Below are positions 1-64,000 of a stretch of DNA of 64,000 nt, piece after piece. Within the stretch, counting starts at the first letter, position 1, and the number at the start of each line of letters is the position of its first letter. Under the pieces are notes generated by a model. That model was given only the letters and a program-made list of their open reading frames with translations, did no database searches and was not told where the DNA came from. Origin of the DNA: Clostridiales bacterium (lineage in GTDB: Bacteria > Bacillota > Clostridia > Christensenellales > UBA1750); assembly GCA_015056005.1 (NCBI GenBank), contig SVHB01000003.1, forward strand, positions 2,283 through 66,282, read 5' to 3'. The position numbers and the translations under genes are program-made.

Positions 1-2
1 AC

Positions 3-731
3 GAAAGAATATGGGACGGCACTGCGCCCATCCTCTTCCCCGTTGTTGGCAGGGTCAAGGGCGGCAGCTATTTCTATGAGGATAAGGAATACAAAATGAC
101 CATCCACGGCTTTGCCATGGAAAAGGAATTTTCGCTCGTCCAAAACAGCGGCGAAAGTATCGTCCTTGCGCTTGAATCGGACGAAAGCACCAAAGCGGTG
201 TTCCCCTTTGATTTCAGGCTGGAAATAAGGTTTTCCCTAAGCGGCAGCAAGCTTCTGGCCCAGCATACCGTTATCAATAAAGGTATGGGAGCTATGTATT
301 TCTCGATAGGAGCGCACCCGGCGTTTGCATGCGATATCGGCGATACTCTTGTTTTTGAAAAGAAAGAAAACATAAAAGCGCATAAGCTTGAAAACGACCT
401 GCTCGGCCCCGCGGATGCGGATTTTCTGACCGATGAAAACGAGTGGACGATAAAAGCAGACAGCTTTGACGACGACGCATATATCCTAAACGGCCTTGCC
501 TCACGCAAGGTCACCTTAAAGCGGCGCGATGGCAGAAATGTCACCTTCCGCTTTGACGCTCCATACCTTGGCATCTGGGCAAAGCCCGGCGCAAGCTATG
601 TATGCATAGAGCCGTGGTTCGGCGTTGACGAATCCGCAGCCCACGACAGACGCCTTGTAAACCGCCCCGGCATAGTGAAGCTTGCTCAAAATGAAACCTT
701 CACGCTTTGGTATGAGGCGGAGCTTTTCTGA
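3..731 (+). CDS. aldose 1-epimerase (galactose mutarotase-like) family protein, 5' end cut by window edge
   Basis: Frame 3 is open from base 3 (ERIWDGTAPILFPVVGRVKGGSYFYEDKEYKMTIHGFA...), so listed ORF 96..731 continues upstream. The APxLFPxxGR and HGFA motifs fit the aldose epimerase family. Confidence 0.75.
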   Translation, partial: ERIWDGTAPILFPVVGRVKGGSYFYEDKEYKMTIHGFAMEKEFSLVQNSGESIVLALESDESTKAVFPFDFRLEIRFSLSGSKLLAQHTVINKGMGAMYFSIGAHPAFACDIGDTLVFEKKENIKAHKLENDLLGPADADFLTDENEWTIKADSFDDDAYILNGLASRKVTLKRRDGRNVTFRFDAPYLGIWAKPGASYVCIEPWFGVDESAAHDRRLVNRPGIVKLAQNETFTLWYEAELF

Positions 732-743
732 AAAAATGAATAT

Positions 744-786
744 AAAAAAACTTGCTTTGCACGATCGCAAAGCAAGTTTTGTTTTT
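744..786. terminator. bidirectional intrinsic terminator between convergent genes
   Basis: 10-bp stem cttgctttgc/gcaaagcaag (751-776) with an A-run upstream and ttttgttttt downstream. Confidence 0.6.
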
Positions 787-808
787 ATCTGGGGTTATTT
801 GAGGATGT

Positions 809-1060
809 TTATTCGGAAAGAAATTCGCTTATTGCTTTCATTGCACGTTTTTCGTCCACGCCGTCGATCTCGAAGGTGAGGGCGCTGCCGGAGATGGCGC
901 CGAGGGAAAGCACGCCCATCATGGACTTAGCGTTGATGAAAACACTGCCGCGCCTTATCATGACGGAAGAAGAATACTTGCAGGCAAGCTGCACCAAAAG
1001 CGCGGCGTTGAGCGCGTTCAATCCGTCTGCCTTTTTGAGGACTATCTCTTTTATCAACAT
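809..1060 (-). CDS. HPr-family phosphocarrier paralogue (Crh-like, lacks His15)
   Basis: 83 aa with the HPr fold signature NAKSMMGVLSLG (Ser46 motif). The His15 position reads GLNALNA (Asn). It lies downstream of whiA, as crh does in Bacillus-type operons. Confidence 0.8.
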   Translation of the reverse strand: MLIKEIVLKKADGLNALNAALLVQLACKYSSSVMIRRGSVFINAKSMMGVLSLGAISGSALTFEIDGVDEKRAMKAISEFLSE

Positions 1061-1088
1061 AGCTGCTCCTCCTGTATGTAAAAATATT

Positions 1089-2045
1089 TTATTCCATATC
1101 GTTTTCGCCGCGAAGCTCGGCTGCGAGCTTGCGAAGCTTTGAAAGCCTGTGGTTTACGCAGGATTTGCTCTGCGCAGGTACATGCAGATCGCCCAGATCC
1201 TGCAGGGTCGCCTCGGGATATTCGAGCCTGAGCTCTGCGGTCTCGCGAAGCCCTTTGTTGAGCGTTGGGAATTTGCCGCTGTCAATGATAAGGTTAATGT
1301 CGTCTATCTGGTTCTGAGCCGCGATGCTCGTTTTTTCAAAATTGGCTGTCTCGCAGTTCATGGCGCGGTTCACGTTATTGCGGATATCCTTCATTATGCG
1401 GGTGTTTTCGATCTTGAAAACGCTTGCGCTTGCGCCTGCGAGGGAAAGGAAATCGATAACGCTCTCGCTCTCCTTCAAGTATACCACATAAACGGATTTT
1501 CGCTGCACCGTTTTTGCGTTAAGCCCGTAAACTTTAAGAAAATCGCAGAGACTTTGGGCATAGGGCTCGTTTGCGCATATGAGCTCTATGCTGTATGCCT
1601 TGGTGGGCTCGGTCGCCGTACCACCTGCCAAAAACGCGCCCCTTATGTACGCCCTTTTGCAGCACTCGTTTTCCGTGAGATCTTTGGGCACGCCGCTCAA
1701 AAACTCGCGCCCGTCCTTGGTGTGCGTTATCAGCCCGCAGCTTTCAAGGATTATCCCCGCAGCCTCGCTGTCGGAAACATCCAGCACATACTGAGTGTTC
1801 TGGTTCATGTTGCTGCGCTTTTTTGCGCCAACGGAGCATTTTTCGCCCGTTAAAAGCTTTACAAGCGAAAACGCGTACCTTGCAACCGCGGGGTTATCGC
1901 TGGCAAATCTCAGCCCAAGCCCGCCCCTTGTGAGGTAAAGCGAGCCGCCAAGAGCCAGCATTCCCGAAAGCTCGGCAAGATTGCAGCAGGCGTTGTTGTC
2001 GCTGTTGCTGATAAGCTCGGTTTTTACATCGGAAGAAAATGACAT
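1089..2045 (-). CDS. whiA: DNA-binding protein WhiA
   Basis: 318 aa with N-terminus MSFSSDVKTEL and a C-terminal HTH region (TLQDLGD...SKSCVNHRLSKL) typical of WhiA. It follows rapZ. Confidence 0.9.
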   Translation of the reverse strand: MSFSSDVKTELISNSDNNACCNLAELSGMLALGGSLYLTRGGLGLRFASDNPAVARYAFSLVKLLTGEKCSVGAKKRSNMNQNTQYVLDVSDSEAAGIILESCGLITHTKDGREFLSGVPKDLTENECCKRAYIRGAFLAGGTATEPTKAYSIELICANEPYAQSLCDFLKVYGLNAKTVQRKSVYVVYLKESESVIDFLSLAGASASVFKIENTRIMKDIRNNVNRAMNCETANFEKTSIAAQNQIDDINLIIDSGKFPTLNKGLRETAELRLEYPEATLQDLGDLHVPAQSKSCVNHRLSKLRKLAAELRGENDME

Positions 2046-2899
2046 CAGCGTTTCAGCTCCCTGTGACGAACGTCGACCATGTATCCGCTCTGACCCAGCA
2101 TATACCCAAGCGCCCTTGCGATCGAGACCGATCTGTGCTGACCGCCGGTGCAGCCTATTGCTATGCAGGGATACTTGTTGCCTTCCCTTATATAGAAGGG
2201 AAGAACAAAGAGCAGAAGCTCTTTGAGCTTGTCCAGAAACTGCTCTGCTTCGGGGAAGCTCATGACATATGAATATACGGCTGCGTCAAGACCCGTCTGG
2301 TTTTTAAGCTCGGGTATGTAATAGGGGTTGGGCAGAAAGCGCGCGTCGAACACGAGGTCCGCCTCCTGCGGCACGCCTTTTTTGAAGCCGAAGCTCATTA
2401 TTGAAAGCGTGGGAGCGGACGCGGATTCGTCGGGCCTGTATATGGAAAGCACCGTGCGCCAAAGCTCCTTGGTCTGCATGTTCGATGTATCGATTATAAG
2501 GCTTGCTCTGTCCCTTATGGGCTGAAGCACATTGCGCTCGTAGGCTATGCATTCTTCAAGGCTCATCTGCTTTTCTTCCATCGGATGAGTGCGCCTTGTT
2601 TCCTTATAGCGGTTGATTATAACGCTGTCTGTGGCTTCAAGGAAAAGTATTTCCGTCTGAACGCCTGCGCTCTCGACCGCGTCGAGCGCTTCGTTTATTC
2701 CGTCAAGGAAAATGCTTCCGCGGGTGTCTACCACCACCGCAGTCTCGCTTATCTCGCCCGAATTTTCGCAGGTCTTGATAAACTGGGGGATCATCACCGG
2801 GGGGAGATTATCCACGCAGTAAAAACCGATATCTTCAAGCACCCTGATGATCTGGGTCTTGCCTGCGCCGGAAAGCCCCGTCACGAGCACCATTCTCAT
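2045..2899 (-). CDS. rapZ: RNase adapter / nucleotide-binding protein RapZ (YvcJ)
   Basis: MRMVLVTGLSGAGKTQIIRVLEDIGFYCVDNLPP Walker A N-terminus and C-terminal CTGGQHRSV motif. Confidence 0.9.
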   Translation of the reverse strand: MRMVLVTGLSGAGKTQIIRVLEDIGFYCVDNLPPVMIPQFIKTCENSGEISETAVVVDTRGSIFLDGINEALDAVESAGVQTEILFLEATDSVIINRYKETRRTHPMEEKQMSLEECIAYERNVLQPIRDRASLIIDTSNMQTKELWRTVLSIYRPDESASAPTLSIMSFGFKKGVPQEADLVFDARFLPNPYYIPELKNQTGLDAAVYSYVMSFPEAEQFLDKLKELLLFVLPFYIREGNKYPCIAIGCTGGQHRSVSIARALGYMLGQSGYMVDVRHRELKR

Positions 2900-2923
2900 A
2901 TGTTTATCCTCCGTTATATCCGA

Positions 2924-3805
2924 TCAGATAAATCTGACCTCGGGCTCAAGCGTTACGCCTTTTTTGTTATAAACTTCTTCTTTAACAGCATTGATAAGCG
3001 CGATAATATCGCCTGTTGTGGCACCGCCGATGTTCACTATGAACCCCGCGTGCTTTTTTGATACCTCCGCGCCGCCGATGCGCCTTCCTTTTAGGCCGCA
3101 TTCGTCTATGAGCGCCGCAGCGAAATATCCTTCGGGGCGCTTGAAGGTCGACCCGGCGCTGGGCAGCTCCACGGGCTGCTTTTGCTCCCTTGCGGCCTTG
3201 AGCTCATCCATCCTTTGCTTTATAAGCTCTCTGTCGCCTTTGTTTAAGGTGTATGTAATGTCTGTTACTATATCGTCGGTGCCCATAAGTGCGCTGTGGC
3301 GGTAGGAAAGATCGAGTTCATCCTTTGTGACCTCTATAACTTCGCCGCGTCTTATAAGCCTTGCGCTTTTTACGATATGGCTCATCTCGCCGCCGTAAGC
3401 TCCCGCGTTCATGGTCAGCGCGCCGCCCACGCTGCCGGGGATGCCGCAGGCAAATTCAAAGCCCGTCAACGAATTTTCAAGCGCTGTTGATGCGACCTTG
3501 GGCAAAAGCGCACCGGCACAGGCGGTGATCTCGCATCCGTTTACCGTAATTTCGGAAAACGCCTTGCCCAGCTTTATGATAAGTCCATTGTAACCCGAAT
3601 CGGGGGCAATGGTGTTGCTGCCGTTGCCAAGTATATAAAAGCGAACGCCGTTTTCCTTTGCCCAGCTTACCGCATTTTTTATATCGGCTATATTTTCGCA
3701 CAGCAAAAGCGCGCGGGCATTGCCTCCCGTGCGGAAAGTGGTGTGCTTTGAAAGGGGCTCGTCAAAAAGCAGTTCGCCCTTGTGATCAAAATCAAAAGAA
3801 TGCAT
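2924..3805 (-). CDS. murB: UDP-N-acetylenolpyruvoylglucosamine reductase
   Basis: LSKHTTFRTGGNA and GNGSN motifs. I chose the internal ATG at 3805 (AGGTGA RBS 7 nt upstream) rather than the ORF start at 3892, which would overlap the upstream gene. Confidence 0.9.
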   Translation of the reverse strand: MHSFDFDHKGELLFDEPLSKHTTFRTGGNARALLLCENIADIKNAVSWAKENGVRFYILGNGSNTIAPDSGYNGLIIKLGKAFSEITVNGCEITACAGALLPKVASTALENSLTGFEFACGIPGSVGGALTMNAGAYGGEMSHIVKSARLIRRGEVIEVTKDELDLSYRHSALMGTDDIVTDITYTLNKGDRELIKQRMDELKAAREQKQPVELPSAGSTFKRPEGYFAAALIDECGLKGRRIGGAEVSKKHAGFIVNIGGATTGDIIALINAVKEEVYNKKGVTLEPEVRFI

Positions 3806-3824
3806 TATATCACCTGATTTTATT

Positions 3825-4955
3825 CTACCGCAAATCACGCAATTTATCAAGCACTGCCTTGAGCGAAGCGATTGTATCCGCCGTGTCTGCACCGCCTGCT
3901 TCCGAAGAACGGATTTCTTTCAGCTGCTCAGACCATGAAAACATATTTGGTACTGTGAGGTCTGAGGACATGAGCTTATCCTCTATAGACCTCATCACCG
4001 TGCCCTCGTCATAAAGCGGCAGGGCGGTATTTATTGAAAAAGCTCCGATGTCTTTAAGCCCTGCCTGGATCTTTTCGCTTTGCAGAAATTCGCCAAAGGA
4101 CAAAAGCACATCCGCTCGGCTTTGACTGTCATGCTTTTTTGTGTCCGTAATATACATCGCAAGCAGCTGATCGGTAAAATCACCGGCAAGCCCCAGTCCC
4201 TGCCATGGGAAAGCGCTGCCGCCGGCTTCCAGCTTGCGCATCCTGTACACTTCCTTTTGTGTGCATGCATAGGCCGCGCTTTTTTTGTCCAGCACAAAAT
4301 CCGCCCATGCATCCGATACGCTGCGGCGAAAGATGCTTTTAGAAAAATGAGCGCAGTCCTCGTAATCTATCTCCAGCATGGAAACAAGCCCAAGGCTGTA
4401 TGAGATATACTCGCTTTGGGGGCAGGAAAGCGCAGGCGTTTTTTCGCTTGCAAGCATTGAAATATCCCCCGAAAAACCTTCTAAGAGCGATTTATCCGCA
4501 ATTATCGTGTATCCGCCCGCGGCTATCGGCATGCCGCAGCTTGTATCAAGGTAAACCAGAGCATCCGAAAAAGGTTTATATGCGCTGCCCGGGCTTACGG
4601 GCAGGAGCCTGCCCGCGTTTTTTATGACGCCGGGACCGCAGATGACCGCGTCGGGCAGCCCCTCGCCCGATGATAAAGCCTTTTCAACAACAAAGGGCGT
4701 TACGCTTTCAAGCTTTATCAGTATCCCCTCGTTTTTCTTTTCAAATGATTTTATTGAATCTCTTAGCCAGCCGTAGAAGCTGCCCGACCCCGGGTAAAAG
4801 GTCTCGCAAAGCCAGACTTCGATAACGCCCTGCCAAGCGGGCTCCTTCTGCTCGCGTATGATTTTCCTGTAATCTATGGGCGGCGAAGTCAGAAGCGGGA
4901 AAAGCAGCACAAAACCCGATATGAACGCCAGCAAAAGCGCAATATATTTTTTCAT
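3825..4955 (-). CDS. membrane-anchored solute-binding-protein-like protein, function unknown
   Basis: Start at MKKYIALLLAFISGFVLLF (GGGAGG RBS) with one N-terminal TM/signal anchor. The rest resembles extracellular solute-binding folds only loosely. Confidence 0.5.
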   Translation of the reverse strand: MKKYIALLLAFISGFVLLFPLLTSPPIDYRKIIREQKEPAWQGVIEVWLCETFYPGSGSFYGWLRDSIKSFEKKNEGILIKLESVTPFVVEKALSSGEGLPDAVICGPGVIKNAGRLLPVSPGSAYKPFSDALVYLDTSCGMPIAAGGYTIIADKSLLEGFSGDISMLASEKTPALSCPQSEYISYSLGLVSMLEIDYEDCAHFSKSIFRRSVSDAWADFVLDKKSAAYACTQKEVYRMRKLEAGGSAFPWQGLGLAGDFTDQLLAMYITDTKKHDSQSRADVLLSFGEFLQSEKIQAGLKDIGAFSINTALPLYDEGTVMRSIEDKLMSSDLTVPNMFSWSEQLKEIRSSEAGGADTADTIASLKAVLDKLRDLR

Positions 4956-5055
4956 TCTCCCGCCTCCCCAAATAATATCGCTATAATAATATTGACAAAA
5001 CCGACCTGATATGTCATAATAAAAGATGCCGTTCAAGCGGCGAAAAGAATAAATT

Positions 5056-5132
5056 GCACCTATAGCTCAGCAGGATAGAGCGGTCGCCTCCTAAGCGACA
5101 GGCCACAGGTTCGAATCCTGTTAGGTGCGCCA
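5056..5132 (+). tRNA. tRNA-Arg (anticodon CCT)
   Basis: Cloverleaf gcaccta...taggtgc-g-cca, anticodon loop ctCCTaa, T-arm ggttcgaatcc. Confidence 0.9.
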
Positions 5133-5133
5133 G

Positions 5134-5162
5134 AAAACCTCGGATTTGTTCCGAGGTTTTTT
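5134..5162 (+). terminator. intrinsic terminator after tRNA-Arg
   Basis: Stem aacctcgg/ccgaggtt followed by a T-run. Confidence 0.6.
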
Positions 5163-5251
5163 ACATTCTTTCTTATCAGCAGATCACACTTCCATTTTTC
5201 AAAAACAAATGCTAAAATAAAGATATACCTGCTTTGCGGAGGAAAATATAT

Positions 5252-7228
5252 ATGTTTTCTTATTCAAACAACGGCTGCACCGTAAGAACGGACGGAGCGG
5301 TTCTTATTGTTGAAAATGCGCTCACCAAAAGGGTTTTTGCGCTCAAAAACGGCATGCTTTTGACCAAGTATATCCTTGATAAGGAAACTGGATATGTTTT
5401 CGGGCGTGCTGAGGATGAAAGCGGAAGTTTTGATGCGGAAATTTCGGTCATGTTTGACGATGATTCGGGCAGGACAAAGCGGCATCTTATGATAAATGTT
5501 TCATCGCAGGACGGGTTTGGGAGAAATGTGGAGCATGTGCTGCGCCTTTTTGATGATTCGCCTTTTATTTCCGTAAACAGAAGAGTTTTCGGTATGCCGA
5601 TAAAGGCGGATATAGGCAAAGAGCAGGAGTTTGACGGTGTTGAGGCGCTTTATAAAAGCGATGAAAGCGATACAGCTGTGTTTGACGATATCTGCGATGT
5701 GTTTTCTTTGCCCAAAGCGCATCTGAAGGCGAAAAGCGTCCGCCTGTTTGATAAAACCGACAGAAACGATACCCTCGTAAAAGAAGATGAGCAGCTTATC
5801 TATTCAAGGCAGAACTATGCCTGCGAGGGAAATATACTTATACTTTCCGATTATATAAGCGGCGTTTCTTTGATGGTGATCAAGGACGCGCCGACCCATT
5901 TAAGCTCGGTGGGCGGCTGCGGCGTGGATTTTTATATCCGCTCGGGGCTTTTGAGCGTTGTGGGTACGGGCTTTGACGGAAGCATAGAAAACGGCGCAAG
6001 CTTGTACGGGAGCATAGCCGGTATCGGAAAAACCGAAGATATCGAAATGCTTTATAAGCGCTACGACAATGAGACGGCTTTAGGGGATAAAAACAGGCGT
6101 ACCTTTGTTATGTCAAACACCTGGGGCGACCGCAGCCGCGATGCCTCGCTTTGCGAGGAATTCATGCTGCGTGAGATCGATATCGCGCATAAGCTCGGCG
6201 TTGATATCGTCCAGATAGACGACGGCTGGCAGCAGGGCGTGAGCGCAAACTCGATAAGGGGCGCGGGCGCATGGAGCGGATATTACGATATGGACGAGAG
6301 CTTCTGGGCTGTGAACACAGAGCGCTTCCCCAACGGCTTAAAGCCGCTTATCGACAGGGCGAATGAATACGGCATAGAGCTCGGGCTCTGGTTTGGTCCA
6401 GATTCTTCAAACGATTTTGCAAATTATAAAAAGGACGTGCGCTCCATACTTTCCCTGTACAGGCAGTACGGGATCAGGCATTTCAAGCTCGACAGCGTGA
6501 ATTTCACCAAAAAGCTTGGCGAGGAAAACTTTATTGCCTTAATGAAAGCAGTGCAGGAAGAGACCAAAAACTACGTGGTCTTTAACCTTGATGTAACAGC
6601 GCAGAACCGTCTGGGCTATGTGCATGAGAAAAACCACGGCACGATATTCGTGGAAAACCGCTATACCGACTGGGGCAATTATTACCCGCACAATACCCTT
6701 AAAAACCTTTGGATGCTCAGCAGGTATATCCCAAGCAGAAGGCTGCTCTTTGAGGTGCTCAACAACAAGCGCAACGGGGATAAGTACGAGGGCGATCCGC
6801 TTGCGCCCATAAATTATACCATCGACTATGAGTTTGCCTCGGTTATGCTTTCCAATCCGCTCATCTGGATGGAAATGAGCGGGCTTGAAAGCGGCGATGC
6901 CGATGCTCTTTCAAAGATCTCCAAAGTATATCGAATTCACAGGGATGCTCTTTGGGATGCCGACATAAAGCCTATAGGAAGCTGCCCCGACGGCACATCG
7001 TTTGCGGGGTTTGAAGCAATATGCAAAGACGGCAGCGTGTATGTTCTGCTGCTGAGGGAAAAGAGCGGCATGGGAGAATATGAATATCATCTGTCAAAGG
7101 ATGTATCCGGTTTAAATATGAGCCTGCTTATATCAAATGATGAAAACGCACAGGTCAGCCCCATAGGGAAACGCATAGTGTTTAATTGCGGCAAGGATTT
7201 TTCCTATCTGTTCGCAAAGCTTTCGTGA
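5252..7228 (+). CDS. alpha-galactosidase-like glycoside hydrolase (GH36/melibiase-type TIM barrel)
   Basis: VQIDDGWQ and RHFKLDSVNF motifs resemble the GH36 DDGW/KxD catalytic region. ATG at 5252 has a GGAGG RBS. Confidence 0.55.
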   Translation: MFSYSNNGCTVRTDGAVLIVENALTKRVFALKNGMLLTKYILDKETGYVFGRAEDESGSFDAEISVMFDDDSGRTKRHLMINVSSQDGFGRNVEHVLRLFDDSPFISVNRRVFGMPIKADIGKEQEFDGVEALYKSDESDTAVFDDICDVFSLPKAHLKAKSVRLFDKTDRNDTLVKEDEQLIYSRQNYACEGNILILSDYISGVSLMVIKDAPTHLSSVGGCGVDFYIRSGLLSVVGTGFDGSIENGASLYGSIAGIGKTEDIEMLYKRYDNETALGDKNRRTFVMSNTWGDRSRDASLCEEFMLREIDIAHKLGVDIVQIDDGWQQGVSANSIRGAGAWSGYYDMDESFWAVNTERFPNGLKPLIDRANEYGIELGLWFGPDSSNDFANYKKDVRSILSLYRQYGIRHFKLDSVNFTKKLGEENFIALMKAVQEETKNYVVFNLDVTAQNRLGYVHEKNHGTIFVENRYTDWGNYYPHNTLKNLWMLSRYIPSRRLLFEVLNNKRNGDKYEGDPLAPINYTIDYEFASVMLSNPLIWMEMSGLESGDADALSKISKVYRIHRDALWDADIKPIGSCPDGTSFAGFEAICKDGSVYVLLLREKSGMGEYEYHLSKDVSGLNMSLLISNDENAQVSPIGKRIVFNCGKDFSYLFAKLS

Positions 7229-7331
7229 GTTTGACAGGCGTTTTTGAAGTATTGCATAAGGGCTTGTTTTTATGGATATACAGGGTATAATTAACATATA
7301 AAGGCATAAAAATCTAACCTATGGATGGTGT

Positions 7332-8924
7332 ATGATGAGAAAAGTATTTTATAACGGCATCGTTTATACGGGCGAGCAGACCCTTTCCCATGCGTTTGTC
7401 GTTGAAGGGGATAAATTCATATTCGTTGGCGAAAACGATGAAGCGCTCTCATTTGATGCGGATGAAAAGATCGACCTTTCGGGAGCTTTTGTTTGCGCGG
7501 GCTTCAACGACAGCCATATGCACCTTTTGAATTTCGGTCAGAGCCTTATGAACGCACCTCTTGCAAAGCATACGGGCTCGCTTTCCGATATGATAGACTG
7601 CCTTAAAAACGCAAAGCCGGGCAGAGGCGGCTGGGTCATCGGCAGGGGCTGGAATCAGGATTATTTTACGGATACCGATAAAATGCCCACGAGGTGGGAT
7701 CTTGATAAAGCGTCTTTAGATCACCCCGTTTGCGCCACAAGGGCTTGCGGGCATGCGCTTTGCGTGAACAGCAAGACTTTGGAGCTGTTGGGGCTGTCAT
7801 CAGATATAAAAAGCCCGGAGGGCGGCAGCATAGGCATGGAAAACGGAGAGCTCAACGGTCTGTTTTTTGATAACGCCATGGAGCTTATATATTCCAAAAT
7901 GCCCGCGCCCAAAAAGGAAGATGTAAAGGATATGCTGCTGCTTGCGGCAAAGGAGCTCAATTCCTACGGCATAACCTCCTGCCAGAGCGATGATTACTGC
8001 GTTTTTAAGGGACTTTCTTGGGAAACTGTGAACGAAGCGTATGAGGAACTTATCAAAGAGGGCAGGCTCACGGTCAGGGTATATGAGCAGGCGAATTTCT
8101 CCGATCTTGATGAACTGCGTGATTTTATCCAAAAAGGCAATGTGACAGGCAAGGGCGATCATAATTTCAAAATCGGCCCTTTGAAGATGCTTGGCGACGG
8201 TGCGCTTGGTGCAAGGACTGCGCTCCTTTCCCGTCCCTATGCCGATGATAATACCACAAACGGGCTTGGCGTGTTCACTCAGGAAGAGTTTGATGCTCTG
8301 ATAGGCCTTGCAAATAAGAATGGGATGCAGGCAGCGGTTCACGCAATAGGCGACAAATGCCTTGATATGGTGCTTTCAAGCTATGAAAAGGCTTTGGGTG
8401 AGCATCCAAGGGAAGATCATCGCCACGGCATCGTCCACTGCCAGATCACCCGCCCCGATCAGCTTGAGAAAATGATAAAAATGAAGCTCAACATATACGC
8501 TCAGAGCATTTTCCTTGATTACGATATCCATATCGTAAACGAAAGGGTGGGCAAGGAGCTGGCGGGCACGTCCTACAGCTGGAAAACGCTCATGGACGGC
8601 GGACTGAATGTAAGCAACGGCAGCGACTGCCCTGTGGAGCTGCCAAACGTCCTTGGCGGGATATACTGCGCGGTCACAAGGCGCGACCTTAAAGGCTGTG
8701 AGCCCTATCTTGAAGATCAGGCGTTTACCGTCAAAGAGGCGATAGACAGCTTTACCCAAAACAGCGCTGTATCAAGCTTTGAGGAAAATATAAAGGGCAG
8801 GATAAAGGAAGGCTTCCTTGCCGATTTCACCGTGCTTGACAAAGACCTTTTTTCAATAGACCCAAGCGAAATAAGCGATGTAAAAGTCATAGGCACTTAT
8901 CTTGGCGGCAAAAAGGTATATTGA
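7332..8924 (+). CDS. metal-dependent amidohydrolase (YtcJ-like, amidohydrolase 3 family)
   Basis: GFNDSHMHLL N-terminal metal motif, AVHAIGD, and a C-terminal GSDCPVE motif. Confidence 0.75.
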   Translation: MMRKVFYNGIVYTGEQTLSHAFVVEGDKFIFVGENDEALSFDADEKIDLSGAFVCAGFNDSHMHLLNFGQSLMNAPLAKHTGSLSDMIDCLKNAKPGRGGWVIGRGWNQDYFTDTDKMPTRWDLDKASLDHPVCATRACGHALCVNSKTLELLGLSSDIKSPEGGSIGMENGELNGLFFDNAMELIYSKMPAPKKEDVKDMLLLAAKELNSYGITSCQSDDYCVFKGLSWETVNEAYEELIKEGRLTVRVYEQANFSDLDELRDFIQKGNVTGKGDHNFKIGPLKMLGDGALGARTALLSRPYADDNTTNGLGVFTQEEFDALIGLANKNGMQAAVHAIGDKCLDMVLSSYEKALGEHPREDHRHGIVHCQITRPDQLEKMIKMKLNIYAQSIFLDYDIHIVNERVGKELAGTSYSWKTLMDGGLNVSNGSDCPVELPNVLGGIYCAVTRRDLKGCEPYLEDQAFTVKEAIDSFTQNSAVSSFEENIKGRIKEGFLADFTVLDKDLFSIDPSEISDVKVIGTYLGGKKVY

Positions 8925-8943
8925 ACCGTAGGGAGGGGATAGT

Positions 8944-10317
8944 TTGAAGGAGTTTTTGAAAACAGCGGCGGCTGTAAAGCCGAGCCAAAGGCAGCTTGAT
9001 TGGTTTGATGTGGGCTTTTATGCGTTTATCCATTTCGGCGTGAACACGTTTACCGACCGCGAGTGGGGCTTGGGAAACGAGGACGAAGGAATATTCAACC
9101 CTCAAAAGCTTAACTGCGATCAGTGGGTGGCTGCGGCAAAATCAGCGGGGATGAAAGGTCTCATACTCACCGCAAAGCATCATGACGGCTTCTGCCTCTG
9201 GCCCAGCAAGTTTACCGAGCACAGCGTAAAGAACAGCCCCATAAAGCGAGATATCGTGCGCGAAGCGGCGGATGCCTGCAGACGCGGCGGCATCAAATTC
9301 GGTTTCTATCTCTCACCTTGGGACAGGAACAGCAAATACTACGGCACCGAAGAATACAATGACTATTTCTGCAATCAGCTGACCGAGCTTTTGACCGGGT
9401 ACGGCGATATTTTCTGCGTCTGGTTCGACGGCGCCTGCGGTGAAGGGCCGAACGGCAAAAAGCAGGTTTACGATTTTGACAGATACATAAAGCTCATAAG
9501 GCAGTATCAGCCGGGCGCGGTCATCTTCAACGATGCAGGTCCCGATGTAAGGTGGGTCGGCAATGAAGCCGGTAAGGCAAGATACGCAGAATGGGCGGTT
9601 GTGCCTTGCGAGCTCTGCTTCAGATCACAGGTGCAGACAGGCCCCGCGCCCATGGCGGAGCTTGGCAGCCTTGAATATATGTACAACACCGATAAGGACA
9701 TAGGTTCTGTCAACAACATCATGTATTCAAAGGGGCTTGCCTTTACCCCTTCCGAGATAGACATGTCCATCCGCCCCGGCTGGTTCTGGCATGAATATGA
9801 AGAGCCGCACAGCCTTGAAAGGCTTTTCAGGACATGGCTCACCTCCTACGGTGCAAACGCCTGCCTGAACCTGAACCTTCCTCCAAACAGGGACGGTTTT
9901 ATAGACGAAAGGGATGTAAAGCGCCTTAAAGAGCTGGGTGAACTTATCAAAAAGGAGTTCGGCAGCCCAATAAAGGCAAACGTAAAAAAGGCAGGCGATA
10001 CCCCTGTAACTCAGCCCAAATACGAGATCACCTTTGAAACCGACGTCCGTGATATCAAGTATGTTGAGATCATGGAAGACATCGCAAAGGGACAGCGCAT
10101 AGAAACCTTCCGCATCATTGCCGATACTCAAAGCGGCGCGCAATACCCTCTCTATCAGGGCACCTGCGTGGGCAACAGAAAGATATGTGTCTTAAAAGAC
10201 CCGTTTGAGGACCAAAACCCGCTTTTAAGGGACAAGGAAGACAGTTTCAAAAAGCTTACCGTATTTGTGACATCGGCAAGGGATGAGGTATTTATAAAGG
10301 GCATAAAGGTGTATTGA
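8944..10317 (+). CDS. alpha-L-fucosidase (GH29)
   Basis: FIHFGVNTFTDREWG and TAKHHDGFCLWPSK motifs. TTG start 6 nt after GGGAGGGG. Confidence 0.85.
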   Translation: MKEFLKTAAAVKPSQRQLDWFDVGFYAFIHFGVNTFTDREWGLGNEDEGIFNPQKLNCDQWVAAAKSAGMKGLILTAKHHDGFCLWPSKFTEHSVKNSPIKRDIVREAADACRRGGIKFGFYLSPWDRNSKYYGTEEYNDYFCNQLTELLTGYGDIFCVWFDGACGEGPNGKKQVYDFDRYIKLIRQYQPGAVIFNDAGPDVRWVGNEAGKARYAEWAVVPCELCFRSQVQTGPAPMAELGSLEYMYNTDKDIGSVNNIMYSKGLAFTPSEIDMSIRPGWFWHEYEEPHSLERLFRTWLTSYGANACLNLNLPPNRDGFIDERDVKRLKELGELIKKEFGSPIKANVKKAGDTPVTQPKYEITFETDVRDIKYVEIMEDIAKGQRIETFRIIADTQSGAQYPLYQGTCVGNRKICVLKDPFEDQNPLLRDKEDSFKKLTVFVTSARDEVFIKGIKVY

Positions 10318-10404
10318 AATAAAAATTTTCGCTGCTCTGTGTTATGACCGATAAATATGATACAATACACATATCGATAAAAAACTGTAATGGGAGTGAA
10401 ACTA

Positions 10405-11853
10405 ATGAAAGAAGCATATCTTGAGCTTTTGAAGAAAGCGGATGAATGGATCGATGCGCATAAGGACGAATTTGTGAGCGAGATACAGGGTCTTGCAAGG
10501 ATACCTTCGGTCAGCCGTGCGGATCTTTGCGAGGAAAACGCACCCTTTGGACCCGACTGCAGGAAGATGCTGGACTTTGCCTTGGAGCGCGGCAAAGCTT
10601 ACGGCTTTGATACTCAGGATTTCTGGGGCTATGCAGGCGCGATCTCTATGGGCGATACCGAAAATTCTCTCGGCGTTATCGCGCATATGGACGTTGTTCC
10701 CGTCGGCGAAGGCTGGATATATCCCCCTTATGGCGCAACCTATCTGCCCGAGCATGACGCTCTTATCGGCAGAGGCGTTGGCGACAACAAGGGCCCCGGC
10801 GTTGCGGGTCTGTTTGCAATGAGGATGCTCAGAGAGTTTAACTGGCCCTTAAAGCACGGCATCAGGCTTTTCCTTGGCATGAGCGAGGAGACCGGCATGC
10901 AGGATATTGAAGCGCTCGTGGAAAAGGGCATAACCTTCCCAAAGACCACCCTTGTTCCCGACGGCGGCTATCCCGTAAACTACGGTCAGAAGGGCTCCAT
11001 CAAGGGCGAAATTTCCGCCCTGTGCGAAGGAAACCTCGTTTCATTTGATTCGGGCAGCGTGCGCAATATCGTGCCCGACAAGGCTGTTTGCGTCGTAGCC
11101 GTGAGCGAAGATGAGGTAAGAGAAGCCTTCAAGGCTCTTGATGACGAGCTGAAGGAAAAGCTGAGAGTTGAAAAAGACGGCGAGAACACCAGGATCACCT
11201 CCGTGGGTCTTGCAGGTCACGCCGCAGGCCCCGACAGCAGCATCAACGCTATCCATCTTCTGACCAAGGCGCTCACCGTATCGGACATACTTTCCGGCTC
11301 CTGCAAGGATGCGATAAAGGAGCTTTATGAGCTCACGAGCGATAACCACTGCCAAAGCGAGGGCGCGTTCTTTGAGGATGAAATGTCCGGCCCCATCACC
11401 CTTGTTTATTCCGTTGCCCATCTGGCAGACGGCAGGCTGAAAGTGAGCCTTGACTGCCGTTATCCCATCATGTGCCCGCAGGATTGGCTCAGGAATACCC
11501 TCATTGCCGACTGGGCAAAGCGCGGCTACAGCGTCGATGATTTCGGCATGACCAAGCCCTTCTATATCCCCAAGGACGATCCCAGAGTAGTTGCTCTGCA
11601 GGAACTCTATAAGGAAGTCACCGGCAGGGACGACGAGCCCTATACCATGGGTGGCGGCACCTATTCAAGGGTGTTCCCCAACGCCATCACCTACGGCGCG
11701 GGCATGCGCGGCGGCAGGACTGCAAGCGGTATCCTTCCCGAAGGTCACGGCGTAGGTCATGGCAAGGACGAGATACTCTTCCTTGAAAACATCCATTACT
11801 GTGCCAAGATGTACGCAGTCGCCCTTGCGATGCTGGATGATATCGTCGATTAA
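10405..11853 (+). CDS. M20-family dipeptidase (PepV/Sapep-like)
   Basis: GVIAHMDVVPVGEGW and GVGDNKGP motifs. ATG at 10405 follows GGGAGTGA. Confidence 0.8.
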   Translation: MKEAYLELLKKADEWIDAHKDEFVSEIQGLARIPSVSRADLCEENAPFGPDCRKMLDFALERGKAYGFDTQDFWGYAGAISMGDTENSLGVIAHMDVVPVGEGWIYPPYGATYLPEHDALIGRGVGDNKGPGVAGLFAMRMLREFNWPLKHGIRLFLGMSEETGMQDIEALVEKGITFPKTTLVPDGGYPVNYGQKGSIKGEISALCEGNLVSFDSGSVRNIVPDKAVCVVAVSEDEVREAFKALDDELKEKLRVEKDGENTRITSVGLAGHAAGPDSSINAIHLLTKALTVSDILSGSCKDAIKELYELTSDNHCQSEGAFFEDEMSGPITLVYSVAHLADGRLKVSLDCRYPIMCPQDWLRNTLIADWAKRGYSVDDFGMTKPFYIPKDDPRVVALQELYKEVTGRDDEPYTMGGGTYSRVFPNAITYGAGMRGGRTASGILPEGHGVGHGKDEILFLENIHYCAKMYAVALAMLDDIVD

Positions 11854-11910
11854 GGAGATAAAAGCAAAAATAAAGCTCTCACGGCATGTGAGAGCTTATT
11901 TTTATTGGGT

Positions 11911-13275
11911 TTATGCTTTTCTTTCCATTTTCCTCTTCCATTTGCCCGACATATAGAAGACCAGACCGATAAAGAAGGGGGTGAAGCCCGCGATTGCATC
12001 GCCAAGCCAGAAGCCGTAGTGCTTCATATCAAGGGCAAGACCGAAGAGCAGGGCAAGACCGATTCTGAGCACTATGCCGTCCAGTATCGCGGTGGCGAAG
12101 TTGATCTTGTAATGACCGCTGCCGTTGATAAGGGCGTTCATGATTGCGCGCATTGCGCTGCCGAAGAACAGGAGCACTGCGATGGGGACATAGTTGCGGC
12201 CGATCTCCATAACATCCGCTTCGCTTGTGAATATGCCGAAGATCTGGGTCGGGAAAGCGATGATGACGAGGGAAATTATCACCGCAATGGTAAGGGTGAT
12301 GGATGCCATCCTCAAAAGTATCTTGGTAACGCGCTTGAACTCGCCCGCGGCAATGTTCTGACCGACCATGGTGGAGCCGGCGGTGTTAAGGGCGTTGGAG
12401 ATCAGGTTGCTGATGGATGCGACCTTGTTTGCAATGCCCGCAAATGCGGATACCGCAACGCCGTAGGAGTTGATCCAGGAGTTTACGAAAAGCTTGGAGA
12501 CCTGAATGGATGCGGATTTGATAGCCATGGGAAGCCCGAGCTTTATGAGCGACATGAGCATCTCTTTATCCCAGATGATAAAATCGCGCATGGAGATATC
12601 GAGCTTGAACTCCTTTTTGTTCTTTGCAAGGAAAATCACGCAGGAAATGAAGCTGACTGCCTGGCTCATTATGGTCGCAAGAGCCGCGCCTCCCGCGCCC
12701 ATCTTGAGCAGGAGCACGAACACCACGTCAAGGATGAGGTTCAGTATCGCAGCCATCGATATGAAGATGAAGGGGTGCTTGGAATCGCCCATGCCGCGAA
12801 GGATAGCCGATACAACATTATAGCCGTATACGAACACGAGACCCACCATGCTGATGGTGGAATACGCAAGCGCACCTGCAAAGGATTCCTTGGGCGTGTT
12901 CATGACCGTGAGTATAGGCGTGCGAAGGATAAGGCAAACCGTGCTTATGAACAGAGCGCATACCAGCAGGAAGGAACTCATGGTGCCCACGAAGCGGCCG
13001 ATCTTATCGTCCTGCTTGCCGCCGATATACCTCGCTATGAGCACCTGTCCCGCACTTGCAAAGCCCATGGCAACAAAGGTCATGAAATGGGAGACGTCGC
13101 CGCCGACAGAGACAGCAGATATGCCGATCTTGCCAAGAGAGTTGCCCACGATGATCATATCGACCATGTTGTAGACGACCTGCAGAAGGTTGGACAAAAA
13201 CAGCGGCCAGGCAAACGATACGAGCTGTTTCGTTATATTGCCGGAAGTAAAATCACGTATCTGTGTTTTTTGCAT
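11911..13275 (-). CDS. MATE family efflux transporter
   Basis: Start at MQKTQIRDFTSGNITKQLVSFAWPLFLSNLLQ (AGGAG RBS). About 12 hydrophobic segments typical of MATE. Confidence 0.85.
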   Translation of the reverse strand: MQKTQIRDFTSGNITKQLVSFAWPLFLSNLLQVVYNMVDMIIVGNSLGKIGISAVSVGGDVSHFMTFVAMGFASAGQVLIARYIGGKQDDKIGRFVGTMSSFLLVCALFISTVCLILRTPILTVMNTPKESFAGALAYSTISMVGLVFVYGYNVVSAILRGMGDSKHPFIFISMAAILNLILDVVFVLLLKMGAGGAALATIMSQAVSFISCVIFLAKNKKEFKLDISMRDFIIWDKEMLMSLIKLGLPMAIKSASIQVSKLFVNSWINSYGVAVSAFAGIANKVASISNLISNALNTAGSTMVGQNIAAGEFKRVTKILLRMASITLTIAVIISLVIIAFPTQIFGIFTSEADVMEIGRNYVPIAVLLFFGSAMRAIMNALINGSGHYKINFATAILDGIVLRIGLALLFGLALDMKHYGFWLGDAIAGFTPFFIGLVFYMSGKWKRKMERKA

Positions 13276-13381
13276 GACATTGCTCCTTTGACCCGCTCTT
13301 TGTATAAATGTTGAGCAGTCATCAAATATTATAGCATATATAACGATAAAGCATAATAGGTAATTTGCAAAAAAAACGGTT

Positions 13382-14632
13382 TTATTTTTTATCCGACGGC
13401 GTTTCAAGGTTGTAAATTGGCGCGATATGGCGCTTTTTGAGGATTATGAACACAACACAGCCGATAAACGCCATTGCGCCGCAGGCTGTCATGCATAAGT
13501 TGTAGGGCATGATCTCGCCCATGAAGCCGATAATCAGCGAGAACACGAGCACCGAAGCGCTGACCAGCATTTCTTCAAAGGCGTAAAGACGCGAACGCAG
13601 ATTATCGGGGATGTAGGTACGAAGCGCCGTCTCTCTAAGCGTTGCGGAATTTATTCCAAGAAATCCGCAAAGGGCGCGATTTATGAGCATCAGCGGGTAG
13701 GGCAGCCATAAAAGGATAGCGTCCATGGTCTCGTATATCACATAAACCGAGGCTGCAAAGGCAAAGCGGCTTTTGCGGGGGATCTTTGAAAAATACCTGA
13801 GCAGCCCGCCAAGGCTTCGACCAATGAACTCGGCTGCCGAAAAATAGGAGTACATTGCGATGCTAAAGCCGGGCGCAGTGCGGAAAAACGCCGTAAGTAT
13901 CGGGTAATAGCCGTTGCCAATGCCGTTTGACACAGCCATGTATCCGTAAATTCCCTGAAGGCCTTTCTCTTTTTTAAGGTACATGGCCGCTTCCTTTATA
14001 TCGGATAGCCATGTACCGAATAAGAAGCCTTCCTCCGGAATGGAGGTCGATTCTTTGATCCTGATAAAGCTCTCTATGAGCGCCGCAAGCAGCGAAAGCC
14101 CGCCCTGCATTATAAGAATAAAGCTCACACCGATTCTCTCATAAAGCCATGCGGCAACCGGAGCCATGATCACATTCAGCACAGGATACAGCATACCGGA
14201 GACCGTATAGCCCTTATCCTCAAAGCCTTCCTCTATGAGCTTGGGGTAAATGCTGTTGTAGGCAAGGCGGTCGAAGGTGGAAAGGCTTGTGAGAATGAGC
14301 GAGAAAACAAGGTAACCGATATAGGTAAAATCGAATTTCAGAAGATATACGCCCGCAAGCAAGTATAAAAGCCCGTTTACAGCGTCTCCGCCCACAAGAA
14401 AAGGCTTTCTTGGCAGCCTGTCCATTATGGGGGAGGCGACAAGGGGGATAACGAACATCGGTATCATTTCAAGGGCGAGCAAAAGCGCCGCCGCAAGCGT
14501 TGAGCCCGTCTCGTCAAAGACAAGGAACGAGAGCGCAAACCCGCCCGCTATGCCGCCGACGGAGCCCGATACAGTTGCCATAATAAGCAGGGTATAATTT
14601 CTTGTCCAAAGGGTTTTCTTTTTTGATGACAT
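13382..14632 (-). CDS. MFS transporter
   Basis: 416 aa, polytopic hydrophobic protein with the MFS-like loop motif DRLPRKPFL. Confidence 0.8.
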   Translation of the reverse strand: MSSKKKTLWTRNYTLLIMATVSGSVGGIAGGFALSFLVFDETGSTLAAALLLALEMIPMFVIPLVASPIMDRLPRKPFLVGGDAVNGLLYLLAGVYLLKFDFTYIGYLVFSLILTSLSTFDRLAYNSIYPKLIEEGFEDKGYTVSGMLYPVLNVIMAPVAAWLYERIGVSFILIMQGGLSLLAALIESFIRIKESTSIPEEGFLFGTWLSDIKEAAMYLKKEKGLQGIYGYMAVSNGIGNGYYPILTAFFRTAPGFSIAMYSYFSAAEFIGRSLGGLLRYFSKIPRKSRFAFAASVYVIYETMDAILLWLPYPLMLINRALCGFLGINSATLRETALRTYIPDNLRSRLYAFEEMLVSASVLVFSLIIGFMGEIMPYNLCMTACGAMAFIGCVVFIILKKRHIAPIYNLETPSDKK

Positions 14633-14729
14633 AATAAAATCTCCTTAAGTGTCTCTGCAGATATTGTAGCAAAAACACTAAAGGAGAAATAGCCCTTGGT
14701 TTTGGGAAAACTATGGGGTTAAAATTGAA

Positions 14730-15911
14730 TTAAAGAAGACCTGAAATGCCTATATCGGGAAAATCGCGCAAAAGCTCATATGCCTGCTTATACTGGCGGT
14801 TGGCGGTGTACCAGCCTGTCACATAGGGAATGTGGAAGCGTATAAAGCCGGAAGGCGCATTCTTTTTAAGGTTTTCAAACCCGGAAAGGAGCATTTTGCC
14901 ATAGTTTGGGTCGGACAGATGATCCGGATGCTTTAGTCTGTATTCGATTATTGCAAGCATCCAGTCAAGCGTTTCGTTCGATATTGCGACGGGTTCGTAC
15001 TCGCAGCTTTGAGCTGTCTCAAGGGCTTCAAGCGCTTCTTCCTTCTTGCCAAGCCGTTCGCAGCAAATCGCAAGCTTGTGCAGATTGAGCTTGCTTTTGA
15101 TGTGCCTGACCTTTGAAAAGTAATCGTATGCCCGCTGTGCATCGCCTCGCTCAAGATGGGTCGCGGCGGTGTTGTAATCGATAGTATATATGCTGTCCTC
15201 ATCGTCAAGCGCTTGAGCTATGCGCCTTGCAACGGCGTGATGAAAATCCATCTGATCAAGGTCGCCCATGTTCGCGTAGCAGCCCGCTATGGTGAGCCTT
15301 ATAAAGAGCGTAAGATGTACCCGACCCTCATCCTGAGAAAGCCTTGCGGCGTGCAGAAGATCGTCCAGCGCCTGAGAATAATTGCCGACAGTATAGTTTT
15401 TATACCCCGCCCCCGCAAAGCCGAGCGCGGTATCGGAAAAGCGCGGAAGTTCATCAAGTTGGTCGAGGAAAGCATAATAAAGCTCTTTTTGGCGCTTGTT
15501 AAAATACTCATGGGAGCCCTGCGGCAGATCGGGCTCAAAGCTGTCTTCAAGGTTTGCACGCTCAAGTGAAAGCTCGATAAAATACGGGCAGCAGGAATAA
15601 ACCTCCCATTTGTCCGTAAGCTCGTCCAGAAGTTTTCTGGTATGGCTCTTTGGGAGCATGGAAAATATTGCGTCGTAAAGCTTTGAGCTTAGTTCCTTTG
15701 CGCGCCTTACTGTGTTTTCATCGTCGTACCATTTTAAGCCGAGACGTTCAAGCAGCAGCTTCATGACCTCGCCGCTTGCATCTGCCTTGCCCTGCTCGAT
15801 CTTGGAAAGGTAGGAAACGGAGCATATTCCCTTTGAAAGCCCTTCCTGACTCCAGTTGTTTTTAAGCCGCCTTTGGCGTATCAGCAGCCCTATAAGTACG
15901 GCGTTATCCAT
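14730..15911 (-). CDS. XRE-family HTH regulator with C-terminal TPR-like repeats (RRNPP/Rgg-PlcR-like architecture)
   Basis: N-terminus IRQRRLKNNWSQEGLSKGICSVSYLSKIEQGK is a Cro/C1-type HTH. It is followed by about 300 aa of helical repeats. Confidence 0.7.
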   Translation of the reverse strand: MDNAVLIGLLIRQRRLKNNWSQEGLSKGICSVSYLSKIEQGKADASGEVMKLLLERLGLKWYDDENTVRRAKELSSKLYDAIFSMLPKSHTRKLLDELTDKWEVYSCCPYFIELSLERANLEDSFEPDLPQGSHEYFNKRQKELYYAFLDQLDELPRFSDTALGFAGAGYKNYTVGNYSQALDDLLHAARLSQDEGRVHLTLFIRLTIAGCYANMGDLDQMDFHHAVARRIAQALDDEDSIYTIDYNTAATHLERGDAQRAYDYFSKVRHIKSKLNLHKLAICCERLGKKEEALEALETAQSCEYEPVAISNETLDWMLAIIEYRLKHPDHLSDPNYGKMLLSGFENLKKNAPSGFIRFHIPYVTGWYTANRQYKQAYELLRDFPDIGISGLL

Positions 15912-16996
15912 CAGCCTTCAAAGGGAACCACGGTCAGTTCCTTGGTGTATGAATTCAGCACCTCGCAGCCGTCTTCGGTTATAAGCACAAGATCCTCTAT
16001 TCGCACGCCGATGTTTTCCTCCGCAATATATATGCCCGGCTCGACCGAGAAGCACTGACCAGGTTTAATGATGGCTTCATTGACGGAAGAAACATCGCCG
16101 AATTCGTGCACTTCGGTGCCTATGGAATGACCGGTGCGATGAGTAAAGTATTTGCCGAAGCCTTTTTCCGTGATATAGCCCCTTGCGGCGTTATCCACAT
16201 CGCACATCCTTGCGCCCGGCTTTGCAGCTTTAATGCCGCGGCGGTTGGCTTCAAGGACAACTTCATATATTTCCCTTGCCCTGTCGCTAACCTCGCCAAG
16301 GAAAACCGTCCTTGTCATATCGGAGCAGTAACCGTCCTTTAAGCCTCCGATGTCGATGACCACGCAGTCGCCGCGCTTGGGAAGAGTCCCATCGCCCTCG
16401 TGATGAGGATCGGCAGCGTTTTTGCCAAAGGAAATGATCGGGGGGAAGGATGCGCCCGCGCAGCCGTTTTCCTTGTAAAGCTCATGGCATTTTGCGGTAA
16501 GAAGCTCCTCTGAATCGCCGCAGCCGACAAGCGATACCATCTTTTCCATGACCTTGTCGTTTAGCTTTGAAGCAGCGCGCATTTTTTCGCGCTCGTCCTC
16601 GTCTTTGACCAAACGAACACCGTCAACGATGGGCGAGCCGTTCACATATGAAGCTGCCGCGCCTTCTTCCATCATGCGGATAAGGAAGCCGGAAGCAAAG
16701 GTTTTGTCAACGCCGAGTGTTTTTTCATGATCGATGTGGGAGGCAAGGATAGCTGCTGCGTCGTCGATATCGTCAAACCAAACGATATCGGTGCCAAGAT
16801 CCTCAGTTATGGGGAAAAGGCGGTTCATGAACAGCTTTGTTTCGCCGTTTTCGTTTATGTAAAGCGCCTTCATTCTTTCGCCTGTGTGGATGTATTTGCC
16901 AAGAATGTAACCGATGGAATATGTGTCGGTAACGATTATCTGAGGTATCGCCGCTTCTTTCATTGCATCGATTATGCGGATAAGCTTCTTATTCAT
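15911..16996 (-). CDS. M24-family Xaa-Pro aminopeptidase/dipeptidase
   Basis: DCVVIDIGG, HRTGHSIG and FSVEPGIY...GVRIED metal-ligand motifs. Confidence 0.85.
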   Translation of the reverse strand: MNKKLIRIIDAMKEAAIPQIIVTDTYSIGYILGKYIHTGERMKALYINENGETKLFMNRLFPITEDLGTDIVWFDDIDDAAAILASHIDHEKTLGVDKTFASGFLIRMMEEGAAASYVNGSPIVDGVRLVKDEDEREKMRAASKLNDKVMEKMVSLVGCGDSEELLTAKCHELYKENGCAGASFPPIISFGKNAADPHHEGDGTLPKRGDCVVIDIGGLKDGYCSDMTRTVFLGEVSDRAREIYEVVLEANRRGIKAAKPGARMCDVDNAARGYITEKGFGKYFTHRTGHSIGTEVHEFGDVSSVNEAIIKPGQCFSVEPGIYIAEENIGVRIEDLVLITEDGCEVLNSYTKELTVVPFEG

Positions 16997-17084
16997 AATA
17001 TCACCTCATGGGGTTGGAGTTTATATGTACAGTATAAAAAAGAGAAAGGAAGAAGTCAAGGCTTACGGAGGGGCGGTTGTGCGG

Positions 17085-17548
17085 GGCACGACCGCAATGA
17101 TATACGCCTTGCGGCGTGTGATGAATGATATATTCCTTCGGAATATGATATATGCGCTTTGCGCACATGATGGTTAGTAACCACTCTAAAGTCTAACTAT
17201 CCTAAAAATAATTCACGCGTTGCCCACAGGGCGGTCGTGTGTGTCACGACCGCAGTGAAATACGCCTTGCGGCGTGTGAAGAGTGAAATGTCCCTGCGGG
17301 ACGTGAAATATGCGCTGCGCGCACGTTTTGATTAGTAACCACACTAAAGAATAACCTTCCTAAAAACAAATCACGCGTGACCCATACTTTACGGGTCACG
17401 CGTAAGCTGCAGTATGAAATTACCTGATCCCAAAGTCTCAGGAATCCAAGGGATGAAATCCCTTGGTGGTTGAGGGTTTGGGAGAAGGCGAAGCCTTCTC
17501 CCAAGAAAGAGAGCTCGAGAGGGGAACCCTCTCGAACGTACCCCCCAA
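17085..17548 (+). repeat. mosaic hairpin-rich intergenic repeat, copy A
   Basis: Shares ordered modules with 22100-22660, 42878-43315 and (inverted) 26680-27342: TTCG/TTGC-loop mini-hairpins, hairpin 17372-17406 (cacgcgtgaccc..gggtcacgcgtaag), hairpin 17446-17466 (ccaaggga..tcccttgg), hairpin 17480-17502 (gggagaaggcgaagccttctccc), and a tail ending ..cgaacgtacccc. It has an internal 158-bp diverged tandem duplication (17087-17244 / 17245-17406). Confidence 0.8.
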
Positions 17549-17562
17549 AAAAACCAAACCTC

Positions 17563-18465
17563 TTACCACACAAACGAGCCCATGCGGACTATGGAGGGAT
17601 CGATGGCGGTTATATCTTTGGAGGCGGTCATTGCCATTGTGTATTTAAGGTCTTTTGTGATCTCGTTTATGCCGTCGCAGACGCCCTGCGCGCCGTTTTC
17701 CTTTAATCGAGCCATCAAAGGGCGGCCGACGGAGCAGGCGGTTGCGCCCAGCGCAAGCGCCTTAAAAACGTCAAGCCCGGTCTGAATGGAGCAGTCAACG
17801 AAGAGCGGGACTCTGCCTTTTACCTCAGATGCGATCTCGGGCAGTATCATAAGCGGCGGAACTGCGCTGTTGATCCTGCCGTTGTGATGGGAAATTACCA
17901 TGCCCGAAACGCCCGCATCAAGGCATTTTTTAGCATCAACAAGGCTTAATACGCCCTTTATCACAAACGGCAGTGAAGTGCTTTTCACAAGCTCTAAGAT
18001 CTCCTTTTGCGACATGGGGTACATCTCCATGCCCTCGATCTCGTCGTAGCCTCGGCTTTTGCTGAAAGCGTGATCGGTGTCGATGCCCACAGCAAGCGCA
18101 CCCATGTCTTCTGCGTGACGGATCTTGTCGTATATGCTTTTCCTGTCGGCATATGGCTTGATTATTTTTATGACAGACGCGCCAGTGTTTATCATTCCTT
18201 CAAGCTCTTCCTTGGGACCCATGCCGGAGAAGACGACCGCACCTGCCATAAAGCCGCCCTTTGCCATCTCAACCATACCGTTTGGATAATGATTGTGAAG
18301 ATGCGAAAGCGCACCTGTGGTCACGGGAGTCGAAAACTCTTTGCCGTATAACGAAAGCTTGGTGGAGGGCATCACCGCGTCAATATGCCTCATCTCCAAA
18401 AGCAGGCTGTCCAGATACGCGCGGGTTATAACATCGGACGAAACGGATCTTTTGTTGTTGTCCAT
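17563..18465 (-). CDS. FMN-dependent alpha-hydroxy-acid dehydrogenase/oxidase family TIM-barrel protein
   Basis: MVISHHNGR (compare ISNHGGRQ of the family) and GATACSVGRP motifs. Confidence 0.65.
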   Translation of the reverse strand: MDNNKRSVSSDVITRAYLDSLLLEMRHIDAVMPSTKLSLYGKEFSTPVTTGALSHLHNHYPNGMVEMAKGGFMAGAVVFSGMGPKEELEGMINTGASVIKIIKPYADRKSIYDKIRHAEDMGALAVGIDTDHAFSKSRGYDEIEGMEMYPMSQKEILELVKSTSLPFVIKGVLSLVDAKKCLDAGVSGMVISHHNGRINSAVPPLMILPEIASEVKGRVPLFVDCSIQTGLDVFKALALGATACSVGRPLMARLKENGAQGVCDGINEITKDLKYTMAMTASKDITAIDPSIVRMGSFVW

Positions 18466-18574
18466 AGGGCATCCCCCTTTATTGCTATACTGAAATCATA
18501 ACATCGTGCCGGAAAAAGAACAAGCGCCTGCATCATCCGATATTGCGGATAATATGAACGCTTGATTTGGTTTT

Positions 18575-19732
18575 TTATTTTATGACGGTCGACCAGTCTT
18601 CATCCCATGGATATACCATGCGCAGCACCTGTCCTGCGCGCTTTGCGGATTCTTCCGCGTAGATGCCGGGGAGGGTCATCGCAAGGCCTTCTCTTAGCGA
18701 TATGGGCGCGGGACCGCCGTTTTGAATGGCTTTGAAGAAATAGTCGAGCATTGCAAAGTCCATGCCGCCGTGTCCGGTTGCCCGGGGATTGTTTTCGTAG
18801 GCGGGAGGCATAAATTCGCCGTCGATCTCCTTGAGCTGAGTATCAAGCTCCCTCATCGAATTATACCTGATCACGGGCTTGCCCATCCTGTCAATTCGCT
18901 CCATGTACCCTTCGGTGCCGAAAACCCTGTAGCTGTGATGACCGATGCTTGCGCGGCATCTGCCGTTGCGCATGAGCCTTATCACAACGCCGGATTCCGT
19001 CCTGAACTGGGCGCACATCATGTCGTCCTTCTTGAAAACGCTGCCGTTTTCCCCGAAAGTGCTTGAGGCATCGGGGGAGTGCTGACCTGTGCCGAAGCAG
19101 CTGACATACCTTAGGTCCTCCTCAAGGATCGAAAGCAGGGGCCCTAAGGAATGCGTGCAGTAGCGGATGGGAATGAGCAGCCTTCTCCAGTCTCCGTTTT
19201 CGTTCAAGTGGATGTTTTCGTCACTGCCCGGGAGCGACCAGTGGATGTACTCGGCCTCCATGCAGTAGGGCTTGCCCAAAAGCCCTTTTTTATAAAAATC
19301 CATGAGCAGGAACGCGAATCGCTGGTAGTTCGGGTTCGCGCCCGTTGAAATGATCGCCTTTGAGCATTCGGCGGCTTTCCAAAGCCTCTCGGCTTCATCA
19401 AGGCTTGCAACGTTGGGTATGTCCGAAAGCACGTTGATGTTCTTTTGGAGCGCTTTTATGCAAAAATCGGCGTGAATATCGGCACCTGTCTCCACGATAA
19501 CAACATCAAGATTTGCTTCATCCAGCATCTGATCGTAGTCTTCGTAAAATTTCGTTTCGGGAAACATGTTGGAAAGCGAATCGGGCATGAGCCATTGCTT
19601 TTCATACCAGTTATGGGGCAATATATCGCAGGCCGCGGCGGGAACAACTTGATCAAAGCCTTCGGCGGCGAGCTTCAGCATTGCTCTGCCCCTGTGACCC
19701 ATACCAACAACGCCAACGCGAATTTTATTCAT
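18575..19732 (-). CDS. Gfo/Idh/MocA family oxidoreductase
   Basis: MNKIRVGVVGMGHRG Rossmann N-terminus. ATG at 19732 is better spaced from GGTGG than the one at 19741. Confidence 0.75.
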   Translation of the reverse strand: MNKIRVGVVGMGHRGRAMLKLAAEGFDQVVPAAACDILPHNWYEKQWLMPDSLSNMFPETKFYEDYDQMLDEANLDVVIVETGADIHADFCIKALQKNINVLSDIPNVASLDEAERLWKAAECSKAIISTGANPNYQRFAFLLMDFYKKGLLGKPYCMEAEYIHWSLPGSDENIHLNENGDWRRLLIPIRYCTHSLGPLLSILEEDLRYVSCFGTGQHSPDASSTFGENGSVFKKDDMMCAQFRTESGVVIRLMRNGRCRASIGHHSYRVFGTEGYMERIDRMGKPVIRYNSMRELDTQLKEIDGEFMPPAYENNPRATGHGGMDFAMLDYFFKAIQNGGPAPISLREGLAMTLPGIYAEESAKRAGQVLRMVYPWDEDWSTVIK

Positions 19733-19850
19733 AGCATCCACCCTCTGCGTTATATAGATTGTTTTGGCTTGCCTATATTATATCCTTTTGTTTTCCGTTT
19801 TTCAATTGTGCATTGGAATAAAATAAAAACGGTATGTAACCATACCGCCT

Positions 19851-19937
19851 TGGTGCGAGAAACAGGACTTGAACCTGCATGAAATCGCTTTCACACGGAC
19901 CTGAACCGTGCGCGTCTGCCAATTCCGCCATTCTCGC
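19851..19937 (-). tRNA. tRNA-Leu (anticodon CAG)
   Basis: Reverse complement gcgagaatggcggaattggcagacgc..ttCAGgt.. with a long variable arm, T-arm ggttcaagtcc and CCA end. Confidence 0.9.
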
Positions 19938-19947
19938 GAATATAAAA

Positions 19948-20032
<85 letters not shown>

Positions 20033-20050
20033 ATGATATCGATATAAAAT

Positions 20051-20126
20051 TGGAGCTGGTGATAGGAATCGAACCTACAACCTGCTGATTACAAATCAGC
20101 TGCTCTGCCAATTGAGCTACACCAGC
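20051..20126 (-). tRNA. tRNA-Thr (anticodon TGT)
   Basis: Reverse complement gctggtgtagctcaattggcagagc..ttTGTaa..ggttcgattcc..CCA. Confidence 0.9.
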
Positions 20127-20166
20127 ATTTGCTCTCACCGGCATTCCGTAGGCTTAATGAATAAAT

Positions 20167-20243
20167 TGGTGGGCCTTCACGGACTTGAACCGCGGACCAA
20201 TCGGTTATGAGCCGACCGCTCTGACCAACTGAGCTAAAGGCCC
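20167..20243 (-). tRNA. tRNA with CAT anticodon (Met, or Ile2 if lysidine-modified)
   Basis: Reverse complement gggcctttagctcagttggtcagagc..ctCATaa..ggttcaagtcc..CCA. The body resembles Ile2-type tRNAs, but that cannot be decided from sequence alone. Confidence 0.85.
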
Positions 20244-20273
20244 GTTTTTGCCCCGGAAAAAGAATTAAAAAAA

Positions 20274-20349
20274 TGGTGACCCCTAGGAGATTCGAACTCC
20301 TGTTACCGCCGTGAAAGGGCGATGTCTTAGGCCTCTTGACCAAGGGGCC
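20274..20349 (-). tRNA. tRNA-Glu (anticodon TTC)
   Basis: Reverse complement ggccccttggtcaagaggcctaagac..ctTTCac..agttcgaatct..CCA. Confidence 0.9.
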
Positions 20350-20363
20350 ACGCTAAAACTTCG

Positions 20364-20440
20364 TGGTCGGGGTGAGAGGATTCGAACCTCCGGCCCCATG
20401 CTCCCAAAGCACGTACGCTACCAGACTGCGCTACACCCCG
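20364..20440 (-). tRNA. tRNA-Pro (anticodon TGG)
   Basis: Reverse complement cggggtgtagcgcagtctggtagcgc..ttTGGga..ggttcgaatcc..CCA. Confidence 0.9.
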
Positions 20441-20485
20441 GCATTGCCTGCCGAATTTCGCTTAGCTTGGCAAGCGACGATAATG

Positions 20486-20514
20486 ATTATAACCGCACAG
20501 AAGATATTTGTCAA
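20486..20514 (-). promoter_or_regulatory. sigma-70-type promoter of the six-tRNA operon
   Basis: The minus strand reads TTGACA-17 nt-TATAAT exactly (ttgacaaatatcttctgtgcggttataat), preceded by an A/T-rich UP-like tract. Confidence 0.7.
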
Positions 20515-20639
20515 TACCTTTTTTCAAATTTTCAAAACTTTTTTTGTACCCACCGGTATATGCAGAAATAAGTTTGTTGACAAAGCCCCATATATAATAG
20601 TACAATTTCAGTTAAGATAACTCCACGGAGGAAAATATT

Positions 20640-21242
20640 ATGATGATGGATGAAAGACTGAGAAAACAGCTTGAGTTCCTTATCGAAATAGATAAAATGA
20701 AGCTCATTTTGCGCCAGACGCTCACTGCCGACGGTTCAAGAAGGGAAAACGACGCAGAGCATTCGTGGCATCTTGCAATGGGCGCGATGACGCTTTATGA
20801 GCACTGCCCGTTTGAAATAGACGTTTCCCATACGGTTAAAATGGCGCTCGTGCACGATCTGGTCGAGATCTATGCGGGCGATACCTTTGCCTACGACGAA
20901 AAAGGTCATAAGGATAAGTTTGAAAGGGAGCTTGCCGCGGCGGATAAGCTTTTCTCCATGCTGCCCGATGAAAAGCAGAAGAAGGAGTTTTTTGATCTCT
21001 GGCGTGAGTTTGAGGATGAACAGACCAACGACGCGCGCTTTGCCGCCGCGATAGACCACCTTCTGCCCTTTATCAATAACCACCTGACTCAGGGGCATAC
21101 ATGGAAGCTTAATAATGTTAAGCGTTCATCCGTTATGAAGCGCATGGCGAGCATCGAGCAGGTCATCCCCGGCGCGTGGGGCGCGGTGAACGCGATAGTT
21201 GAAGATGCCATAAAAAACGGCTGGATGATAGACGACAGGTGA
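20640..21242 (+). CDS. HD-domain phosphohydrolase (YfbR-like 5'-nucleotidase family)
   Basis: ENDAEHSWHLA and LVHDLVEIYAGD motifs (H..HD..D). Confidence 0.75.
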   Translation: MMMDERLRKQLEFLIEIDKMKLILRQTLTADGSRRENDAEHSWHLAMGAMTLYEHCPFEIDVSHTVKMALVHDLVEIYAGDTFAYDEKGHKDKFERELAAADKLFSMLPDEKQKKEFFDLWREFEDEQTNDARFAAAIDHLLPFINNHLTQGHTWKLNNVKRSSVMKRMASIEQVIPGAWGAVNAIVEDAIKNGWMIDDR

Positions 21243-21247
21243 AAAGT

Positions 21248-22054
21248 ATGAAAAAATCCGTGTTTTTCAGGCATGTGCAGGATGCGATAAAAAAGGAAGG
21301 GCTGGAAAGGAAAGCTTTTTTGAAGGAGCTTAAAGAAGCGGGCTATGACGGCTTTGAAGTGACCTTCGGTGAATACGACGATGCAAAGAAACTGCATGAA
21401 GATCTTTCTTCTGTAGGGCTTAATGTGTCGTGCCTTTGCGCAAGCTTCAGACTCGACAGCGAAAACGACCCCGAAAAATGGAAAAAGGCAGTCGATGACG
21501 CAAAAACGCTCGAGAGCAAAAAGATACTCATAGTCCCCGGCTTTGCGCGCAGCGGCATGAGCCTTGATACGGCAAGGGAAAATATGGCAGAGCCGTTAAG
21601 GCAGATTGTAAGTTATGCCAAATCTCTTGGGATAACCGTGGTGATAGAGGATTTTGATTCCTCAGACAGCCCGATATCCGATTCAAACGGCATGATAAAG
21701 CTTGCCGATTCTGTGCCGCATCTTTGCTTCGCCTTTGATACAGGCAATTTCAGATACAGCGGCGAGGACGAATTTGCCGCCTTTGATAAGCTGAAAGGAA
21801 AGATCGCCCACGTCCATTTGAAGGACAGAGCGTACAGCCCCATAAACGAAGGCGATTCGCCCAAAACCGCTATGGATGGGAAAAATCTCTATCCCGCCCC
21901 CTTCGGCAGCGGCTTCATACCCGGAAAAGAGCTCATAGAAAAGCTCATGAGCATAGGCTACGACGATTATTTCGTCATAGAGCATTACGGTGCGGCCGAT
22001 CAGAAGAATTATATGCTCAAAAGCGTAAAATGGCTTAAAGAGAATTTCGGGTAA
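21248..22054 (+). CDS. sugar phosphate isomerase/epimerase (xylose isomerase-like TIM barrel)
   Basis: AGYDGFEV, VIEDF and HVHLKD motifs. ATG at 21248 is 5 nt after AGGTGA. The alternative GTG at 21239 overlaps the upstream stop codon. Confidence 0.7.
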   Translation: MKKSVFFRHVQDAIKKEGLERKAFLKELKEAGYDGFEVTFGEYDDAKKLHEDLSSVGLNVSCLCASFRLDSENDPEKWKKAVDDAKTLESKKILIVPGFARSGMSLDTARENMAEPLRQIVSYAKSLGITVVIEDFDSSDSPISDSNGMIKLADSVPHLCFAFDTGNFRYSGEDEFAAFDKLKGKIAHVHLKDRAYSPINEGDSPKTAMDGKNLYPAPFGSGFIPGKELIEKLMSIGYDDYFVIEHYGAADQKNYMLKSVKWLKENFG

Positions 22055-22099
22055 GCAAAATGATCAGAAATTCAACCAAAGCCGTTGAATCTCTTCCGT

Positions 22100-22660
22100 A
22101 AATGATGTTCGCCTTGCGGCGCAGCGATATACCCTTTGGGTATGATATGCACTTATGTGCGCGATATGTTTCCTTCGGAAACGCGATATGCGCCTGCGGC
22201 GCACATAATGCCTTAAAAAGCAATCACGCGTAAACCCATGCTTTACGGGTTTATGCGTAAGCCAACGAATAACACCTTTCAAATGTCCCTCCCTCCGCCG
22301 AGCTTGCATATGCAGAAAAGAAACGGGTGATGAACCGTCCCAAAAGAGCGACAGTTTGACCCCGACTAAAAGCAAATCTCGATGAAGCTATCCCTTACGG
22401 CTTCATCGACCTCCAACGCCAAAAAAATACTGTCCTAAAGCCGCGGAATCCAAGGGATGCAATCCCTTGGTGGATGAGGGTGTGGGAGAAGGCAACGCCT
22501 TCTTCCACATAAATAACTAAAGAACAAAATCCATCTGCCAGGGAAAGAAAAATCTTTGGGAGAAGGCAACGCCTTCTTCCACGTAAATGATTGAAGACTA
22601 AAATCTATCTTCCAGGGAAAGAAAAATCTTTGGGAGAAGGCAACGCCTTCTTCCAAGAAA
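22100..22660 (+). repeat. mosaic hairpin-rich intergenic repeat, copy B
   Basis: Same module order as copy A: mini-hairpins about 22108-22205, hairpin 22225-22261, hairpin 22450-22470, then the gggagaaggcaacgccttcttcc hairpin three times as a 74-bp tandem repeat (starts 22484, 22558, 22632). Confidence 0.8.
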
Positions 22661-22686
22661 AAAGATCGACTCAAAGGAGAACCACT

Positions 22687-24201
22687 ATGGAACGCGCTTG
22701 CGGAATACTGATGCACATAACCTCGCTGCCCTCGCCTTACGGAATCGGAACGCTGGGCAGGGCTGCATACGAATTTGCCGATTTTTTGAAGGAAGCCGGA
22801 CATAAATACTGGCAGGTGCTGCCTGTTGGACCCACCTCTATCGGCGACTCGCCCTACCAGTCGTTTTCGTCGTTTGCGGGCAACCCTTATATGATAGACC
22901 TTGATATGCTGGAAGAAGAAGGGCTGCTTAAAAAGGGAGAATACGAAAATGCGGATTTCGGCGGACATCCCCTGTATGTCGACTACGGCAAGATGTATGA
23001 AAACAGGTTCGATGTGCTGAAGAAAGCGTACGAGAGATTTGATATCGCAAACGATGATTATGTCGATTTCTGCGTGGATAACGCATATTGGCTCGACGAC
23101 TACGCTGTGTTTATGACCGCGAAGAAAGCGTTCGGCAGCGAAAACTCCTGGGCGCAGTGGAAGGATAGGGATATGCGCGACCATAGACCGATCGCGATCA
23201 GAGCATTCTCGGCTGTGCACGCAAGGGAGATCGGGTTCTATAAATTTATGCAGTACATGTTCTTCAAGCAGTGGAAAGCGCTCAAGGAATATGTAAACGA
23301 CCTTGGAATAAAGTTCATTGGCGATGCGCCCATATACGTCGCGCTCGACAGCGCCGACGCATGGGGCAAAAGAGAGCTCTTCAAGTTCGATGAAAGCGGA
23401 GTAAAGCCCACCTTTGTTGCAGGCTGCCCGCCGGATTATTTCAGCGAGGACGGTCAGCTTTGGGGCAACCCGCTCTATGACTGGGATAAGATCAAGAAAA
23501 CGGGTTATAAGTGGTGGATAGACAGGCTTTCCAATATGGCGAAAATATTCGACATGATAAGGATAGACCATTTCAGGGGCTTTGAAGCCTATTATGCTAT
23601 CCCTTACGGCGATGAAAACGCCAGGGGCGGTCATTGGGAAAAGGGTCCCGATATGGATTTCATAAACGCCGTAAAGGGCGCGATGGGCGATTTCCCGATC
23701 ATAGCCGAGGATCTGGGGCTGATAACCGACGAGGTAAGGCTGATGCTCGACAACTCCGGCTATCCGGGCATGAAGGTGCTCCAGTTCGCCTTCTCGGGCG
23801 GCAGCGATAACGCATACCTTCCCCATAACCATGTAAAGAACTGCGTGGTGTATTCCGGTACGCACGATAACGATACCCTGCTTGGCTGGTTCGAAGCCGC
23901 AGGTGACGAGGAAAAACAGTATTTTATGGACTATACCGGCGCAGAAGATAAGAGTGATGTGCTTGATGTGACACTTCGCGCGCTGTATTCGTCCGTGGCG
24001 GACCTTTGCGTGGTTACCATGCAGGATCTTCTTTCCTCAGGCAGTGAGTTCAGGATGAACACCCCTTCGACCCTTGGAAACAACTGGAAATTCAGAGCCC
24101 CAAAGGATTATGAAGAGAAGGTATCTGCCAAAAAGCTTAATAAGCTTGCAAAAATATATGACCGCGCGCTTGTATGCGAAGCGGAAGAAGAGGCTGAATG
24201 A
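22687..24201 (+). CDS. malQ: 4-alpha-glucanotransferase (amylomaltase, GH77)
   Basis: MERACGILMHITSLPSPYGIGTLG N-terminus, plus IRIDHFRGF and IAEDLG motifs. ATG at 22687 follows AAAGGAG. The upstream part of the listed ORF lies inside the repeat. Confidence 0.9.
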   Translation: MERACGILMHITSLPSPYGIGTLGRAAYEFADFLKEAGHKYWQVLPVGPTSIGDSPYQSFSSFAGNPYMIDLDMLEEEGLLKKGEYENADFGGHPLYVDYGKMYENRFDVLKKAYERFDIANDDYVDFCVDNAYWLDDYAVFMTAKKAFGSENSWAQWKDRDMRDHRPIAIRAFSAVHAREIGFYKFMQYMFFKQWKALKEYVNDLGIKFIGDAPIYVALDSADAWGKRELFKFDESGVKPTFVAGCPPDYFSEDGQLWGNPLYDWDKIKKTGYKWWIDRLSNMAKIFDMIRIDHFRGFEAYYAIPYGDENARGGHWEKGPDMDFINAVKGAMGDFPIIAEDLGLITDEVRLMLDNSGYPGMKVLQFAFSGGSDNAYLPHNHVKNCVVYSGTHDNDTLLGWFEAAGDEEKQYFMDYTGAEDKSDVLDVTLRALYSSVADLCVVTMQDLLSSGSEFRMNTPSTLGNNWKFRAPKDYEEKVSAKKLNKLAKIYDRALVCEAEEEAE

Positions 24202-24695
24202 TGGAACAGGTAATACTTGTATCCGGCCCTCTTGGCTGCGGTAAAAGCACTACAGCCAAGGCGCTTGCGGATGTACTCAATAATGTCTGCCTTATAGAGG
24301 GCGATATTATACATAATTTTATTATAAATAATCCGCTGGAGATGTACGAAGGCTTTGCTTTTGCATGGGACGGAATATTTGCCGTTGCAAAGGCTGCGCT
24401 GAAAAGAGGGGTTGACGTAGTCATCGATTATGTGGTCGAGGATGAGTACGATGCCATAAAGGAAGAATTTGCAGGCTATCCAGTACGTCTTTGCCAGCTG
24501 ACAGCGCCCGATGAAGTTATATTAAACAGGCTCACAAAAAGAGGCGACCCCGAAAGCCTTGAAAGATCTCTGTTTTTGAAAAACAAGATCGCATCTTTTG
24601 AGCATTTCCGCAAGCATATTTTTGATAACGGCGAATCCGATGCCCATAATACCGCAAAGATCATACTTGCCGATGAAAGGTTCGTGATAAAATGA
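24198..24695 (+). CDS. P-loop NTPase/kinase-like protein (AAA_33-like)
   Basis: VILVSGPLGCGKSTTAKALA Walker A motif. The start overlaps the malQ stop (ATGA). Confidence 0.55.
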   Translation: MMEQVILVSGPLGCGKSTTAKALADVLNNVCLIEGDIIHNFIINNPLEMYEGFAFAWDGIFAVAKAALKRGVDVVIDYVVEDEYDAIKEEFAGYPVRLCQLTAPDEVILNRLTKRGDPESLERSLFLKNKIASFEHFRKHIFDNGESDAHNTAKIILADERFVIK

Positions 24696-25783
24696 TCGAG
24701 TTTAAGAAAAACTGGAAGGATACCAACGATCGCTTTGACAGCTGGTTCCACGGCGGCAAGCAGGACAGACCGCTTCTGAACCTTTGGGTAAAAAGAGAAA
24801 CGCCTTTTGACAAGCTTCCCGAAGAGCCGTATTCCGATGAGACGGATATGTATCTGAACGTGGATAAGAAGTTTGCAAAGGCATACAACCGCTTCTGCGA
24901 AAGGGAGCCGATCGCCGAAGCCTTCCCAGAATTCAGCGTGAACCTCGGTGCGGGTTCGCTTGCGCTGTATCTTGGCTGTGAGCCCAAGTTCACCAAGGAG
25001 ACCGTTTGGTTTTTGAGCGATAACACCGAGTACGATAATTTCCTGCCCCTGCGCTTTGATCCGAACAACAAATGGTTCAAAAAGCATATCGAGCTGGTAA
25101 AGCGCCAGGCTGAGCTGGTATGCGGTACCGATATCATGGTCTCCATCCCCGACCTTATCGAAAACCTTGATATCCTCGCCTCCATCCGCGGATCGGAAAA
25201 CTGCTGCTACGATATTTACGACGAGCCCGAGAGAATGAAGGCCGCGCTTGACGATATCGCAAATGTTTATATGGATTACTATGATGCCTTTTACGATATC
25301 GCAAAAACCGCTGACGGGCGCAGCTCTTTCAACACCTTTTCCATACAGGGCAAGGGTAAGACCGCCAAAATACAATGCGATTTTGCTGCGCTCATGAGCC
25401 CAAGCCAATTCGACGAGCTCGTTATGCCTGCGCTTAAAATGCAGACAGATCAGATGGACAACCTTCTTTTCCATCTTGACGGGCCCGAGTGCATCTGCCA
25501 TGTGGATTCGCTCATGACCCTAAATAAGCTGGGCGCGCTTCAGTGGACGCCCGGCGCGCGCAACGAAAAGGGCGGCGACGAGCGCTGGTATCCGCTTTAC
25601 AAAAAGGTGCGCGACGCGGGCAAGGGTGTTTGGATCGCTCTTTATGAATACGAGCCTGATGAGGCCATCGAAAGAGCCAAAGCCCTGACCCGATATTTTG
25701 GCAAGGACGGTCTTTATTTCCTGATGCCGACCCTTGAAAGGGAAACGGCGGAGCGCCTTATGCTCGATCTGGAAAGGCTGTAG
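24692..25783 (+). CDS. conserved hypothetical protein, possibly URO-D/MtaA-like fold
   Basis: The overall pattern (..ASIRGSENCCYDIYDEPE.., ..LFHLDGPE..) recalls uroporphyrinogen-decarboxylase-like proteins. This is a weak call by eye. Confidence 0.4.
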   Translation: MIEFKKNWKDTNDRFDSWFHGGKQDRPLLNLWVKRETPFDKLPEEPYSDETDMYLNVDKKFAKAYNRFCEREPIAEAFPEFSVNLGAGSLALYLGCEPKFTKETVWFLSDNTEYDNFLPLRFDPNNKWFKKHIELVKRQAELVCGTDIMVSIPDLIENLDILASIRGSENCCYDIYDEPERMKAALDDIANVYMDYYDAFYDIAKTADGRSSFNTFSIQGKGKTAKIQCDFAALMSPSQFDELVMPALKMQTDQMDNLLFHLDGPECICHVDSLMTLNKLGALQWTPGARNEKGGDERWYPLYKKVRDAGKGVWIALYEYEPDEAIERAKALTRYFGKDGLYFLMPTLERETAERLMLDLERL

Positions 25784-25832
25784 CTTATAAACACAACGCC
25801 CCGACAGACTGAGATTCTGTCGGGGCGATTTA

Positions 25833-26141
25833 TTATTCCTTTGATATCAAAAAAATTTTTTTGCTGAACGCGCCGTTTTTGGCGTTTTTGTTTTCCCGAA
25901 GCTCAAGCAGGCGGTCTTCGCTTATGTTCCTTGCCCTGCAAATGGCAAAGAGCACTTCGGCTATATCGGCAAGCTCTGTTTCATCCTTTGAAAGGATGTA
26001 CTCGTTTATTTCTTCAACGAGCTTTTTTTCAAGCTCTTTGAGGAACTCATCGTCGCTAAGGGTTCTGACTTTTGGAATTTCGCCGTTATTCAATATAATT
26101 TCCGGTATATTATCCCGCACGAGCTTATTGTATATCGTCAT
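25833..26141 (-). CDS. MazG-like nucleoside triphosphate pyrophosphohydrolase (small, YpjD-type)
   Basis: MTIYNKLVRDNIPEII N-terminus and EELADIAEVL helix motif. The ATG lies 1 nt after the upstream stop. Confidence 0.7.
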   Translation of the reverse strand: MTIYNKLVRDNIPEIILNNGEIPKVRTLSDDEFLKELEKKLVEEINEYILSKDETELADIAEVLFAICRARNISEDRLLELRENKNAKNGAFSKKIFLISKE

Positions 26142-26142
26142 T

Positions 26143-26616
26143 TTATTCCCAGCCTTTGGCGATATCGACCCAGCCTGCAAAATTCTGCGCCGCTTTTTCA
26201 AGCTCTTCCACTTTAAGCTTCACCGCGGAATTTGGCGTTCCGGCTGCGGGGTAGACGGTCTCGAACCTTTTGAGCGAAATATCAAGATAGGTTTTGACGC
26301 CCGCGTTCACGGCAAAGGGGCAAACGCCGCCCATGGGGTGACCAACGAGCTCCATGAGCTCTTCGGGGCGCACCATGACCGCCTTGGTATGGAATAGTGC
26401 CTTGTATTTGCTGTTGTCGACTTTGCCGTCGCCTGCGATAACGACCACGATCGCTTCGCTACCGGTCTTGAACGCCATCGATTTTGCTATAAGCTTGGGT
26501 TCGCACCCAAGATCCCTCGCCGCTTCTTCAACGGTCGCGCTGGATTCTTCAAATTCCCTGACCCTGTCTTCAAGGTTCATCGGTCTTAAATATTCTCTGA
26601 CCTTTTCGCAGCCCAT
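26143..26616 (-). CDS. YbaK/ProX-type aminoacyl-tRNA deacylase domain protein
   Basis: IAKSMAFK...VVVIAGDGKVDNSKYK...HPMGGVCPF motifs. I chose the internal ATG at 26616 because the longer ORF runs into repeat copy C. Confidence 0.75.
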   Translation of the reverse strand: MGCEKVREYLRPMNLEDRVREFEESSATVEEAARDLGCEPKLIAKSMAFKTGSEAIVVVIAGDGKVDNSKYKALFHTKAVMVRPEELMELVGHPMGGVCPFAVNAGVKTYLDISLKRFETVYPAAGTPNSAVKLKVEELEKAAQNFAGWVDIAKGWE

Positions 26617-26679
26617 ATTGTTTCCCTCTCGATCCTCCGATTTTAAGGTTATTATATTTCCCCGCCGCCGCAAAGTCAA

Positions 26680-27342
26680 TGGGGGATGGGGACGAGGGAG
26701 GGGAGACGGCTGCGCTCTTTTTTGGTGAAGGGTTTCACCCTTCCCCAAGCCCCATCTGACCAAAGGATTGCATCCTCTGGACTCCGCGGCTTGGGGGAAG
26801 AGGAATTAAATGCGTTGGCTTACGCGTTGCCCGTAAAGTGTGGGCAACGCGTGATCGCTTTTTGGGGCGGTTATGCGATAGAGATTTAGACACTCAATCG
26901 GCCGTTTTTGTTTTGCGAGAGCTGATTCAAACAGGGTCAAAGTATCTTCCCCAAGCCCCATCTGACCAGAGGATTGCGTCCTCTGGACTCCGCGGCTTGG
27001 GGGAAGAGGAATTGAATGCGTTGGCTTACGCGTTGCCCGTAAAGGGTGGGCAACGCGTGATCGCTTTTTTGAGTGATTAGGCGATTGAGATTGGGACGCT
27101 CAATCGCCCGTTTCTGTTTTGCGAGAGCTGATTCAAACAGGGTCAAAGTATCCGCGTGCGCGGATAAATACGACAGCGAAAATACATTGGTTTGAGTTTT
27201 AGCTACTTGTGATAAGCCTAAAGCTCATGCCCGCGCACATATCGCGCACCGAAGGCGCATATCGCTCACCGAAGGTGAATATCGCGCCCAAAGGGCATAT
27301 CGCTGCACCGAAGGCGCATATCGCTTCCGCAAGGCGGAAATA
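26680..27342 (-). repeat. mosaic hairpin-rich intergenic repeat, copy C (inverted orientation)
   Basis: Reverse-complement versions of the same modules (hairpins 26760-26780/26966-26986 and 26819-26853/27025-27060). It has a 206-bp tandem duplication (26741-26946 / 26947-27152) and an array of about 20-bp units starting atatcgc at 27239, 27259, 27279, 27297 and 27318. Confidence 0.8.
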
Positions 27343-28221
27343 TCATTGCTTGAACAGCAAGCACACTGTTTCTTCTTTTCCGCTTTTTATCGCTTTTTCG
27401 ATCGCATTCATAATAAATACCGGGGCGATAAGATCGGTATAGGACATGCTTTGCTCTTTTCCGCGCAATATTTCCGCATATTCCTTGAACTCCATATAAT
27501 ACCAGTCATTGCCCTGCGTTGAAGCAACGGGCGCGCCGTGGACTCCTTTTTCGGAGAACCTTTCGGCGTAATACAGGTAATTGTTTTCGGTGAACACTCC
27601 TACGGCATCGTATGCTTCATATTTGAAGATCACAGTGGTCACATCGCCGTTTTTTGAGGCGATAACGCTTTTGGGGTATCTTCCGAAGACCTCGCAGACC
27701 ATTTCGACCAGATGCTGGGCGTAGAAAAAGAAGCCGCCGTAGGGGCTGTTTGATGAAAGAGGTGCGCGGATTATCCCGCCTATGGTTTTGCCCTCGAACT
27801 CCTCTTCCGATTCCTTTTTAAGCTGCTTGATAAAAGCATCCTGCCTGAGAGAGGAACCACCGGTTACCCTGACCTTATTGGCAATGAGCTCTTTCATGAA
27901 CATGACCGCCTCATCCTCGCTGATGGTTATGGGCTTATCTATGAACATGGGCACGCCGCTTTTGATATAGGGTTTGGCGTATTTATAGTGGTTATCCCCG
28001 TGGCGGGCGGTTATAACAACGCCGTCTGCCTTGCCCATGGCTTCGTCAAAGCTGTTGAGCACCGGTACCGAAAACTGGTCGGAAAGCTTTTTCGCGGCTT
28101 CGGGTTCATTGCTGTATACGCCGATGCAGCTTATGTCGGAAAATTCCTCGCGTTCGCTTATGAGTTTCAAAAACGCATTGGCATGCGAATTTTCGCAGCC
28201 GAGTATAACGATCTTTTTCAT
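27343..28221 (-). CDS. Gfo/Idh/MocA family oxidoreductase
   Basis: MKKIVILGCENSHANAF Rossmann-type N-terminus. ATG at 28221 follows AAAGGAG. Confidence 0.7.
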   Translation of the reverse strand: MKKIVILGCENSHANAFLKLISEREEFSDISCIGVYSNEPEAAKKLSDQFSVPVLNSFDEAMGKADGVVITARHGDNHYKYAKPYIKSGVPMFIDKPITISEDEAVMFMKELIANKVRVTGGSSLRQDAFIKQLKKESEEEFEGKTIGGIIRAPLSSNSPYGGFFFYAQHLVEMVCEVFGRYPKSVIASKNGDVTTVIFKYEAYDAVGVFTENNYLYYAERFSEKGVHGAPVASTQGNDWYYMEFKEYAEILRGKEQSMSYTDLIAPVFIMNAIEKAIKSGKEETVCLLFKQ

Positions 28222-28533
28222 TTTAACGCTCCTTTGGAACCTGACGGGCAGGGGATATTTATTTGTATACATTGGTTCACTGTTATTATATAATTGATAA
28301 ACTGCAAAGTAAATTGTAAAATGCGGTTTTTCGGATTACACCTTCTTTTACAGAAGCTATGTAAGGTTTTTCGGTCATTCGCCCTCGGATGACGGACGTG
28401 GGCGCTGAAGGGCTGAAAGAAAAATAGTTTTTTGTATATAAGCTGAATTGAGCAAAATCAGGTGTTTGACAGATCGAATAAGTCATGTATAATAAAAATA
28501 TATACTACAAAAGAAAAGTGGGATGAGATACCC

Positions 28534-29034
28534 ATGTATTGCGTAAGCTGCGGAGCGGAGCTTCAAAAAGGAGTTTGCCCCAAATGCGGCAAAAGCGACA
28601 GTTCTTTAGAAATACTGAGCATGGAACGCGAAGAGCAAGTCATTTGCATAAACTGCGATAAAGAAGTACGCTATGACCATGAGTATTGTTATTACTGCGG
28701 TGATGAGCTGATCGGCTATAAGCCCGACAAAGAGGAACGAGAGCGCAGGGAGGCAGATCGCAGAGCAAACGCAATGAGGAACGTTTCTGCAAAGAAAGGA
28801 TCGCCTGACGGAACAAAATGGCTGATATTGGGAATATTGACCCTGCCGTTTTCCATAACCAGCCTCGGATCCATAATCTGCGGCATAAGTGCGATCAACA
28901 AGAAGAAATCCGGGAACATCAGCGGTGCGATAAAAAGCACGAGAGCGGCAAAAAGATGGTTTTTTGCGGGCGTCATAATCTATGTGTTCGCTGCAGCCTG
29001 GATGCTGCTTTCCGGCATTCTTGATATGCTTTAA
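28534..29034 (+). CDS. zinc-ribbon domain membrane protein
   Basis: MYCVSCGAELQKGVCPKCG and a second CxxC..CxxC ribbon, then two C-terminal TM segments. Confidence 0.5.
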   Translation: MYCVSCGAELQKGVCPKCGKSDSSLEILSMEREEQVICINCDKEVRYDHEYCYYCGDELIGYKPDKEERERREADRRANAMRNVSAKKGSPDGTKWLILGILTLPFSITSLGSIICGISAINKKKSGNISGAIKSTRAAKRWFFAGVIIYVFAAAWMLLSGILDML

Positions 29035-29070
29035 TTAAAATAACATGTTTTTACCAAGGAGGCGAAATTT

Positions 29071-29835
29071 ATGTGGAACAGCTTTGACACAGGAAAATAC
29101 AGCGGTATGATAGCCGAGACGATCCGTATTAAGGGTCATAACGGCGATTATATCACCGCGTACCATTCAAGACCCATTGGCGACGGACCCTTCCCGTCCA
29201 TTGTGCTCATCCCCCATATGCCCGGCTGGGACGAGTACTGCTTTGAGACCGCAAGGCGATTCACTCAGCACGGCTACAGCGTGATCTGCCCCAATATCTA
29301 TGAGCGCTTCGGTCACGGCACTCCCACTGAGGTTGCAAAGCGCATGATGGAAGCAGGCGGCGTTTACGATGAATCCGTTATGGGTGACTGCGACGCTTCT
29401 CTTTCCTTCCTTCGCAATCAGGCCGGCTCAAACGGCAAGACCGGCGTTATCGGCATGTGCTCGGGCGGCAGGCATACCTTCCTTGCGGCATGTACTCTTG
29501 ATAACATCGACGCTGCGGTCGATTGCTGGGGCGGCGGCGTCGTGGGCGACGGCAAGGGCGGAACTCCCCAGCGCCCGGTAGAGCCCATCAAGTACACTGA
29601 AAAGCTTTCCTGCCCGCTGCTTGGCATATTCGGCAACGACGACAGGAGCCCCACCAAGGAGCAGGTCGATATTCTTGAAGAAGAGCTCAAGAAATACAAC
29701 AAGGATTACACCTTCTACCGCTATGACGGCGCGGGGCATGGGTTCTGGTATTACGATAAACCCATGTATCGGCAGGAGCAGGCGATGGATTCGTGGAACA
29801 AATGCATTGAATTCTTTGATAAACATTTGAAATAG
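29071..29835 (+). CDS. dienelactone hydrolase family protein
   Basis: GVIGMCSGG nucleophile elbow with Cys, and a C-terminal GAGHGF motif. AAGGAGG RBS. Confidence 0.75.
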   Translation: MWNSFDTGKYSGMIAETIRIKGHNGDYITAYHSRPIGDGPFPSIVLIPHMPGWDEYCFETARRFTQHGYSVICPNIYERFGHGTPTEVAKRMMEAGGVYDESVMGDCDASLSFLRNQAGSNGKTGVIGMCSGGRHTFLAACTLDNIDAAVDCWGGGVVGDGKGGTPQRPVEPIKYTEKLSCPLLGIFGNDDRSPTKEQVDILEEELKKYNKDYTFYRYDGAGHGFWYYDKPMYRQEQAMDSWNKCIEFFDKHLK

Positions 29836-29844
29836 GGTGAAGAT

Positions 29845-31014
29845 ATGACCTTTAAGCGCGGGAATGCGTTTTCCGTGATAGCAAAGCCGGTGGGCTCAAA
29901 CTGCAACATGAACTGCAGGTATTGCTATTACCTTGAAAAGGGAAAGTTTTCTTCAAACGAGAAGCAGACCCGCATGAAGATGTCCCTGCTTGAAAAGCTC
30001 ATAAAGCAGACGATAAATTCCAATCCCGGCCCCGTCGTGTCCTTTGTCTGGCACGGCGGGGAACCTACGCTTGCGGGGCTTGATTTTTATAAGCAGGCGG
30101 TTTTGCTCCAGAAAAAATATATAAGACCGGGCATGGAGGTATGGAACAACCTTCAGACCAACGGCATGCTCATAAACGAGCAGTGGTGCAGATTTTTGAA
30201 GGAGAACCGCTTTGATGTGGGGCTTAGCATCGACGGGGATATGATCACTCACGATATGAACCGCATAGACAAGGGCGGAAATCCCACGCATGCAAAAGTC
30301 ATAAAAGCAGCTGAGCTTTTAAGCGAATACGGGATAAAGGCAGATCTTCTCTGCACCGTGAATGCGCAGACTCTAAAAGACCCGTTGGGCGTGTATGACG
30401 CTTTGCGAAAGCTCGATACCGGCTGGATACAGTTTATCCCCGTTATAGTGGTCGATGAAAACGGCAATGTCGACCCGATATCGGTCACGCCCGAGGGCTA
30501 CGGCGAATTTCTGATAAAGGTCTTTGATGAATGGGTAAGGCATGACCTTGGCAGGCTCGATGTGCAGCTTTTTGCCGAAATGGCAAAGATCAAAGCGGGC
30601 GGAACCGCCGGCGTTTGCTATCTTGCAAAGACCTGCGGCAGAGTGCTTGTAGCCGAGGAAGACGGAAGCATATATGCCTGCGATCATTTCGTCGACGGCG
30701 AGCACAGGCTGGGCAACCTTGCAGGCGGTGATATCGGCGAGTTTGCAAACAGCAGCTTCCAAACAAAGTTCGGGCTCGATAAGCGCGATAAATTGACAGG
30801 CGAATGCAAAAAATGCCCGTATCTGTCCTATTGCAGCGGCGGCTGCCCAAAGGACAGGTTTTCAAAGAGCATTGACGGCGAAGAAGGGCAGTATTACCTT
30901 TGCAAAGGGCTTAAAATGTTCTTTGAGCATGCCGACCCGATACTCAGGCAGATAATGCGCCTTAGCAGAAGGGGACTTTCGTCCGATAAGATAATGGAAG
31001 AACTGAATAAATAA
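29845..31014 (+). CDS. radical SAM/SPASM maturase of the anaerobic sulfatase-maturating enzyme (anSME) type
   Basis: CNMNCRYCYY radical-SAM motif and C-terminal Cys-rich SPASM region CKKCPYLSYCSGGCPKDRF. Confidence 0.8.
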   Translation: MTFKRGNAFSVIAKPVGSNCNMNCRYCYYLEKGKFSSNEKQTRMKMSLLEKLIKQTINSNPGPVVSFVWHGGEPTLAGLDFYKQAVLLQKKYIRPGMEVWNNLQTNGMLINEQWCRFLKENRFDVGLSIDGDMITHDMNRIDKGGNPTHAKVIKAAELLSEYGIKADLLCTVNAQTLKDPLGVYDALRKLDTGWIQFIPVIVVDENGNVDPISVTPEGYGEFLIKVFDEWVRHDLGRLDVQLFAEMAKIKAGGTAGVCYLAKTCGRVLVAEEDGSIYACDHFVDGEHRLGNLAGGDIGEFANSSFQTKFGLDKRDKLTGECKKCPYLSYCSGGCPKDRFSKSIDGEEGQYYLCKGLKMFFEHADPILRQIMRLSRRGLSSDKIMEELNK

Positions 31015-31061
31015 AAACGGCCCTGAGCGTTCTTTGAATCGCTCAGGGCTGTTTTGGTATG

Positions 31062-31691
31062 TTATTTTGCGATATCGATGTTTTCGCCTGTAAGGCCTAC
31101 ATGTGCGCCCTGATTGGCTTCGTCAGCCTCTATATGGGCGATGAGCCACTTGTTTCTTGCGGTCATCCACTTGTCTTCCTCGTTGGCGGGTTCGTATTCG
31201 GGCTTTAAGGTATTGGTGCCCTTGGGCAGCACGATCGCTACGCGGAAGCCTTCCTCCTCGGGGACCTGGCAGGGGGCATAGTGAAGAGCGGTTGCATAAA
31301 CCTCGACCATAACGCCTGCGGGCGCGCGGAAGGCTTTTACCACGGATGTATCAAGCTTGCCGTCCTCGATCTCATCCTGCTTTGCAAGAAGGAGGATGAA
31401 ATCGGTCACGCCGATATTGATCTCGCTGTCGCGGTGATATTCAAGGCAGTTGAGCTTGGTGTTGTAGCCCCAGCACATGCCGATCTGGATGGGCATTCCG
31501 CCGTAAGCGCGGTCGGTCAGGGGCTTATAGATCTTACAGGCTTCAAGAGAAGCGATGCCGGGCTCGTAGGATACGCCGCTTTCGGGCATATCGATAGCTT
31601 TCATGGCGCAGATGAGCTCTTTTGTGTCATAGCCTTCGATGACCTTGCCGTAGGGCTTGAATTCCTTATCGTATACGGAATATATTTTCAT
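31062..31691 (-). CDS. conserved hypothetical protein (DUF4867-like)
   Basis: Start at MKIYSVYDKEFKPYGKV after GGAGGAG. Recognised only as resembling a domain-of-unknown-function family. Confidence 0.45.
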   Translation of the reverse strand: MKIYSVYDKEFKPYGKVIEGYDTKELICAMKAIDMPESGVSYEPGIASLEACKIYKPLTDRAYGGMPIQIGMCWGYNTKLNCLEYHRDSEINIGVTDFILLLAKQDEIEDGKLDTSVVKAFRAPAGVMVEVYATALHYAPCQVPEEEGFRVAIVLPKGTNTLKPEYEPANEEDKWMTARNKWLIAHIEADEANQGAHVGLTGENIDIAK

Positions 31692-31831
31692 ATGTTTTCT
31701 CCTCCGTTTGCGTATATCATAATTGTAACTCACGCTTCCAAGCAAAGTCAATACATACGGCGTTATTGCCAAAACTGCGCAATAAAGCTATAATAAAGTA
31801 TCGGAAACGCGTAAAAAAGGATGTGGTAGAA

Positions 31832-33784
31832 ATGAGCCATCAGGAAGCTTCAAATCAGTATTTATATGCACTCAAATTAGGTCAGAAATATCAGAAAAGC
31901 TGCGCGATGCAGGGTAAATATCCCTATCCCCATGCGCTTGACGAAATGCTTGACGATACCATGGAACTCGGCACCGTGAACATGGGTCTTGTGGAGATAC
32001 CGATCCATCTGATCGTGGGCACGAGGATCAAGGGCAGGCAGACCGCGTTTGCGGGCAATTTCATGCCTCTTATGCATCCTGATACCGAATTTGCGCATAA
32101 ATGGGTTAACCTCTGTGCCGCGCATCTGGGCGACGAGGGCATAACCGACCCGATAAAATGCGTTGAATATATGGGCAAATTCTATGTGCAGGAGGGCAAC
32201 AAGCGCGTAAGCGTGTTAAAAAGCTATGGCGCGACATCCATTCCCGGTATGGTCACAAGGATACTGCCCGCGGTTTCAAACGATCCCGAGGTAAAGGTAT
32301 ATTATGAGTTCATGCAGTTTTACAATCTTTCAAAGATGTACGACGTGCAGTTCAGTCAGCCGGGGGCGTATGCAAAGCTTCAGGCGGCGCTGGGCTATGA
32401 GCACGATCATGTGTGGACTGCCGATGAGCGGGCTACCTTCCTTTCAAGATTCCATATCTTTGAAGCCGCATTTGCAAAGATCGCGGGCAGGGTAAACGAT
32501 CTTACCCCCTCCACCGCGCTTTTGATATGGCTGCAGGTGTATGATTTTAATGAGCTTGCAAAGCTCAACATAGACGGCATAGTCGACAGCCTTGAAAACA
32601 TAATGCCCGAGCTTAAGACCGCTTCGCTGGGCAGGCAGATCGATCTGAGCATCGAGCCCGACGAATCGGAAGCCAGCGGCTTCTTCTCAAGGTTTTTCGG
32701 TATCGGCCTTCCCGAGCATCTGAATGTTGCCTTTATGTATTCATTCCCGCCCGAAAAGAGCACATGGACTTTGGCTCACGAGCTTGGTAGGCAGTATCTT
32801 GTGGACGAAATGGGTGAAAAAATCAGCGTTTCGACCTATATAACGCAGGGGCAGGATATGGACGTGGTGTTTGAGCAGGCGGTCGAGGACGGCGCAGACG
32901 TTATTTTTGCCACAACGCCCTCCATGATCGGCGCATGCAGAAAGATTGCTGTGCATTATCCCGACTTGAAGGTGCTTAACTGCTCGATCTCCATGCCCTA
33001 CCCAAGGGTGAGGAGCTATTACAGCCGTATATATGAATCGAAATTCATAAGCGGCGCAATAGCGGGCGCAATGAGCGACGATGAGGTCATCGGCTATGTT
33101 GCAACCTATCCGATTTTTGGTTCGCCCGCAGCCATAAACGCCTTTGCGCTTGGACTGAGGATGACCAATCCCAGAGCAAGGATAGCGCTGAGATGGTCCT
33201 GCGTGAGCGGCGATTATGATGAGGATTTCAGGCGCTTGGGCGTAAGGGTAATGTCCAGGAACGATAATTCCGCCTCCATCAAGGCCAATACCGCAAAGGA
33301 ATGGGGCTTGTATCTGGACGATGGAGAAAACATAATGCCTCTTGCCACCTCCTATATGGACTGGGGGAAAATTTATGTCAAGGTCATAATGAACATACTT
33401 GAGGGCAAATGGGAGTCTCACGCTGCAAATGAACCTGCAGTGAACTACTGGTGGGGCATGAGCAGCGGCGCCATAGATATAAAGCTCAGCAATCAGCTGC
33501 CCGACGGCGTGACCCAGCTTGCACAGATCTTACGGGACGGTATTTCTTCAAAGCGCATTGATCCCTTCGCTGCAAGGATAGTTGACCAAAACGGCTTTGT
33601 GCGAAGCGACGGCACGCATGAATTTACTCCCGAAGAGATAATGAATATGGACTGGCTTTTGGACAACATAGACGGCTCAATTCCCGGGTTTGAGGAAATA
33701 TTGCCCAGATCCAGGGAGATGGTCCGCCTGCTCGGTGTATATCGCGATGATATACCGCCCGAAAAGGAGGGTATTTTGCTGTGA
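31832..33784 (+). CDS. cytoplasmic BMP-family (PnrA-like nucleoside-binding fold) protein with extra N-terminal domain
   Basis: The C-terminal half (HYPDLKVLNCS.., FISGAIAGAMS..VIGYVATYPIFGSPAAINAFALGLRMTNP) follows the BMP/PnrA pattern. The N-terminus MSHQEASNQYLY is hydrophilic, with no signal peptide or lipobox. The roughly 200-aa N-terminal domain (..YVQEGNKRVSVLKSYG..) may be ParB/Srx-like. Confidence 0.55.
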   Translation: MSHQEASNQYLYALKLGQKYQKSCAMQGKYPYPHALDEMLDDTMELGTVNMGLVEIPIHLIVGTRIKGRQTAFAGNFMPLMHPDTEFAHKWVNLCAAHLGDEGITDPIKCVEYMGKFYVQEGNKRVSVLKSYGATSIPGMVTRILPAVSNDPEVKVYYEFMQFYNLSKMYDVQFSQPGAYAKLQAALGYEHDHVWTADERATFLSRFHIFEAAFAKIAGRVNDLTPSTALLIWLQVYDFNELAKLNIDGIVDSLENIMPELKTASLGRQIDLSIEPDESEASGFFSRFFGIGLPEHLNVAFMYSFPPEKSTWTLAHELGRQYLVDEMGEKISVSTYITQGQDMDVVFEQAVEDGADVIFATTPSMIGACRKIAVHYPDLKVLNCSISMPYPRVRSYYSRIYESKFISGAIAGAMSDDEVIGYVATYPIFGSPAAINAFALGLRMTNPRARIALRWSCVSGDYDEDFRRLGVRVMSRNDNSASIKANTAKEWGLYLDDGENIMPLATSYMDWGKIYVKVIMNILEGKWESHAANEPAVNYWWGMSSGAIDIKLSNQLPDGVTQLAQILRDGISSKRIDPFAARIVDQNGFVRSDGTHEFTPEEIMNMDWLLDNIDGSIPGFEEILPRSREMVRLLGVYRDDIPPEKEGILL

Positions 33785-34383
33785 AGATCCTGTTCGTGTC
33801 GGACGAAGAAAGCAAATCCCTGTGGGATTATTTTGAACCCGACAAGGTGAAGGGCATCGATCTTATTATTTCCTGCGGTGATCTGAAGCCGGAGTATCTG
33901 AGCTTCCTTGTGACAATGTGCCCCGTACCGCTTTATTATGTGCACGGCAACCACGACGGCAAATACGAAAGAAAGCCCCCCGAGGGCTGCGAGTGTATCG
34001 AAGATACGATAGTCGAATACAAGGGCCTTAGGATAATGGGCCTTGGGGGCAGCGCAAATTACAGCGACGGAGTGCATCAGTACACAGAAAAGGAGATGCA
34101 AAAGCGCATCAGGAAAATGCGGCGTAAGCTGAGAAAGTCCAAGGGTATTGATATCCTTGTGACCCACGCACCCCTGCACGGCTACGGAGACGATCCCGAC
34201 CGCGCACACAGGGGCTTTGACGCATTCTTTGAGGTGCTGGATAAGCATAAGCCAAAATATATGGCGCACGGTCATGTGCACATGAACTACATGGCGAACA
34301 GACCGCGTATAATCAGATATAACGAAACAACCATTATAAATGCCTGCGAACGCTATGTGCTCGATACGGAGAAGGATGTATGA
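33781..34383 (+). CDS. calcineurin-like metallophosphoesterase
   Basis: ILFVSDEE, CGDL, VHGNHD and AHGHVH motifs. GTG start overlaps the upstream stop (GTGA). Confidence 0.75.
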   Translation: MKILFVSDEESKSLWDYFEPDKVKGIDLIISCGDLKPEYLSFLVTMCPVPLYYVHGNHDGKYERKPPEGCECIEDTIVEYKGLRIMGLGGSANYSDGVHQYTEKEMQKRIRKMRRKLRKSKGIDILVTHAPLHGYGDDPDRAHRGFDAFFEVLDKHKPKYMAHGHVHMNYMANRPRIIRYNETTIINACERYVLDTEKDV

Positions 34384-36323
34384 GGAAGACCATAGGCATC
34401 CTTGCCCATGTGGATGCGGGCAAGACCACCTTTTCCGAGCAGGCGCTCTATGCTTTCAGCGCTATCCGCTCGCTGGGCAGGGTCGACCACGGCAATGCTT
34501 TTCTGGACAGTCATCCCCTTGAAAAGCAAAGGGGTATAACCATATTCTCCGATCAGGCTTATTTTGAAAAGGACGGGGACAGGTATTTCTGGGTGGACAC
34601 TCCCGGGCATGTCGACTTCGCTTCCGAAATGGAGCGCGCTGTATCGATACTGGATTACGCCGTGGTAATCATCAGCGCATCGGACGGGGTGCAGAGCCAT
34701 ACGCAGTCCATATGGAAACTTTTGAAGGACTATAATGTTCCCGCGTTTTTGTTCGTGAACAAAATGGACAGACCCGGCGTTGAGCTTAGAAATGTTATGG
34801 CGGGGCTCAAAAAGGAGCTGTCGCAGGACTGTGTTTATATAGGAACGGACACTCTTTTAGATGAAGCAAAGGAAGCCATAGCCGAGCGCGACGAGGAGCT
34901 TCTGAATATGTATCTGAGCGGCGGGTTCGACGAAAGCCTTTGGCTCAAAAAGCTTGCTGTGCAAATAAAAAAGCGCGAGCTTTTCCCTGTGTTTTCGGGG
35001 AGCGCTCTGCGCGGCGAGGGCGTATGCGAGTTTATGGAAAGGCTCTGCGGACTGACCTTCTGCGATTATGACGATGAAGCCGAATTTTCGGCAAAGGTAT
35101 ATAAGATCCGCCATGATGCAAACGGCGAAAGGCTATGCTTTTTTAAGGTGCTCTCTGGCAGCGCAAAAACCAGAGACGAGATAGCTTCCTTTGACGGCGG
35201 CAGAATAAAGCTTGGCGAGCTTAGGAGGTATCACGGCGGCAAGTTCACTCAGGTGAGCGAAATAAAAGCGGGAGAGCTGATAGCTGCAGTTTCAATACCG
35301 GACCTGATGCCCGGCGATATCATAGGTTTGAACGCAAAAAAGCGCGAAGGTTTTCGGCTTGAACCAATGATGGCGGTATCCGTTATATGGGATAAAGCCG
35401 TGTATGTTCAAAAGGTGCTTAGTGCGCTGAAGCTTTTGGAGGACGAGGAACCGACGCTCTCGGTTTCGTTCAACCACGGCACAGGCTCTGTCGATCTTTC
35501 GGTCATGGGACCGATACAGCTGGAGATCATAAAGCAGCTGATGGCCGACAGATACAATCTCAGCATTGATTTTGGTCCCATGCGCGTGCTCTATATGGAA
35601 ACGATAGAAAGCCCGGTCATCGGCGTTGGGCATTATGAACCGCTTCGCCATTACGCCGAGGTGCATCTGAAAATTACCCCGACTGACAGGGGCAGCGGCG
35701 TGACCTTTGAAAGCCTTGCCCATGTGGACGACCTTGCCCTGAACTGGCAGAGGCTCATAAAGACCCATGTTTTTGAAAAAGCGCATAAAGGCGTTCTGAT
35801 CGGAGCGCCTTTGACCGATGTAAAGATCGAGCTTCTCTGCGGCAGGGCACACTTAAAGCATACCGAGGGCGGCGATTTCAGGGAAAGCACCTACAGGGCG
35901 ATCAGGAACGCCCTCATGTATTCCAAACCCGTGCTGCTTGAGCCCGTATGCCGCTTTTTGCTCAAAGCGCCTTTGGATACATATGGCAGGGTCATGGGCG
36001 ACCTTGTGCGCATGCAGGCAAACTGCGATCCGCCCATTATGGAAGATGAGCGCTTTTCCATAGCCGGCGAGGCTACCTTTATCAGCCTTGCCGAATATCA
36101 CACCGATTTCCTTGCCGCAACGCATGGCAGGGGCTCGATGAGCTATTCGCTTGACCATTACGAAAAATGCAGGGATCAGGATAGGATAGCACAGGAATCA
36201 GCATATAACCCCCTTGCCGACGATACTCCCGATTCGGTATTCTGCGCTCACGGCGCGGGCTTTACCGTACCGTGGGATCAGGTGAAGGATTATATGCATT
36301 TGAGCCATGAGGAATTTGAGTGA
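34380..36323 (+). CDS. translation-factor GTPase of the TetM/TetO / EF-G paralogue family
   Basis: IGILAHVDAGKTT, DTPGHVDF and NKMD G-motifs plus EF-G-like domains II-V. ATG overlaps the upstream stop (ATGA). Confidence 0.8.
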   Translation: MRKTIGILAHVDAGKTTFSEQALYAFSAIRSLGRVDHGNAFLDSHPLEKQRGITIFSDQAYFEKDGDRYFWVDTPGHVDFASEMERAVSILDYAVVIISASDGVQSHTQSIWKLLKDYNVPAFLFVNKMDRPGVELRNVMAGLKKELSQDCVYIGTDTLLDEAKEAIAERDEELLNMYLSGGFDESLWLKKLAVQIKKRELFPVFSGSALRGEGVCEFMERLCGLTFCDYDDEAEFSAKVYKIRHDANGERLCFFKVLSGSAKTRDEIASFDGGRIKLGELRRYHGGKFTQVSEIKAGELIAAVSIPDLMPGDIIGLNAKKREGFRLEPMMAVSVIWDKAVYVQKVLSALKLLEDEEPTLSVSFNHGTGSVDLSVMGPIQLEIIKQLMADRYNLSIDFGPMRVLYMETIESPVIGVGHYEPLRHYAEVHLKITPTDRGSGVTFESLAHVDDLALNWQRLIKTHVFEKAHKGVLIGAPLTDVKIELLCGRAHLKHTEGGDFRESTYRAIRNALMYSKPVLLEPVCRFLLKAPLDTYGRVMGDLVRMQANCDPPIMEDERFSIAGEATFISLAEYHTDFLAATHGRGSMSYSLDHYEKCRDQDRIAQESAYNPLADDTPDSVFCAHGAGFTVPWDQVKDYMHLSHEEFE

Positions 36324-37046
36324 TCATTCTTCATATAAAAGATAGCCGAGCATCCTGTTCGGGTCGGAAAGAAAGCTTTTCATGACCTGAAAATGCTCGG
36401 TTTTTTGGTATGGAACGCTTTGGATCCCATTTTCGGTAAACTCAAGAACTTCACAGCCGGGCAAAGTAATAAGCATGGGCGAGTGCGTGGCTATTATGAA
36501 TTGGCTGCCGGATTTTTTCAGGCGATCAAGCTCGATCATAAGCGTCATCTGGCGCATGGGCGAAAGCGCCGCCTCGGGCTCGTCAAGCAGATAGAGCCCC
36601 GAACCCGAAAATCTGTTCTGGATCAGTGCAAGGAAGCTTTCGCCATGGGATTGAAGGTGGAGCGATCTGCCTCCGTAAGAAGCGAACCTGCTGCCGTCCT
36701 CCTTTTCGACCTCGTCAAGATAGCTGGCGGTGTTATAAAAGCTTTCGGCGCGCAGAAAATAACCGTCCTTCATCTGCGCATTTCTGGCAACTGTGAGATG
36801 CCGAAAAAGGTCGGAGTGAGTTGTTTTGGTGGAAAAACGGTAGTTCCTTGAACCGCCCTCTGCGTTAAAACCGATAGCGACGGCAATGGCTTCAAGAAGT
36901 GTCGATTTCCCTGTTCCGTTTTCGCCCACAAAAAACGTTATAGGGCTCGAGATTTTTAGCGGATGCTCAAAAAGATGCTTTACTGCCGGAAGATATGCGG
37001 TATAATCGTTGGGCTTGCTTTTAAGGCTTATCTTATCTATAAACAT
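36324..37046 (-). CDS. stand-alone ABC/SMC-like AAA ATPase
   Basis: FFVGENGTGKSTLLEAI Walker A, LYLLDEPEAALSP Walker B, ATHSP. ATG at 37046 is 7 nt after GGAGAT. Confidence 0.65.
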   Translation of the reverse strand: MFIDKISLKSKPNDYTAYLPAVKHLFEHPLKISSPITFFVGENGTGKSTLLEAIAVAIGFNAEGGSRNYRFSTKTTHSDLFRHLTVARNAQMKDGYFLRAESFYNTASYLDEVEKEDGSRFASYGGRSLHLQSHGESFLALIQNRFSGSGLYLLDEPEAALSPMRQMTLMIELDRLKKSGSQFIIATHSPMLITLPGCEVLEFTENGIQSVPYQKTEHFQVMKSFLSDPNRMLGYLLYEE

Positions 37047-37097
37047 AATAAATATCTCCGATATAAGCAAAACGGCGCAAATTGCGCCGTTTGTCTT

Positions 37098-38579
37098 TTA
37101 TTCGTTGCCCTGCGCGGGCGTTTCGGCCGTTTCCGGTGCTCCGGTGCCGACCGTGATTATGGTCGAAAGGGCTTTATAGCTGCTGCGGCAAAGGAGCTCT
37201 TCCTTCACCACGTCTCCGCCCTTCATATACTGACGGTAGGTGTTGACCTTATAGCCTTCTTTGCCCGCTCGGGTCTCAACCACGGTGCCCTCGGGCAGCG
37301 TGCGGTCTTCCTTTATCTCGTCTGCGGGCTGAGGCGTGGTCTCGGTAACTTCGGTCCTGAATTTGACTGTCACGTCTTTATCAAGCACCGGGATGCCGAA
37401 GATCTTGACCTTTATCATGCGGTTGTCTTTGTCGAACCATGATGCGATGCAGACATAACCGTCGGTGTTGTTCTTGAACTTCAGGTCTGAGGAAGGATAG
37501 TCGACCATTGCGTCAAGCCCTTTGCCGATATAGCTGGAAGGCCATGAATGGTTGTGCCTTTCGGTTATGTCGAGCCCCGACATTGCCGCGGCGTTGAATA
37601 TGGAGGTGGATACCTGGCAGACGCCGCCGCCGAGTTCCTCTATGAGCACTCCGTTTCTGATGGCGCCCGCTGCCTGATAGCCCTTTTTCTGCGTCCTCTC
37701 ACCCGTGATGCCGTTCATGGAGAACTCTTCGCCGGGGGCAAGGATGGTGCCGTCAATAGCCTTTAGGGCAAGGTCGATATTGTTGTTTCTCGTCTTGTCC
37801 CTTGTGGTCTCGGAGGTGAAATAGGCAAGGGTGGTATACTTGCCCTCAAGATCCGCTTTATAAACGGATGGCTTTATTTCGTCGACCTTGATGTAAACGG
37901 GCTCATCAAAATCGTTTCGGGCAAATCTGTCGTTTATGTCTTCCTGCAGCTTTTTGATGTCCACCTTATAGCCGGGTTCCGCCTCGGCGATCTGAAGACC
38001 GCCGTCAGATGCGCCGGATACTATGCGGGCGTCTTTGACCTTTTTGTTCAGCTCGTCCTCTATCTCATCAAGTACATTGCCCATCTCGCCCTGAGAGGCG
38101 CTCATGGTGGTTATGAAATGCCTTGGATGTTCGGGAAGGTTTCTAACCGTCTCTATATCCGCCTTTGAGTCGCCCGAGCGGCCTATTGAATAGGCCTCCT
38201 CAAGGACCTTGTCGGTATCGAACTGAACGACAAAATTGCTGTTGTCCAGCGTCCAGGTGTTTTCGCCGTGTATGAGATCAAGGCTGTAATTAGCATCGGC
38301 TGTGGTCTGGTTCTGGCTCACGGCTTCCTTTGCCTCATCCATGGTCATGCCGCCGAGGGAAATGTCGTCGACATATATTCCTTCAAAGAACAGGGGAGAA
38401 GAAAGCGAGGCTTTCATCCTGCTGTTTTCGATGGCGTCGCCAAGGAATTTCCAGCCTATTGCGCCGAATATTACCACAGCGCTCAGTATGAGGGTCAGTT
38501 TCAGGGATGTTGAAAGACCCTTTTTGCGCTTTTTGCGGGCGGCTGTGCTCTTTTTCTTCTTCTTTTGGTTTGCGGGCAT
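37098..38579 (-). CDS. VanW-family protein with N-terminal membrane anchor and C-terminal G5-like domain
   Basis: GGGVCQVSTSIFNAA...ERHNHSWPSSYI VanW core. Lys-rich N-terminus followed by one TM segment. Confidence 0.8.
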   Translation of the reverse strand: MPANQKKKKKSTAARKKRKKGLSTSLKLTLILSAVVIFGAIGWKFLGDAIENSRMKASLSSPLFFEGIYVDDISLGGMTMDEAKEAVSQNQTTADANYSLDLIHGENTWTLDNSNFVVQFDTDKVLEEAYSIGRSGDSKADIETVRNLPEHPRHFITTMSASQGEMGNVLDEIEDELNKKVKDARIVSGASDGGLQIAEAEPGYKVDIKKLQEDINDRFARNDFDEPVYIKVDEIKPSVYKADLEGKYTTLAYFTSETTRDKTRNNNIDLALKAIDGTILAPGEEFSMNGITGERTQKKGYQAAGAIRNGVLIEELGGGVCQVSTSIFNAAAMSGLDITERHNHSWPSSYIGKGLDAMVDYPSSDLKFKNNTDGYVCIASWFDKDNRMIKVKIFGIPVLDKDVTVKFRTEVTETTPQPADEIKEDRTLPEGTVVETRAGKEGYKVNTYRQYMKGGDVVKEELLCRSSYKALSTIITVGTGAPETAETPAQGNE

Positions 38580-38609
38580 TTTTCGGTATACCTCGTGAGG
38601 AAGATGATG

Positions 38610-39242
38610 TTATTTATGCGAAAGCTTATAGGATAAAAACAGCAGGCTGTCGGTGAGATGAACGTTGTTCAGAGCGATATCGGAAGGCACGTTCAGGGAT
38701 ACGGGAGCGAAGTTCCATATCGCGCTGACCCCGCCTTCTATGAGCGTATCGGCGATATCCTGCGCAGCGTCGCTGGGAGTGCAGATAGCAGCGATATCAA
38801 CGCGGTTTTTGGACAGAAAGCTTTTGAGCTCGCTTATGTTCTTTATCTCAATATCCGATACGGTCCGCCCGACAAGGGAAGGCGCGTTGTCGAAAAGGGC
38901 TGTAAAATTAAAACCGCGCTTTTTGAAGCTCTGATAATTTACGATCGCGTGACCGATGCTGCCCATGCCGACTACGATCATATTATAACCTTTGTTGAGC
39001 CCCAGTATGCCGGCAAGGTGGTCTTTGAGATCGCGGACATTGTAGCCGTAGCCCTGCTGACCGAAGGTGCCGAAAAAGTTGATATCCTGACGGATCTGGG
39101 ATGCGGTGAGCCCCATCTGTGCGCCAAGCTCTTTTGAAGAAATCCTGGTAACTCCGCTTCTTTCAAGCGATTCAAGATGTCTGTAGTATTGCGGAAGGCG
39201 TCTTATAACGACGTCGGAAACATGTGAAGTATCGTAGTTCAT
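38610..39242 (-). CDS. rex: redox-sensing transcriptional repressor Rex
   Basis: RRLPQYYRHLESL winged-helix N-terminus and Rossmann motif VVGMGSIGHAI. Confidence 0.9.
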   Translation of the reverse strand: MNYDTSHVSDVVIRRLPQYYRHLESLERSGVTRISSKELGAQMGLTASQIRQDINFFGTFGQQGYGYNVRDLKDHLAGILGLNKGYNMIVVGMGSIGHAIVNYQSFKKRGFNFTALFDNAPSLVGRTVSDIEIKNISELKSFLSKNRVDIAAICTPSDAAQDIADTLIEGGVSAIWNFAPVSLNVPSDIALNNVHLTDSLLFLSYKLSHK

Positions 39243-39372
39243 CGTACAACTCCCAAGCGATATCGCGACTGTATCATCCTGTAATTATAACACCTACCTA
39301 TATATAATAGCAAGGATAATTTTTTCCGCTGTGCATAAATCATCTCAGCCGGTGAAAATATACATTTTGTTG

Positions 39373-39401
39373 TTGACAATGCCACAAAAGGGTTGTATAA
39401 T
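39373..39401 (+). promoter_or_regulatory. sigma-70-type promoter of candidate small RNA
   Basis: TTGACA (39373-39378), 17 nt, TATAAT (39396-39401). Confidence 0.55.
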
Positions 39402-39407
39402 GGCGTA

Positions 39408-39508
39408 GTGCTTTTGGCACGCTCAAGTTGCTTACATCGGGAGACCGATTAAGATAGGCAAGATATTGGCTTTGGTTGAGAGAAGGCGACCAAAGCCAAT
39501 ATTTTTTT
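39408..39508 (+). ncRNA. candidate small RNA or orphan leader, about 100 nt, family not recognised
   Basis: A consensus promoter is followed by hairpin cttacatcgg-GAGA-ccgattaag and a 12-bp terminator stem attggctttggt/accaaagccaat (39465-39500) plus a T7 run. There is no ORF longer than 2 codons. Confidence 0.3.
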
Positions 39509-39518
39509 ATCAGTGCTA

Positions 39519-39566
39519 TTGACAAAAGAACTATTTCTGATATAATATCAAATAAGAAAAGTTCTT
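39519..39566 (+). promoter_or_regulatory. promoter of the perR-like/rbr operon with overlapping AT-rich palindrome (candidate Fur-family box)
   Basis: TTGACA (39519-39524), 16 nt, TATAAT (39541-39546). A perfect 6-1-6 palindrome tgatat-a-atatca (39538-39550) is nested in outer inverted repeats aagaac/gttctt (39526-39531 / 39561-39566). Confidence 0.45.
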
Positions 39567-39585
39567 AATAAGGATTTGATGCTAC

Positions 39586-40002
39586 TTGACAAACATGACT
39601 GCAAGATCGGGCGGGAAACGCAACACGATCCAGCGTGCGATGATCTTTGAAGCTGTGCAGTCCCTGCATACGCATCCGACGGGCGAAGAGGTCTATGCCC
39701 TTGTCAGGTCAAAGTATCCGAGCATCAGTCTGGCGACCGTTTACCGCAACCTGAACACCCTTGCCGAGGAAGGGCAGATCAAGCGTATCTGCGTTCCCGG
39801 CGCTGCCGAGCGGTTTGATTTCAACACAAAACCGCATTATCATATCCGCTGCGAAAAATGCGGACAGTTTGCGGATGTGCCGCTTGAGTATGACGACAAG
39901 ATGGTGGAGCTTATCGCCCGGGCTACGGGCTACACTCTCCATCAGCAGGAAATGGTATTTACCGGCCTGTGCCCCGACTGCGCCAAAGAAGCGCTGTCCT
40001 GA
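39586..40002 (+). CDS. Fur-family transcriptional regulator (PerR-like)
   Basis: RNTIQRAMIFEAV..HPTGEEVY..ISLATVYRNLN winged helix, CEKCG and CPDC zinc motifs. The start is ambiguous (TTG 39586 or ATG 39595). Confidence 0.8.
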   Translation: MTNMTARSGGKRNTIQRAMIFEAVQSLHTHPTGEEVYALVRSKYPSISLATVYRNLNTLAEEGQIKRICVPGAAERFDFNTKPHYHIRCEKCGQFADVPLEYDDKMVELIARATGYTLHQQEMVFTGLCPDCAKEALS

Positions 40003-40050
40003 CCCAAACCGATAGATAAACTACAGCAAAAATTTATGGAGGATACGCAA

Positions 40051-40584
40051 ATGGAATTTAAGGGAAGCAAAACCGAACAAAATCTGTGGACTGCTTTTGC
40101 GGGCGAAAGCCAGGCAAGGAACAAGTACTCCTATTTTGCATCCGTAGCCAAGAAGGAAGGCTATGTTCAGATCGCAAACATCTTTGAAGAGACTTCCAAC
40201 AACGAAAAAGAGCATGCCAAGATGTGGTTCAAAGAGCTCAAGGGCATTGGCAACACCATGGAAAACTTAAAGTCCGCCGCAGAAGGCGAGAATTATGAGT
40301 GGACCGACATGTATGCCACCTTTGCAAAGGAAGCAAAGGAAGAGGGCTTTGACAGGCTGGCTGTTCTGTTCGAAATGGTAGCTAATATCGAAAAAGAGCA
40401 TGAGGAGCGCTATAACAAGCTTCTTGCCAACATCGAGGCGGGCGTAGTGTTTGAGCGCGACGGCGTTGTTGCATGGAAGTGCAATAACTGCGGTCACATC
40501 CACTTTGGCACCAAGGCTCCCGAGATGTGCCCCGTATGCGCACATCCCAAGGCTTATTTCGAGCTCAGGGCAGAAAACTACTAA
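40051..40584 (+). CDS. rbr: rubrerythrin
   Basis: [19 protein letters not shown] ferritin-like diiron motifs and C-terminal rubredoxin CNNCG...CPVC. GGAGGA RBS. Confidence 0.9.
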
Positions 40585-40596
40585 GACCAAATGAAG

Positions 40597-40627
40597 AGGC
40601 GCAGGTATTTTCCTGCGCCTTTTTTTT
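40597..40627 (+). terminator. intrinsic terminator after rbr
   Basis: Stem aggcgcagg/cctgcgcct followed by T7. Confidence 0.7.
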
Positions 40628-41423
40628 AGTTCTTTTTCAGTTCGAATTCGTATAAGCTGTCCCAGTTTTTGCCGGTAATATATAGCCTGCCGTTTTCCTT
40701 ATCATAGGCAATGCCGTTTAAGACCGCGTCGGGATTTTCATAAACGATCTCGCTCAGACCCGAAAAATCGATCATATATTTTACTTCCCCGTTTTCGGGA
40801 TCGATCACGGCGATGCTCTGAGTCAGCCATATGTTTGCCCAAACAAGCCCATCGATGTATTCCAGCTCGTTTATGCGGTTTATCTCGATATCACCGAATT
40901 TGACGGTGATATTTTTTATGTCGTTTAAGTCCGCGTCCATAAAATAGAGCTTTGAAGTACCATCGGAGGCTATCAGCTGCTCGCCGTTGGTGGTGAGCCC
41001 CCAGCCTTCTCTGGGATAGGAAACGGTGTCGATAAGCGTAAGATTATCCGGGTCGAACTTAAACACCTGACCCTCCTGCCAGGAAAGAACATAGAGAGTA
41101 TTATCCATAACAACGCTGCCTTCGCCGAATATATTTGCGGGCAAAGAATACTCGCTTTCATATTGACCGGTTTTTATATCTATGTTTTTGAAAATTTTCG
41201 ACTGACCGTAAAGCCCGGTGGATTCGTACATTTCCCCGCCGTGGAAGAAAAGCCCCTGAGTAAAGGAAGAAGCGCTGTGAGGATAGGAACCGACAAGTTC
41301 GAGCTGTTCCGTATAATGTATCTCCCCGCCCTCGCCTTTTATCACAAAGCCTTCCTTTGCCGCGCAGCCGCAAAGGAGTGCGGATATCAGAATAAGGGCA
41401 ATTAATATTTTTGCAAGCTTCAT
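40626..41423 (-). CDS. glutaminyl-peptide cyclotransferase (beta-propeller type) lipoprotein
   Basis: MKLAKILIALILISALLCGC signal/lipobox. HSASSFTQGLFF..LYESTGLYGQS fits the plant/bacterial glutamine cyclotransferase family. Confidence 0.7.
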   Translation of the reverse strand: MKLAKILIALILISALLCGCAAKEGFVIKGEGGEIHYTEQLELVGSYPHSASSFTQGLFFHGGEMYESTGLYGQSKIFKNIDIKTGQYESEYSLPANIFGEGSVVMDNTLYVLSWQEGQVFKFDPDNLTLIDTVSYPREGWGLTTNGEQLIASDGTSKLYFMDADLNDIKNITVKFGDIEINRINELEYIDGLVWANIWLTQSIAVIDPENGEVKYMIDFSGLSEIVYENPDAVLNGIAYDKENGRLYITGKNWDSLYEFELKKN

Positions 41424-41551
41424 AAAAACGCTCCTTTTATTGCTATGTATAGAAGTATAGCAGATAAGAAAACAAAAATCCACTTGGCAAGTATTTTACT
41501 TGTGCAAAAAATATGTTATTATTTATATATCAAGAATATAAGGAGCATATT

Positions 41552-42829
41552 ATGAGAGCTGCAAGAGATATCAGAAGCAGGATCGCACCGCTGGAAGAAA
41601 AATTAAAACAGCGCCCCGGACTCTGGGAAATGTTTGAAAAATGCTTTATGAACACCGTCGAGACCACGGTTGAAACGGGTTTTGGCGATACGTTTATAAT
41701 CACAGGCGATATCCCCGCCATGTGGCTTAGGGATTCCACCGCGCAGGTCATGCATTATATGAGATTTTTGAACGTACAGAGCGTTGTGGAAATGATAGAA
41801 GGCCTTATCCTTCGCCAGATGAGCTGCCTTATGCATGACCCCTATGCCAATGCCTTCAATAAGGAAGCTTCCGAGTATAAGCCCTTTGACGATGAGCCCA
41901 AGGCTTCCGAGTGGGTCTGGGAGCGCAAATATGAAATAGACTCGCTCTGCTATCCCCTCTGGCTTGCGGAAAAGTTCGTGAGAGGCACAAACAGGACCCA
42001 TATCATCGGCAATATGGTCGTCGGCGGCATAATCACCATACTCAACGTGTTTGAAACCGAGCTCAGGCACGAAAACAGCCCCTACAGGTTTTCAAGGAAA
42101 AATTGCCCCGAAAGTGATACACTTTCTAACGACGGCATGGGCGCGCCCGTTGGCTATACGGGCATGACCTGGAGCGGCTTCAGGCCCAGCGATGACGCCT
42201 GCAAATACGGTTATCTCGTGCCCTCCAATATCTTTGCCGTAAGAGCGCTGGAATCTGCGGCGTTTTTGGCAAACACCATGGGCGAGACCGCGCTCATGGA
42301 AAAGGCGGTAGCCCTGAGAGATACCATCAAAAAAGGTATTGAGGACTATGCCGTTATCGATCATCCCGAGTTTGGCAAAATGTATGCCTATGAGGTAGAC
42401 GGTCTGGGAAATTATAACCTTATGGACGACGCAAACGTGCCCAGCCTGCTCTCACTGCCCTACCTCGGCACCTGCCCCATGGACGATGAGATCTATCTCA
42501 ACACCAGAAAGTTCGTTCTGAGCAAGAACAATCCCTATTATTTTGAGGGCGAAAAAGCCAAAGGCATCGGCAGCCCTCATACCCCCGACGGATATGTATG
42601 GCCTATCGCGCTTTGCATGCAGGCGATGACCGCTACTGATGACAACGAGATCAGAAGCATTGTCGATATGCTGCTTTCAACTCACGCGGATACCGGGTTC
42701 ATGCATGAAAGCTTTGATCCCAATAACCCCGAAAAATATACCAGAAGCTGGTTTGCATGGGCAAATTCCATGTTCGGAGAGCTGATCATGAGGCTCTATG
42801 AAGCCGATAAGCTCGATTGCTTGCTGTAA
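41552..42829 (+). CDS. GH125 exo-alpha-1,6-mannosidase-like protein
   Basis: TFIITGDIPAMWLRDSTAQV and later WERKYEIDS, NDGMG.., HESF motifs typical of GH125 (DUF1237). Confidence 0.8.
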   Translation: MRAARDIRSRIAPLEEKLKQRPGLWEMFEKCFMNTVETTVETGFGDTFIITGDIPAMWLRDSTAQVMHYMRFLNVQSVVEMIEGLILRQMSCLMHDPYANAFNKEASEYKPFDDEPKASEWVWERKYEIDSLCYPLWLAEKFVRGTNRTHIIGNMVVGGIITILNVFETELRHENSPYRFSRKNCPESDTLSNDGMGAPVGYTGMTWSGFRPSDDACKYGYLVPSNIFAVRALESAAFLANTMGETALMEKAVALRDTIKKGIEDYAVIDHPEFGKMYAYEVDGLGNYNLMDDANVPSLLSLPYLGTCPMDDEIYLNTRKFVLSKNNPYYFEGEKAKGIGSPHTPDGYVWPIALCMQAMTATDDNEIRSIVDMLLSTHADTGFMHESFDPNNPEKYTRSWFAWANSMFGELIMRLYEADKLDCLL

Positions 42830-42836
42830 ACAATAG

Positions 42837-42878
42837 AAAAAACGGTTTGAGGAAACTCAAACCGTTTTTGTGTTTTTT
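42837..42878 (+). terminator. intrinsic terminator after the GH125 gene
   Basis: Stem aacggtttgag/ctcaaaccgtt with a GAAA loop, followed by tttgtgtttttt. Confidence 0.7.
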
Positions 42879-43315
42879 GAGAGAAGGCGCTGCCTTCTCT
42901 CAAACTCTCATCCGCCAGAGGATTTCATCCTCTGGACTCCTGATACTTTGATAGAGCACAGCAAGCTATGCGTCGATGGCGGCGGCAGGAATGCCGCCAT
43001 CGAGAAGCACAAAGAAGAAATATCAGCGCTCATGGCACAGCATTCCCTAAAAGCAATTACGCGTGACCCATACTTTACGGGTCACGCGTAAGCCATCGTA
43101 TAAAATTTACTGATCCCAAAAGCCGCGGGATCCAAGGGTTGCAAACCCTTGGTGGATGAGGGTGTGGGAGAAGGCGAAGCCTTCTTCCACGTAAATAGCT
43201 AAAGAATAAAATCTATCTGCCAGAGGAAGAAAAATCTTTGGGAGAAGGCGAAGCCTTCTTCCAAGAAAGAGAGCTCAAGAGGGCGCAGCCATCTCGAACG
43301 TACCCCTCCCCCCGG
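42878..43315. repeat. mosaic hairpin-rich intergenic repeat, copy D (contains both orientations)
   Basis: The right part matches copy A closely (43058-43092 matches 17372-17406 at 34 of 35 positions by eye; hairpin 43132-43152; 74-bp tandem with starts 43166 and 43240; tail ..cgaacgtacccc). The left arm 42880-42945 is an inverted, diverged copy of 43120-43185. Confidence 0.8.
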
Positions 43316-43319
43316 CGCC

Positions 43320-44516
43320 TCACAGAAGATCCAGCATCGCGGGGAAGGGCTCGAGGCTGCGGCGGAGGATGCCGTGCATATGCGCTATGGCGATACCGTA
43401 GTTTACGATGGGGACACCGCTTTCCTGAGCGCGGGAAATGCGGTGCTGCATTTCGGCTTCGTTGAGCATGCAGCCGCCGCAGTGAACGATGACCTTGTAA
43501 GGTGAAAGATCATCGGGGAACTCGCCGCCGGAGGTGAAGGAAAACTCGGGCTTTGCGCCTGAGAAATTCTCTATCCAGCCCGGCATCTTGACAGTGCCGA
43601 TGTCGTTGCATTGCCTGTGATGGGTGCAGCCTTCGGAGATCAGGACCTTGTCGCCGTCCTTTAGCTCGGACAGAGCCGCTGCGCCTTTGACAAGCTCGGC
43701 AAGATCGCCCTTGTATCGAGCAAAAAGAATGGAGAACGAGGTAAGAGGAACTGAGGGGGGCACGAGCTTTGACACCTTGCCGAACGCCTGCGAATCAGTG
43801 ATGACAAGGCGGGGCGGAGCTTTGAGCATTGAAAGCGTCTTTGGGATATCAACATCCTGGCAAGCCATAACGGTGCAATGGGAATCCAGTATATCGCGCA
43901 TGGTCTGCTGCTGGGGCAGTATAAGCCTTCCCTTGGGGGCGGATTCGTCGATAGGGATTACCAGCAAAACGAGATCATCGGGAGAAAGAAGATCGGATAC
44001 GATATGCTTTTCGGGCTTGCTGCCGGCGAAAGAACCAAGCTTTTCCTTGAAAGCGTCGATGTTCTTCTTTGAAAGCGCGCTGACGTATATGCCGTTTTCG
44101 GGCAGCTCGGGCTCAGAGGATAAAAGATCGCATTTGTTGTACGCGATAATGTAGGGCAACTTGCGGGAGATGAACATATCGATGAGCTCTGAGTCCGCCT
44201 TGCTCAGTCCCAAGCAGGAATCGACAACAAGCACGGCAATGTCGGTCTGCGCAAGCACGCGCTTTGCTTTTTTGACGCGCTTTTCGCCAAGCTCGCCCTC
44301 ATCGTCTATGCCGGGAGTGTCGATTATGACCACGGGACCTAAGGGTAGAAGCTCCATGGACTTGCGTACAGGGTCGGTGGTGGTGCCCTTGACTGCGGAA
44401 ACTACGGAAAGCTCCTGCCCGGTCACGGCGTTCACAAGGCTGGATTTGCCCACGTTGCGCAGGCCGAAAAAGGCGATATGCAGCCTGTCGGAGGAAGGTA
44501 CTGCGTTTAAGCTCAT
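43320..44516 (-). CDS. hydF: [FeFe]-hydrogenase H-cluster maturation GTPase HydF
   Basis: G-domain FGLRNVGKSSLVNAVTG..GTTTDPV..DTPG..NKCD. C-terminal CTHH-(about 46 aa)-HCGGC matches the HydF CxHx46-53HCxxC cluster motif. AAGGAGG RBS. Confidence 0.85.
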   Translation of the reverse strand: MSLNAVPSSDRLHIAFFGLRNVGKSSLVNAVTGQELSVVSAVKGTTTDPVRKSMELLPLGPVVIIDTPGIDDEGELGEKRVKKAKRVLAQTDIAVLVVDSCLGLSKADSELIDMFISRKLPYIIAYNKCDLLSSEPELPENGIYVSALSKKNIDAFKEKLGSFAGSKPEKHIVSDLLSPDDLVLLVIPIDESAPKGRLILPQQQTMRDILDSHCTVMACQDVDIPKTLSMLKAPPRLVITDSQAFGKVSKLVPPSVPLTSFSILFARYKGDLAELVKGAAALSELKDGDKVLISEGCTHHRQCNDIGTVKMPGWIENFSGAKPEFSFTSGGEFPDDLSPYKVIVHCGGCMLNEAEMQHRISRAQESGVPIVNYGIAIAHMHGILRRSLEPFPAMLDLL

Positions 44517-44528
44517 TTGTTTGCCTCC

Positions 44529-45650
44529 TTAATCAAGAACGAAATCGCCCGCCTGAGCGGAAGGCGCAAAGATGGAAGAAGCCTGATCGTCGGTCAGATC
44601 GATCGAGAACACTTCCTTGTAATATTTCTTGGTTTCTTCAATTATGTCGATATCGTTGAAAAGCTCGGGGTACGCGGTTTTTGCAAGCCATAAAAGGGTC
44701 ACGGGAGTGTCTGCGCCTGCGGTGTAGGAGCGGTAAATGCCAAGGGGCATCTTGTGTACGTTTTTGCTTTCAACAGCCGATACGGGGCTCCAGTCGTAGC
44801 TGCCGATGGTGTTGTTGAAAAGGTCATCGGGATAAGCTGTGGTGAAGTTGGTGATAAAGATGAGGGTGGGATCCCATGCGTATACCTGCTCAAGGTTTAC
44901 CGATACGGAATTGTCGGTCGCAAGCTCCTCGCCCACGTTTTTTGCGCCGATCGCGTCAGCCCACCACTGTCCGAAGAACTGCTTGCCCGAGGTCAGCATG
45001 GTGTTTTCGGTGTACTGGAAAAGGAAGAACACCTTTTCACGCTGAGAATCGGGGATATCTTTAACTCTGGACTGAACAAGGTCATAAATATCGTCGGAAT
45101 AGGCTTTCACGGCGTCGGCCTTGTCGCTTACGGAGAATACCTCTTCAAGAAGCGTGATCCAGTTGTTCAGGGTCTCAATGGCGTTGTATTCCCATTTGTT
45201 TACGGAAACGGCGATGGCTGCAAAGCCCGCGCTCCTGAGCTGTTCACCCTGATCGGGCTGGGAGGCGCTGTAGAAAACAACATCGGGCGAAAGCTTCATG
45301 AGCTCCTCGGTGTTTACGGAAGAACCGTTGATGTAGCCCGTCTGCGCCGAAAGTATCTCGGGATAAAGCTCACTTAAAATGCTGCTCTTTGCCGCGAGCA
45401 TGCTGGGGGGCGCGATGCCCACAAGCTTGTCGGCGGAATCAAAGAACATGGCGATAACGGAGGGCAGAGGATAAATGTCCATGACAGCAACGCGGTTTAC
45501 CTCATTTGGGACTTCTACTTCGTTGCCAAGATGGTCAACAACGGTGTGCGTGCCGGGTGACGCGCTTTCGATTTGAAAAGAACAGGCACCAAGGGTCAGG
45601 AGCATGGAAAGTACGAGAAAAACGGCAGTCAGTTTTTTGATAAGCTTCAT
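44529..45650 (-). CDS. ABC transporter substrate-binding lipoprotein, metal-chelate type (Peripla_BP_2-like)
   Basis: Signal sequence plus lipobox LTLGAC. The pattern VEVPNEVNRVAV.., NTEELMKLSPDVVF, EQVYAWDPTLIF is typical of siderophore/haem/B12-type binding proteins. Confidence 0.8.
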   Translation of the reverse strand: MKLIKKLTAVFLVLSMLLTLGACSFQIESASPGTHTVVDHLGNEVEVPNEVNRVAVMDIYPLPSVIAMFFDSADKLVGIAPPSMLAAKSSILSELYPEILSAQTGYINGSSVNTEELMKLSPDVVFYSASQPDQGEQLRSAGFAAIAVSVNKWEYNAIETLNNWITLLEEVFSVSDKADAVKAYSDDIYDLVQSRVKDIPDSQREKVFFLFQYTENTMLTSGKQFFGQWWADAIGAKNVGEELATDNSVSVNLEQVYAWDPTLIFITNFTTAYPDDLFNNTIGSYDWSPVSAVESKNVHKMPLGIYRSYTAGADTPVTLLWLAKTAYPELFNDIDIIEETKKYYKEVFSIDLTDDQASSIFAPSAQAGDFVLD

Positions 45651-45654
45651 ATAA

Positions 45655-46797
45655 TTACACCTCGCTTATGATAGTTTGTGCGTCTTTTGCAAGATCGGGG
45701 ATGGATCGGCGGTATATCCTGCCGGAGAAAGCCTCGTGAGGCAGGGGAATGAACTTTGCGCCTTCCGGAACTATGCGCCTGTACAGGGGATCCGCGATCA
45801 CGACCGATGCATCCTTTATAAAGTCAAGGATATAATCTTCGTCGTGCAAAACAGCGTCCTTATCCCTTAAAAGGGAAGGATCAAATTCGGTGGCGCAGGA
45901 GACTTTGGTTCCCTTGCCTGTTTCAAGCTCGATCGCCGATGCAAGGGAAAGGGAGCGCACTCCCTCGCCGATGATAACGATATCTCCCTCAAGAGCTGCA
46001 TCGTTTTTGCAGACGATGTTTTCGCAGCTGCTTACCGCCTTATCAAGAGCGCGCCTTAGCTGATCGGAGTATTTTTTTCCTGTCGGGGTACCGATGACAT
46101 AAGGAGTGCCGAAATTTTCAAAAAGCGTTTTCGCGGCCGAAAGACCTGCGGATGAGACAACGAGGTTCACATGTGCCGCGCCGATGTTTTTGATATCCTC
46201 GATATCACAACCCATGGCAAGAGAGCAGTTGATGGAAAAACCGCTGCTTTCAAGGAACGCGGCTATGGACTTGTCCTCGCCGTTTACGGAGAAATCAAGT
46301 GGGGTAAGCCCTAAAATATTTGCGCTCCTGTATTCGCTCTTTTTTACGTTTTTGTCCATAAAGCGGCGAACGATGCCGTCAAAGGCCATGGACGCACCCG
46401 AAATGTAGGTGCCCATGCCGCCGGTGGAAAAGCCGAGAGCCGGAATGCCTAAGCGGGCTTCAATAATATTTGCAGCTGCAGTATAGTCAAAGCCGGTCAT
46501 CATGGGTATGGGAGTACCTGCAAGGGCGATAAACTTCGGCTTGAGCTCATTTGCTGCGGTGATTATATCTAAAATGAGCTTTTCATCATCGCCCATGATC
46601 GCTTCCATTTCGGAAAGACCGGAAATGTATACCATGCTCTCCATGTCGTACCATCTGGGCTCATCGTGGGTGGTGTAGGTGGAATTGCAGCCTGAAGCGT
46701 CATGCATGACTACCATGCCGCCCAGCTCAAAAAGCGCCGAGCATACGCCGAAAACATCCGCAGAATAAGTGGAGATCACGCTTGAAGTCTGTCTCAT
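45655..46797 (-). CDS. nitrogenase component-1-type oxidoreductase subunit (NifK/N/BchB-like)
   Basis: VVMHDASGCNSTY (compare the HGxxGC motif of the family), three Rossmann-like segments, about 380 aa. ATG at 46797 overlaps the upstream stop (ATGA); an alternative GTG lies at 46809. Confidence 0.7.
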   Translation of the reverse strand: MRQTSSVISTYSADVFGVCSALFELGGMVVMHDASGCNSTYTTHDEPRWYDMESMVYISGLSEMEAIMGDDEKLILDIITAANELKPKFIALAGTPIPMMTGFDYTAAANIIEARLGIPALGFSTGGMGTYISGASMAFDGIVRRFMDKNVKKSEYRSANILGLTPLDFSVNGEDKSIAAFLESSGFSINCSLAMGCDIEDIKNIGAAHVNLVVSSAGLSAAKTLFENFGTPYVIGTPTGKKYSDQLRRALDKAVSSCENIVCKNDAALEGDIVIIGEGVRSLSLASAIELETGKGTKVSCATEFDPSLLRDKDAVLHDEDYILDFIKDASVVIADPLYRRIVPEGAKFIPLPHEAFSGRIYRRSIPDLAKDAQTIISEV

Positions 46798-48122
46798 ATA
46801 CAGCCGCACCCCATTCCTTTTATCTGGATCAGATTTCTCATGTCCTTTTCGTTTTCATATGCGTCGATCATAAGCGCACAAAGCTTTTCGATGGCTTCAA
46901 AATCGTACATTCCCCCGCCCTCGACAATGTTTACAAACCTGTTTGTGCCGCAAAAATGAGCCGCCTTCTGCCCTATTGCAAGAATACTGTTGTTTTCTTT
47001 TTCCGCCATGAAGCGCATGGAGGAATGGACCGTGGGATAAAGCTCAAGCTCCGGGTGATTTTCCTTCAGGTATTCAAAATCCGCCTTTTCAAGGGGAATG
47101 AAGGTGTCGGCATAAACGCGCTGCACGTTGAAACCGTGCTCCAAAAGCAGCCTTGCAAGCGCAAGGGGACGGGGCAGCGCTGTGTAGTCTATTGCAATCG
47201 GGGTATCGCCGATGATCTGTTTTGCATGCTCAAGCGCTTTTTCGCATTTTTGGCGAAGAAGGGCAAAATCGGGGAGCGGGCAGGAGAGCACTCCTGCAAG
47301 CTCTTTCAGGTTTTTCTCGATCTCATCGTAGGAAAGCGCGAAGGGCAGGAAAATATGCCTGCCGCCGAGCCTTTCTTCCAGCATATCGCCGCCTGCCTTT
47401 GCGGGGGGATAATAGGAGATGTAAAGCGAGGATTTTGCCATATCCTGATATTCCTCGTAGGTGGAGCACCTTGTGATCTCCATAAGGTTTTTCCCCGCAG
47501 AGCGGATCATTTTGACGAGCTGGCTTTCATCGTCGGTGGAAAAATCATTGCCGATTATGGATACCGTGTTTTCATCGATATTATTTGGCTTTAAGAGTGT
47601 ATAGAGCCTTGAACGCATGAGCTGATCAGGGGTGAGCCCGCTCTTTCTCATGATGGGGTTCATGTAGCAGTCGGTGAAATCGATATCGGGATGCATTTGC
47701 CTCAGCCTTTGGTATACCATGTCAAGGTCGCAGCCTGCAAAATGATGCACGCAGGAGGTGTATACAAGGATAGCGGGCGGACGTTTCTTAAGCTTTTTTA
47801 TTATGTCGGACACGCCGTCTACGATAAGGTCTTCAAGATCGCCGTCAAGCAGATTGTTTTCCTTTATCTCGACCGTGGAGAATCTGTCCTCCATACCGCA
47901 TTCTGCGGCTGTCAATACAACGCCTCTTAAACAGGACGCTGCGCAGACGAAGATCTCGTGAGCCTCAGGGATGAGCATGCCCACATGAACGATGTTCCAG
48001 GTGCCCCTTGCGGGGGAAGCATATTCAAGCCCCGAGCGGAAGGGTGAGGGGAAGGAAGCTTCTCCTATTATTCTTTTTGCGGCGGAAAGATCGCGGTCGT
48101 CGTTTACTCTTTTGAGCATCAT
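46794..48122 (-). CDS. nitrogenase component-1-type oxidoreductase subunit (NifD/E/BchN-like)
   Basis: Cys motifs [15 protein letters not shown] and [13 protein letters not shown] at spacings like the family's cluster ligands, about 441 aa. The start is ambiguous (48122 ATGA overlap, or 48134). Confidence 0.7.
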
Positions 48123-48877
48123 TCCACCCCGCATTCTTTGAGCATCGCCTTGGCGAGATTTCGGTATTCCTCAGCCATATCGCTTTGAGGGAACGCTTCA
48201 ACTACGGTTTTTGCAAGCGACTCGGCTTCCTGTACCGTTTCGCTTCTTGTGAGAGTGCCGATGACCTTGCTGCTTATATCGCCTGCCAGTTCTTCGACCT
48301 TTTCATCCTCGTTTTTGACGTTCCTGCGGTTTAAGATCAGACCGCCCAGCGCTGCATAGCCCCTGTCCTTAAAGCCGTTTACCGCCATTGCGATATTGGC
48401 AGCGGCGTGGATGGCCATGTTTTCGCCCGAGGTGATTATAAATACCTTATCCGCATAGCCGCTGCGCATCGGCATGGTAAAACCGCCGCAGACAACGTCG
48501 CCCAGAACGTCATAGATAACTACGTCGGGCTTATAGGTTTCGTAAGCGCCCTTTTCCTTCAGCTTTTCAAGCGCGGCGATGATGCCTCTGCCCGCGCAGC
48601 CAAGACCCGGGGTGGGGCCGCCGGCTTCCACGCATATAACGCCGCCGAAGCCTTCCCTTACCATATCGGAAAGCTCGAAAGCGTCCTTTTTTTCGCGGAC
48701 GAGATCAAGCACGGTGGTCATTTTTTCATAGCCGTGCAGAGCGTAGGTGGAATCCGCCTTGGGATCGCAGCCTATCTGCATGACCTTATAGCCCATCTGA
48801 GAAAGAGCTGCGGAAACATTGGAGACGGTGGTGGATTTGCCGATGCCGCCTTTTCCGTATACTGCGATTTTTATCAT
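48119..48877 (-). CDS. NifH/BchL/CfbC-family ATP-dependent reductase (iron-protein homologue)
   Basis: [15 protein letters not shown]-loop, CDPKADST switch I, and both [4Fe-4S] ligand contexts GLGCAGRG and LGDVVCGGF. The AAGGAGGA RBS lies in the end of hydE. Confidence 0.85.
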
Positions 48878-49930
48878 TTAAGCTTCCTCCTTTTTGTAAT
48901 CGCCCCTGCCTATGATGACCTCATAGCCGATCTCTTCCATCTGAGAGCGCAGAAGGGCGATGCCTTCCTTTGCCGATATTTCTGTGCCTGCTTTGTCGTT
49001 GTAGAGCATATACTTTTTGCGGACGGACATGGGCGAGAGGTTGGGCATAACTACATTGCAGCCAAAGAGCACTCCCAGCTTTCTTCCGTCCTGATCTGCG
49101 GTGCCAAGCGCTGTGGTGGCCGGCATCATGACATTTGGGAGCATTATGCGGCAAAGCGCCATCATAAGAAGGGTGGTATTCACGCTCCCGGAGGGCGCAT
49201 CGCCAAAGGGTGTATCCTTGTGGGGGATAAAGGGGCCTATACCCACCATCGCGGGGTCGAATTTCTGCATAAACACCATGTCATCGGCAAGGTGGGATGC
49301 GGTCTGGAAAGGTGTGCCCACCATGCAGCCGCAGCCGACCTGATAGCCTATGTCTTTTAAGTCATAAAGGCAGCGGATGCGGTTTTTAAGGCTCAGCTCC
49401 TTTGGGTGAATGAGGGAATAATGCTCCTCGTTTGCCGTTTCATGGCGCAGAAGGTATCTGTTCGCGCCCGCATCAAAAAGCTTTTTGTAGGAATCATAGC
49501 TTCTTTCACCAAGAGAGAGGGTGATGGCGCAGTCGGGATATTCCTCCTTTATGGATGATACGATATCGCACATCCTGTCGTCGGAAAAATAACCGTCCTC
49601 GCCGCCCTGAAGCACGAAGGTCCTGAAGCCGTTTTCATAGCCTTCCCTGCAGCAGGCAAGTATGTCCTGCTTTTCAAGGCGATAGCGCTGAGCGCAGGCA
49701 TTGCTTTTTCTGATGCCGCAGTAATAGCAGTCGTTTTTGCAGATGTTTGAAAATTCGACTATACCGCGGAAATATATCTTCCTGCCGAAAATTCTTTGTG
49801 ATATTTCCAAGGCATGAGTCTGAGCATGGGCAAGGTCGTCCGGAGTATAGGTTGAAATAATTTGCTCAAACTCCTTATGCGAAAGCTGTTTTTCGTCTTT
49901 GAGCTTGTTTATGAGTTCGATGTTTGTCAT
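48878..49930 (-). CDS. hydE: [FeFe]-hydrogenase H-cluster radical SAM maturase HydE
   Basis: EFSNICKNDCYYCGIR, VLQGGED, AGANRYLLRHETAN, MVGIGPFIPHKDTP, PATTALGT and CNVVMPN match Thermotoga HydE blocks as I recall them. Confidence 0.85.
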   Translation of the reverse strand: MTNIELINKLKDEKQLSHKEFEQIISTYTPDDLAHAQTHALEISQRIFGRKIYFRGIVEFSNICKNDCYYCGIRKSNACAQRYRLEKQDILACCREGYENGFRTFVLQGGEDGYFSDDRMCDIVSSIKEEYPDCAITLSLGERSYDSYKKLFDAGANRYLLRHETANEEHYSLIHPKELSLKNRIRCLYDLKDIGYQVGCGCMVGTPFQTASHLADDMVFMQKFDPAMVGIGPFIPHKDTPFGDAPSGSVNTTLLMMALCRIMLPNVMMPATTALGTADQDGRKLGVLFGCNVVMPNLSPMSVRKKYMLYNDKAGTEISAKEGIALLRSQMEEIGYEVIIGRGDYKKEEA

Positions 49931-50997
49931 TTGTGCTGCTCCGTATCCTTTTGATAGACTGTCTTGACGCTGACTGAGGGTATGAGCGATAGTCTGTGGG
50001 AGAGCTCCTCAATGCGGCTCTTTTTGCCGTCAAAGGTGGTGTTTATGATAAACACGTTCCTTTTTCTGTAGGGCATGCCCATCCTGCCGATTATTATATC
50101 GCCGTACTCATGCAGCAGGGCGTTGATATGATTTGCTTTTTCAAAATCGTCAGCGATTATGGTGATGGATGCGAGCGCGTCTTCATCATCGCTTTTCTCT
50201 ATGAGCGCGTTATCGTCGGAAAGCTTTAAGGGCACGACGTTTTTGAATACGCTGTGCGGGGTCTCGATCTCGCCTATTATCGCCTTGACTCCGAAGGTGC
50301 GCTCTATGTTTTCTTCGGTCAGAACCTGAGAAGTGGAACCGAATATCGTTTTGCCGCCCGAGAGTATGAGCGATCTGTCCGCTCTTTGCAGGGCGTGCTC
50401 CGGGTAATGGGTGTTGAATATGCAGCATATGCCGTCTGAGGCAAGCCTGCTTATGGTGTTAAGAACTATGAGCTGATTTTTGAAATCGAGGTTGGATTCG
50501 GGCTCATCCAGAATGAGTATTTGGGGGTCGGATACAAGCGCTCTTGCTATCAGCACCATCTGAAGCTCGCCGCCGCTCATTTTGCTCAGGGGCTTATCAC
50601 GAAGGTGGGCTATGGAAAGCTCTTCAAGCACGCTTTCGGCCTTTTCGATATCATGCTTCCCGGGTGAGGAGAAAAGCGAAAGGTTGCTGCTCCTGCCGAT
50701 CAGCACTGTCTCAAGCGCGCTGTAGGAGGTCGCGGCACCCCTTGCCTGAGGTACGTAGCTCATTATGCCCCAGAGCTTTTTTTCTCCCATTCTGCGGATA
50801 TCGCTTCCGTCGATAAGGCTCTTTCCGTCCTTCCATTTGAGCATGCCCGTCATGCACCTGAGCAGTGTGGTCTTGCCTGCGCCGTTGGGGCCCAATATAG
50901 CCAGCAGTTCGCCCGAGGAAACGGAAAAGTTTACGTCCGAAAAAACATCTTTCTTGTTGTCGTAGGAGAATCTGCCGCCTTTTACTTCAAGTATCAC
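49927..50997 (-). CDS. ABC transporter ATP-binding protein (FepC/FecE-type) with C-terminal TM1266-type ACT-like domain
   Basis: GPNGAGKTTLL, LSGGELQ and ILILDEPESNLD motifs. The last 85 aa or so align without gaps to the product of 52017-52274 (LHEYG..IIGRMG.PYR...VKT.Y). A GTG at 50997 gives a GTGA overlap and 9-nt spacing from GGGAGG; an alternative TTG lies at 51006. Confidence 0.85.
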   Translation of the reverse strand: MILEVKGGRFSYDNKKDVFSDVNFSVSSGELLAILGPNGAGKTTLLRCMTGMLKWKDGKSLIDGSDIRRMGEKKLWGIMSYVPQARGAATSYSALETVLIGRSSNLSLFSSPGKHDIEKAESVLEELSIAHLRDKPLSKMSGGELQMVLIARALVSDPQILILDEPESNLDFKNQLIVLNTISRLASDGICCIFNTHYPEHALQRADRSLILSGGKTIFGSTSQVLTEENIERTFGVKAIIGEIETPHSVFKNVVPLKLSDDNALIEKSDDEDALASITIIADDFEKANHINALLHEYGDIIIGRMGMPYRKRNVFIINTTFDGKKSRIEELSHRLSLIPSVSVKTVYQKDTEQHK

Positions 50998-52013
50998 AGC
51001 TGCCAACCTCCCGATTTTCTCATAAGGTAAATGAAGAACGGTGCGCCGATGATCGCGGTGAGTATGGATATCGGGATATCGGCTGCGGAAACAGACCTTG
51101 CAATTGTGTCAACGATCAGCATGAACGATGCGCCGAAGCTTATCGATGCGGGAACAAGCGACATATGGTTGCTGGAAAACTTCATTCTGCACATATGCGG
51201 CACAAGAAGACCCACCCAGCCGACCTGACCGCACATGGATACGCAGGATGCGGTCATGAGCGTTGCGCATATAACGGTCACGGCGCGAAGCCTTTTGATG
51301 TTTACGCCCGAGGATCTTGCCTCATCCTCGGACAGCGGCAGAAGGTTCATTCTCCATCTGAGAAGGAAGAGCACGCATATCCCAAGCAATATGGGCGGTG
51401 CGCCGTAGATAAGGCTTTCATAGCTTGCATTGCTCAAACTGCCCATGAGCCAGTAGGTGATCGCGGGAAGCTGGGACTCTGCGTCGGCCACGAACTTTAT
51501 GAGCGATACGAGCGCCGAGAACAGCGAACCTATCATGATGCCCGAAAGCACCACGGAAGAAAGCCCTTTGCCCCTGCCTGAGCCAGCGGCCCATGTCATC
51601 AAAACTGCGGCTGCGCCGAAAATGAAGGAGGTGATCTGTATTCCGAGCATCTTAAAGCCTATCAGTATGCCAAACGCCGCGCCGAAGCTTGCGCCGCTGG
51701 CAACGCCTAAGGTGTCGGGAGTGGCAAGCGGGTTTGCAAAAAGGCTCTGGAACGCGCAGCCCGCGCAGGAAAGCCCCATGCCCGCAAGCAGCGCCAGAAG
51801 TATTCTGGGTATGCGGATGTTGACTATGGTGCTCATGACCATTTTATCGACAAGCTGCTGCCCGGTTATCTTTGATATTATCGCTTTTATAGTATCAACA
51901 GGGGTTATCCAGATCCTGCCCGAGCCAAGAGCGATGATCGAAAGGACGATGGGAAATACGATAAGAAAAATTATCCATGGTGCGGAAAGCCTTCCGCCGC
52001 TGCTGTTTTTCAT
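50994..52013 (-). CDS. ABC transporter permease, FecCD family
   Basis: LLAGMGLSCAGCAFQSLFANPLATPDTLGVASGASFGAA and multiple TM segments typical of FecCD/BtuC. Confidence 0.85.
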   Translation of the reverse strand: MKNSSGGRLSAPWIIFLIVFPIVLSIIALGSGRIWITPVDTIKAIISKITGQQLVDKMVMSTIVNIRIPRILLALLAGMGLSCAGCAFQSLFANPLATPDTLGVASGASFGAAFGILIGFKMLGIQITSFIFGAAAVLMTWAAGSGRGKGLSSVVLSGIMIGSLFSALVSLIKFVADAESQLPAITYWLMGSLSNASYESLIYGAPPILLGICVLFLLRWRMNLLPLSEDEARSSGVNIKRLRAVTVICATLMTASCVSMCGQVGWVGLLVPHMCRMKFSSNHMSLVPASISFGASFMLIVDTIARSVSAADIPISILTAIIGAPFFIYLMRKSGGWQL

Positions 52014-52016
52014 AGC

Positions 52017-52274
52017 TTATGCCTTTGTGATAACATTGGAGTATGCGGTCTTGACCGTCACGCCCTCGAGCGTTCCGATCTTTCCCGAAAGCGCCGCGAT
52101 GGTGTTCTGGGGAGCGTCGATGGCGATAGAGATGATGTTTACCTTCTTCTCTCGGTAGGGGATGCCCATCCTGCCGATTATGAACATGCCGTATTCATGA
52201 AGGATGGAGTTGAGCTGCTCAACCGAGTTTGGATTTTCCACTATAATGCTGATGACCGCTACTCTTGTTTCCAT
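52017..52274 (-). CDS. TM1266-type small ACT-like protein (family annotated as putative iron-only hydrogenase system regulator)
   Basis: 85 aa starting METRVAVISIIVEN after GAAAGGAAG. LHEYGMFIIGRMGIPYR core. The family is known for clustering with hydE/F/G. Confidence 0.7.
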   Translation of the reverse strand: METRVAVISIIVENPNSVEQLNSILHEYGMFIIGRMGIPYREKKVNIISIAIDAPQNTIAALSGKIGTLEGVTVKTAYSNVITKA

Positions 52275-52301
52275 TTTATATCTTCCTTTCGGTATTTTGG
52301 T

Positions 52302-52340
52302 AAAATAAAAATCGCTGTACCCATAAAAAGGTACAGCGAT
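52302..52340 (-). terminator. intrinsic terminator inside the 5' leader of the hyd/nif-like operon (attenuator)
   Basis: The minus strand reads atcgctgtacc-tttttat-ggtacagcgat followed by ttttatttt, 27 nt upstream of the first start codon. No upstream same-strand gene exists for it to terminate. Confidence 0.55.
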
Positions 52341-52429
52341 AAAGCATGACAAATATATCATGATAAAGCCTGTTCGCCGCACCTTTCAGTCAGAAACCTT
52401 TCGGGATCTTTATGTCAGGCACCTGTATC

Positions 52430-52458
52430 ATTATACTATATTTTCTCGTTTATGTAAA
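52430..52458 (-). promoter_or_regulatory. sigma-70-type promoter of the hyd/nif-like operon
   Basis: The minus strand reads TTTACA-17 nt-TATAAT (tttacataaacgagaaaatatagtataat). Confidence 0.6.
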
Positions 52459-52545
52459 GAAGGCGCTTTACCAATTATTCCTTGACAGCAAAACACCGCT
52501 TAGTGTATCTTTATATCATACGAAGCGCCTTTGAAAGGAGCAAAG

Positions 52546-53349
52546 ATGAATAAACTTGTAAGGGCTGCCGTTGTGCTTATCGCGCTTTCGGTGATGTCTA
52601 TATCCGGCTATAAGCTTCTGGAAATATTTTCCGAGTACAGGCAAGGTGAAAACGTGTATATCGGCGCGCTGGATGAGTTCGTTTTAAGCGAAAGCACCAA
52701 AGCTCCCGATAAAAACACGGATACCATTGACGGACCGAGCCGCACCATGCCGCCAAGGACTGAGGATGTTTTCAAAAAAGAGGTTCCAATCGAGATAGAT
52801 TTTGATTCGCTGATACAAAAATACCCCGATGTTATCGGCTGGATATACTGTGAGGATACGCCCATTAATTACCCTGTCGTGCAGGCGGACGATAACGATC
52901 ATTATCTTTACCGCACCTATAACGGGCAGGACAACAAGGCCGGCTCCATATATGCCGATTTCAGGAATTCCGCAGATTTTTCCGATCTGAATACGCTCAT
53001 ATACGGGCATAACATGAAGAACGATTCCATGTTCGGCACGCTGAAGGATTATTATAAACAGGAATATTATAACGAGCATCCCGTGATCTGGCTGCTCACG
53101 CCCGAAAAGAATTACCGCCTTGACCTTCTGGCGGGAAAGATCGTGGATGTTTCAAGCGATGCATATACGCTTTTTGAAGACGGGGACGAGTTTTCGGAGC
53201 ATGTAGAATGGCTGATGAAAAGGTCTTCTTTTGAGGCGAATGTCGACGCGGAAAGCGTCGAAAGAATAGTTACTCTTTCCACCTGTACATCTGCAGGGGA
53301 TGACGACGAAAGATATATTGTGGCATGTGCGCTGGTGGAAATTGATTAG
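52546..53349 (+). CDS. srtB: class B sortase
   Basis: N-terminal TM anchor, IGWIY..TPINYPVVQ, GSIYADFRN, LIYGHNMKNDSMFG, and catalytic TLSTC. Confidence 0.8.
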   Translation: MNKLVRAAVVLIALSVMSISGYKLLEIFSEYRQGENVYIGALDEFVLSESTKAPDKNTDTIDGPSRTMPPRTEDVFKKEVPIEIDFDSLIQKYPDVIGWIYCEDTPINYPVVQADDNDHYLYRTYNGQDNKAGSIYADFRNSADFSDLNTLIYGHNMKNDSMFGTLKDYYKQEYYNEHPVIWLLTPEKNYRLDLLAGKIVDVSSDAYTLFEDGDEFSEHVEWLMKRSSFEANVDAESVERIVTLSTCTSAGDDDERYIVACALVEID

Positions 53350-53359
53350 GAGGGATATC

Positions 53360-54430
53360 ATGCGCATAGAAGAGCTCGATAAAAACCTGAAGGTAGAAAC
53401 TAAGATAAACAAAGATGATATTATCTGGCTTTCGCCAAAGGAAGCGCCTTTTGTGATATACGGGCTTTGCGGAAACGGGTCGGATCTGCCCTATCACAGA
53501 GTGCCCAAGGACGTGGCGGAAAAAACCAGCGAGGGCGTTAAAAATCTTGCGTGGCATACCGCAGGCGGCAGGGTGCGCTTTGCGACCGATTCACCCTATA
53601 TCGCCATAAAGGCAGTAATGCCCAAAACTGCTACCATGGTGCATATGACCAAGGCGGGTCAGTCCGGTTTTGACCTTTATGAAGACGTTGACGGCGCTCC
53701 TGCGTATTATTCGACCTTTATGCCCATATCGGGCGTGACTGATGGTTACGAATCGCTGGCGGAAATGAAAAATCCGAGGATGACGACCTATTCCATAAAC
53801 ATGCCGCTCTATGACGGAGTAAATGAGCTGTATATCGGTCTGAAGCAGGGCTCTCAGATAGCTGCGCCCAGAAAATACAAGCACGAAAAGCCGGTGCTTT
53901 ATTACGGCTCTTCAATAACGCAGGGCGGCTGCGCGTCCCGACCGGGCAATTCATATCAGGCGATGATAGAGCGCATGCTGGATACTGATTACATAAACCT
54001 CGGCTTTTCCGGAAATGCAAAGGGCGAGGAGGTCATGGTGAACTACCTTGCCTCCCTTGATGTTTCCGTGTTTGTCTGCGATTATGACCATAACGCACCT
54101 AATGTCGAGCACCTGAGCAAAACTCATCTGCCTCTTTACCGCGCTTACAGGGAAGCGAACCCAAAAACTCCCATAGTTTTTGTTACCCGTCCCGATTTTT
54201 ACAGATATTCGCAAAGCGCCGATTCACCCGACAGGCGCAAGGTGGTATACGATACCTATATGACCGCCAAAAACGAGGGCGATGAAAACGTGTACTTCAT
54301 CGACGGCGAGACATTGTTTGAAGGACCGCTCAGGGATTCCTGCACTGTCGACGGCTGCCATCCCAACGACCTCGGCTTTTTCAGAATGGCGCAGGTAATA
54401 GGAAAAGTGATCAAAAATATAATAGATTAA
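53360..54430 (+). CDS. SGNH/GDSL-type hydrolase family protein
   Basis: YYGSSITQGG (block I Ser), GFSGNA and DGCHPND (block V D..H). AGGAGGG RBS. Confidence 0.75.
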   Translation: MRIEELDKNLKVETKINKDDIIWLSPKEAPFVIYGLCGNGSDLPYHRVPKDVAEKTSEGVKNLAWHTAGGRVRFATDSPYIAIKAVMPKTATMVHMTKAGQSGFDLYEDVDGAPAYYSTFMPISGVTDGYESLAEMKNPRMTTYSINMPLYDGVNELYIGLKQGSQIAAPRKYKHEKPVLYYGSSITQGGCASRPGNSYQAMIERMLDTDYINLGFSGNAKGEEVMVNYLASLDVSVFVCDYDHNAPNVEHLSKTHLPLYRAYREANPKTPIVFVTRPDFYRYSQSADSPDRRKVVYDTYMTAKNEGDENVYFIDGETLFEGPLRDSCTVDGCHPNDLGFFRMAQVIGKVIKNIID

Positions 54431-54445
54431 ACGATAAAACAATAA

Positions 54446-54477
54446 AACGGCTTCGAAGCATATCGAAGCCGTTTTTT
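54446..54477 (+). terminator. intrinsic terminator
   Basis: Stem aacggcttcga/tcgaagccgtt followed by a T-run. Confidence 0.7.
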
Positions 54478-54525
54478 ATCGGGCGGCAGGAAGCGTACAA
54501 CCGCCCTCACATGAAGAAGGATGAG

Positions 54526-56019
54526 TTATTCTGTCACGCGCAGATCAAATGCTTTGAACGCTGCTTTACCGTGCTGGGCGAACATGCCAAGGAAGACGCC
54601 GGTGAACGAGCGGGGGACGACGGTTTCGGAGCAGAGCGATGCACAAAGCGCTTTGCCCAGGGTTATCTGAGTATCTCCTGCCATAATTCCGAAATAGAGA
54701 TACTTGTTGTCGCCCTTTATGAAGAGCTCGGCTTCGTCGCAGTCTGTAAGCATTACTCTGCCGGGCTTATCGTTTATGAATGCGGCAGTGCGGGAGAATA
54801 CCGCGTATGTATCGCCGTTTTCGGTTTCAACATAAATATCGTGGTGATAGCCTGCGGTCTGCATTATGGATATGCCTGCTTTTTTGGCATCGGTGTTTTT
54901 AAGATCCAGCTTTGCTGTCAGCAGTATGTTAAAATCGGGCTGACGAACGCCTGCGAAGGTGGGCTGTGCGTTAACATCGTCAAGGCTTGTGCCGCTGCCG
55001 ATGAGGGTCAGGGTGCGGGAATCCTTATCGTGGATATAGCGCTCCCTTTCGGGGTTTCTAACAAAGGTAAAACGCTTGTCAAAGCTGTCTTTATCAAAAT
55101 CATAGGAGACGTCATGGCATACGGGCTTTACCGTTTCGATCTTGGGCAGGGGGGCATCCATTTCGGGAAGAGCGTAGCCGCCAAGACCTACCACGGGCCA
55201 GCCGTCTTCCCATTTCATGGGAGCAAGGAAGGTTTCACGACCAAGAATCTGGAGCTTCAAGCGCGGCAGCATTCTGTAGCCTAAAAATACCATCCACCAG
55301 TTTCCGTTTTCATCCTCGAAAATATCGGCGTGACCGGTAGCGGAGATGGGCAGATCGCGTTCCTGATGGCAAAGGATGGGGTTGTTTGGGCAGCTCTCAT
55401 AGGGTCCGAATACGTTTTGGGAGCGGAAAACGGTTACCCTGTGGCCAAGTTCTGTGCCGCCCTCGGCGCAGATAAGGTAATACATACCGTCCTTTTTGTA
55501 CATATGGGGCGCTTCAAGCGCTCTGCCACCTGTGCCGAAGGTGAGGGTGTGCCTGTCGGACAGCACTTCTCCGGTATTCGGGTCGATCTCAAAGGCAACA
55601 ATGCCCTTGGGATTTGAGCAAAAATAGCATTTGCCGTCATCATCCCAGAAAAGCGAGGGATCGATGCCGCCCGCATCGACCTTAATCGGATCGGACCATT
55701 CGCCGTAAATATCATCGGTGTAAACAAAGAAATTTCCCAGACCGCTCGTGTGGGTGGTGACCATATAGAACCTGCCCTCGTGATAGCGGATGGTCGCGGC
55801 GTAAATGCCTTTGGAGCTTGGGGTGCCGATAAGATCAAGCTGGCTGTCCTTGGTCAGGCAATGCCCGATAAGCTCCCAGTTTACAAGGTTTTTGCTGTGA
55901 TAGATGGGTACGCCGGGGAAATGTTCAAATGTGGAGGTCACAAGGTAATAATCATCTCCCACCCTTATGCAGCTGGGGTCGGGATTGTACCCGGGGATGA
56001 TCGGATTTTTGTATATCAT
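54526..56019 (-). CDS. GH43 beta-xylosidase/alpha-L-arabinofuranosidase
   Basis: MIYKNPIIPGYNPDPSCIRVGDDYYLVTSTFEHFPGVPIYHSKNLVNW is a classic GH43 N-terminus. ATG at 56019 follows GGAAGGAG. Confidence 0.85.
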   Translation of the reverse strand: MIYKNPIIPGYNPDPSCIRVGDDYYLVTSTFEHFPGVPIYHSKNLVNWELIGHCLTKDSQLDLIGTPSSKGIYAATIRYHEGRFYMVTTHTSGLGNFFVYTDDIYGEWSDPIKVDAGGIDPSLFWDDDGKCYFCSNPKGIVAFEIDPNTGEVLSDRHTLTFGTGGRALEAPHMYKKDGMYYLICAEGGTELGHRVTVFRSQNVFGPYESCPNNPILCHQERDLPISATGHADIFEDENGNWWMVFLGYRMLPRLKLQILGRETFLAPMKWEDGWPVVGLGGYALPEMDAPLPKIETVKPVCHDVSYDFDKDSFDKRFTFVRNPERERYIHDKDSRTLTLIGSGTSLDDVNAQPTFAGVRQPDFNILLTAKLDLKNTDAKKAGISIMQTAGYHHDIYVETENGDTYAVFSRTAAFINDKPGRVMLTDCDEAELFIKGDNKYLYFGIMAGDTQITLGKALCASLCSETVVPRSFTGVFLGMFAQHGKAAFKAFDLRVTE

Positions 56020-56071
56020 ATTTTCTCCTTCCAAAAAGGCTTGCCGGAGGAACCGGCAAGCCTTGCATCTA

Positions 56072-58444
56072 TTAATCTTCGGGGTTCTTGAAAGCTTCTC
56101 TGCCGGGGCCGACCTTGACAACAATGGGTTCCTTGACATTTACTATAGCTTCGGCTGCGCCGATATCCTCTGCGGATACGCGGATCTTGATCTTGCCGAC
56201 CTCGTTTGCATTCACGCATATGAGGGCATGACCGTCGATAAAGGTGCAGGTGTCTTTGGTTGCGCCGTCGTCTTCAAAGTTTGCGTTGGTGAGCGCTCTG
56301 AGAGTGCCTGCGCCTTCCACTTCGACCTTGATCCACGGGCGATCGATGACCCAGGGGTTGCCGAACTCATCCAGCAGCCATGCTTCGATCAGCGCAAGCT
56401 CGCCCACGGCGTAGGTGTTCTTTTCGGGGCGGATGACCACGCTGAGCTTCTTTTCGGAGGTGCGGATAATGTCGTGCGCCACGGGCATACCATTCTTATA
56501 GCCGAAAAGCTCGATCTTGCCGGGCAGATAGGGGATAACGAAATGCGCCATGCCGTCCATATGGTCCGCGGGAGAATCCCAGCGCACAATATCGTCGTTC
56601 AGGTACAGGGCGACCTTATCGCAGTTGGTCATAACGCACATATCCATGTAGCGGTCGATATCCTTGTAGTTCCAGTGCCTGCGGATCTGGGGGAAGCCCC
56701 AGCGGTTCCTTGCCCTGTCCCAGGGATCGGCTTCGTCGTAGAATGCGCCGTATACGATGGGCTCCTTGCCCCATGCGGCCTTGATATAGTTCGCTCTGGG
56801 CTTTTCAAAGCCTGCAACGTCGATGAACGCGCCGGGCCAGTACTTGTTGGGCCAGCCGCATTCGCCCAGGTAGTCAACGCCGGTCCAGATGCATGCGCCG
56901 CAGACATAGGGCTTATCAAATACATCCTCGGTAAGCGGGCTCTTTCTGATGTTCTGGCGGAACTGACCTTCGCAGGAACGATAGATCATGAATACTTCGC
57001 TGCCTAAGATGGGAGCCTCAAGACCTGCGTTGTGCATGTTCTCATAGAAGGACTCGCAGTAGTTGCACATGATGACGTCAAGGAACTTGGAGAGGCGAAC
57101 AACTGCAGCCATCTTCTTTTCCATGGGTGCAAGATCGTTGAAGCCGGGCATGTTGAAGCCTATGAGCGCCATGGAAACGCCTCGGCTGTTATCGAGCTTT
57201 CTTACGATGCCTGCAAGCTCCTGCGCAGTCTGATAGAAAATCTCGTCCTGATACTGGAACTCGACCTCGTTGCCAACCGACCAGATGACAACGCAGGGAT
57301 GGTTGAAATCGCGGTTGACCCAATCGGTGATATCCCTTTCATGCCATTCGTCAAAGAAAAGGGACTGATAGCTCCAGTCATTCCTGCCCCATTTGTCGAT
57401 ATATTCATCGATGCAGAGGAAGCCCATCTCGTCCATGAGATCATAGAGCACGGGATCATGGGGATTGTGGGACATTCTGATGGTGTTGCAGCCGCATCTC
57501 TTGAGCGCCTTGAGCTTTCTGACCCAAAGCTCCTTGGGGCAGCAGGCACCGAAGGCCTCACCGCCGTCGTGATGAACGTCCGCGCCGATCATCTTGAGGT
57601 TTCTGCCGTTTAAGAAGAAGCCTTCGTCCTTATCAAAGCGGATGGTGCGGATACCGAAGCGCTCGTCGTAATCATAGCCGTCCAAAGTGGCATAAAGGTT
57701 ATAGAGCCTCGGATTGTCAACATCCCATCTTACGGGCTTTTTGACATTGAAAACGATGGTGGACTTGCCTTCTTCGCCCGCCTTTGCGTTTATCTCGATC
57801 TTATCTTCCCAAAGAAGGTTCATGCCGCGGCCTCTCTGCAGGGGAGCGTATACGCTCAGTGAAACAGCGCCGCTGAAGGCCTTTTTATATCCGTTTTTCC
57901 ATGCAATTTCGATGGATACATCGGCGGTGCCGTCCTCTTTTACAGTGGGGAGGATATGCAAACCGTCGGGGATTATGCGCATCATGGGCTGATCGAGCAG
58001 GAATGCTTCCCTTATGATGCCCGCGCCGGAATACCATCTGTCGCCGCCTGCGGTGGTGTCAAGGCGCACTGCGATGGTGTTTTCCTGACCGAATTTAACA
58101 AGGTCGGTCACCTCATAGCGGACGGGGATATAGCCGTAGGGGCGCTCGCCAAGGAAAGTACCGTTGAACCAGACCTTGGAATACTGCATAAGAGCATCAA
58201 ACCAAAGGGTGAAGGCCCTGCCCTTCTGATCTTCGGGTATAAATACCTTTTTGCGGTACCATGCGATGCCTTCTCTGGGATAGCTGCCCTGATTGCCGCC
58301 TGCGGACTCGTCCCTTTTCTGCTCTATCTGCCAGTCATGGGGAACATCAAGTACGCGCCATGCGCTGTCGTCAAAATTTTCTTCAAATGCATTTTGTTCG
58401 TCTGCAAGAAGAAAACGCCAGTCTTTCAGGATGGGCTGTTTCAT
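56072..58444 (-). CDS. GH2 family glycoside hydrolase (beta-galactosidase/beta-glucuronidase type)
   Basis: DDSAWRVLDVPHDW sugar-binding domain, NTIRMSHNPHD, and WSVGNEV (acid/base Glu context). Confidence 0.85.
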   Translation of the reverse strand: MKQPILKDWRFLLADEQNAFEENFDDSAWRVLDVPHDWQIEQKRDESAGGNQGSYPREGIAWYRKKVFIPEDQKGRAFTLWFDALMQYSKVWFNGTFLGERPYGYIPVRYEVTDLVKFGQENTIAVRLDTTAGGDRWYSGAGIIREAFLLDQPMMRIIPDGLHILPTVKEDGTADVSIEIAWKNGYKKAFSGAVSLSVYAPLQRGRGMNLLWEDKIEINAKAGEEGKSTIVFNVKKPVRWDVDNPRLYNLYATLDGYDYDERFGIRTIRFDKDEGFFLNGRNLKMIGADVHHDGGEAFGACCPKELWVRKLKALKRCGCNTIRMSHNPHDPVLYDLMDEMGFLCIDEYIDKWGRNDWSYQSLFFDEWHERDITDWVNRDFNHPCVVIWSVGNEVEFQYQDEIFYQTAQELAGIVRKLDNSRGVSMALIGFNMPGFNDLAPMEKKMAAVVRLSKFLDVIMCNYCESFYENMHNAGLEAPILGSEVFMIYRSCEGQFRQNIRKSPLTEDVFDKPYVCGACIWTGVDYLGECGWPNKYWPGAFIDVAGFEKPRANYIKAAWGKEPIVYGAFYDEADPWDRARNRWGFPQIRRHWNYKDIDRYMDMCVMTNCDKVALYLNDDIVRWDSPADHMDGMAHFVIPYLPGKIELFGYKNGMPVAHDIIRTSEKKLSVVIRPEKNTYAVGELALIEAWLLDEFGNPWVIDRPWIKVEVEGAGTLRALTNANFEDDGATKDTCTFIDGHALICVNANEVGKIKIRVSAEDIGAAEAIVNVKEPIVVKVGPGREAFKNPED

Positions 58445-58601
58445 ATAGAATTACCTTCCTTTCGTTGATCGCATATTAGACGATATGCTGAGTATATGCG
58501 GTTTTATTTTTACTCTTAAATGATATCATCTGCGTTTTTAGCTCACAACTATCAATTTGTTTTAATGATATCATTTCATTCGCTTATGGCGATCATATTA
58601 T

Positions 58602-60138
58602 TTAACCGTGTGTTTTCTGTATCTCTATAAGGCAAAGACCGTGCGCGGGGATCGCAACCTGCGTTTTGATCAATCCTTCTTTTGATTCAAGTTCAAATTC
58701 TTCGTCGGGCGTAAGCTGCGCCGCCTGTCTGATTTCTTCCTCCGATGCGCCGGTCTGCCACAGACGATAGGTATTGTGATGCTCTTTGTCAAGCCTTGTG
58801 AGCTTAACCGTATACTTTCCGCTTTCAAGACCGGTGAATGCTATGCCGGCCTGCACGCAAGGACCTGCGGCGTCAAAATCCTGATCGTTGAAGTTGTATA
58901 CTATCGCCTGCACAGAGTTTTTACTTCTGCCTGCCATTGCTCCAAGGGATGCGCCCGGGGCTGCGCCTTCCACAAAAAGCTCGTCTTCCCCAAGCCTTGC
59001 CAGCAGCTCGTAAGCCGAAAGTATGGGCTTTGGGATGTTTGGGTAGGTGGAAAGATCTCTGTGCCCCGCAAAAGGTGTTTTCTGGTCATCTTCCATGGAG
59101 AAGCCCCAGTAGAGCATGAGCTCCAAAGGCATGTTCCATACTCTTCTCATCTTTCTTATGCAGTCGACCAGCTTTATCATGAAAAGAGGGGAATACTCGC
59201 TGTTGCGGAATTCAAGGGGCGGGAATTTATCGGCGGTCTTTTCGTAGTTTGAGCTGACTCCCCATTCGTTTAAGTGCACGGGAACGCCGTCTAAGCATGG
59301 GTATACATCTATCATGCGCTTGAGCCACATCAGCTGCTGTATAAATCTTTGCACGGATGGGGTGATGAGCGGCCATTGATCGAGCCAGCCGCCGCTCATT
59401 CCGTATATATGATAGGAAATAAAGTCTATTCTTGACCCTTTTTCGCCGGTCACGCAGTTTGTGCCGTTTGAAACATGCTCAAGGAAATCCTTCATAAAGG
59501 GCAGCGAGAAGGCACCGGGTCCGCCGACCTTCAGCTGATCGTCAACTCCGGTCACGGCCGATACAAAAACATCGTACAGCCTGTGGAACATGGGCCAGTC
59601 GGACATCGGCCAGCTGTCTGGCTCGTTCCATACTTCAAAGTACCATGTACGAACCTCGTCTATGCCGAATGTATCGACAAGGTTTTTTTGTAAATGCCCT
59701 TAGAAGGTCTTCCCATTTTTCCCAGTCGCCGGGATAGGAGCGGTTTGAGTATCTGCCCTCTTCAACTCCTCCGGTGGTCACGTTTTTCCGACAGAGCTCA
59801 TTTGGCAGAAAATCCATTTCAACTATGGGCTTTGCGCCGTATTTGAGGTATTGCCCAAAGACGGCGTTCATCTTCTCAAAATTATAGATGGGATTGCCGT
59901 TTTCATCCTCTGAATATGCGTTGCCGCCGCAATCATCATAGCCGTCTTTAATAAGGGAAGAAAGGGTAAAATGATTCCTGAGGTATCTGAGGGTGCCTTT
60001 TTCCTGCATTCTTGAAAGCAGATATTCACCGCTTTGAGTGAATATGATCGGATACAGGCTGTCTATGCCCGCCGCAGCCCAGAATCGGTCGTTTTTGCCG
60101 ATAACTTCATTGAAATTGACCGTATATGAAAAATTCAT
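58602..60138 (-). pseudogene. GH39-like (clan GH-A) glycoside hydrolase interrupted by a 1-nt frameshift in an A7 tract
   Basis: ORFs 59635..60138 and 58602..59606 are the two halves of one protein. Removing one A from the tract acaaaaaaacc (plus-strand T7 at 59683-59689) gives continuous ..LRAFTKNLVDTFGIDEVRTWYFEVWNEPDSWPMSDWPMFH.. with the NEP acid/base motif and a later HLNEWG nucleophile motif. Confidence 0.7.
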
Positions 60139-60273
60139 ATGCTCACATCCTGTTTTTTATTTATGATATGACCGATTAAAGCGCCTTACAAGCATAAATT
60201 TATATTTTGTGATACATTTTGTTCGCAAGACAAAAAAACGCCGCAGAATAAGCCTGCGGCGTTTTTTTGTGTT

Positions 60274-60894
60274 TTACTTGAGGAACTTGAGGCTGCGGAT
60301 GATCGCGGGTTCCTTTGCCTGACCTTTGCAGATCTGGAAGAAGCAGATGACCTGGATGACTGCAAGAACGCCGATCATGATAACGGCTGCGATGGGTACG
60401 ATGAAGGTGAAGGCTAAAACTCCTGCTGCAAGAGCAAGCAGAGCGTTGCATACGCAGAACTTGAGCGCCTGATTTACATGGAACTTGGTATAGGGAGAAT
60501 TCTGGCAGGCCAGAAGCGCAACGAGTATGCCCACAACGCCCATCAGATATACCAGCATGCAGTATACCTTGTGCTCGGAGATATCCTTGGGATCAAATTC
60601 GTCGGTGTGATCAAATTCGTCTTTGACGGGTGCGGGGGCAGGTGCGGGCGGAGCATAGGGTGCCTGCGGCGCCTGATAAGCGTACTGCTGCTGGGGCGCT
60701 GCTGCCTGCGGGGGCTGATAGTTATACTGCTGGTTAGGAGCAGGCTGCGGCGCGGTATACCGTACCTGTTCAGGTGCGGGAGCAGCAGGGGCAGCAGGGG
60801 CGGCAGGAGCGGGCGCGGCAAATCTGGTGCCGCAAGAGGTGCAGAAAAGAGCATGGTCTTCCATTACTGCGTTACATTTGGGGCAAGTTTTCAT
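60274..60894 (-). CDS. zinc-ribbon protein with Pro/Ala/Gln-rich linker and C-terminal multi-TM domain
   Basis: MKTCPKCNAVMEDHALFCTSCG, a low-complexity PAPAAPAAP..QQYAYQ region, then 3-4 TM helices. Confidence 0.5.
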   Translation of the reverse strand: MKTCPKCNAVMEDHALFCTSCGTRFAAPAPAAPAAPAAPAPEQVRYTAPQPAPNQQYNYQPPQAAAPQQQYAYQAPQAPYAPPAPAPAPVKDEFDHTDEFDPKDISEHKVYCMLVYLMGVVGILVALLACQNSPYTKFHVNQALKFCVCNALLALAAGVLAFTFIVPIAAVIMIGVLAVIQVICFFQICKGQAKEPAIIRSLKFLK

Positions 60895-60993
60895 TTTGTT
60901 TCCTCCTTATATATTTGTAATGCATATGTCCCTTGTATGCATGGAAAACAAAAGTTATACGGAAAATGCTTTTTATAGGACAAAATCTGCCGA

Positions 60994-61377
60994 TCAGTTT
61001 TTGCCCATGTATTTTTCGTAATGCGCCTTCATGGCGGCAAAGGTCTCTTCACTCAGATCGTGTTCTATTTTGCAGGCGTCTTCCCTTGCTGTCTCTTCGC
61101 TCACGCCCATCAGGATCAGCGCGTTGGTCAATACGCGGTGGCGCTCATATATCCTTTGAGCTATCTCAAGACCTGTTTGGGTCAGGGTTATAAGACCGTC
61201 CTTGTCCATTGTGATATAACCGTTTTCTCTAAGTCTCTTTGTGGCATAGCTTACGCTGGGCTTGGTTACGCCAAGGTGCGCAGCTATATCGATGGAACGG
61301 ATATAGCCGTGCTGCTGATGCAGAACCAGCATAGCCTCAAGATAATCTTCAGCGGAGGCGCGGATTTTGATAGCCAT
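60994..61377 (-). CDS. DtxR/MntR-family metal-dependent transcriptional regulator
   Basis: SAEDYLEAMLVL...IRSIDIAAHLGVTKPSVSYATKRLRENGYI HTH and a metal-binding/dimerisation helix region. No SH3-like C-terminal domain. Confidence 0.8.
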   Translation of the reverse strand: MAIKIRASAEDYLEAMLVLHQQHGYIRSIDIAAHLGVTKPSVSYATKRLRENGYITMDKDGLITLTQTGLEIAQRIYERHRVLTNALILMGVSEETAREDACKIEHDLSEETFAAMKAHYEKYMGKN

Positions 61378-61455
61378 CGTTAACCCAACCTTTCCTATGC
61401 ATGTCTTTTTATATAGATTATCACATAAAGATACTTTTTTCAAGATGATTGGCTG

Positions 61456-61514
61456 TTGACATAAACGGTTAGAGGTGTTAAACTATATTCTGTATAACGA
61501 TTAGTGGCAACTAA
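61456..61514 (+). promoter_or_regulatory. feoAB promoter with candidate DtxR-type operator
   Basis: TTGACA (61456-61461), 17 nt, TAAACT (61479-61484). The inverted repeat ttagtggcaactaa (61501-61514) just downstream recalls TTAG..CTAA half-sites of DtxR/IdeR boxes. Confidence 0.35.
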
Positions 61515-61554
61515 CTTGGATATCCCGATTACAGTAAAGAGAGGATAAGTGAAA

Positions 61555-63900
61555 ATGACACTGCGTGACCTTAAAACAGGGCAGAGCGCCGTTATAACCG
61601 CTGTGGGCGGGCAGGGCGCGCTAAGGCAGCACTTCCTTGATATGGGTGTTATTCCCGGAGCTGAGGCTACGCTCATACAGCTTGCTCCCATGGGAGACCC
61701 GATGGAGATAAGAATACACGGCTACGAGCTGACACTGCGCGTTGCCGATGCCGAGCAGATAAGCGTTGAGCCTTTGCCGGAAAACGCAAAGCATTCTGCT
61801 TTTGAATATGATCCTTCAAAGCGCAAGGAACATCCGGGCTTCGGCGAAGGCGGAAAATACCACACAAAGGCCGATGAGAATCCCCTTCCCAAGGATACGA
61901 CCCTTACCTTTGCGCTGGCGGGCAACCAGAACTGCGGCAAAACGACTCTTTTCAATCAGCTAACCGGTTCCAATCAGCATGTGGGCAATTTCCCCGGGGT
62001 CACCGTTGACAGAAAGGACGGCGTTATAAAGGGCTATCCCAATACCCTTGTGACCGACCTTCCCGGTATATATTCAATGTCTCCCTACAGCGCCGAGGAG
62101 ATCGTTTCCCGCGATTTTATCATAAACGAAAAACCAAAGTGCATCATAAACATTGTTGATGCTACCGTTATAGAGCGCAACCTCTATCTTTCCCTGCAGC
62201 TCATGGACCTTGATGTGCCCATGGTGCTTGCGCTCAACATGATGGATGAGGTGCGCGGCAACGGCGGATCAATAAGGATAAACGAGATGGAGGATATGCT
62301 GGGTTTGCCCGTGGTTCCCATCTCCGCTTCAAAGGGCGAGGGCATTGATGAGCTGATCCGGCATGCCGTTCACGTGGCGCAGTATCAGGAGCGCCCGGGC
62401 AGGCTCGATTTCTGTGACAAGGATGCAAACGGCGGCGCTGTCCACCGCTGCCTGCACGGCATCATGGATCTGATCGAGGACCATGCAAAGAGAGCCCGGA
62501 TCCCCGTGAGGTTTGCCGCAAGCAAGCTGGTCGAGGGCGATAAGATCATACTTGATGCACTTGAACTGAGCGAAAACGAAAAGGAAATGCTCGAGCACAT
62601 CATCTGCCAGATGGAGGAAGAGCGCGGGCTCGACCGTCAGGCCGCAATTGCGGATATGCGCTTTGCGTTCATCGAAAATCTGGTAGAGAAAACCGTTGTA
62701 AAGCCCAAAGAGAGCAAGGAACACGAGCGCAGCAGAAAAATCGATAAAATCCTTACAGGAAAATACACTGCGATCCCCACCTTTGTGCTCATCATGGCGC
62801 TGGTGTTTTACCTGACATTCAATGTGATCGGCGCATGGCTGCAGGGGCTGCTTGAGGGCGGTATTGAGCTGTTCACGGGCGCAGTGGATTCTGCTTTGAC
62901 AGCGCTTGATATAAACCATGCACTGCACAGCCTTATCATCGACGGCATATTCGGCGGCGTCGGCAGCGTTTTGAGCTTCCTGCCCGTCATAGTTGTACTT
63001 TTCTTCTTCCTGTCCATACTTGAAGACAGCGGCTATATGGCAAGAATCGCATTTGTTATGGATAAGCTGCTCAGGAAGATCGGTCTTTCGGGCAGGAGCA
63101 TAGTGCCCATGCTCATGGGCTTTGGCTGCACCGTTCCGGGCGTTATGGCAAGCAGGACCCTTCCTTCCGAACGCGACAGAAAGATGACCATAATGCTCAC
63201 TCCCTTTATGAGCTGCACGGCAAAGCTGCCCATTTACGGCTTCTTTGCAGATGCTTTCTTCCCCGAGCATTCGGGGCTGATAATGGTCGGGCTTTATTTC
63301 CTCGGTATCATCGTCGGCGTTCTTGTGGCGCTTTTATCCAGAGTGGCAATGTTTAGAGGCAGCGCGGTGCCCTTTGTAATGGAGCTGCCAAACTACCGCA
63401 TGCCCGGGGTCAAAAACGTGGCAAGGCTCCTTTGGGATAAAGCAAAGGATTTTCTGCACAGGGCGTTCACCGTTATCTTTATTGCAACTATAGTGATCTG
63501 GTTTTTGCAGACCTTTGATCTTAGGTTCAACATGGTCGAAGATTCTCAGCAGAGCATCCTTGCACTGCTTGCGGGTGTTATCGCTCCCATTTTTGGGCCC
63601 TTGGGCTTTGGCGACTGGCGCATTTCCACCGCGCTCATCACAGGCTTTATGGCAAAGGAAAGCGTTGTTTCCACCCTCAGCGTGCTCTTTGGCAGCACCG
63701 AAGCTCTGCTTGCCACCATGCCCCATGTGGCTGCTGCGGCGCTTCTGGTCTTCTGCCTGCTCTATACCCCCTGCGTTGCGGCCGTAGCTTCCATCAAGCG
63801 TGAGCTGGGCGGCAAATGGGCACTGGGCATCGTTATCGGTCAGTGCGCCATCGCATGGATATGCGCCTTCATCACAAGGCTGATAGGGCTCATGTTCTGA
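61555..63900 (+). CDS. feoB: ferrous iron transporter, FeoA-FeoB fusion
   Basis: N-terminal FeoA SH3-like domain (LRDLKTGQSAVITAV..GVIPGAEATLIQLAPMGDPMEIRI), then FeoB G-domain ALAGNQNCGKTTLFN..GVTVD and a polytopic membrane domain. Confidence 0.9.
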   Translation: MTLRDLKTGQSAVITAVGGQGALRQHFLDMGVIPGAEATLIQLAPMGDPMEIRIHGYELTLRVADAEQISVEPLPENAKHSAFEYDPSKRKEHPGFGEGGKYHTKADENPLPKDTTLTFALAGNQNCGKTTLFNQLTGSNQHVGNFPGVTVDRKDGVIKGYPNTLVTDLPGIYSMSPYSAEEIVSRDFIINEKPKCIINIVDATVIERNLYLSLQLMDLDVPMVLALNMMDEVRGNGGSIRINEMEDMLGLPVVPISASKGEGIDELIRHAVHVAQYQERPGRLDFCDKDANGGAVHRCLHGIMDLIEDHAKRARIPVRFAASKLVEGDKIILDALELSENEKEMLEHIICQMEEERGLDRQAAIADMRFAFIENLVEKTVVKPKESKEHERSRKIDKILTGKYTAIPTFVLIMALVFYLTFNVIGAWLQGLLEGGIELFTGAVDSALTALDINHALHSLIIDGIFGGVGSVLSFLPVIVVLFFFLSILEDSGYMARIAFVMDKLLRKIGLSGRSIVPMLMGFGCTVPGVMASRTLPSERDRKMTIMLTPFMSCTAKLPIYGFFADAFFPEHSGLIMVGLYFLGIIVGVLVALLSRVAMFRGSAVPFVMELPNYRMPGVKNVARLLWDKAKDFLHRAFTVIFIATIVIWFLQTFDLRFNMVEDSQQSILALLAGVIAPIFGPLGFGDWRISTALITGFMAKESVVSTLSVLFGSTEALLATMPHVAAAALLVFCLLYTPCVAAVASIKRELGGKWALGIVIGQCAIAWICAFITRLIGLMF

Positions 63901-63912
63901 ATATAAACCAAA

Positions 63913-63947
63913 ACGGCAGTTCAAAAACGAACTGCCGTATTTTTTTA
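63913..63947 (+). terminator. intrinsic terminator after feoAB
   Basis: Stem acggcagtt/aactgccgt followed by T7. Confidence 0.7.
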
Positions 63948-64000
63948 TATGATACCCGGTATTTCTGATAGGCTTGATACCGTGTGATCCTGTCCGTGAT

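Follow-up and report, generated by a model that had tools for sequence, protein, structure and literature searches.

The window, the whole 64-kb stretch of DNA analyzed here, carries nine genes on its minus strand between positions 52274 and 43320, in a gut or rumen Clostridia genome. Their order is TM1266, FecCD permease, ABC ATPase, HydE, NifH-like protein, D subunit, K subunit, lipoprotein binding protein, and HydF; all nine open reading frames (ORFs) were found, and both the order and every junction agree exactly with the initial annotation. The TM1266 and permease genes are separated by 3 nt, the permease gene overlaps that of the ATPase by GTGA (50994-50997), and the ATPase gene overlaps hydE by ATGA (49927-49930). 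The TAA of hydE abuts the ATG of the NifH-like gene (48878/48877), ATGA overlaps join the NifH-like gene to D (48119-48122) and D to K (46794-46797), and gaps of 4 nt and 12 nt precede the binding protein gene and hydF, respectively. Upstream, a promoter-like site (TTTACA-17 nt-TATAAT; 52430 to 52458, minus strand), a candidate by consensus match alone, fits 11 of 12 consensus positions and is the top match within 42700-52800. Between it and the first gene lies an intrinsic terminator with a 12-bp stem followed by TTTTATTTTA (52311 to 52340, minus strand), and a sequence scan places a second, with a 16-bp stem, at the operon end (43057 to 43091, minus strand). Within the operon, promoter-like sites are no more frequent than chance predicts (9 seen versus 8.6 expected), and the terminator-like sites that the coding strand has there are weak. 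Judged from sequence, these features show a predicted single transcription unit that opens with the promoter-like site and the terminator-bearing leader, continues through the nine tightly packed or overlapping genes, and ends at a strong terminator, in line with the co-transcription and translational coupling proposed earlier. The operon combines three modules: the maturases HydE and HydF, a NifH-like ATPase with a heteromeric D/K pair, and a type II ABC importer.

Pfam and NCBIfam profile scores confirm the gene identities assigned in the initial annotation, and the sequence blocks it quoted for HydE and HydF, the NifH P-loop, and both cluster cysteines are present in the translations. HydE, a radical SAM maturase (350 aa; 48878 to 49930, minus strand), scores 539.1 bits against TIGR03956 (cut-off, 254.6), and HydF, a GTPase scaffold (398 aa; 43320 to 44516, minus strand), scores 551.7 bits against TIGR03918 (cut-off, 325.55), which bears out their description as bona fide maturases. 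HydE matches Thermotoga maritima HydE at E = 5.7e-77 versus PylB at 3.9e-24, contains CKNDCYYCGIR, AGANRYLLRHETAN, MVGIGPFIPHKDTP, and PATTALGT, and has CX3CX2C cysteines (C64, C68, and C71) that are conserved without exception in 39 sequences. HydF matches PDB 5LAD at E = 5.4e-102 and contains CTHH..HCGGC; its C297, C303, C346, and C349 are invariant in all 28 sequences aligned. The first gene encodes an ACT-like protein of the TM1266 family (85 aa; 52017 to 52274, minus strand; TIGR03959, 116.6 bits versus a cut-off of 60.8) that matches PDB 2NZC at E = 7.8e-13. GGAAG lies just ahead of its ATG at 52274; a longer GTG ORF from 52382 is unlikely to be real because the reading frame would pass through the leader terminator. 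The family alignment shows invariant Arg, Lys, Tyr, Asn, and Asp and no invariant His or Cys. As annotated earlier, the window lacks hydG, hydA, nifB, nifE, and nifN: neither HydG nor HydA was found among the other long window ORFs scanned (20 by Pfam, 5 by NCBIfam), and tblastn with a confirmed HydG query gave no match in the window. The only other radical SAM gene among the scanned ORFs (29845-31014) encodes an anaerobic sulfatase maturase.

The NifH-like protein, an ATPase and [4Fe-4S] electron donor (252 aa; 48119 to 48877, minus strand; Fer4_NifH, 299.4 bits), retains a P-loop (GKGGIGKS), C94, and C130 that are invariant in 77 of 77 sequences, and scores below the cut-offs for NifH, CfbC, BchL, and BchX. 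The D (442 aa; 46794 to 48122, minus strand) and K (380 aa; 45655 to 46797, minus strand) subunits are component-1-like Oxidored_nitro proteins, this pair scoring 59.5 and 103.6 bits. D belongs to a large, deep-branching family, and at least 567 species genomes encode a relative of it; its scores stay below the NCBIfam equivalog cut-offs for Nif, DPOR, COR, and CfbD, and phmmer gave no significant match between D and any solved structure. These results place the D/K pair in a deep, uncharacterized nitrogenase-like clade and uphold the view that the nif-like proteins lie outside characterized groups. D keeps C64 and C124 family-wide, K keeps C37 within HDASGC, aligned to the cysteine of NifN HGAQGC, and the D residue at the NifE L-cluster cysteine position is not Cys. 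The predicted D/K cluster ligands are those of the NifEN [4Fe-4S] pattern only.

The importer comprises a FecCD-family permease of type II (339 aa; 50994 to 52013, minus strand; FecCD, 279.8 bits), whose best partial matches, BtuC, FecC, and FhuB, each fall under their own equivalog cut-off, and an ABC ATPase (356 aa; 49927 to 50997, minus strand; ABC_tran, 113.4 bits) with a GTG start that a GGGAGG ribosome-binding site precedes by 9 nt. The ATPase carries a C-terminal TM1266-like domain (residues 276-346; 49960 to 50172, minus strand; PF21699, 68.9 bits) that is 41.6% identical to the free-standing TM1266 protein of the operon. The third component is a lipoprotein substrate-binding protein (373 aa; 44529 to 45650, minus strand; Peripla_BP_2, 55.9 bits) with a lipobox cysteine, C23, conserved in 65 of 67 sequences. 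NCBI labels it a "Fe3+-citrate ABC transporter substrate-binding protein." Its nearest relatives with a named ligand are neither siderophore nor haem binders: they are the molybdate/tungstate protein MolA (E = 4.7e-18) and the Helicobacter pylori nickel-complex protein CeuE (6.3e-14), both similarities being modest at about 55-69 bits. Because these are the nearest named-ligand relatives and the ligand of the top structure match, 4OVK, is unstated there, iron as the imported metal is a guess.

To assess conservation, we surveyed 81 loci (L001-L081), each located through its D-clade gene, 50 of them fully covered. All nine genes occur in identical order in 19 of the 50, with differing flanking genes, so the arrangement is not a chance juxtaposition, and the linkage noted earlier is conserved in related genomes. 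TM1266 is present in 48 of the fully covered loci, the importer in 46, hydE in 29, and hydF in 22, with constant order; hydE and hydF are facultative in the nif-like cluster, not fixed parts as first supposed. Any other flanking gene is found in at most 11 of the 81 loci, and hydG is absent within 10 kb of all of them. In Treponema parvum and one Lachnospiraceae genome, the genes of a distant D/K clade stand in the order NifH-D-K-binding protein-FecCD-ATPase, without hyd genes, TM1266, or leader motif. The initial annotation had taken the arrangement to be undescribed, but Dos Santos et al. (2012; PMC3464626) had already noted, in one sentence, the linkage of nitrogenase-like genes to hydrogenase maturation. 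The same paper reported co-located ABC transporters, including beside methanogen and Desulfitobacterium relatives, and proposed a role in active-site cluster assembly from genome context.

The related loci, rather than the window copy, defined a leader RNA motif of about 45 nt, which is new: it covaries, is previously undescribed, and matches no Rfam family. Compensatory changes occur at all four inner stem pairs, and 96% of stem cells are paired, a value reached by 0 of 500 shuffles. At a pair that the search pattern did not fix, 59 independent metagenome leaders have U-A 34, C-G 22, U-G 3, and C-A 0 times. Across 1.27 Mb the model had 38 matches with E < 0.01, every one immediately ahead of one of these operons and on its coding strand. 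The window has a degenerate copy (52369 to 52430, minus strand), a weak match (model R1, 11.2 bits, E = 1.8) and the sole one in the 64 kb; it retains CUGACA...UGAAAG, then GGUGCGGCGA, and a 24-nt insert takes the place of its apical part. As read from the sequence, the 5' arm of the leader terminator contains UCGCUGUACC, with which GGUGCGGCGA could pair, and a crude test of such antiterminator pairing scored no better than a shuffled control (7.54 versus 7.13).

Behind this leader, the three modules are reshuffled in many combinations across related genomes. The motif heads a canonical TM1266-hydE-hydG-hydF operon (HydG there, 926 bits versus 312), hydF-hydE-hydG, TM1266-hydE-nifHDK-hydF without an importer, TM1266-importer(-hydF) without nif-like genes, and nifHDK alone; importer-free nifHDK loci with the leader are L108, L115, L088, and L132. 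Among 17 long, non-redundant motif-led operons, five contain hydG, eight contain nifHDK, and none contains both, and nifHDK between hydE and hydF takes the slot of hydG in canonical operons. The same leader RNA heading hyd, nif-like-only, and importer-only operons points to one shared regulon and suggests that the nif-like enzyme, importer, and hyd maturases act together.

Our leading, still tentative, reading is that the nif-like and importer modules belong to the H-cluster maturation regulon as accessory parts for metal supply or assembly. A metal species, most probably a chelate of iron or some other small complex, would enter through the lipoprotein and FecCD permease; the NifH-like protein, using ATP, would feed electrons of low potential into a NifEN-type [4Fe-4S] cluster where D and K meet; and D/K would reduce or hold the imported species, making its metal available to HydE, HydF, and HydG, the last presumably encoded elsewhere in the genome. 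The two TM1266-like domains and leader RNA may tune import and maturase expression to one signal, by analogy with the molybdate-binding domains of ModE and ModC, which link regulation with transport. Consistent with this reading, maturation in vitro is limited by iron delivery to HydG (PMC12501116). Several observations argue against this accessory role. The importer-free nifHDK operons imply that the nifHDK substrate need not be an imported compound, it would be unusual in physiological terms to co-express maturases and an importer for iron starvation, and TM1266 is unlikely to bind Fe2+ directly because it has no invariant His or Cys. Further, the named-ligand relatives nearest to the binding protein are MolA and CeuE, the RNA copy in the window is weak, antiterminator pairing scored no better than its shuffled control, and Anaerovoracaceae-type loci lack the motif.

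Less probably, the importer and reductase form an independent nutrient cassette that takes in and reduces an external tetrapyrrole, siderophore, or corrinoid, much as DPOR, COR, and CfbCD act on tetrapyrroles, with hydE and hydF merely co-located or co-regulated and the cassette having no direct role in building the H-cluster. The distant D/K clade, joined to the same importer type without hyd genes, TM1266, or leader, argues for this and favors the earlier hypothesis of imported-chelate reduction, as do the transporter-linked methanogen and Desulfitobacterium relatives (PMC3464626) for the cassette itself, together with D/K ligands of the simple [4Fe-4S] type found in tetrapyrrole reductases and the many clusters devoid of hydE and hydF. 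Such independence sits poorly with the linkage of three hyd-associated families (TM1266, in nearly every locus, HydE, and HydF), the shared leader of canonical hydE-hydG-hydF operons, nifHDK occurring with hyd genes without the importer, and a binding protein nearer to MolA and nickel-binding CeuE than to proteins that bind haem, B12, or siderophores.

Because the leader is common to hydE-hydG-hydF operons and nifHDK takes the hydG slot, two other hypotheses of the initial annotation, a HydG-independent route and another cofactor on HydF, gain support. We consider it unlikely that NifH/D/K, alone or together with the importer, makes or supplies the iron synthon that HydG normally provides to HydE, even though nifHDK and hydG never share a motif-led operon and hydG is missing from the window and the surroundings of the 81 loci. 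Hyd genes in Firmicutes are often scattered; hydE and hydF, absent from many clusters, must then be encoded at other sites, which may also hold for hydG. HydE and HydF equivalog scores are as good as those in hydG operons, suggesting the usual substrate, and we know of no chemistry by which a nitrogenase-like enzyme would supply CO and CN ligands. Slightly more doubtful still is that an imported molybdate, tungstate, or nickel complex is reduced and put into an Fe-S precursor by the NifH-like protein and NifEN-like scaffold, compare NifH/NifEN with molybdenum, to yield a non-H-cluster cofactor possibly handled by HydE/HydF. The MolA and CeuE relationships, the proximity of D and K to NifE and NifN in both profile and fold, and invariant TM1266 residues that fit an anion are consistent with this, and the cellular activity of the Thermotoga maritima Fe-hydrogenase was reportedly found in 1991 to be tungsten-dependent, without explanation. 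Against it stand the missing L-cluster/FeMo-co cysteine, the lack of a nifB-like gene, the ordinary HydE and HydF equivalogs, and the modest binding protein similarities with a closest structure of unstated ligand. Overall, the observation in the initial annotation is confirmed and its interpretation partly supported.

Among known systems, NifEN with NifH is similar in several respects: NifE is the closest profile to D (E = 7.6e-15) and K (4.9e-21), NifN and NifE are the top fold ranks (TM about 0.6), the equivalents of NifE C62 and C124 and NifN C44 are conserved, and D/K is likewise paired with a NifH-type ATPase. However, identity is only 12-17%, D lacks the L-cluster cysteine (NifE C250), and the partners are a type II ABC importer and hyd maturases, with no nifB, nifD, or nifK. 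The "NifHEN-like" Firmicutes clade (Coprococcus catus GD/7, Dorea longicatena, Mlab_1039/1040, and Dhaf_1539/1540; PMC3464626) shares two cysteines in the D/E-like subunit and one in the K/N-like subunit and was reported with hydrogenase maturation proteins and ABC transporters; from that description we infer that it is the present family, although the paper gives no gene order, TM1266, RNA element, or survey. DPOR (BchLNB), COR (BchXYZ), and CfbCD also use an ATP-driven NifH-like donor to feed a [4Fe-4S] cluster at a subunit interface, without a complex P- or M-type cluster. Their equivalog scores are far under cut-off (BchB, 58 versus 490; BchY, 19 versus 425; CfbD, 22 versus 268), CfbD is a homodimer whereas D and K are distinct subunits, and the operon has no nearby tetrapyrrole biosynthesis genes.

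The methylthio-alkane and isethionate reductases (MarBHDK and IsrBHDK) belong to the same superfamily, and MarH is the most similar relative of the NifH-like protein (E = 4.1e-74), but the MarD profile matches D at only 7.1e-9, D resembles solved MAR weakly in sequence, D/K lack P-like and L-like cluster ligands, and the loci have no marB-like or sulfur-metabolism neighbors. Importers of the MolBC-A (HI1470-72) and H. pylori CeuE types likewise combine a FecCD permease, ABC ATPase, and Peripla_BP_2 binding protein and hold the best named-ligand relatives of the latter; sequence similarity is modest, and the ATPase here has an extra TM1266-like C-terminal domain. Canonical TM1266 plus hydE-hydG-hydF operons share TM1266 as first gene, the leader motif, and HydE and HydF that fit their equivalog models equally well, whereas the present operon places nifH-D-K and a binding protein gene in the position of hydG and an importer upstream of hydE.

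Profile searches against Pfam and NCBIfam confirmed each of the nine gene calls of the initial annotation. In operon order, these are TM1266 (TIGR03959; 116.6 bits against a cut-off of 60.8), a FecCD permease (279.8 against 26.5), an ABC ATPase (ABC_tran; 113.4 against 25) with a TM1266-like domain at residues 276 to 346 (68.9 against 27), HydE (TIGR03956; 539.1 against 254.6), a NifH-like protein (Fer4_NifH; 299.4 against 25), the component-1-like subunits D and K (Oxidored_nitro; 59.5 and 103.6, respectively, against 28.6), a binding protein (Peripla_BP_2; 55.9 against 27.5), and HydF (TIGR03918; 551.7 against 325.55). HydE and HydF, both above their equivalog cut-offs and both with invariant cluster cysteines, are bona fide, as had been claimed. 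Among solved structures, HydE is by far closest to Thermotoga HydE (E = 5.7e-77; PylB, 3.9e-24; HydG, 2.7e-12), and its radical SAM CX3CX2C cysteines (C64, C68, and C71 in CKNDCYYC) are invariant in 39 of 39 sequences. HydF matches the GTPase, dimerization, and tetramerization domains (PF01926, PF18128, and PF18133) and the solved HydF of PDB 5LAD (E = 5.4e-102). Its [4Fe-4S] ligands, CxH...HCxxC, are present as GCTHH and HCGGC, with C297, C346, and C349 invariant in 28/28 sequences. TM1266 matches PDB 2NZC (E = 7.8e-13), and the TM1266-like domain of the ATPase is 42% identical to the free-standing protein. NCBI names these exact proteins, from a "Clostridiales bacterium" MAG, HydE, HydF, "nitrogenase," and "Fe3+-citrate ABC transporter substrate-binding protein."

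A scan of the other long ORFs in the 64-kb window (20 by Pfam and 5 more by NCBIfam) found no HydG or HydA and no NifB, NifE, or NifN, in agreement with the earlier reading. The scanned ORFs include glycoside hydrolases, peptidases, transporters, a PerR-like regulator, rubrerythrin, a FeoAB fusion, and an anaerobic sulfatase maturase. Some oxidative-stress and iron genes lie in the wider neighborhood of the operon: the PerR/Fur-family regulator adjoins rubrerythrin (39586-40584, plus strand) about 3 kb from the operon's end, and the FeoA-FeoB fusion, a ferrous iron transporter, lies about 9 kb upstream (61549-63900, plus strand).

All nine ORFs are oriented head to tail between 52274 and 43320 on the minus strand. 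Their junctions, read at base resolution, form exactly the series first reported: a 3-nt gap, one GTGA and three ATGA overlaps, one stop/start abutment, and gaps of 4 and 12 nt. Upstream of most starts is a purine-rich ribosome-binding site. In a consensus scan, the top promoter-like site of the region (TTTACA-17-TATAAT, 52458-52430, minus strand) lies upstream of the first gene, and a terminator with a 16-bp stem (43091-43057, minus strand) closes the operon. The same scan found nine internal promoter-like sites, with 8.6 expected by chance, and only short terminator-like hairpins on the coding strand. Because the junctions are tight, the end signals are good, and internal promoter-like sites are at chance level, co-transcription of the nine genes is very likely. 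The credible start of TM1266 is the ATG at 52274 (minus strand), which has a GGAAG ribosome-binding site upstream. A mechanical ORF list gives a longer version from a GTG at 52382 (121 aa; additional 52275-52382), which was rejected as it would cross the leader terminator. A resemblance to a Fur box in the window promoter (ATAATGATA) was dropped because other loci do not have it.

The NifH-like protein retains the P-loop GKGGIGKS and both cluster cysteines (C94 and C130, at the sites of NifH C97 and C132), as first described, and these are invariant in 77/77 relatives. It falls below all equivalog cut-offs (NifH, 327 bits of 394; CfbC, 321 of 402; BchL, 205 of 345; BchX, 167 of 331), and among solved structures MarH matches it best, with NifH marginally behind. 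A phmmer search of solved structures with D returned nothing significant (NifE at E = 0.37, with ankyrin noise ranked above it), so that its relationship to component 1 is visible only through profiles and fold comparison. The D family profile matches NifE (7.6e-15), VnfD (2.8e-9), MarD (7.1e-9), NifD (6e-5), and BchN (8e-5). The AlphaFold model of D (pLDDT 83, pTM 0.85) has a component-1 fold, with NifN and NifE ranked first and NifK, MarD, and BchN close behind (TM of ~0.6 at 12 to 17% identity). K is closest to NifE, clostridial NifD, and BchB.

Across clades that are 26 to 67% identical, only two cysteines of D are invariant, C64 and C124. In a profile alignment, C124 falls on the cluster-ligand cysteine in the "TC" of NifE and NifD ("NTC" in NifE). 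The close clade keeps five cysteines (C60, C64, C124, C152, and C441), which still do not make up the P-cluster/FeMo-co set, and the position of the cofactor cysteine (NifE C250, NifD Cys275) is not a cysteine. K has a single invariant cysteine, C37 in HDASGC, aligned with the cysteine of NifN HGAQGC. C64 and C124 of D and C37 of K are counterparts of NifE C62 and C124 and NifN C44 at the NifEN interface. As judged from these alignments, the cysteine set fits one [4Fe-4S] cluster at the interface of D and K, the situation in NifEN, DPOR, and CfbD, and does not fit a P-cluster combined with a complex cofactor.

In the close, hyd-linked clade, D ends in KGMGCGCI (window 46794-46820, minus strand), with C441 invariant in 80/80 sequences and C439 present in 72/80. 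A tail of this type is absent from the distant Treponema/Lachnospiraceae clade, which ends in GLVV. The model has low confidence here, and the CxC end may be a flexible metal-handling tail. Several D relatives in a representative library are much longer (P0135, 850 aa; P0172, 888 aa; P0171, 1010 aa; P0225, 873 aa; P0148, 729 aa) and are probably D-K or NifH-D fusions, such as Dos Santos et al. 2012 (PMC3464626) mention in certain Firmicutes and Archaea.

The FecCD permease, ABC ATPase, and Peripla_BP_2 lipoprotein together constitute a type II (BtuCD/FecCD-type) importer; the lipobox cysteine of the binding protein is kept in 65/67 sequences, and by NCBIfam the permease and ATPase resemble the BtuCD/FecCDE/heme type. 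The best solved relative of the binding protein is 4OVK, an unnamed periplasmic binding protein (E = 2.4e-44). MolA (HI_1472), a known molybdate/tungstate binder, follows at E = 4.7e-18, and a Helicobacter protein deposited as nickel-binding at 6.3e-14; TM0189 is also a solved relative. Since MolA and nickel-type relatives match and siderophore binders such as FeuA are marginal, we leave the ligand class wide: a small metal complex or oxyanion would fit no less well than a siderophore or macrocycle. No His or Cys of TM1266 is invariant, and the protein's invariant polar residues (N22, R35, Y40, D53, K75, and Y78) would suit an anionic ligand. One sensor fold thus occurs twice, as the free TM1266 heading the operon and as the ATPase tail. 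In ModE and ModC, the same molybdate-binding fold controls transcription and transport, an arrangement that the TM1266 duplication recalls.

Relatives of D are numerous, with more than 3,198 in a collection of 5.8 billion proteins and 881 clusters at 50% identity, and are found in at least 567 species genomes. Carriers include Lachnospiraceae, Oscillospiraceae, Anaerovoracaceae/Mogibacterium, Clostridiaceae, Peptococcaceae, and the cultured Intestinibacter bartlettii. The best 80 loci of a search from a close alignment of nine sequences were all 55 to 67% identical. A tblastn survey gave 81 loci anchored on the D gene, 50 of which have full flanks and form the gene-content count. All nine genes in the same order are present in 19/50; 12 lack both hydE and hydF, 10 have hydE only, 3 have hydF only, 4 consist of TM1266-NifH-D-K only, and 2 lack TM1266. 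TM1266, the importer, and NifH-D-K thus make up the constant core; hydE and hydF are facultative, yet always in the same slots, and in many of these genomes they are evidently encoded elsewhere. When 592 flank ORFs were clustered, no other neighbor recurred in more than 11 of the 81 loci. Neither hydG, hydA, ferredoxin, nor tetrapyrrole genes were found among the clustered ORFs, and nifB, nifE, and nifN families were not among the recurring flank genes, most flank ORFs being unannotated. A HypB-like G3E GTPase lies about 3.6 kb upstream in seven loci of the Anaerovoracaceae/Mogibacterium type.

A distant D/K clade (26 to 33% identity), found in Treponema parvum and one Lachnospiraceae genome, has the order NifH-D-K-binding protein(s)-FecCD-ATPase. 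These loci have no TM1266, no hyd genes, and no ATPase tail. Because the distant clade carries the importer without hyd genes, the link between nif-like genes and a type II importer is older than the link to hyd.

In the window, a leader of about 150 nt separates the promoter from the first gene and contains an intrinsic terminator (52340-52311, minus strand). A conserved motif, AU-CUGA-[4-bp stem]-RAAA...UUGA-[stem]-RAAG-AYRCRG, is present in 32 of 56 related leaders. It spans about 45 nt and is followed by the terminator (52311-52458, minus strand, in the window), with strong copies at L007 (2038-2094) and L005 (5716-5772). The inner stem shows compensatory changes at 4/4 pairs (CACC/GGUG, CGCC/GGCG, UAUC/GAUA, CGUC/GACG, CACG/CGUG, and others). 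Among sequences preselected for three or more of the four pairs, the paired fraction of cells is 96%, a value reached in 0/500 shuffles. At a stem pair left free by the search pattern, 59 nonredundant metagenome leaders have U-A (34), C-G (22), or U-G (3), and none has C-A. Covariance models of Rfam 15 gave no relevant family match at E ≤ 10 for the window leader or two strong copies. A covariance model of the motif itself gave 38 matches at E < 0.01 in 1.27 Mb; each lies immediately 5′ of one of these operons on its coding strand, the I. bartlettii loci without TM1266 included. The window copy, the sole match in 64 kb, sits in the leader; it is weak (11.2 bits, E = 1.8) and degenerate, its outer elements kept and its apical part replaced by 24 nt.

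An exact-pattern scan of metagenome contigs identified 83 loci with the motif. Six matches from soil, in which the pattern has long gaps and hyd genes are missing, are probably spurious and were left out. These aside, motif-led operons are assembled from a single gene pool: TM1266-hydE-hydG-hydF (HydG confirmed at 926 bits against 312), hydF-hydE-hydG, TM1266-hydE-NifH-D-K-hydF without the importer, TM1266-hydF-NifH-D′-K′ and NifH-D′-K′ alone (D′ and K′ being of the distant clade), TM1266-FecCD-ATPase-binding protein(-hydF) without nif-like genes, and the full nine-gene type. Of all the evidence here, the shared leader RNA is the strongest for a functional tie of the nif-like and importer modules to H-cluster maturation. 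The importer can also join the regulon on its own: the motif-led operons L097 and L129 lack nif-like genes and consist of TM1266-FecCD-ATPase-binding protein, with hydF added in L129, whose ATPase does not have the TM1266-like tail.

We regard the motif as a candidate for a new riboswitch or for an attenuator that binds protein. Base pairing between the 3′ tail of the motif and the terminator's 5′ arm is possible in the window and in several other leaders; this pairing would act as an antiterminator, and binding of a ligand or protein would favor termination. The longest complementary run between motif tail and downstream sequence was 7.54, versus 7.13 after shuffling, which is not significant by this simple test. 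We therefore only infer the switch logic, and antitermination is plausible in individual leaders.

Further variation was seen at single loci. L047 has two motif copies (5594-5648 and 5969-6025; 51.8 and 40.6 bits) flanking TM1266 on either side. Two matches precede non-hyd genes, namely, phage-like structural genes in L100 (411-466, 35.8 bits) and a binding-protein-like lipoprotein in L089 (1383-1438, 41.5 bits), and may be regulon outliers or contig artifacts. The Anaerovoracaceae/Mogibacterium loci (L025, L027, L029, L033, L034, L042, and similar) have no leader motif and no terminator and share a short promoter-like TGTTAAAAT / GATAGAAT element directly upstream.

Within operons, hydG and nifHDK exclude each other by position. 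Among 17 long, nonredundant motif-led operons, hydG is present in five, nifHDK in eight, and both in none. Similarly, hydG was not found within 10 kb of any of the 81 D-anchored loci or in the window, and nifHDK occupies the slot between hydE and hydF that hydG takes in canonical operons. In trees, nif-linked and hydG-linked copies of HydE are partly separate and those of HydF intermix, a comparison confounded by taxonomy. In the boldest reading of this exclusivity, nifHDK would replace HydG, with an ATP-driven NifEN-like scaffold, importer-fed in many genomes and controlled by the leader RNA and TM1266, supplying an iron building block to HydE and HydF. If true, this would be a second, tyrosine-lyase-independent entry into H-cluster biosynthesis. 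The exclusivity is equally compatible with hydG being encoded elsewhere in the genome, and we consider replacement improbable.

Our leading reading, a tentative one, assigns the nif-like proteins and importer to the H-cluster maturation regulon as an accessory module for metal supply or assembly. The importer would take up a metal species; the NifH-like protein would deliver ATP-dependent low-potential electrons to a NifEN-type [4Fe-4S] cluster on D/K, which would reduce or hold the metal for the maturases; and TM1266 domains and leader RNA would coordinate import with expression. The preference for iron has two grounds only: the H-cluster and the maturases are rich in iron, and maturation in vitro is limited by the delivery of iron to HydG (PMC12501116). 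That the proteins are instead an independent chelate or tetrapyrrole reductase, merely co-regulated with the maturases, seems rather unlikely; the loci without hyd genes and the DPOR-like cysteine pattern would be consistent with it, and the leader shared with canonical hydE-hydG-hydF operons counts against it. Processing of an oxyanion or heterometal in the manner of NifH/NifEN would suit the MolA-type relatives of the binding protein and the anionic site suggested for TM1266, with the missing cofactor cysteine and the lack of a nifB-like gene on the other side, and is the most doubtful of these readings.

The initial annotation treated the arrangement as new among the known enzymes of the superfamily; the association is in fact already mentioned in one sentence of Dos Santos et al. 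2012 (PMC3464626). Our literature search found no functional study of nitrogenase-like genes with HydE/HydF, TM1266, or heme, siderophore, or corrinoid substrates, or of a riboswitch of Hyd genes. In a 2026 review of nitrogen-fixation-like enzymes (PMC13474568), Groups IV-D, IV-E, and VI are given as uncharacterized; HydE, HydF, this genomic context, and this clade are not discussed there, and function assignment for uncharacterized clades is counted among the field's greatest challenges. Components of [FeFe]-hydrogenase maturation are still emerging, including the glycine-cleavage H-protein, ammonia-lyases, and the iron carrier NfuA; the Broderick-lab analysis of hyd gene neighborhoods highlighted ammonia-lyases and not these genes. 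Beyond what was already known, this analysis contributes the fixed gene order together with its variants, the size of the family, the duplication of TM1266, the greater age of the nif-like/importer link, the positional exclusivity with hydG, and the leader RNA regulon.

Two active fields, nitrogenase-like enzymes and [FeFe]-hydrogenase maturation, meet in a family that is very common in gut and rumen Clostridia and has a cis-regulatory RNA in common with canonical hydE-hydG-hydF operons. If the modules feed H-cluster assembly, an ATP-driven step and a dedicated metal supply would be added to a pathway thought to need HydE, HydF, and HydG only. The signal or substrate can be approached directly by experiment through the leader RNA and the duplicated TM1266 domain, and with carriers in culture (Intestinibacter bartlettii, Coprococcus catus, and Dorea longicatena), the question is directly testable.

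The nif-like proteins miss every characterized equivalog cut-off. True nitrogenase (NifDK, VnfDK, or AnfDK) was rejected, since D and K do not keep the ligand set of P-cluster (three plus three cysteines) and FeMo-co (Cys275 and His442) and NifD scores 28.5 bits against 653. DPOR and COR (BchB, 58.2 against 490; BchY, 19.3 against 425) and CfbCD of F430 synthesis (TIGR03282, the CfbD or methanogenesis marker 13 model, 22.3 against 268.4) were likewise rejected; D and K are two distinct genes, whereas CfbD is a single homodimeric protein. The methylthio-alkane and isethionate-type groups MAR and ISR (Groups IV-C and IV-F) have P-like and L-like clusters whose ligands are missing here, and MAR was rejected as well; solved MAR, the one member compared by sequence, is weakly similar by profile through MarD, and no marB/isrB partner or sulfur-metabolism neighbor was found at the surveyed related loci. 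For most of Groups IV-D and IV-E, binding of P-like and L-like clusters is predicted (PMC13474568), and because D and K do not have those ligands, membership is argued against, in a comparison by description. Group VI NflHDK of Elusimicrobia, compared by context alone, lies in radical-SAM-rich surroundings, whereas the only such protein here is HydE, with no radical SAM/B12 suite. The cysteine pattern of D and K matches, by description, that of a Firmicute/methanogen clade (Coprococcus catus, Dorea longicatena, Mlab_1039/1040, and Dhaf_1539/1540) in Dos Santos et al. 2012 (PMC3464626), whose D/E-like subunit conserves two cysteines and whose K/N-like subunit conserves one.

Follow-up and report, generated by a model that had tools for sequence, protein, structure and literature searches.

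A TM1266-type domain at the C-terminus of a type II ABC importer ATPase in a HydE/HydF operon: a candidate regulatory domain

The ABC ATPase encoded by a nine-gene operon within the 64,000-nucleotide stretch of Clostridiales DNA analysed here (the window) ends in a genuine and complete TM1266-type, ACT/NikR-like domain, and a second, free copy of this domain is encoded by the first gene of the same operon. The ATPase, itself of the BtuD/HmuV/HI1470 kind, is the motor of a binding-protein-dependent type II importer (BtuCD/HmuUV/MolBC-like). That the tail places the ATPase under ligand-gated control appears to be the best reading of the sequences, because the free copy and the tail have the motif N..LH.Y..GRMGxPY..VK in common. 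In its full form, which we hold with about even confidence, this proposal states that the tail is a regulatory domain, that effector-driven pairing of tails throttles import, and that the free copy senses the same effector. The initial annotation had placed the fused domain at 49927..50190; these coordinates are right, but the genes sit on the minus strand, and a plus-strand translation of the interval shows stops.

The features of the operon are collected in Table 1. All nine genes lie on the minus strand and are translationally coupled, in the order TM1266, permease, ATPase-TM1266, HydE, NifH-like, NifD/E-like, NifK/N-like, binding protein and HydF. The ATPase-TM1266 gene (49927-51006, minus strand) is one uninterrupted frame of 359 aa, whose start is more likely GTG 50997 (356 aa) than TTG 51006; a GGAGG element precedes the GTG codon by 9 nt, the codon overlaps the stop of the permease gene (GTGA), and a 99%-identical database protein is likewise 356 aa long. 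The free TM1266 protein starts at ATG 52274 (85 aa), with AGGAAG upstream, and a 121-aa frame for it was rejected, as it would run across the terminator-like hairpin. TTTACA-17-TATAAT is a consensus match only, and promoter-like sites in this region are no more numerous than in shuffled sequence. The leader folds at -47.4 kcal/mol (z -4.62), and a CCTGACA box with a hairpin is likewise present in the leaders of genomes G033 and G647. Rfam reports no known RNA family in the leader, and its sole match between 41000 and 54000 is a sub-threshold hit to Clostridiales-2 (42889-42949). HydE is present as a single copy in the genome, and this HydF is the sole genome copy over its cut-off. The NifH-like ATPase reaches neither the true-NifH nor the CfbC cut-off. 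Cysteines are kept in both partner subunits: Cys64, 68, 128, 156 and 443 of the NifD/NifE-like protein in 15 of 16 relatives, and Cys23 and Cys41 of the NifK/NifN-like protein in 15 and 16 of 16 relatives, respectively. The LTLGAC that ends the signal of the binding protein is presumably a lipobox.

Table 1. Features of the operon and its flanks (positions in the window; aa, amino acids)
Feature	Position	Strand	Remarks
Promoter-like TTTACA-17-TATAAT	52430..52458	-	ahead of operon; 11/12 consensus matches
Terminator-like hairpin + T-run, candidate attenuator	52311..52340	-	in ~155-nt leader, just upstream of free TM1266 start codon
Free TM1266-family protein, 85 aa	52017..52274	-	PF21699 111.8 bits; TIGR03959 116.6 bits; operon gene 1
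FecCD/BtuC-type permease, 339 aa	50994..52013	-	PF01032 279.8 bits; type II ABC importer
ABC ATPase nucleotide-binding domain, residues 1-262	50221..51006	-	PF00005 113.4 bits
Flexible linker, residues 263-275	50182..50220	-	pLDDT <50 at residues 265-272; length varies among relatives
TM1266-like C-terminal domain of ATPase, residues 276-351	49954..50181	-	profile and fold; beta-alpha-beta-beta-alpha-beta
Short C-terminal extension and TGA stop of ATPase	49927..49953	-	stop overlaps HydE ATG (ATGA)
HydE radical-SAM maturase, 350 aa	48878..49930	-	TIGR03956 539.1 bits, cut-off 254.6
NifH-like ATPase	48119..48877	-	PF00142 299.4 bits; TIGR01287 327.1 bits, cut-off 394
NifD/NifE-like subunit	46794..48134	-	PF00148 59.5 bits
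NifK/NifN-like subunit	45655..46809	-	PF00148 103.5 bits
Substrate-binding lipoprotein, Peripla_BP_2	44529..45650	-	PF01497 55.9 bits; N-terminal signal ends LTLGAC
HydF GTPase, 398 aa	43320..44516	-	TIGR03918 551.7 bits, cut-off 325.55; last operon gene
Two terminator-like hairpins, operon end	43057..43132	-	16-pair stem 43091-43057; 7-pair stem 43132-43112

The identity of the tail was established by sequence profiles and by fold. A gapless alignment of the tail to the free 85-aa protein, counted by hand as about 31 identities in 74 positions when it was first noticed, was recovered by BLASTP with 32 of 77 positions identical (42%) and 49 of 77 positive (E 3e-22). Residues 279-349 match the TM1266-like model PF21699 at 68.9 bits (E 3.7e-19; cut-off 27) and TIGR03959 at 76.7 bits (cut-off 60.8), and the free protein exceeds both cut-offs as well, which bears out the claim that the domain occurs twice in the operon and places both segments in one family rather than assigning the tail to an unrelated one. 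The two are the only PF21699 matches in the whole 2.5-Mb genome. The tail also matches T. maritima TM1266 (PDB 2nzc) by sequence (E 6.6e-8). Modelled alone, it forms an alpha/beta fold (pLDDT 89.6) that superposes on 2nzc_A with TM scores of 0.81/0.92, an rmsd of 1.2 and a Z score of 14.5 over 79 residues, followed by the C-domains of NikR (Z 11.4-11.8, rmsd 1.8-2.2 over 80-84 residues, TM ~0.75) and ACT domains (Z ~10.5). In Pfam, the ATPase has no match to NIL, TOBE or ACT with an E value of 0.01 or lower, a profile of the TM1266 family retrieves no NikR or ACT chain by sequence, and MetN is absent from the 50 best fold matches listed for the tail. The linker of ~13 residues corresponds to gap-rich, variable columns (~301-325) in an alignment of 30 full-length tailed-ATPase relatives (54-64% identity) and is predicted to be disordered, so that in the model the tail is a tethered module. 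Shewanella HydX, a protein of 23.9 kDa, was considered as a possible TM1266 relative and set aside. The 'regulator' in the name of the TM1266 family (TIGR03959, 'putative iron-only hydrogenase system regulator') is putative, and the literature searched yielded no experimental paper on TM1266 function.

The fusion recurs but is rare. An open frame with an ATPase domain just upstream of the tail is present in seven genomes (G000, G033, G297, G367, G752, G647 and G756), the same architecture occurs in 12 of 80 metagenome loci, and 114 of the 120 database relatives listed for the tail carry both PF00005 and PF21699 in proteins of 350-413 aa. That an uninterrupted frame of this architecture is found in different assemblies and in so many listed protein clusters makes it wholly improbable that a missed stop or a frameshift in assembly or annotation joined two genes. 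A survey of the frequency of the fusion counted tailed ATPases in 4 of 401 genomes of the order sample and 4 of 400 of the class sample; a tail search at E 1e-12 overlooks the divergent tails of G297 and G367 (32% identity), and the count rests on a full-length profile and direct inspection. The TM1266 family itself is widespread (244 of 401 order-sample genomes), and a free copy is present in all seven genomes with a tailed ATPase, heading the same operon in five. A scan of the genome collection with the 30-sequence alignment drew generic Walker motifs and unrelated ABC ATPases (best 46% identity) and was not usable for context. In other database entries TM1266 is joined with HydE or with a NifH-like protein that shares 72% identity with that of the operon, or stands joined or adjacent to HypE (e.g. 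P0326); some of these fusions may be gene-calling read-through, and P0313 and P0326 have one and the same TM1266 segment. HydE and the NifH-like protein, as fusion partners of TM1266, are both encoded in the present operon. A tblastn search of this genome (E <= 1e-5) that used the HypE portion of P0326 as query gave no HypE.

The tail is evidently dispensable for transport, since close orthologous ATPases exist without it. Of 11 such orthologs in the order sample 7 lack the tail, as do 12 of the 16 in the class sample, and the tailless ones include those of the Hyd-linked clusters of G743, G505 and G238. This majority of tailless orthologs would suit a tail that is a fused copy of the neighbouring gene and merely steadies the ATPase dimer or does nothing, as would P0341, which resembles a recent stop-codon loss in that it retains the MET.. 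start of a free protein. However, the tails of the 30 aligned relatives hold invariant positions down to 54% overall identity, and a long branch parts the tail clade from the free copies with the motif still kept, which together argue for selection on function and leave a neutral or structural appendage very unlikely. Free-like tails (L159, L172/L187 and P0341) nest among free copies in the tree, and repeated fusion of TM1266 to ATPases is thus possible; it is not established, as a single origin of all tails is not rejected by the AU test (p 0.54).

The Walker A (GPNGAGKT), signature (SGGE.Q), Walker B (LDEPE) and H-loop (H200) of the ATPase are invariant in the 30 relatives, as is the tail motif. 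Among solved structures, the ATPase part comes closest to HI1470, HmuV, BhuV and BtuD (2nq2_C, E 4.1e-41), onto which it superposes with TM scores of 0.83-0.92 (normalised to target), and the FecCD permease and the Peripla_BP_2 protein agree with the assignment to type II; the latter, encoded in the operon, marks the system as an importer. A TM1266-like tail is absent from the top-ranked solved type II nucleotide-binding domains.

The motif N..LH.Y..GRMGxPY..VK is invariant in the tails, in the free copies, and when both are aligned together, which fits the two sensing the same kind of ligand. It is not universal, as T. maritima TM1266 reads LRVGYPV at the position of the Clostridia GRMGxPY. 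Because each transporter has two ATPase subunits, it has two tails. We suggest that a cytoplasmic effector would bind the putative common surface formed by the motif, whereupon the two tails would pair and might form a NikR-like tetramer together with two molecules of the free protein. The paired tails would keep the two ATPase domains in a state unable to close on ATP, such that the tail would act as a regulatory domain of the importer and import would be throttled post-translationally, as in the trans-inhibition of MetNI and ModBC. According to a 2014 review, the regulatory domains of MetN, ModC and MalK prevent the ATPase dimer from closing (PMC4245157). The free TM1266 protein would sense the same effector and may act on HydE, on the NifH-like ATPase or on expression. 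The content of the operon suggests that the putative effector is a metabolite related to iron or to H-cluster precursors. TM1266 also occurs free atop hydrogenase-maturase operons and, in databases, joined to HydE- and NifH-like proteins, so that the identity of its ligand would bear on the control of H-cluster assembly.

Pairing of tail and free protein was explored by structure prediction. A hetero-oligomer of two tails and two free proteins scored 0.46, as compared to 0.15 for the best of three controls, and thereby passed a mark that 116 of 157 solved complexes and 2 of 215 mismatches attain (at scores <=0.60, only 18 of the 157 but both mismatches). By the prediction tool's own rating, most passes of this kind are wrong where the pairing was not already probable. 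The runs have no fewer than 21% of their contacts in common, with a partner pLDDT of at least 83. The model thus weakly suggests a tail-free hetero-oligomer, and the pass may reflect likeness only, as tail and free protein are homologues of one another and of 2nzc, whose entry holds four chains. Such an assembly would also suit a docking or adaptor role, in which the tail brings free TM1266, HydE, HydF or the Nif-like complex to the importer on its cytoplasmic side and the cargo is channelled to the operon enzymes, with no ligand being sensed. The database proteins that have TM1266 joined or adjacent to HydE, NifH-like protein and HypE, the translational coupling of all operon genes, and the existence of small transporter-docking proteins of this fold (SbtB ranks 36 among the fold matches) are in keeping with that role. 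However, the strict surface motif is common to tails and free copies from very different operons, those of free copies including the canonical TM1266-HydE-HydG-HydF arrangement and one that pairs TM1266 with an NMT1-type ABC importer, and one small ligand fits this distribution better than many protein partners. We therefore consider docking unlikely, if the nearest of the alternatives.

A role in handling the cargo itself was also weighed. The tail might bind the transported metal species at the cytoplasmic exit and serve as its first chaperone, or as a buffer, without switching the importer, by analogy to NikR, whose nickel-binding domain is the nearest characterised fold; the importer belongs to the metal-chelate class, and His, Met and Asp residues are conserved in or near the tail motif. 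Yet the ligand set of NikR is not kept, and the TM1266 domain has no invariant Cys and a single invariant His, and that in the tails only. Sequence profiles give no connection between the families, and free TM1266 also occurs in operons without any metal importer. A metal acceptor thus seems distinctly improbable, and we retain ligand-gated control as the preferred reading.

The setting of the operon raises the further idea that the H-cluster of [FeFe]-hydrogenase can be made along a branch that does without HydG, in which a NifH/NifEN-type complex and a type II importer would occupy the HydG slot, supplying or processing an iron precursor, and both TM1266 domains would sense an intermediate and meter import. 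A search of this 94%-complete genome gave no HydG over cut-off, and none was found in any of the 10 genomes with a Hyd-linked cluster (completeness 84-100%), which are related and do not count as independent; HydG is present in 13 of 24 other TM1266-positive relatives. HydE and HydF occur as one copy each over the cut-off in 9 of the 10, G505 having two HydE; these counts come from a family search in G000, G033, G743, G505, G752 and G647, and from the cluster-linked copies only (tblastn or family scan of the loci) in G297, G367, G238 and G756. [FeFe]-hydrogenase genes are present in all six genomes searched for them. Against a HydG-independent branch, G004, G015 and G016 have TM1266-HydE-HydF with neither HydG nor Nif-like genes, and G023 has a related Nif-like/ABC cluster without Hyd genes, plus HydG. 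The expectation that every HydG-less TM1266-positive relative carries the Nif-like cluster failed, as only G000 and G033 do. We regard this idea as rather doubtful. In the literature searched, no paper linked nitrogenase-like genes with HydE and HydF together, and in literature holding 'nitrogenase-like' and 'HydE', no title or start of an abstract dealt with such a cluster.

A few type I systems (MetNI, ModBC and MalFGK) are known in which C-terminal domains gate an ABC importer post-translationally, and gating of a type II (metal-chelate) importer by a NikR/ACT-like domain would, if true, constitute a regulatory class of a new kind. The widespread, uncharacterised TM1266 family would thereby gain its first link to a function, and the TM1266 ligand would bear on the role of the unstudied nitrogenase-like/importer cluster in HydG-less gut and rumen Clostridia. 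No regulatory domain on a type II importer was found in the titles and abstract starts of the literature searched, and the parts of the 2014 review used here describe such domains for type I importers only (PMC4245157).

Among known systems, the TM1266 family (2nzc) is a close counterpart: like it, the tail and the free protein score over the family cut-offs, have the same fold and lie beside HydE and HydF. Its members are typically free proteins of ~76-160 aa, whereas here the domain forms the C-terminus of an ABC ATPase, and HydG, their usual neighbour, was not found over its cut-off in this genome. HI1470 (MolC), HmuV, BhuV and BtuD match in the ATPase and in their FecCD permease and Peripla_BP_2 partners, but their solved chains, of ~250 residues, stop where the linker to the tail starts. 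NikR carries a conserved set of His/Cys nickel ligands and, at its N-terminus, a ribbon-helix-helix domain. Its C-domain is the closest characterised fold, and NikR tetramerises and senses metal; the likeness here is one of fold only, as the nickel ligands are not kept, Pfam finds no ribbon-helix-helix or other DNA-binding domain, and no relation is seen at the level of sequence profiles. The parallel first drawn to the MetN C2/NIL and ModC TOBE domains holds in part. The C2 domain of MetN is likewise a small alpha/beta domain ending an ABC ATPase, and its ligand blocks closure of the ATPase dimer, giving trans-inhibition (PMC4245157). A whole-chain model superposed on MetN 3tui_D covers both parts over 368 columns, with an rmsd of 12.9. 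However, MetNI is a type I importer with a NIL domain, whereas the present host is type II and has no NIL Pfam match; the TOBE-type domains of ModC and MalK are beta-sandwiches on type I importers, whereas the tail is beta-alpha-beta-beta-alpha-beta on a type II one and matches no TOBE model. ModE differs from the free TM1266 protein in having a DNA-binding domain. What stands of the parallel is the precedent of ModC and ModE, for which the same review describes one ligand-binding fold, present as the regulatory domain of the ATPase ModC and as the C-terminal domain of the separate regulator ModE, both binding the same ion, molybdate (PMC4245157). This use of one fold in two places is the logic that was first proposed for the free and fused TM1266 domains here.

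Each motor subunit of the type II importer (BtuCD/HmuUV/MolBC-like) encoded in this operon bears a tethered, independently folding and conserved sensor-type domain, and a homologous free protein is co-transcribed with it. Every gene of the stretch lies on the minus strand, and plus-strand translation at the coordinates of the initial annotation runs into stops. That annotation had claimed that the TM1266-type domain occurs twice, free and fused to the ABC ATPase, and that the two copies align without gaps; both statements were borne out. The C-terminal 87 residues of the ATPase and the free protein are identical at 32 and positive at 49 of 77 ungapped positions (BLASTP, E 3e-22), and profile searches place both segments in the same families: PF21699 (TM1266-like, Pfam; cut-off 27 bits) is matched by tail residues 279-349 with 68.9 bits and by the free protein with 111.8 bits, and TIGR03959 (NCBIfam; cut-off 60.8 bits) with 76.7 and 116.6 bits, respectively. 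The tail also matches 2nzc, the solved T. maritima TM1266 (E 6.6e-8). These two are the only PF21699 copies in the window's genome (G000; 2.5 Mb, 94% complete). Invariant positions common to tails and free copies read N..LH.Y..GRMGxPY..D..VK, and the motif core in T. maritima TM1266 is LRVGYPV.

The ATPase part retains intact Walker A, signature, Walker B and H-loop motifs. Within 50994-51006, its likelier start is the GTG at 50997, which yields 356 aa, has GGAGG 9 nt upstream and overlaps the permease stop as GTGA; the alternative is the TTG at 51006 called by the ORF finder, and a 99%-identical database protein has 356 aa. The closest solved relatives are motors of type II importers, namely HI1470 (E 4.1e-41), HmuV, BhuV and BtuD, whose solved chains comprise ~250 residues without a C-terminal domain. 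The AlphaFold model (pLDDT 83.1) places the end of the ATPase domain near residue 262; a stretch with pLDDT under 50 (residues 265-272) comes next, and residues 276-351 adopt a beta-alpha-beta-beta-alpha-beta fold. The tail modelled in isolation reaches pLDDT 89.6. Its fold compares best with 2nzc (Z 14.5, rmsd 1.0), followed by the NikR C-terminal nickel-binding domains (Z 11.4-11.8) and ACT domains of acetohydroxyacid synthase regulatory subunits and RelA (Z ~10.5). None of the NIL, TOBE and ACT Pfam models is matched by the ATPase, and a sequence search with the TM1266 family profile did not find NikR chains.

Features of the operon in transcriptional order, with comparison loci (window coordinates unless a locus is named)
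Feature	Coordinates	Strand	Remarks
Leader window	52275-52460	(-)	
Promoter-like site	52458-52430	(-)	
Terminator-like hairpin	52340-52311	(-)	at end of ~155-nt leader
Gene 1, free TM1266	52017-52274	(-)	85 aa
Gene 2, FecCD permease			
Gene 3, ATPase-TM1266	49927-51006	(-)	single open frame, 359 aa
Gene 4, HydE			539 bits
Gene 5, NifH-like			
Gene 6, NifD/E-like	46794-48134	(-)	
Gene 7, NifK/N-like	45655-46809	(-)	
Gene 8, Peripla_BP_2 lipoprotein			
Gene 9, HydF			552 bits
Leader window, locus L147	11945-12150	(-)	
Leader window, locus L145	11593-11800	(-)	
TM1266-headed importer operon, locus L205	9998-13557	(+)	

The nine genes are closely packed, the ATPase stop overlaps the start of HydE (ATGA), and downstream of HydF lie two terminator-like hairpins. 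Conserved cysteines of the NifD/E-like subunit (Cys64, 68, 128 and 156, and C-terminal Cys443 in a GCGC motif) and of the NifK/N-like subunit (Cys23 and Cys41) are kept in 15-16 of 16 relatives and fit candidate Fe-S cluster sites. Besides its promoter-like site, the leader carries a conserved CCTGACA box, ~115-170 nt ahead of the TM1266 start codon, and, immediately preceding that codon, the strong hairpin (fold z -4.62). Of 88 distinct regions upstream of free TM1266 genes, 6 contain CCTGACA and 11 contain CTGACA at -105 to -178, with all carriers in the subclade closest to the window's copy, irrespective of the downstream gene. The leader, which has no Rfam match, may act as an attenuator or riboswitch-like element.

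A word-indexed search with query residues 255-359 retrieved 139 tail relatives at E <= 1e-3. Among the 120 listed, 114 combine PF00005 and PF21699 at 350-413 aa and the other six are pieces of 211-288 aa; in 30 full-length relatives (54-64% identity) the ATPase and tail motifs are all invariant. An assembly artefact is ruled out, since these 114 listed relatives and several genomes show the same architecture, which database pipelines have already recorded. An exhaustive phmmer search with the tail against 1.84 billion representatives gave 781 matches at E <= 1e-3, and a Pfam scan of 18 from the top 150 contained three full-length ABC fusions and three ABC fragments, as well as one FecCD-fragment chimera, one GNAT fusion and one TM1266-radical-SAM piece. 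The fusion, whose frequency the initial annotation had left to a survey, proved rare. Close orthologues occur in 11 of 401 order-sample genomes, four tailed (G000, G033, G297 and G367) and seven untailed (full-length profile), and in 16 of 400 class-sample genomes, four tailed (G000, G752, G647 and G756) and 12 untailed (full-length profile). PF21699 is present in 244 of the 401 order genomes, and the fused form is therefore a small branch of a common family; each of the seven genomes with a tailed ATPase has one free copy.

In a first tree of 34 tails and 31 free copies (80 columns), one branch (SH-aLRT 82) parts the two groups, so recent duplication of the neighbouring copy does not account for the window's tail. 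With an enlarged tail set, free-like tails from loci L159 and L172/L187 and from P0341, a second ABC fusion in which the MET.. start of the free protein is still visible after the linker, fall inside the free clade, and three changes are needed; because a single clade of tails remains compatible with the AU test (p 0.54), the tree does not decide between single and repeated fusion.

The identical nine-gene order is found in G033, G297, G367 and metagenome locus L156. The free copy is absent nearby in G752, HydE is absent between ATPase and NifH in G647 and G756, an untailed ATPase accompanies HydF and a downstream free TM1266 in G743 and G238, and the untailed ATPase of G505 adjoins HydE. G023, G696, G678, G625, G733 and G531 carry a Nif-like/importer cluster that is more distant (NifD ~30% identical) and has neither Hyd genes nor TM1266; metagenome loci L172 and L187 show tails on this cluster type too.

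HydG above cut-off was found in none of the ten genomes with a Hyd-linked Nif-like/importer cluster (G000, G033, G297, G367, G752, G647, G756, G743, G505 and G238; completeness 84-100%) and in 13 of 24 other TM1266-positive relatives, these genomes being related and hence the counts not independent. HydE, HydF and [FeFe]-hydrogenase genes were found in all six cluster genomes covered by family searches; for G297, G367, G238 and G756 the maturase genes are known from cluster-linked copies in loci only. Both maturases are single-copy in five of the six, and in G505 two HydE genes score above cut-off (contigs C99 and C92), of which one belongs to the Nif-like/importer cluster and the other neighbours HydF. 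In some lineages, the HydE linked to the cluster may therefore be a functional paralogue. The Nif-like and binding-protein genes sit between HydE and HydF, the place of HydG in canonical operons, and the boldest reading, that the Nif-like/importer genes replace HydG, has a low probability: G004, G015 and G016 have TM1266-HydE-HydF with neither HydG nor Nif-like genes, and in G023 HydG coexists with the distant Nif-like cluster. The presence/absence polymorphism of HydG itself looks real. The gene is absent above cut-off from 13 of 26 TM1266-positive relatives (noted for the whole genome of G000 and for relatives G002, G004, G005, G011, G015, G016, G022, G024, G029, G034 and G035), G004, G015 and G016 leave no gap where it could sit, and other species of the same genus have it directly after TM1266. 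Earlier work remarks that hydG is missing from some Clostridium acetogens (PMC9431212).

In relatives, the free gene usually comes first in TM1266-HydG or TM1266-HydE-(HydG)-HydF operons. Eight of 80 metagenome loci (L170, L174, L182, L190, L198, L200, L216 and L226) carry TM1266-HydE-NifH-NifD-NifK-like genes, then a second NifH(-NifD-NifK)-like set, and no ABC importer, which is a further recurrent link of HydE/TM1266 to nitrogenase-like genes. A further 23 of the 80 have one tblastn signature in common; in the one examined, L205, free TM1266 heads a type I importer operon without Hyd genes, comprising an NMT1/SsuA-like binding protein, a BPD_transp_1 permease and an ATPase ~31-34% identical to the window's, then an HTH_3 protein. 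TM1266-SsuA-like pairing also occurs in G002 (L113) and G221 (L108). The family thus extends beyond hydrogenase loci. A search for extended versions of the free protein gave 111 matches, among which TM1266 is joined to HydE (P0314, 431 aa, HydE 564.6 bits), to NifH-like proteins (P0292 and others; NifH part of P0292 72% identical to the window's) and to HypE, the [NiFe]-hydrogenase cyanide-ligand enzyme (P0326 and others, 410.5 bits). Joined entries also include P0301, P0313 and P0364; in P0364 a single frame runs from the final part of an AIRS_C domain through TM1266 into NifH. The TM1266 segments of NifH-joined P0313 and HypE-joined P0326 are identical, so some joined entries may be read-through of adjacent genes, here of a HypE-TM1266-NifH gene row.

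In MetNI and ModBC, C-terminal domains with bound ligand keep the ATPase domains apart, and the ModC regulatory fold is also found in the ModE regulator (PMC4245157). From the tethered conserved sensor-type domain and its co-transcribed homologue we infer that the tail would, analogously, exert ligand-dependent control of ATPase-dimer closure. A predicted 2+2 complex of two tails and two free copies lends weak support (score 0.46, best control 0.15; runs agree on at least 21% of contacts, partner pLDDT at least 83): 116 of 157 solved complexes and 2 of 215 mismatches attain the mark, only 18 of the 157 and both mismatches doing so at <=0.60, and the pass may reflect likeness alone, because the chains are homologous to each other and to 2nzc. 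Against ligand gating, untailed orthologues are commoner than tailed ones and the NikR metal ligands are absent from the domain; the literature searched yielded no experiment on the family's 'regulator' label. The initial observation of a double occurrence stands and its interpretation is partly supported, with ligand gating after MetN C2/NIL and ModC TOBE kept as an analogy. In the literature searched, we found no description of the fusion architecture, of TM1266 function or of a link between nitrogenase-like genes, HydE and HydF. In HydG-less genomes, the fusion links a widespread, uncharacterised 'hydrogenase regulator' domain with a transporter as well as with a nitrogenase-like system. 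As a putative regulatory domain of an ABC ATPase, the tail would add both a fold class and a transporter class to those known, within an operon not studied before: it is a member of the TM1266 family, its nearest fold is NikR-C, whose defining ligands and DNA-binding domain it lacks, and it may be likened to the MetN C2 and TOBE regulatory domains in working mode, not in membership.
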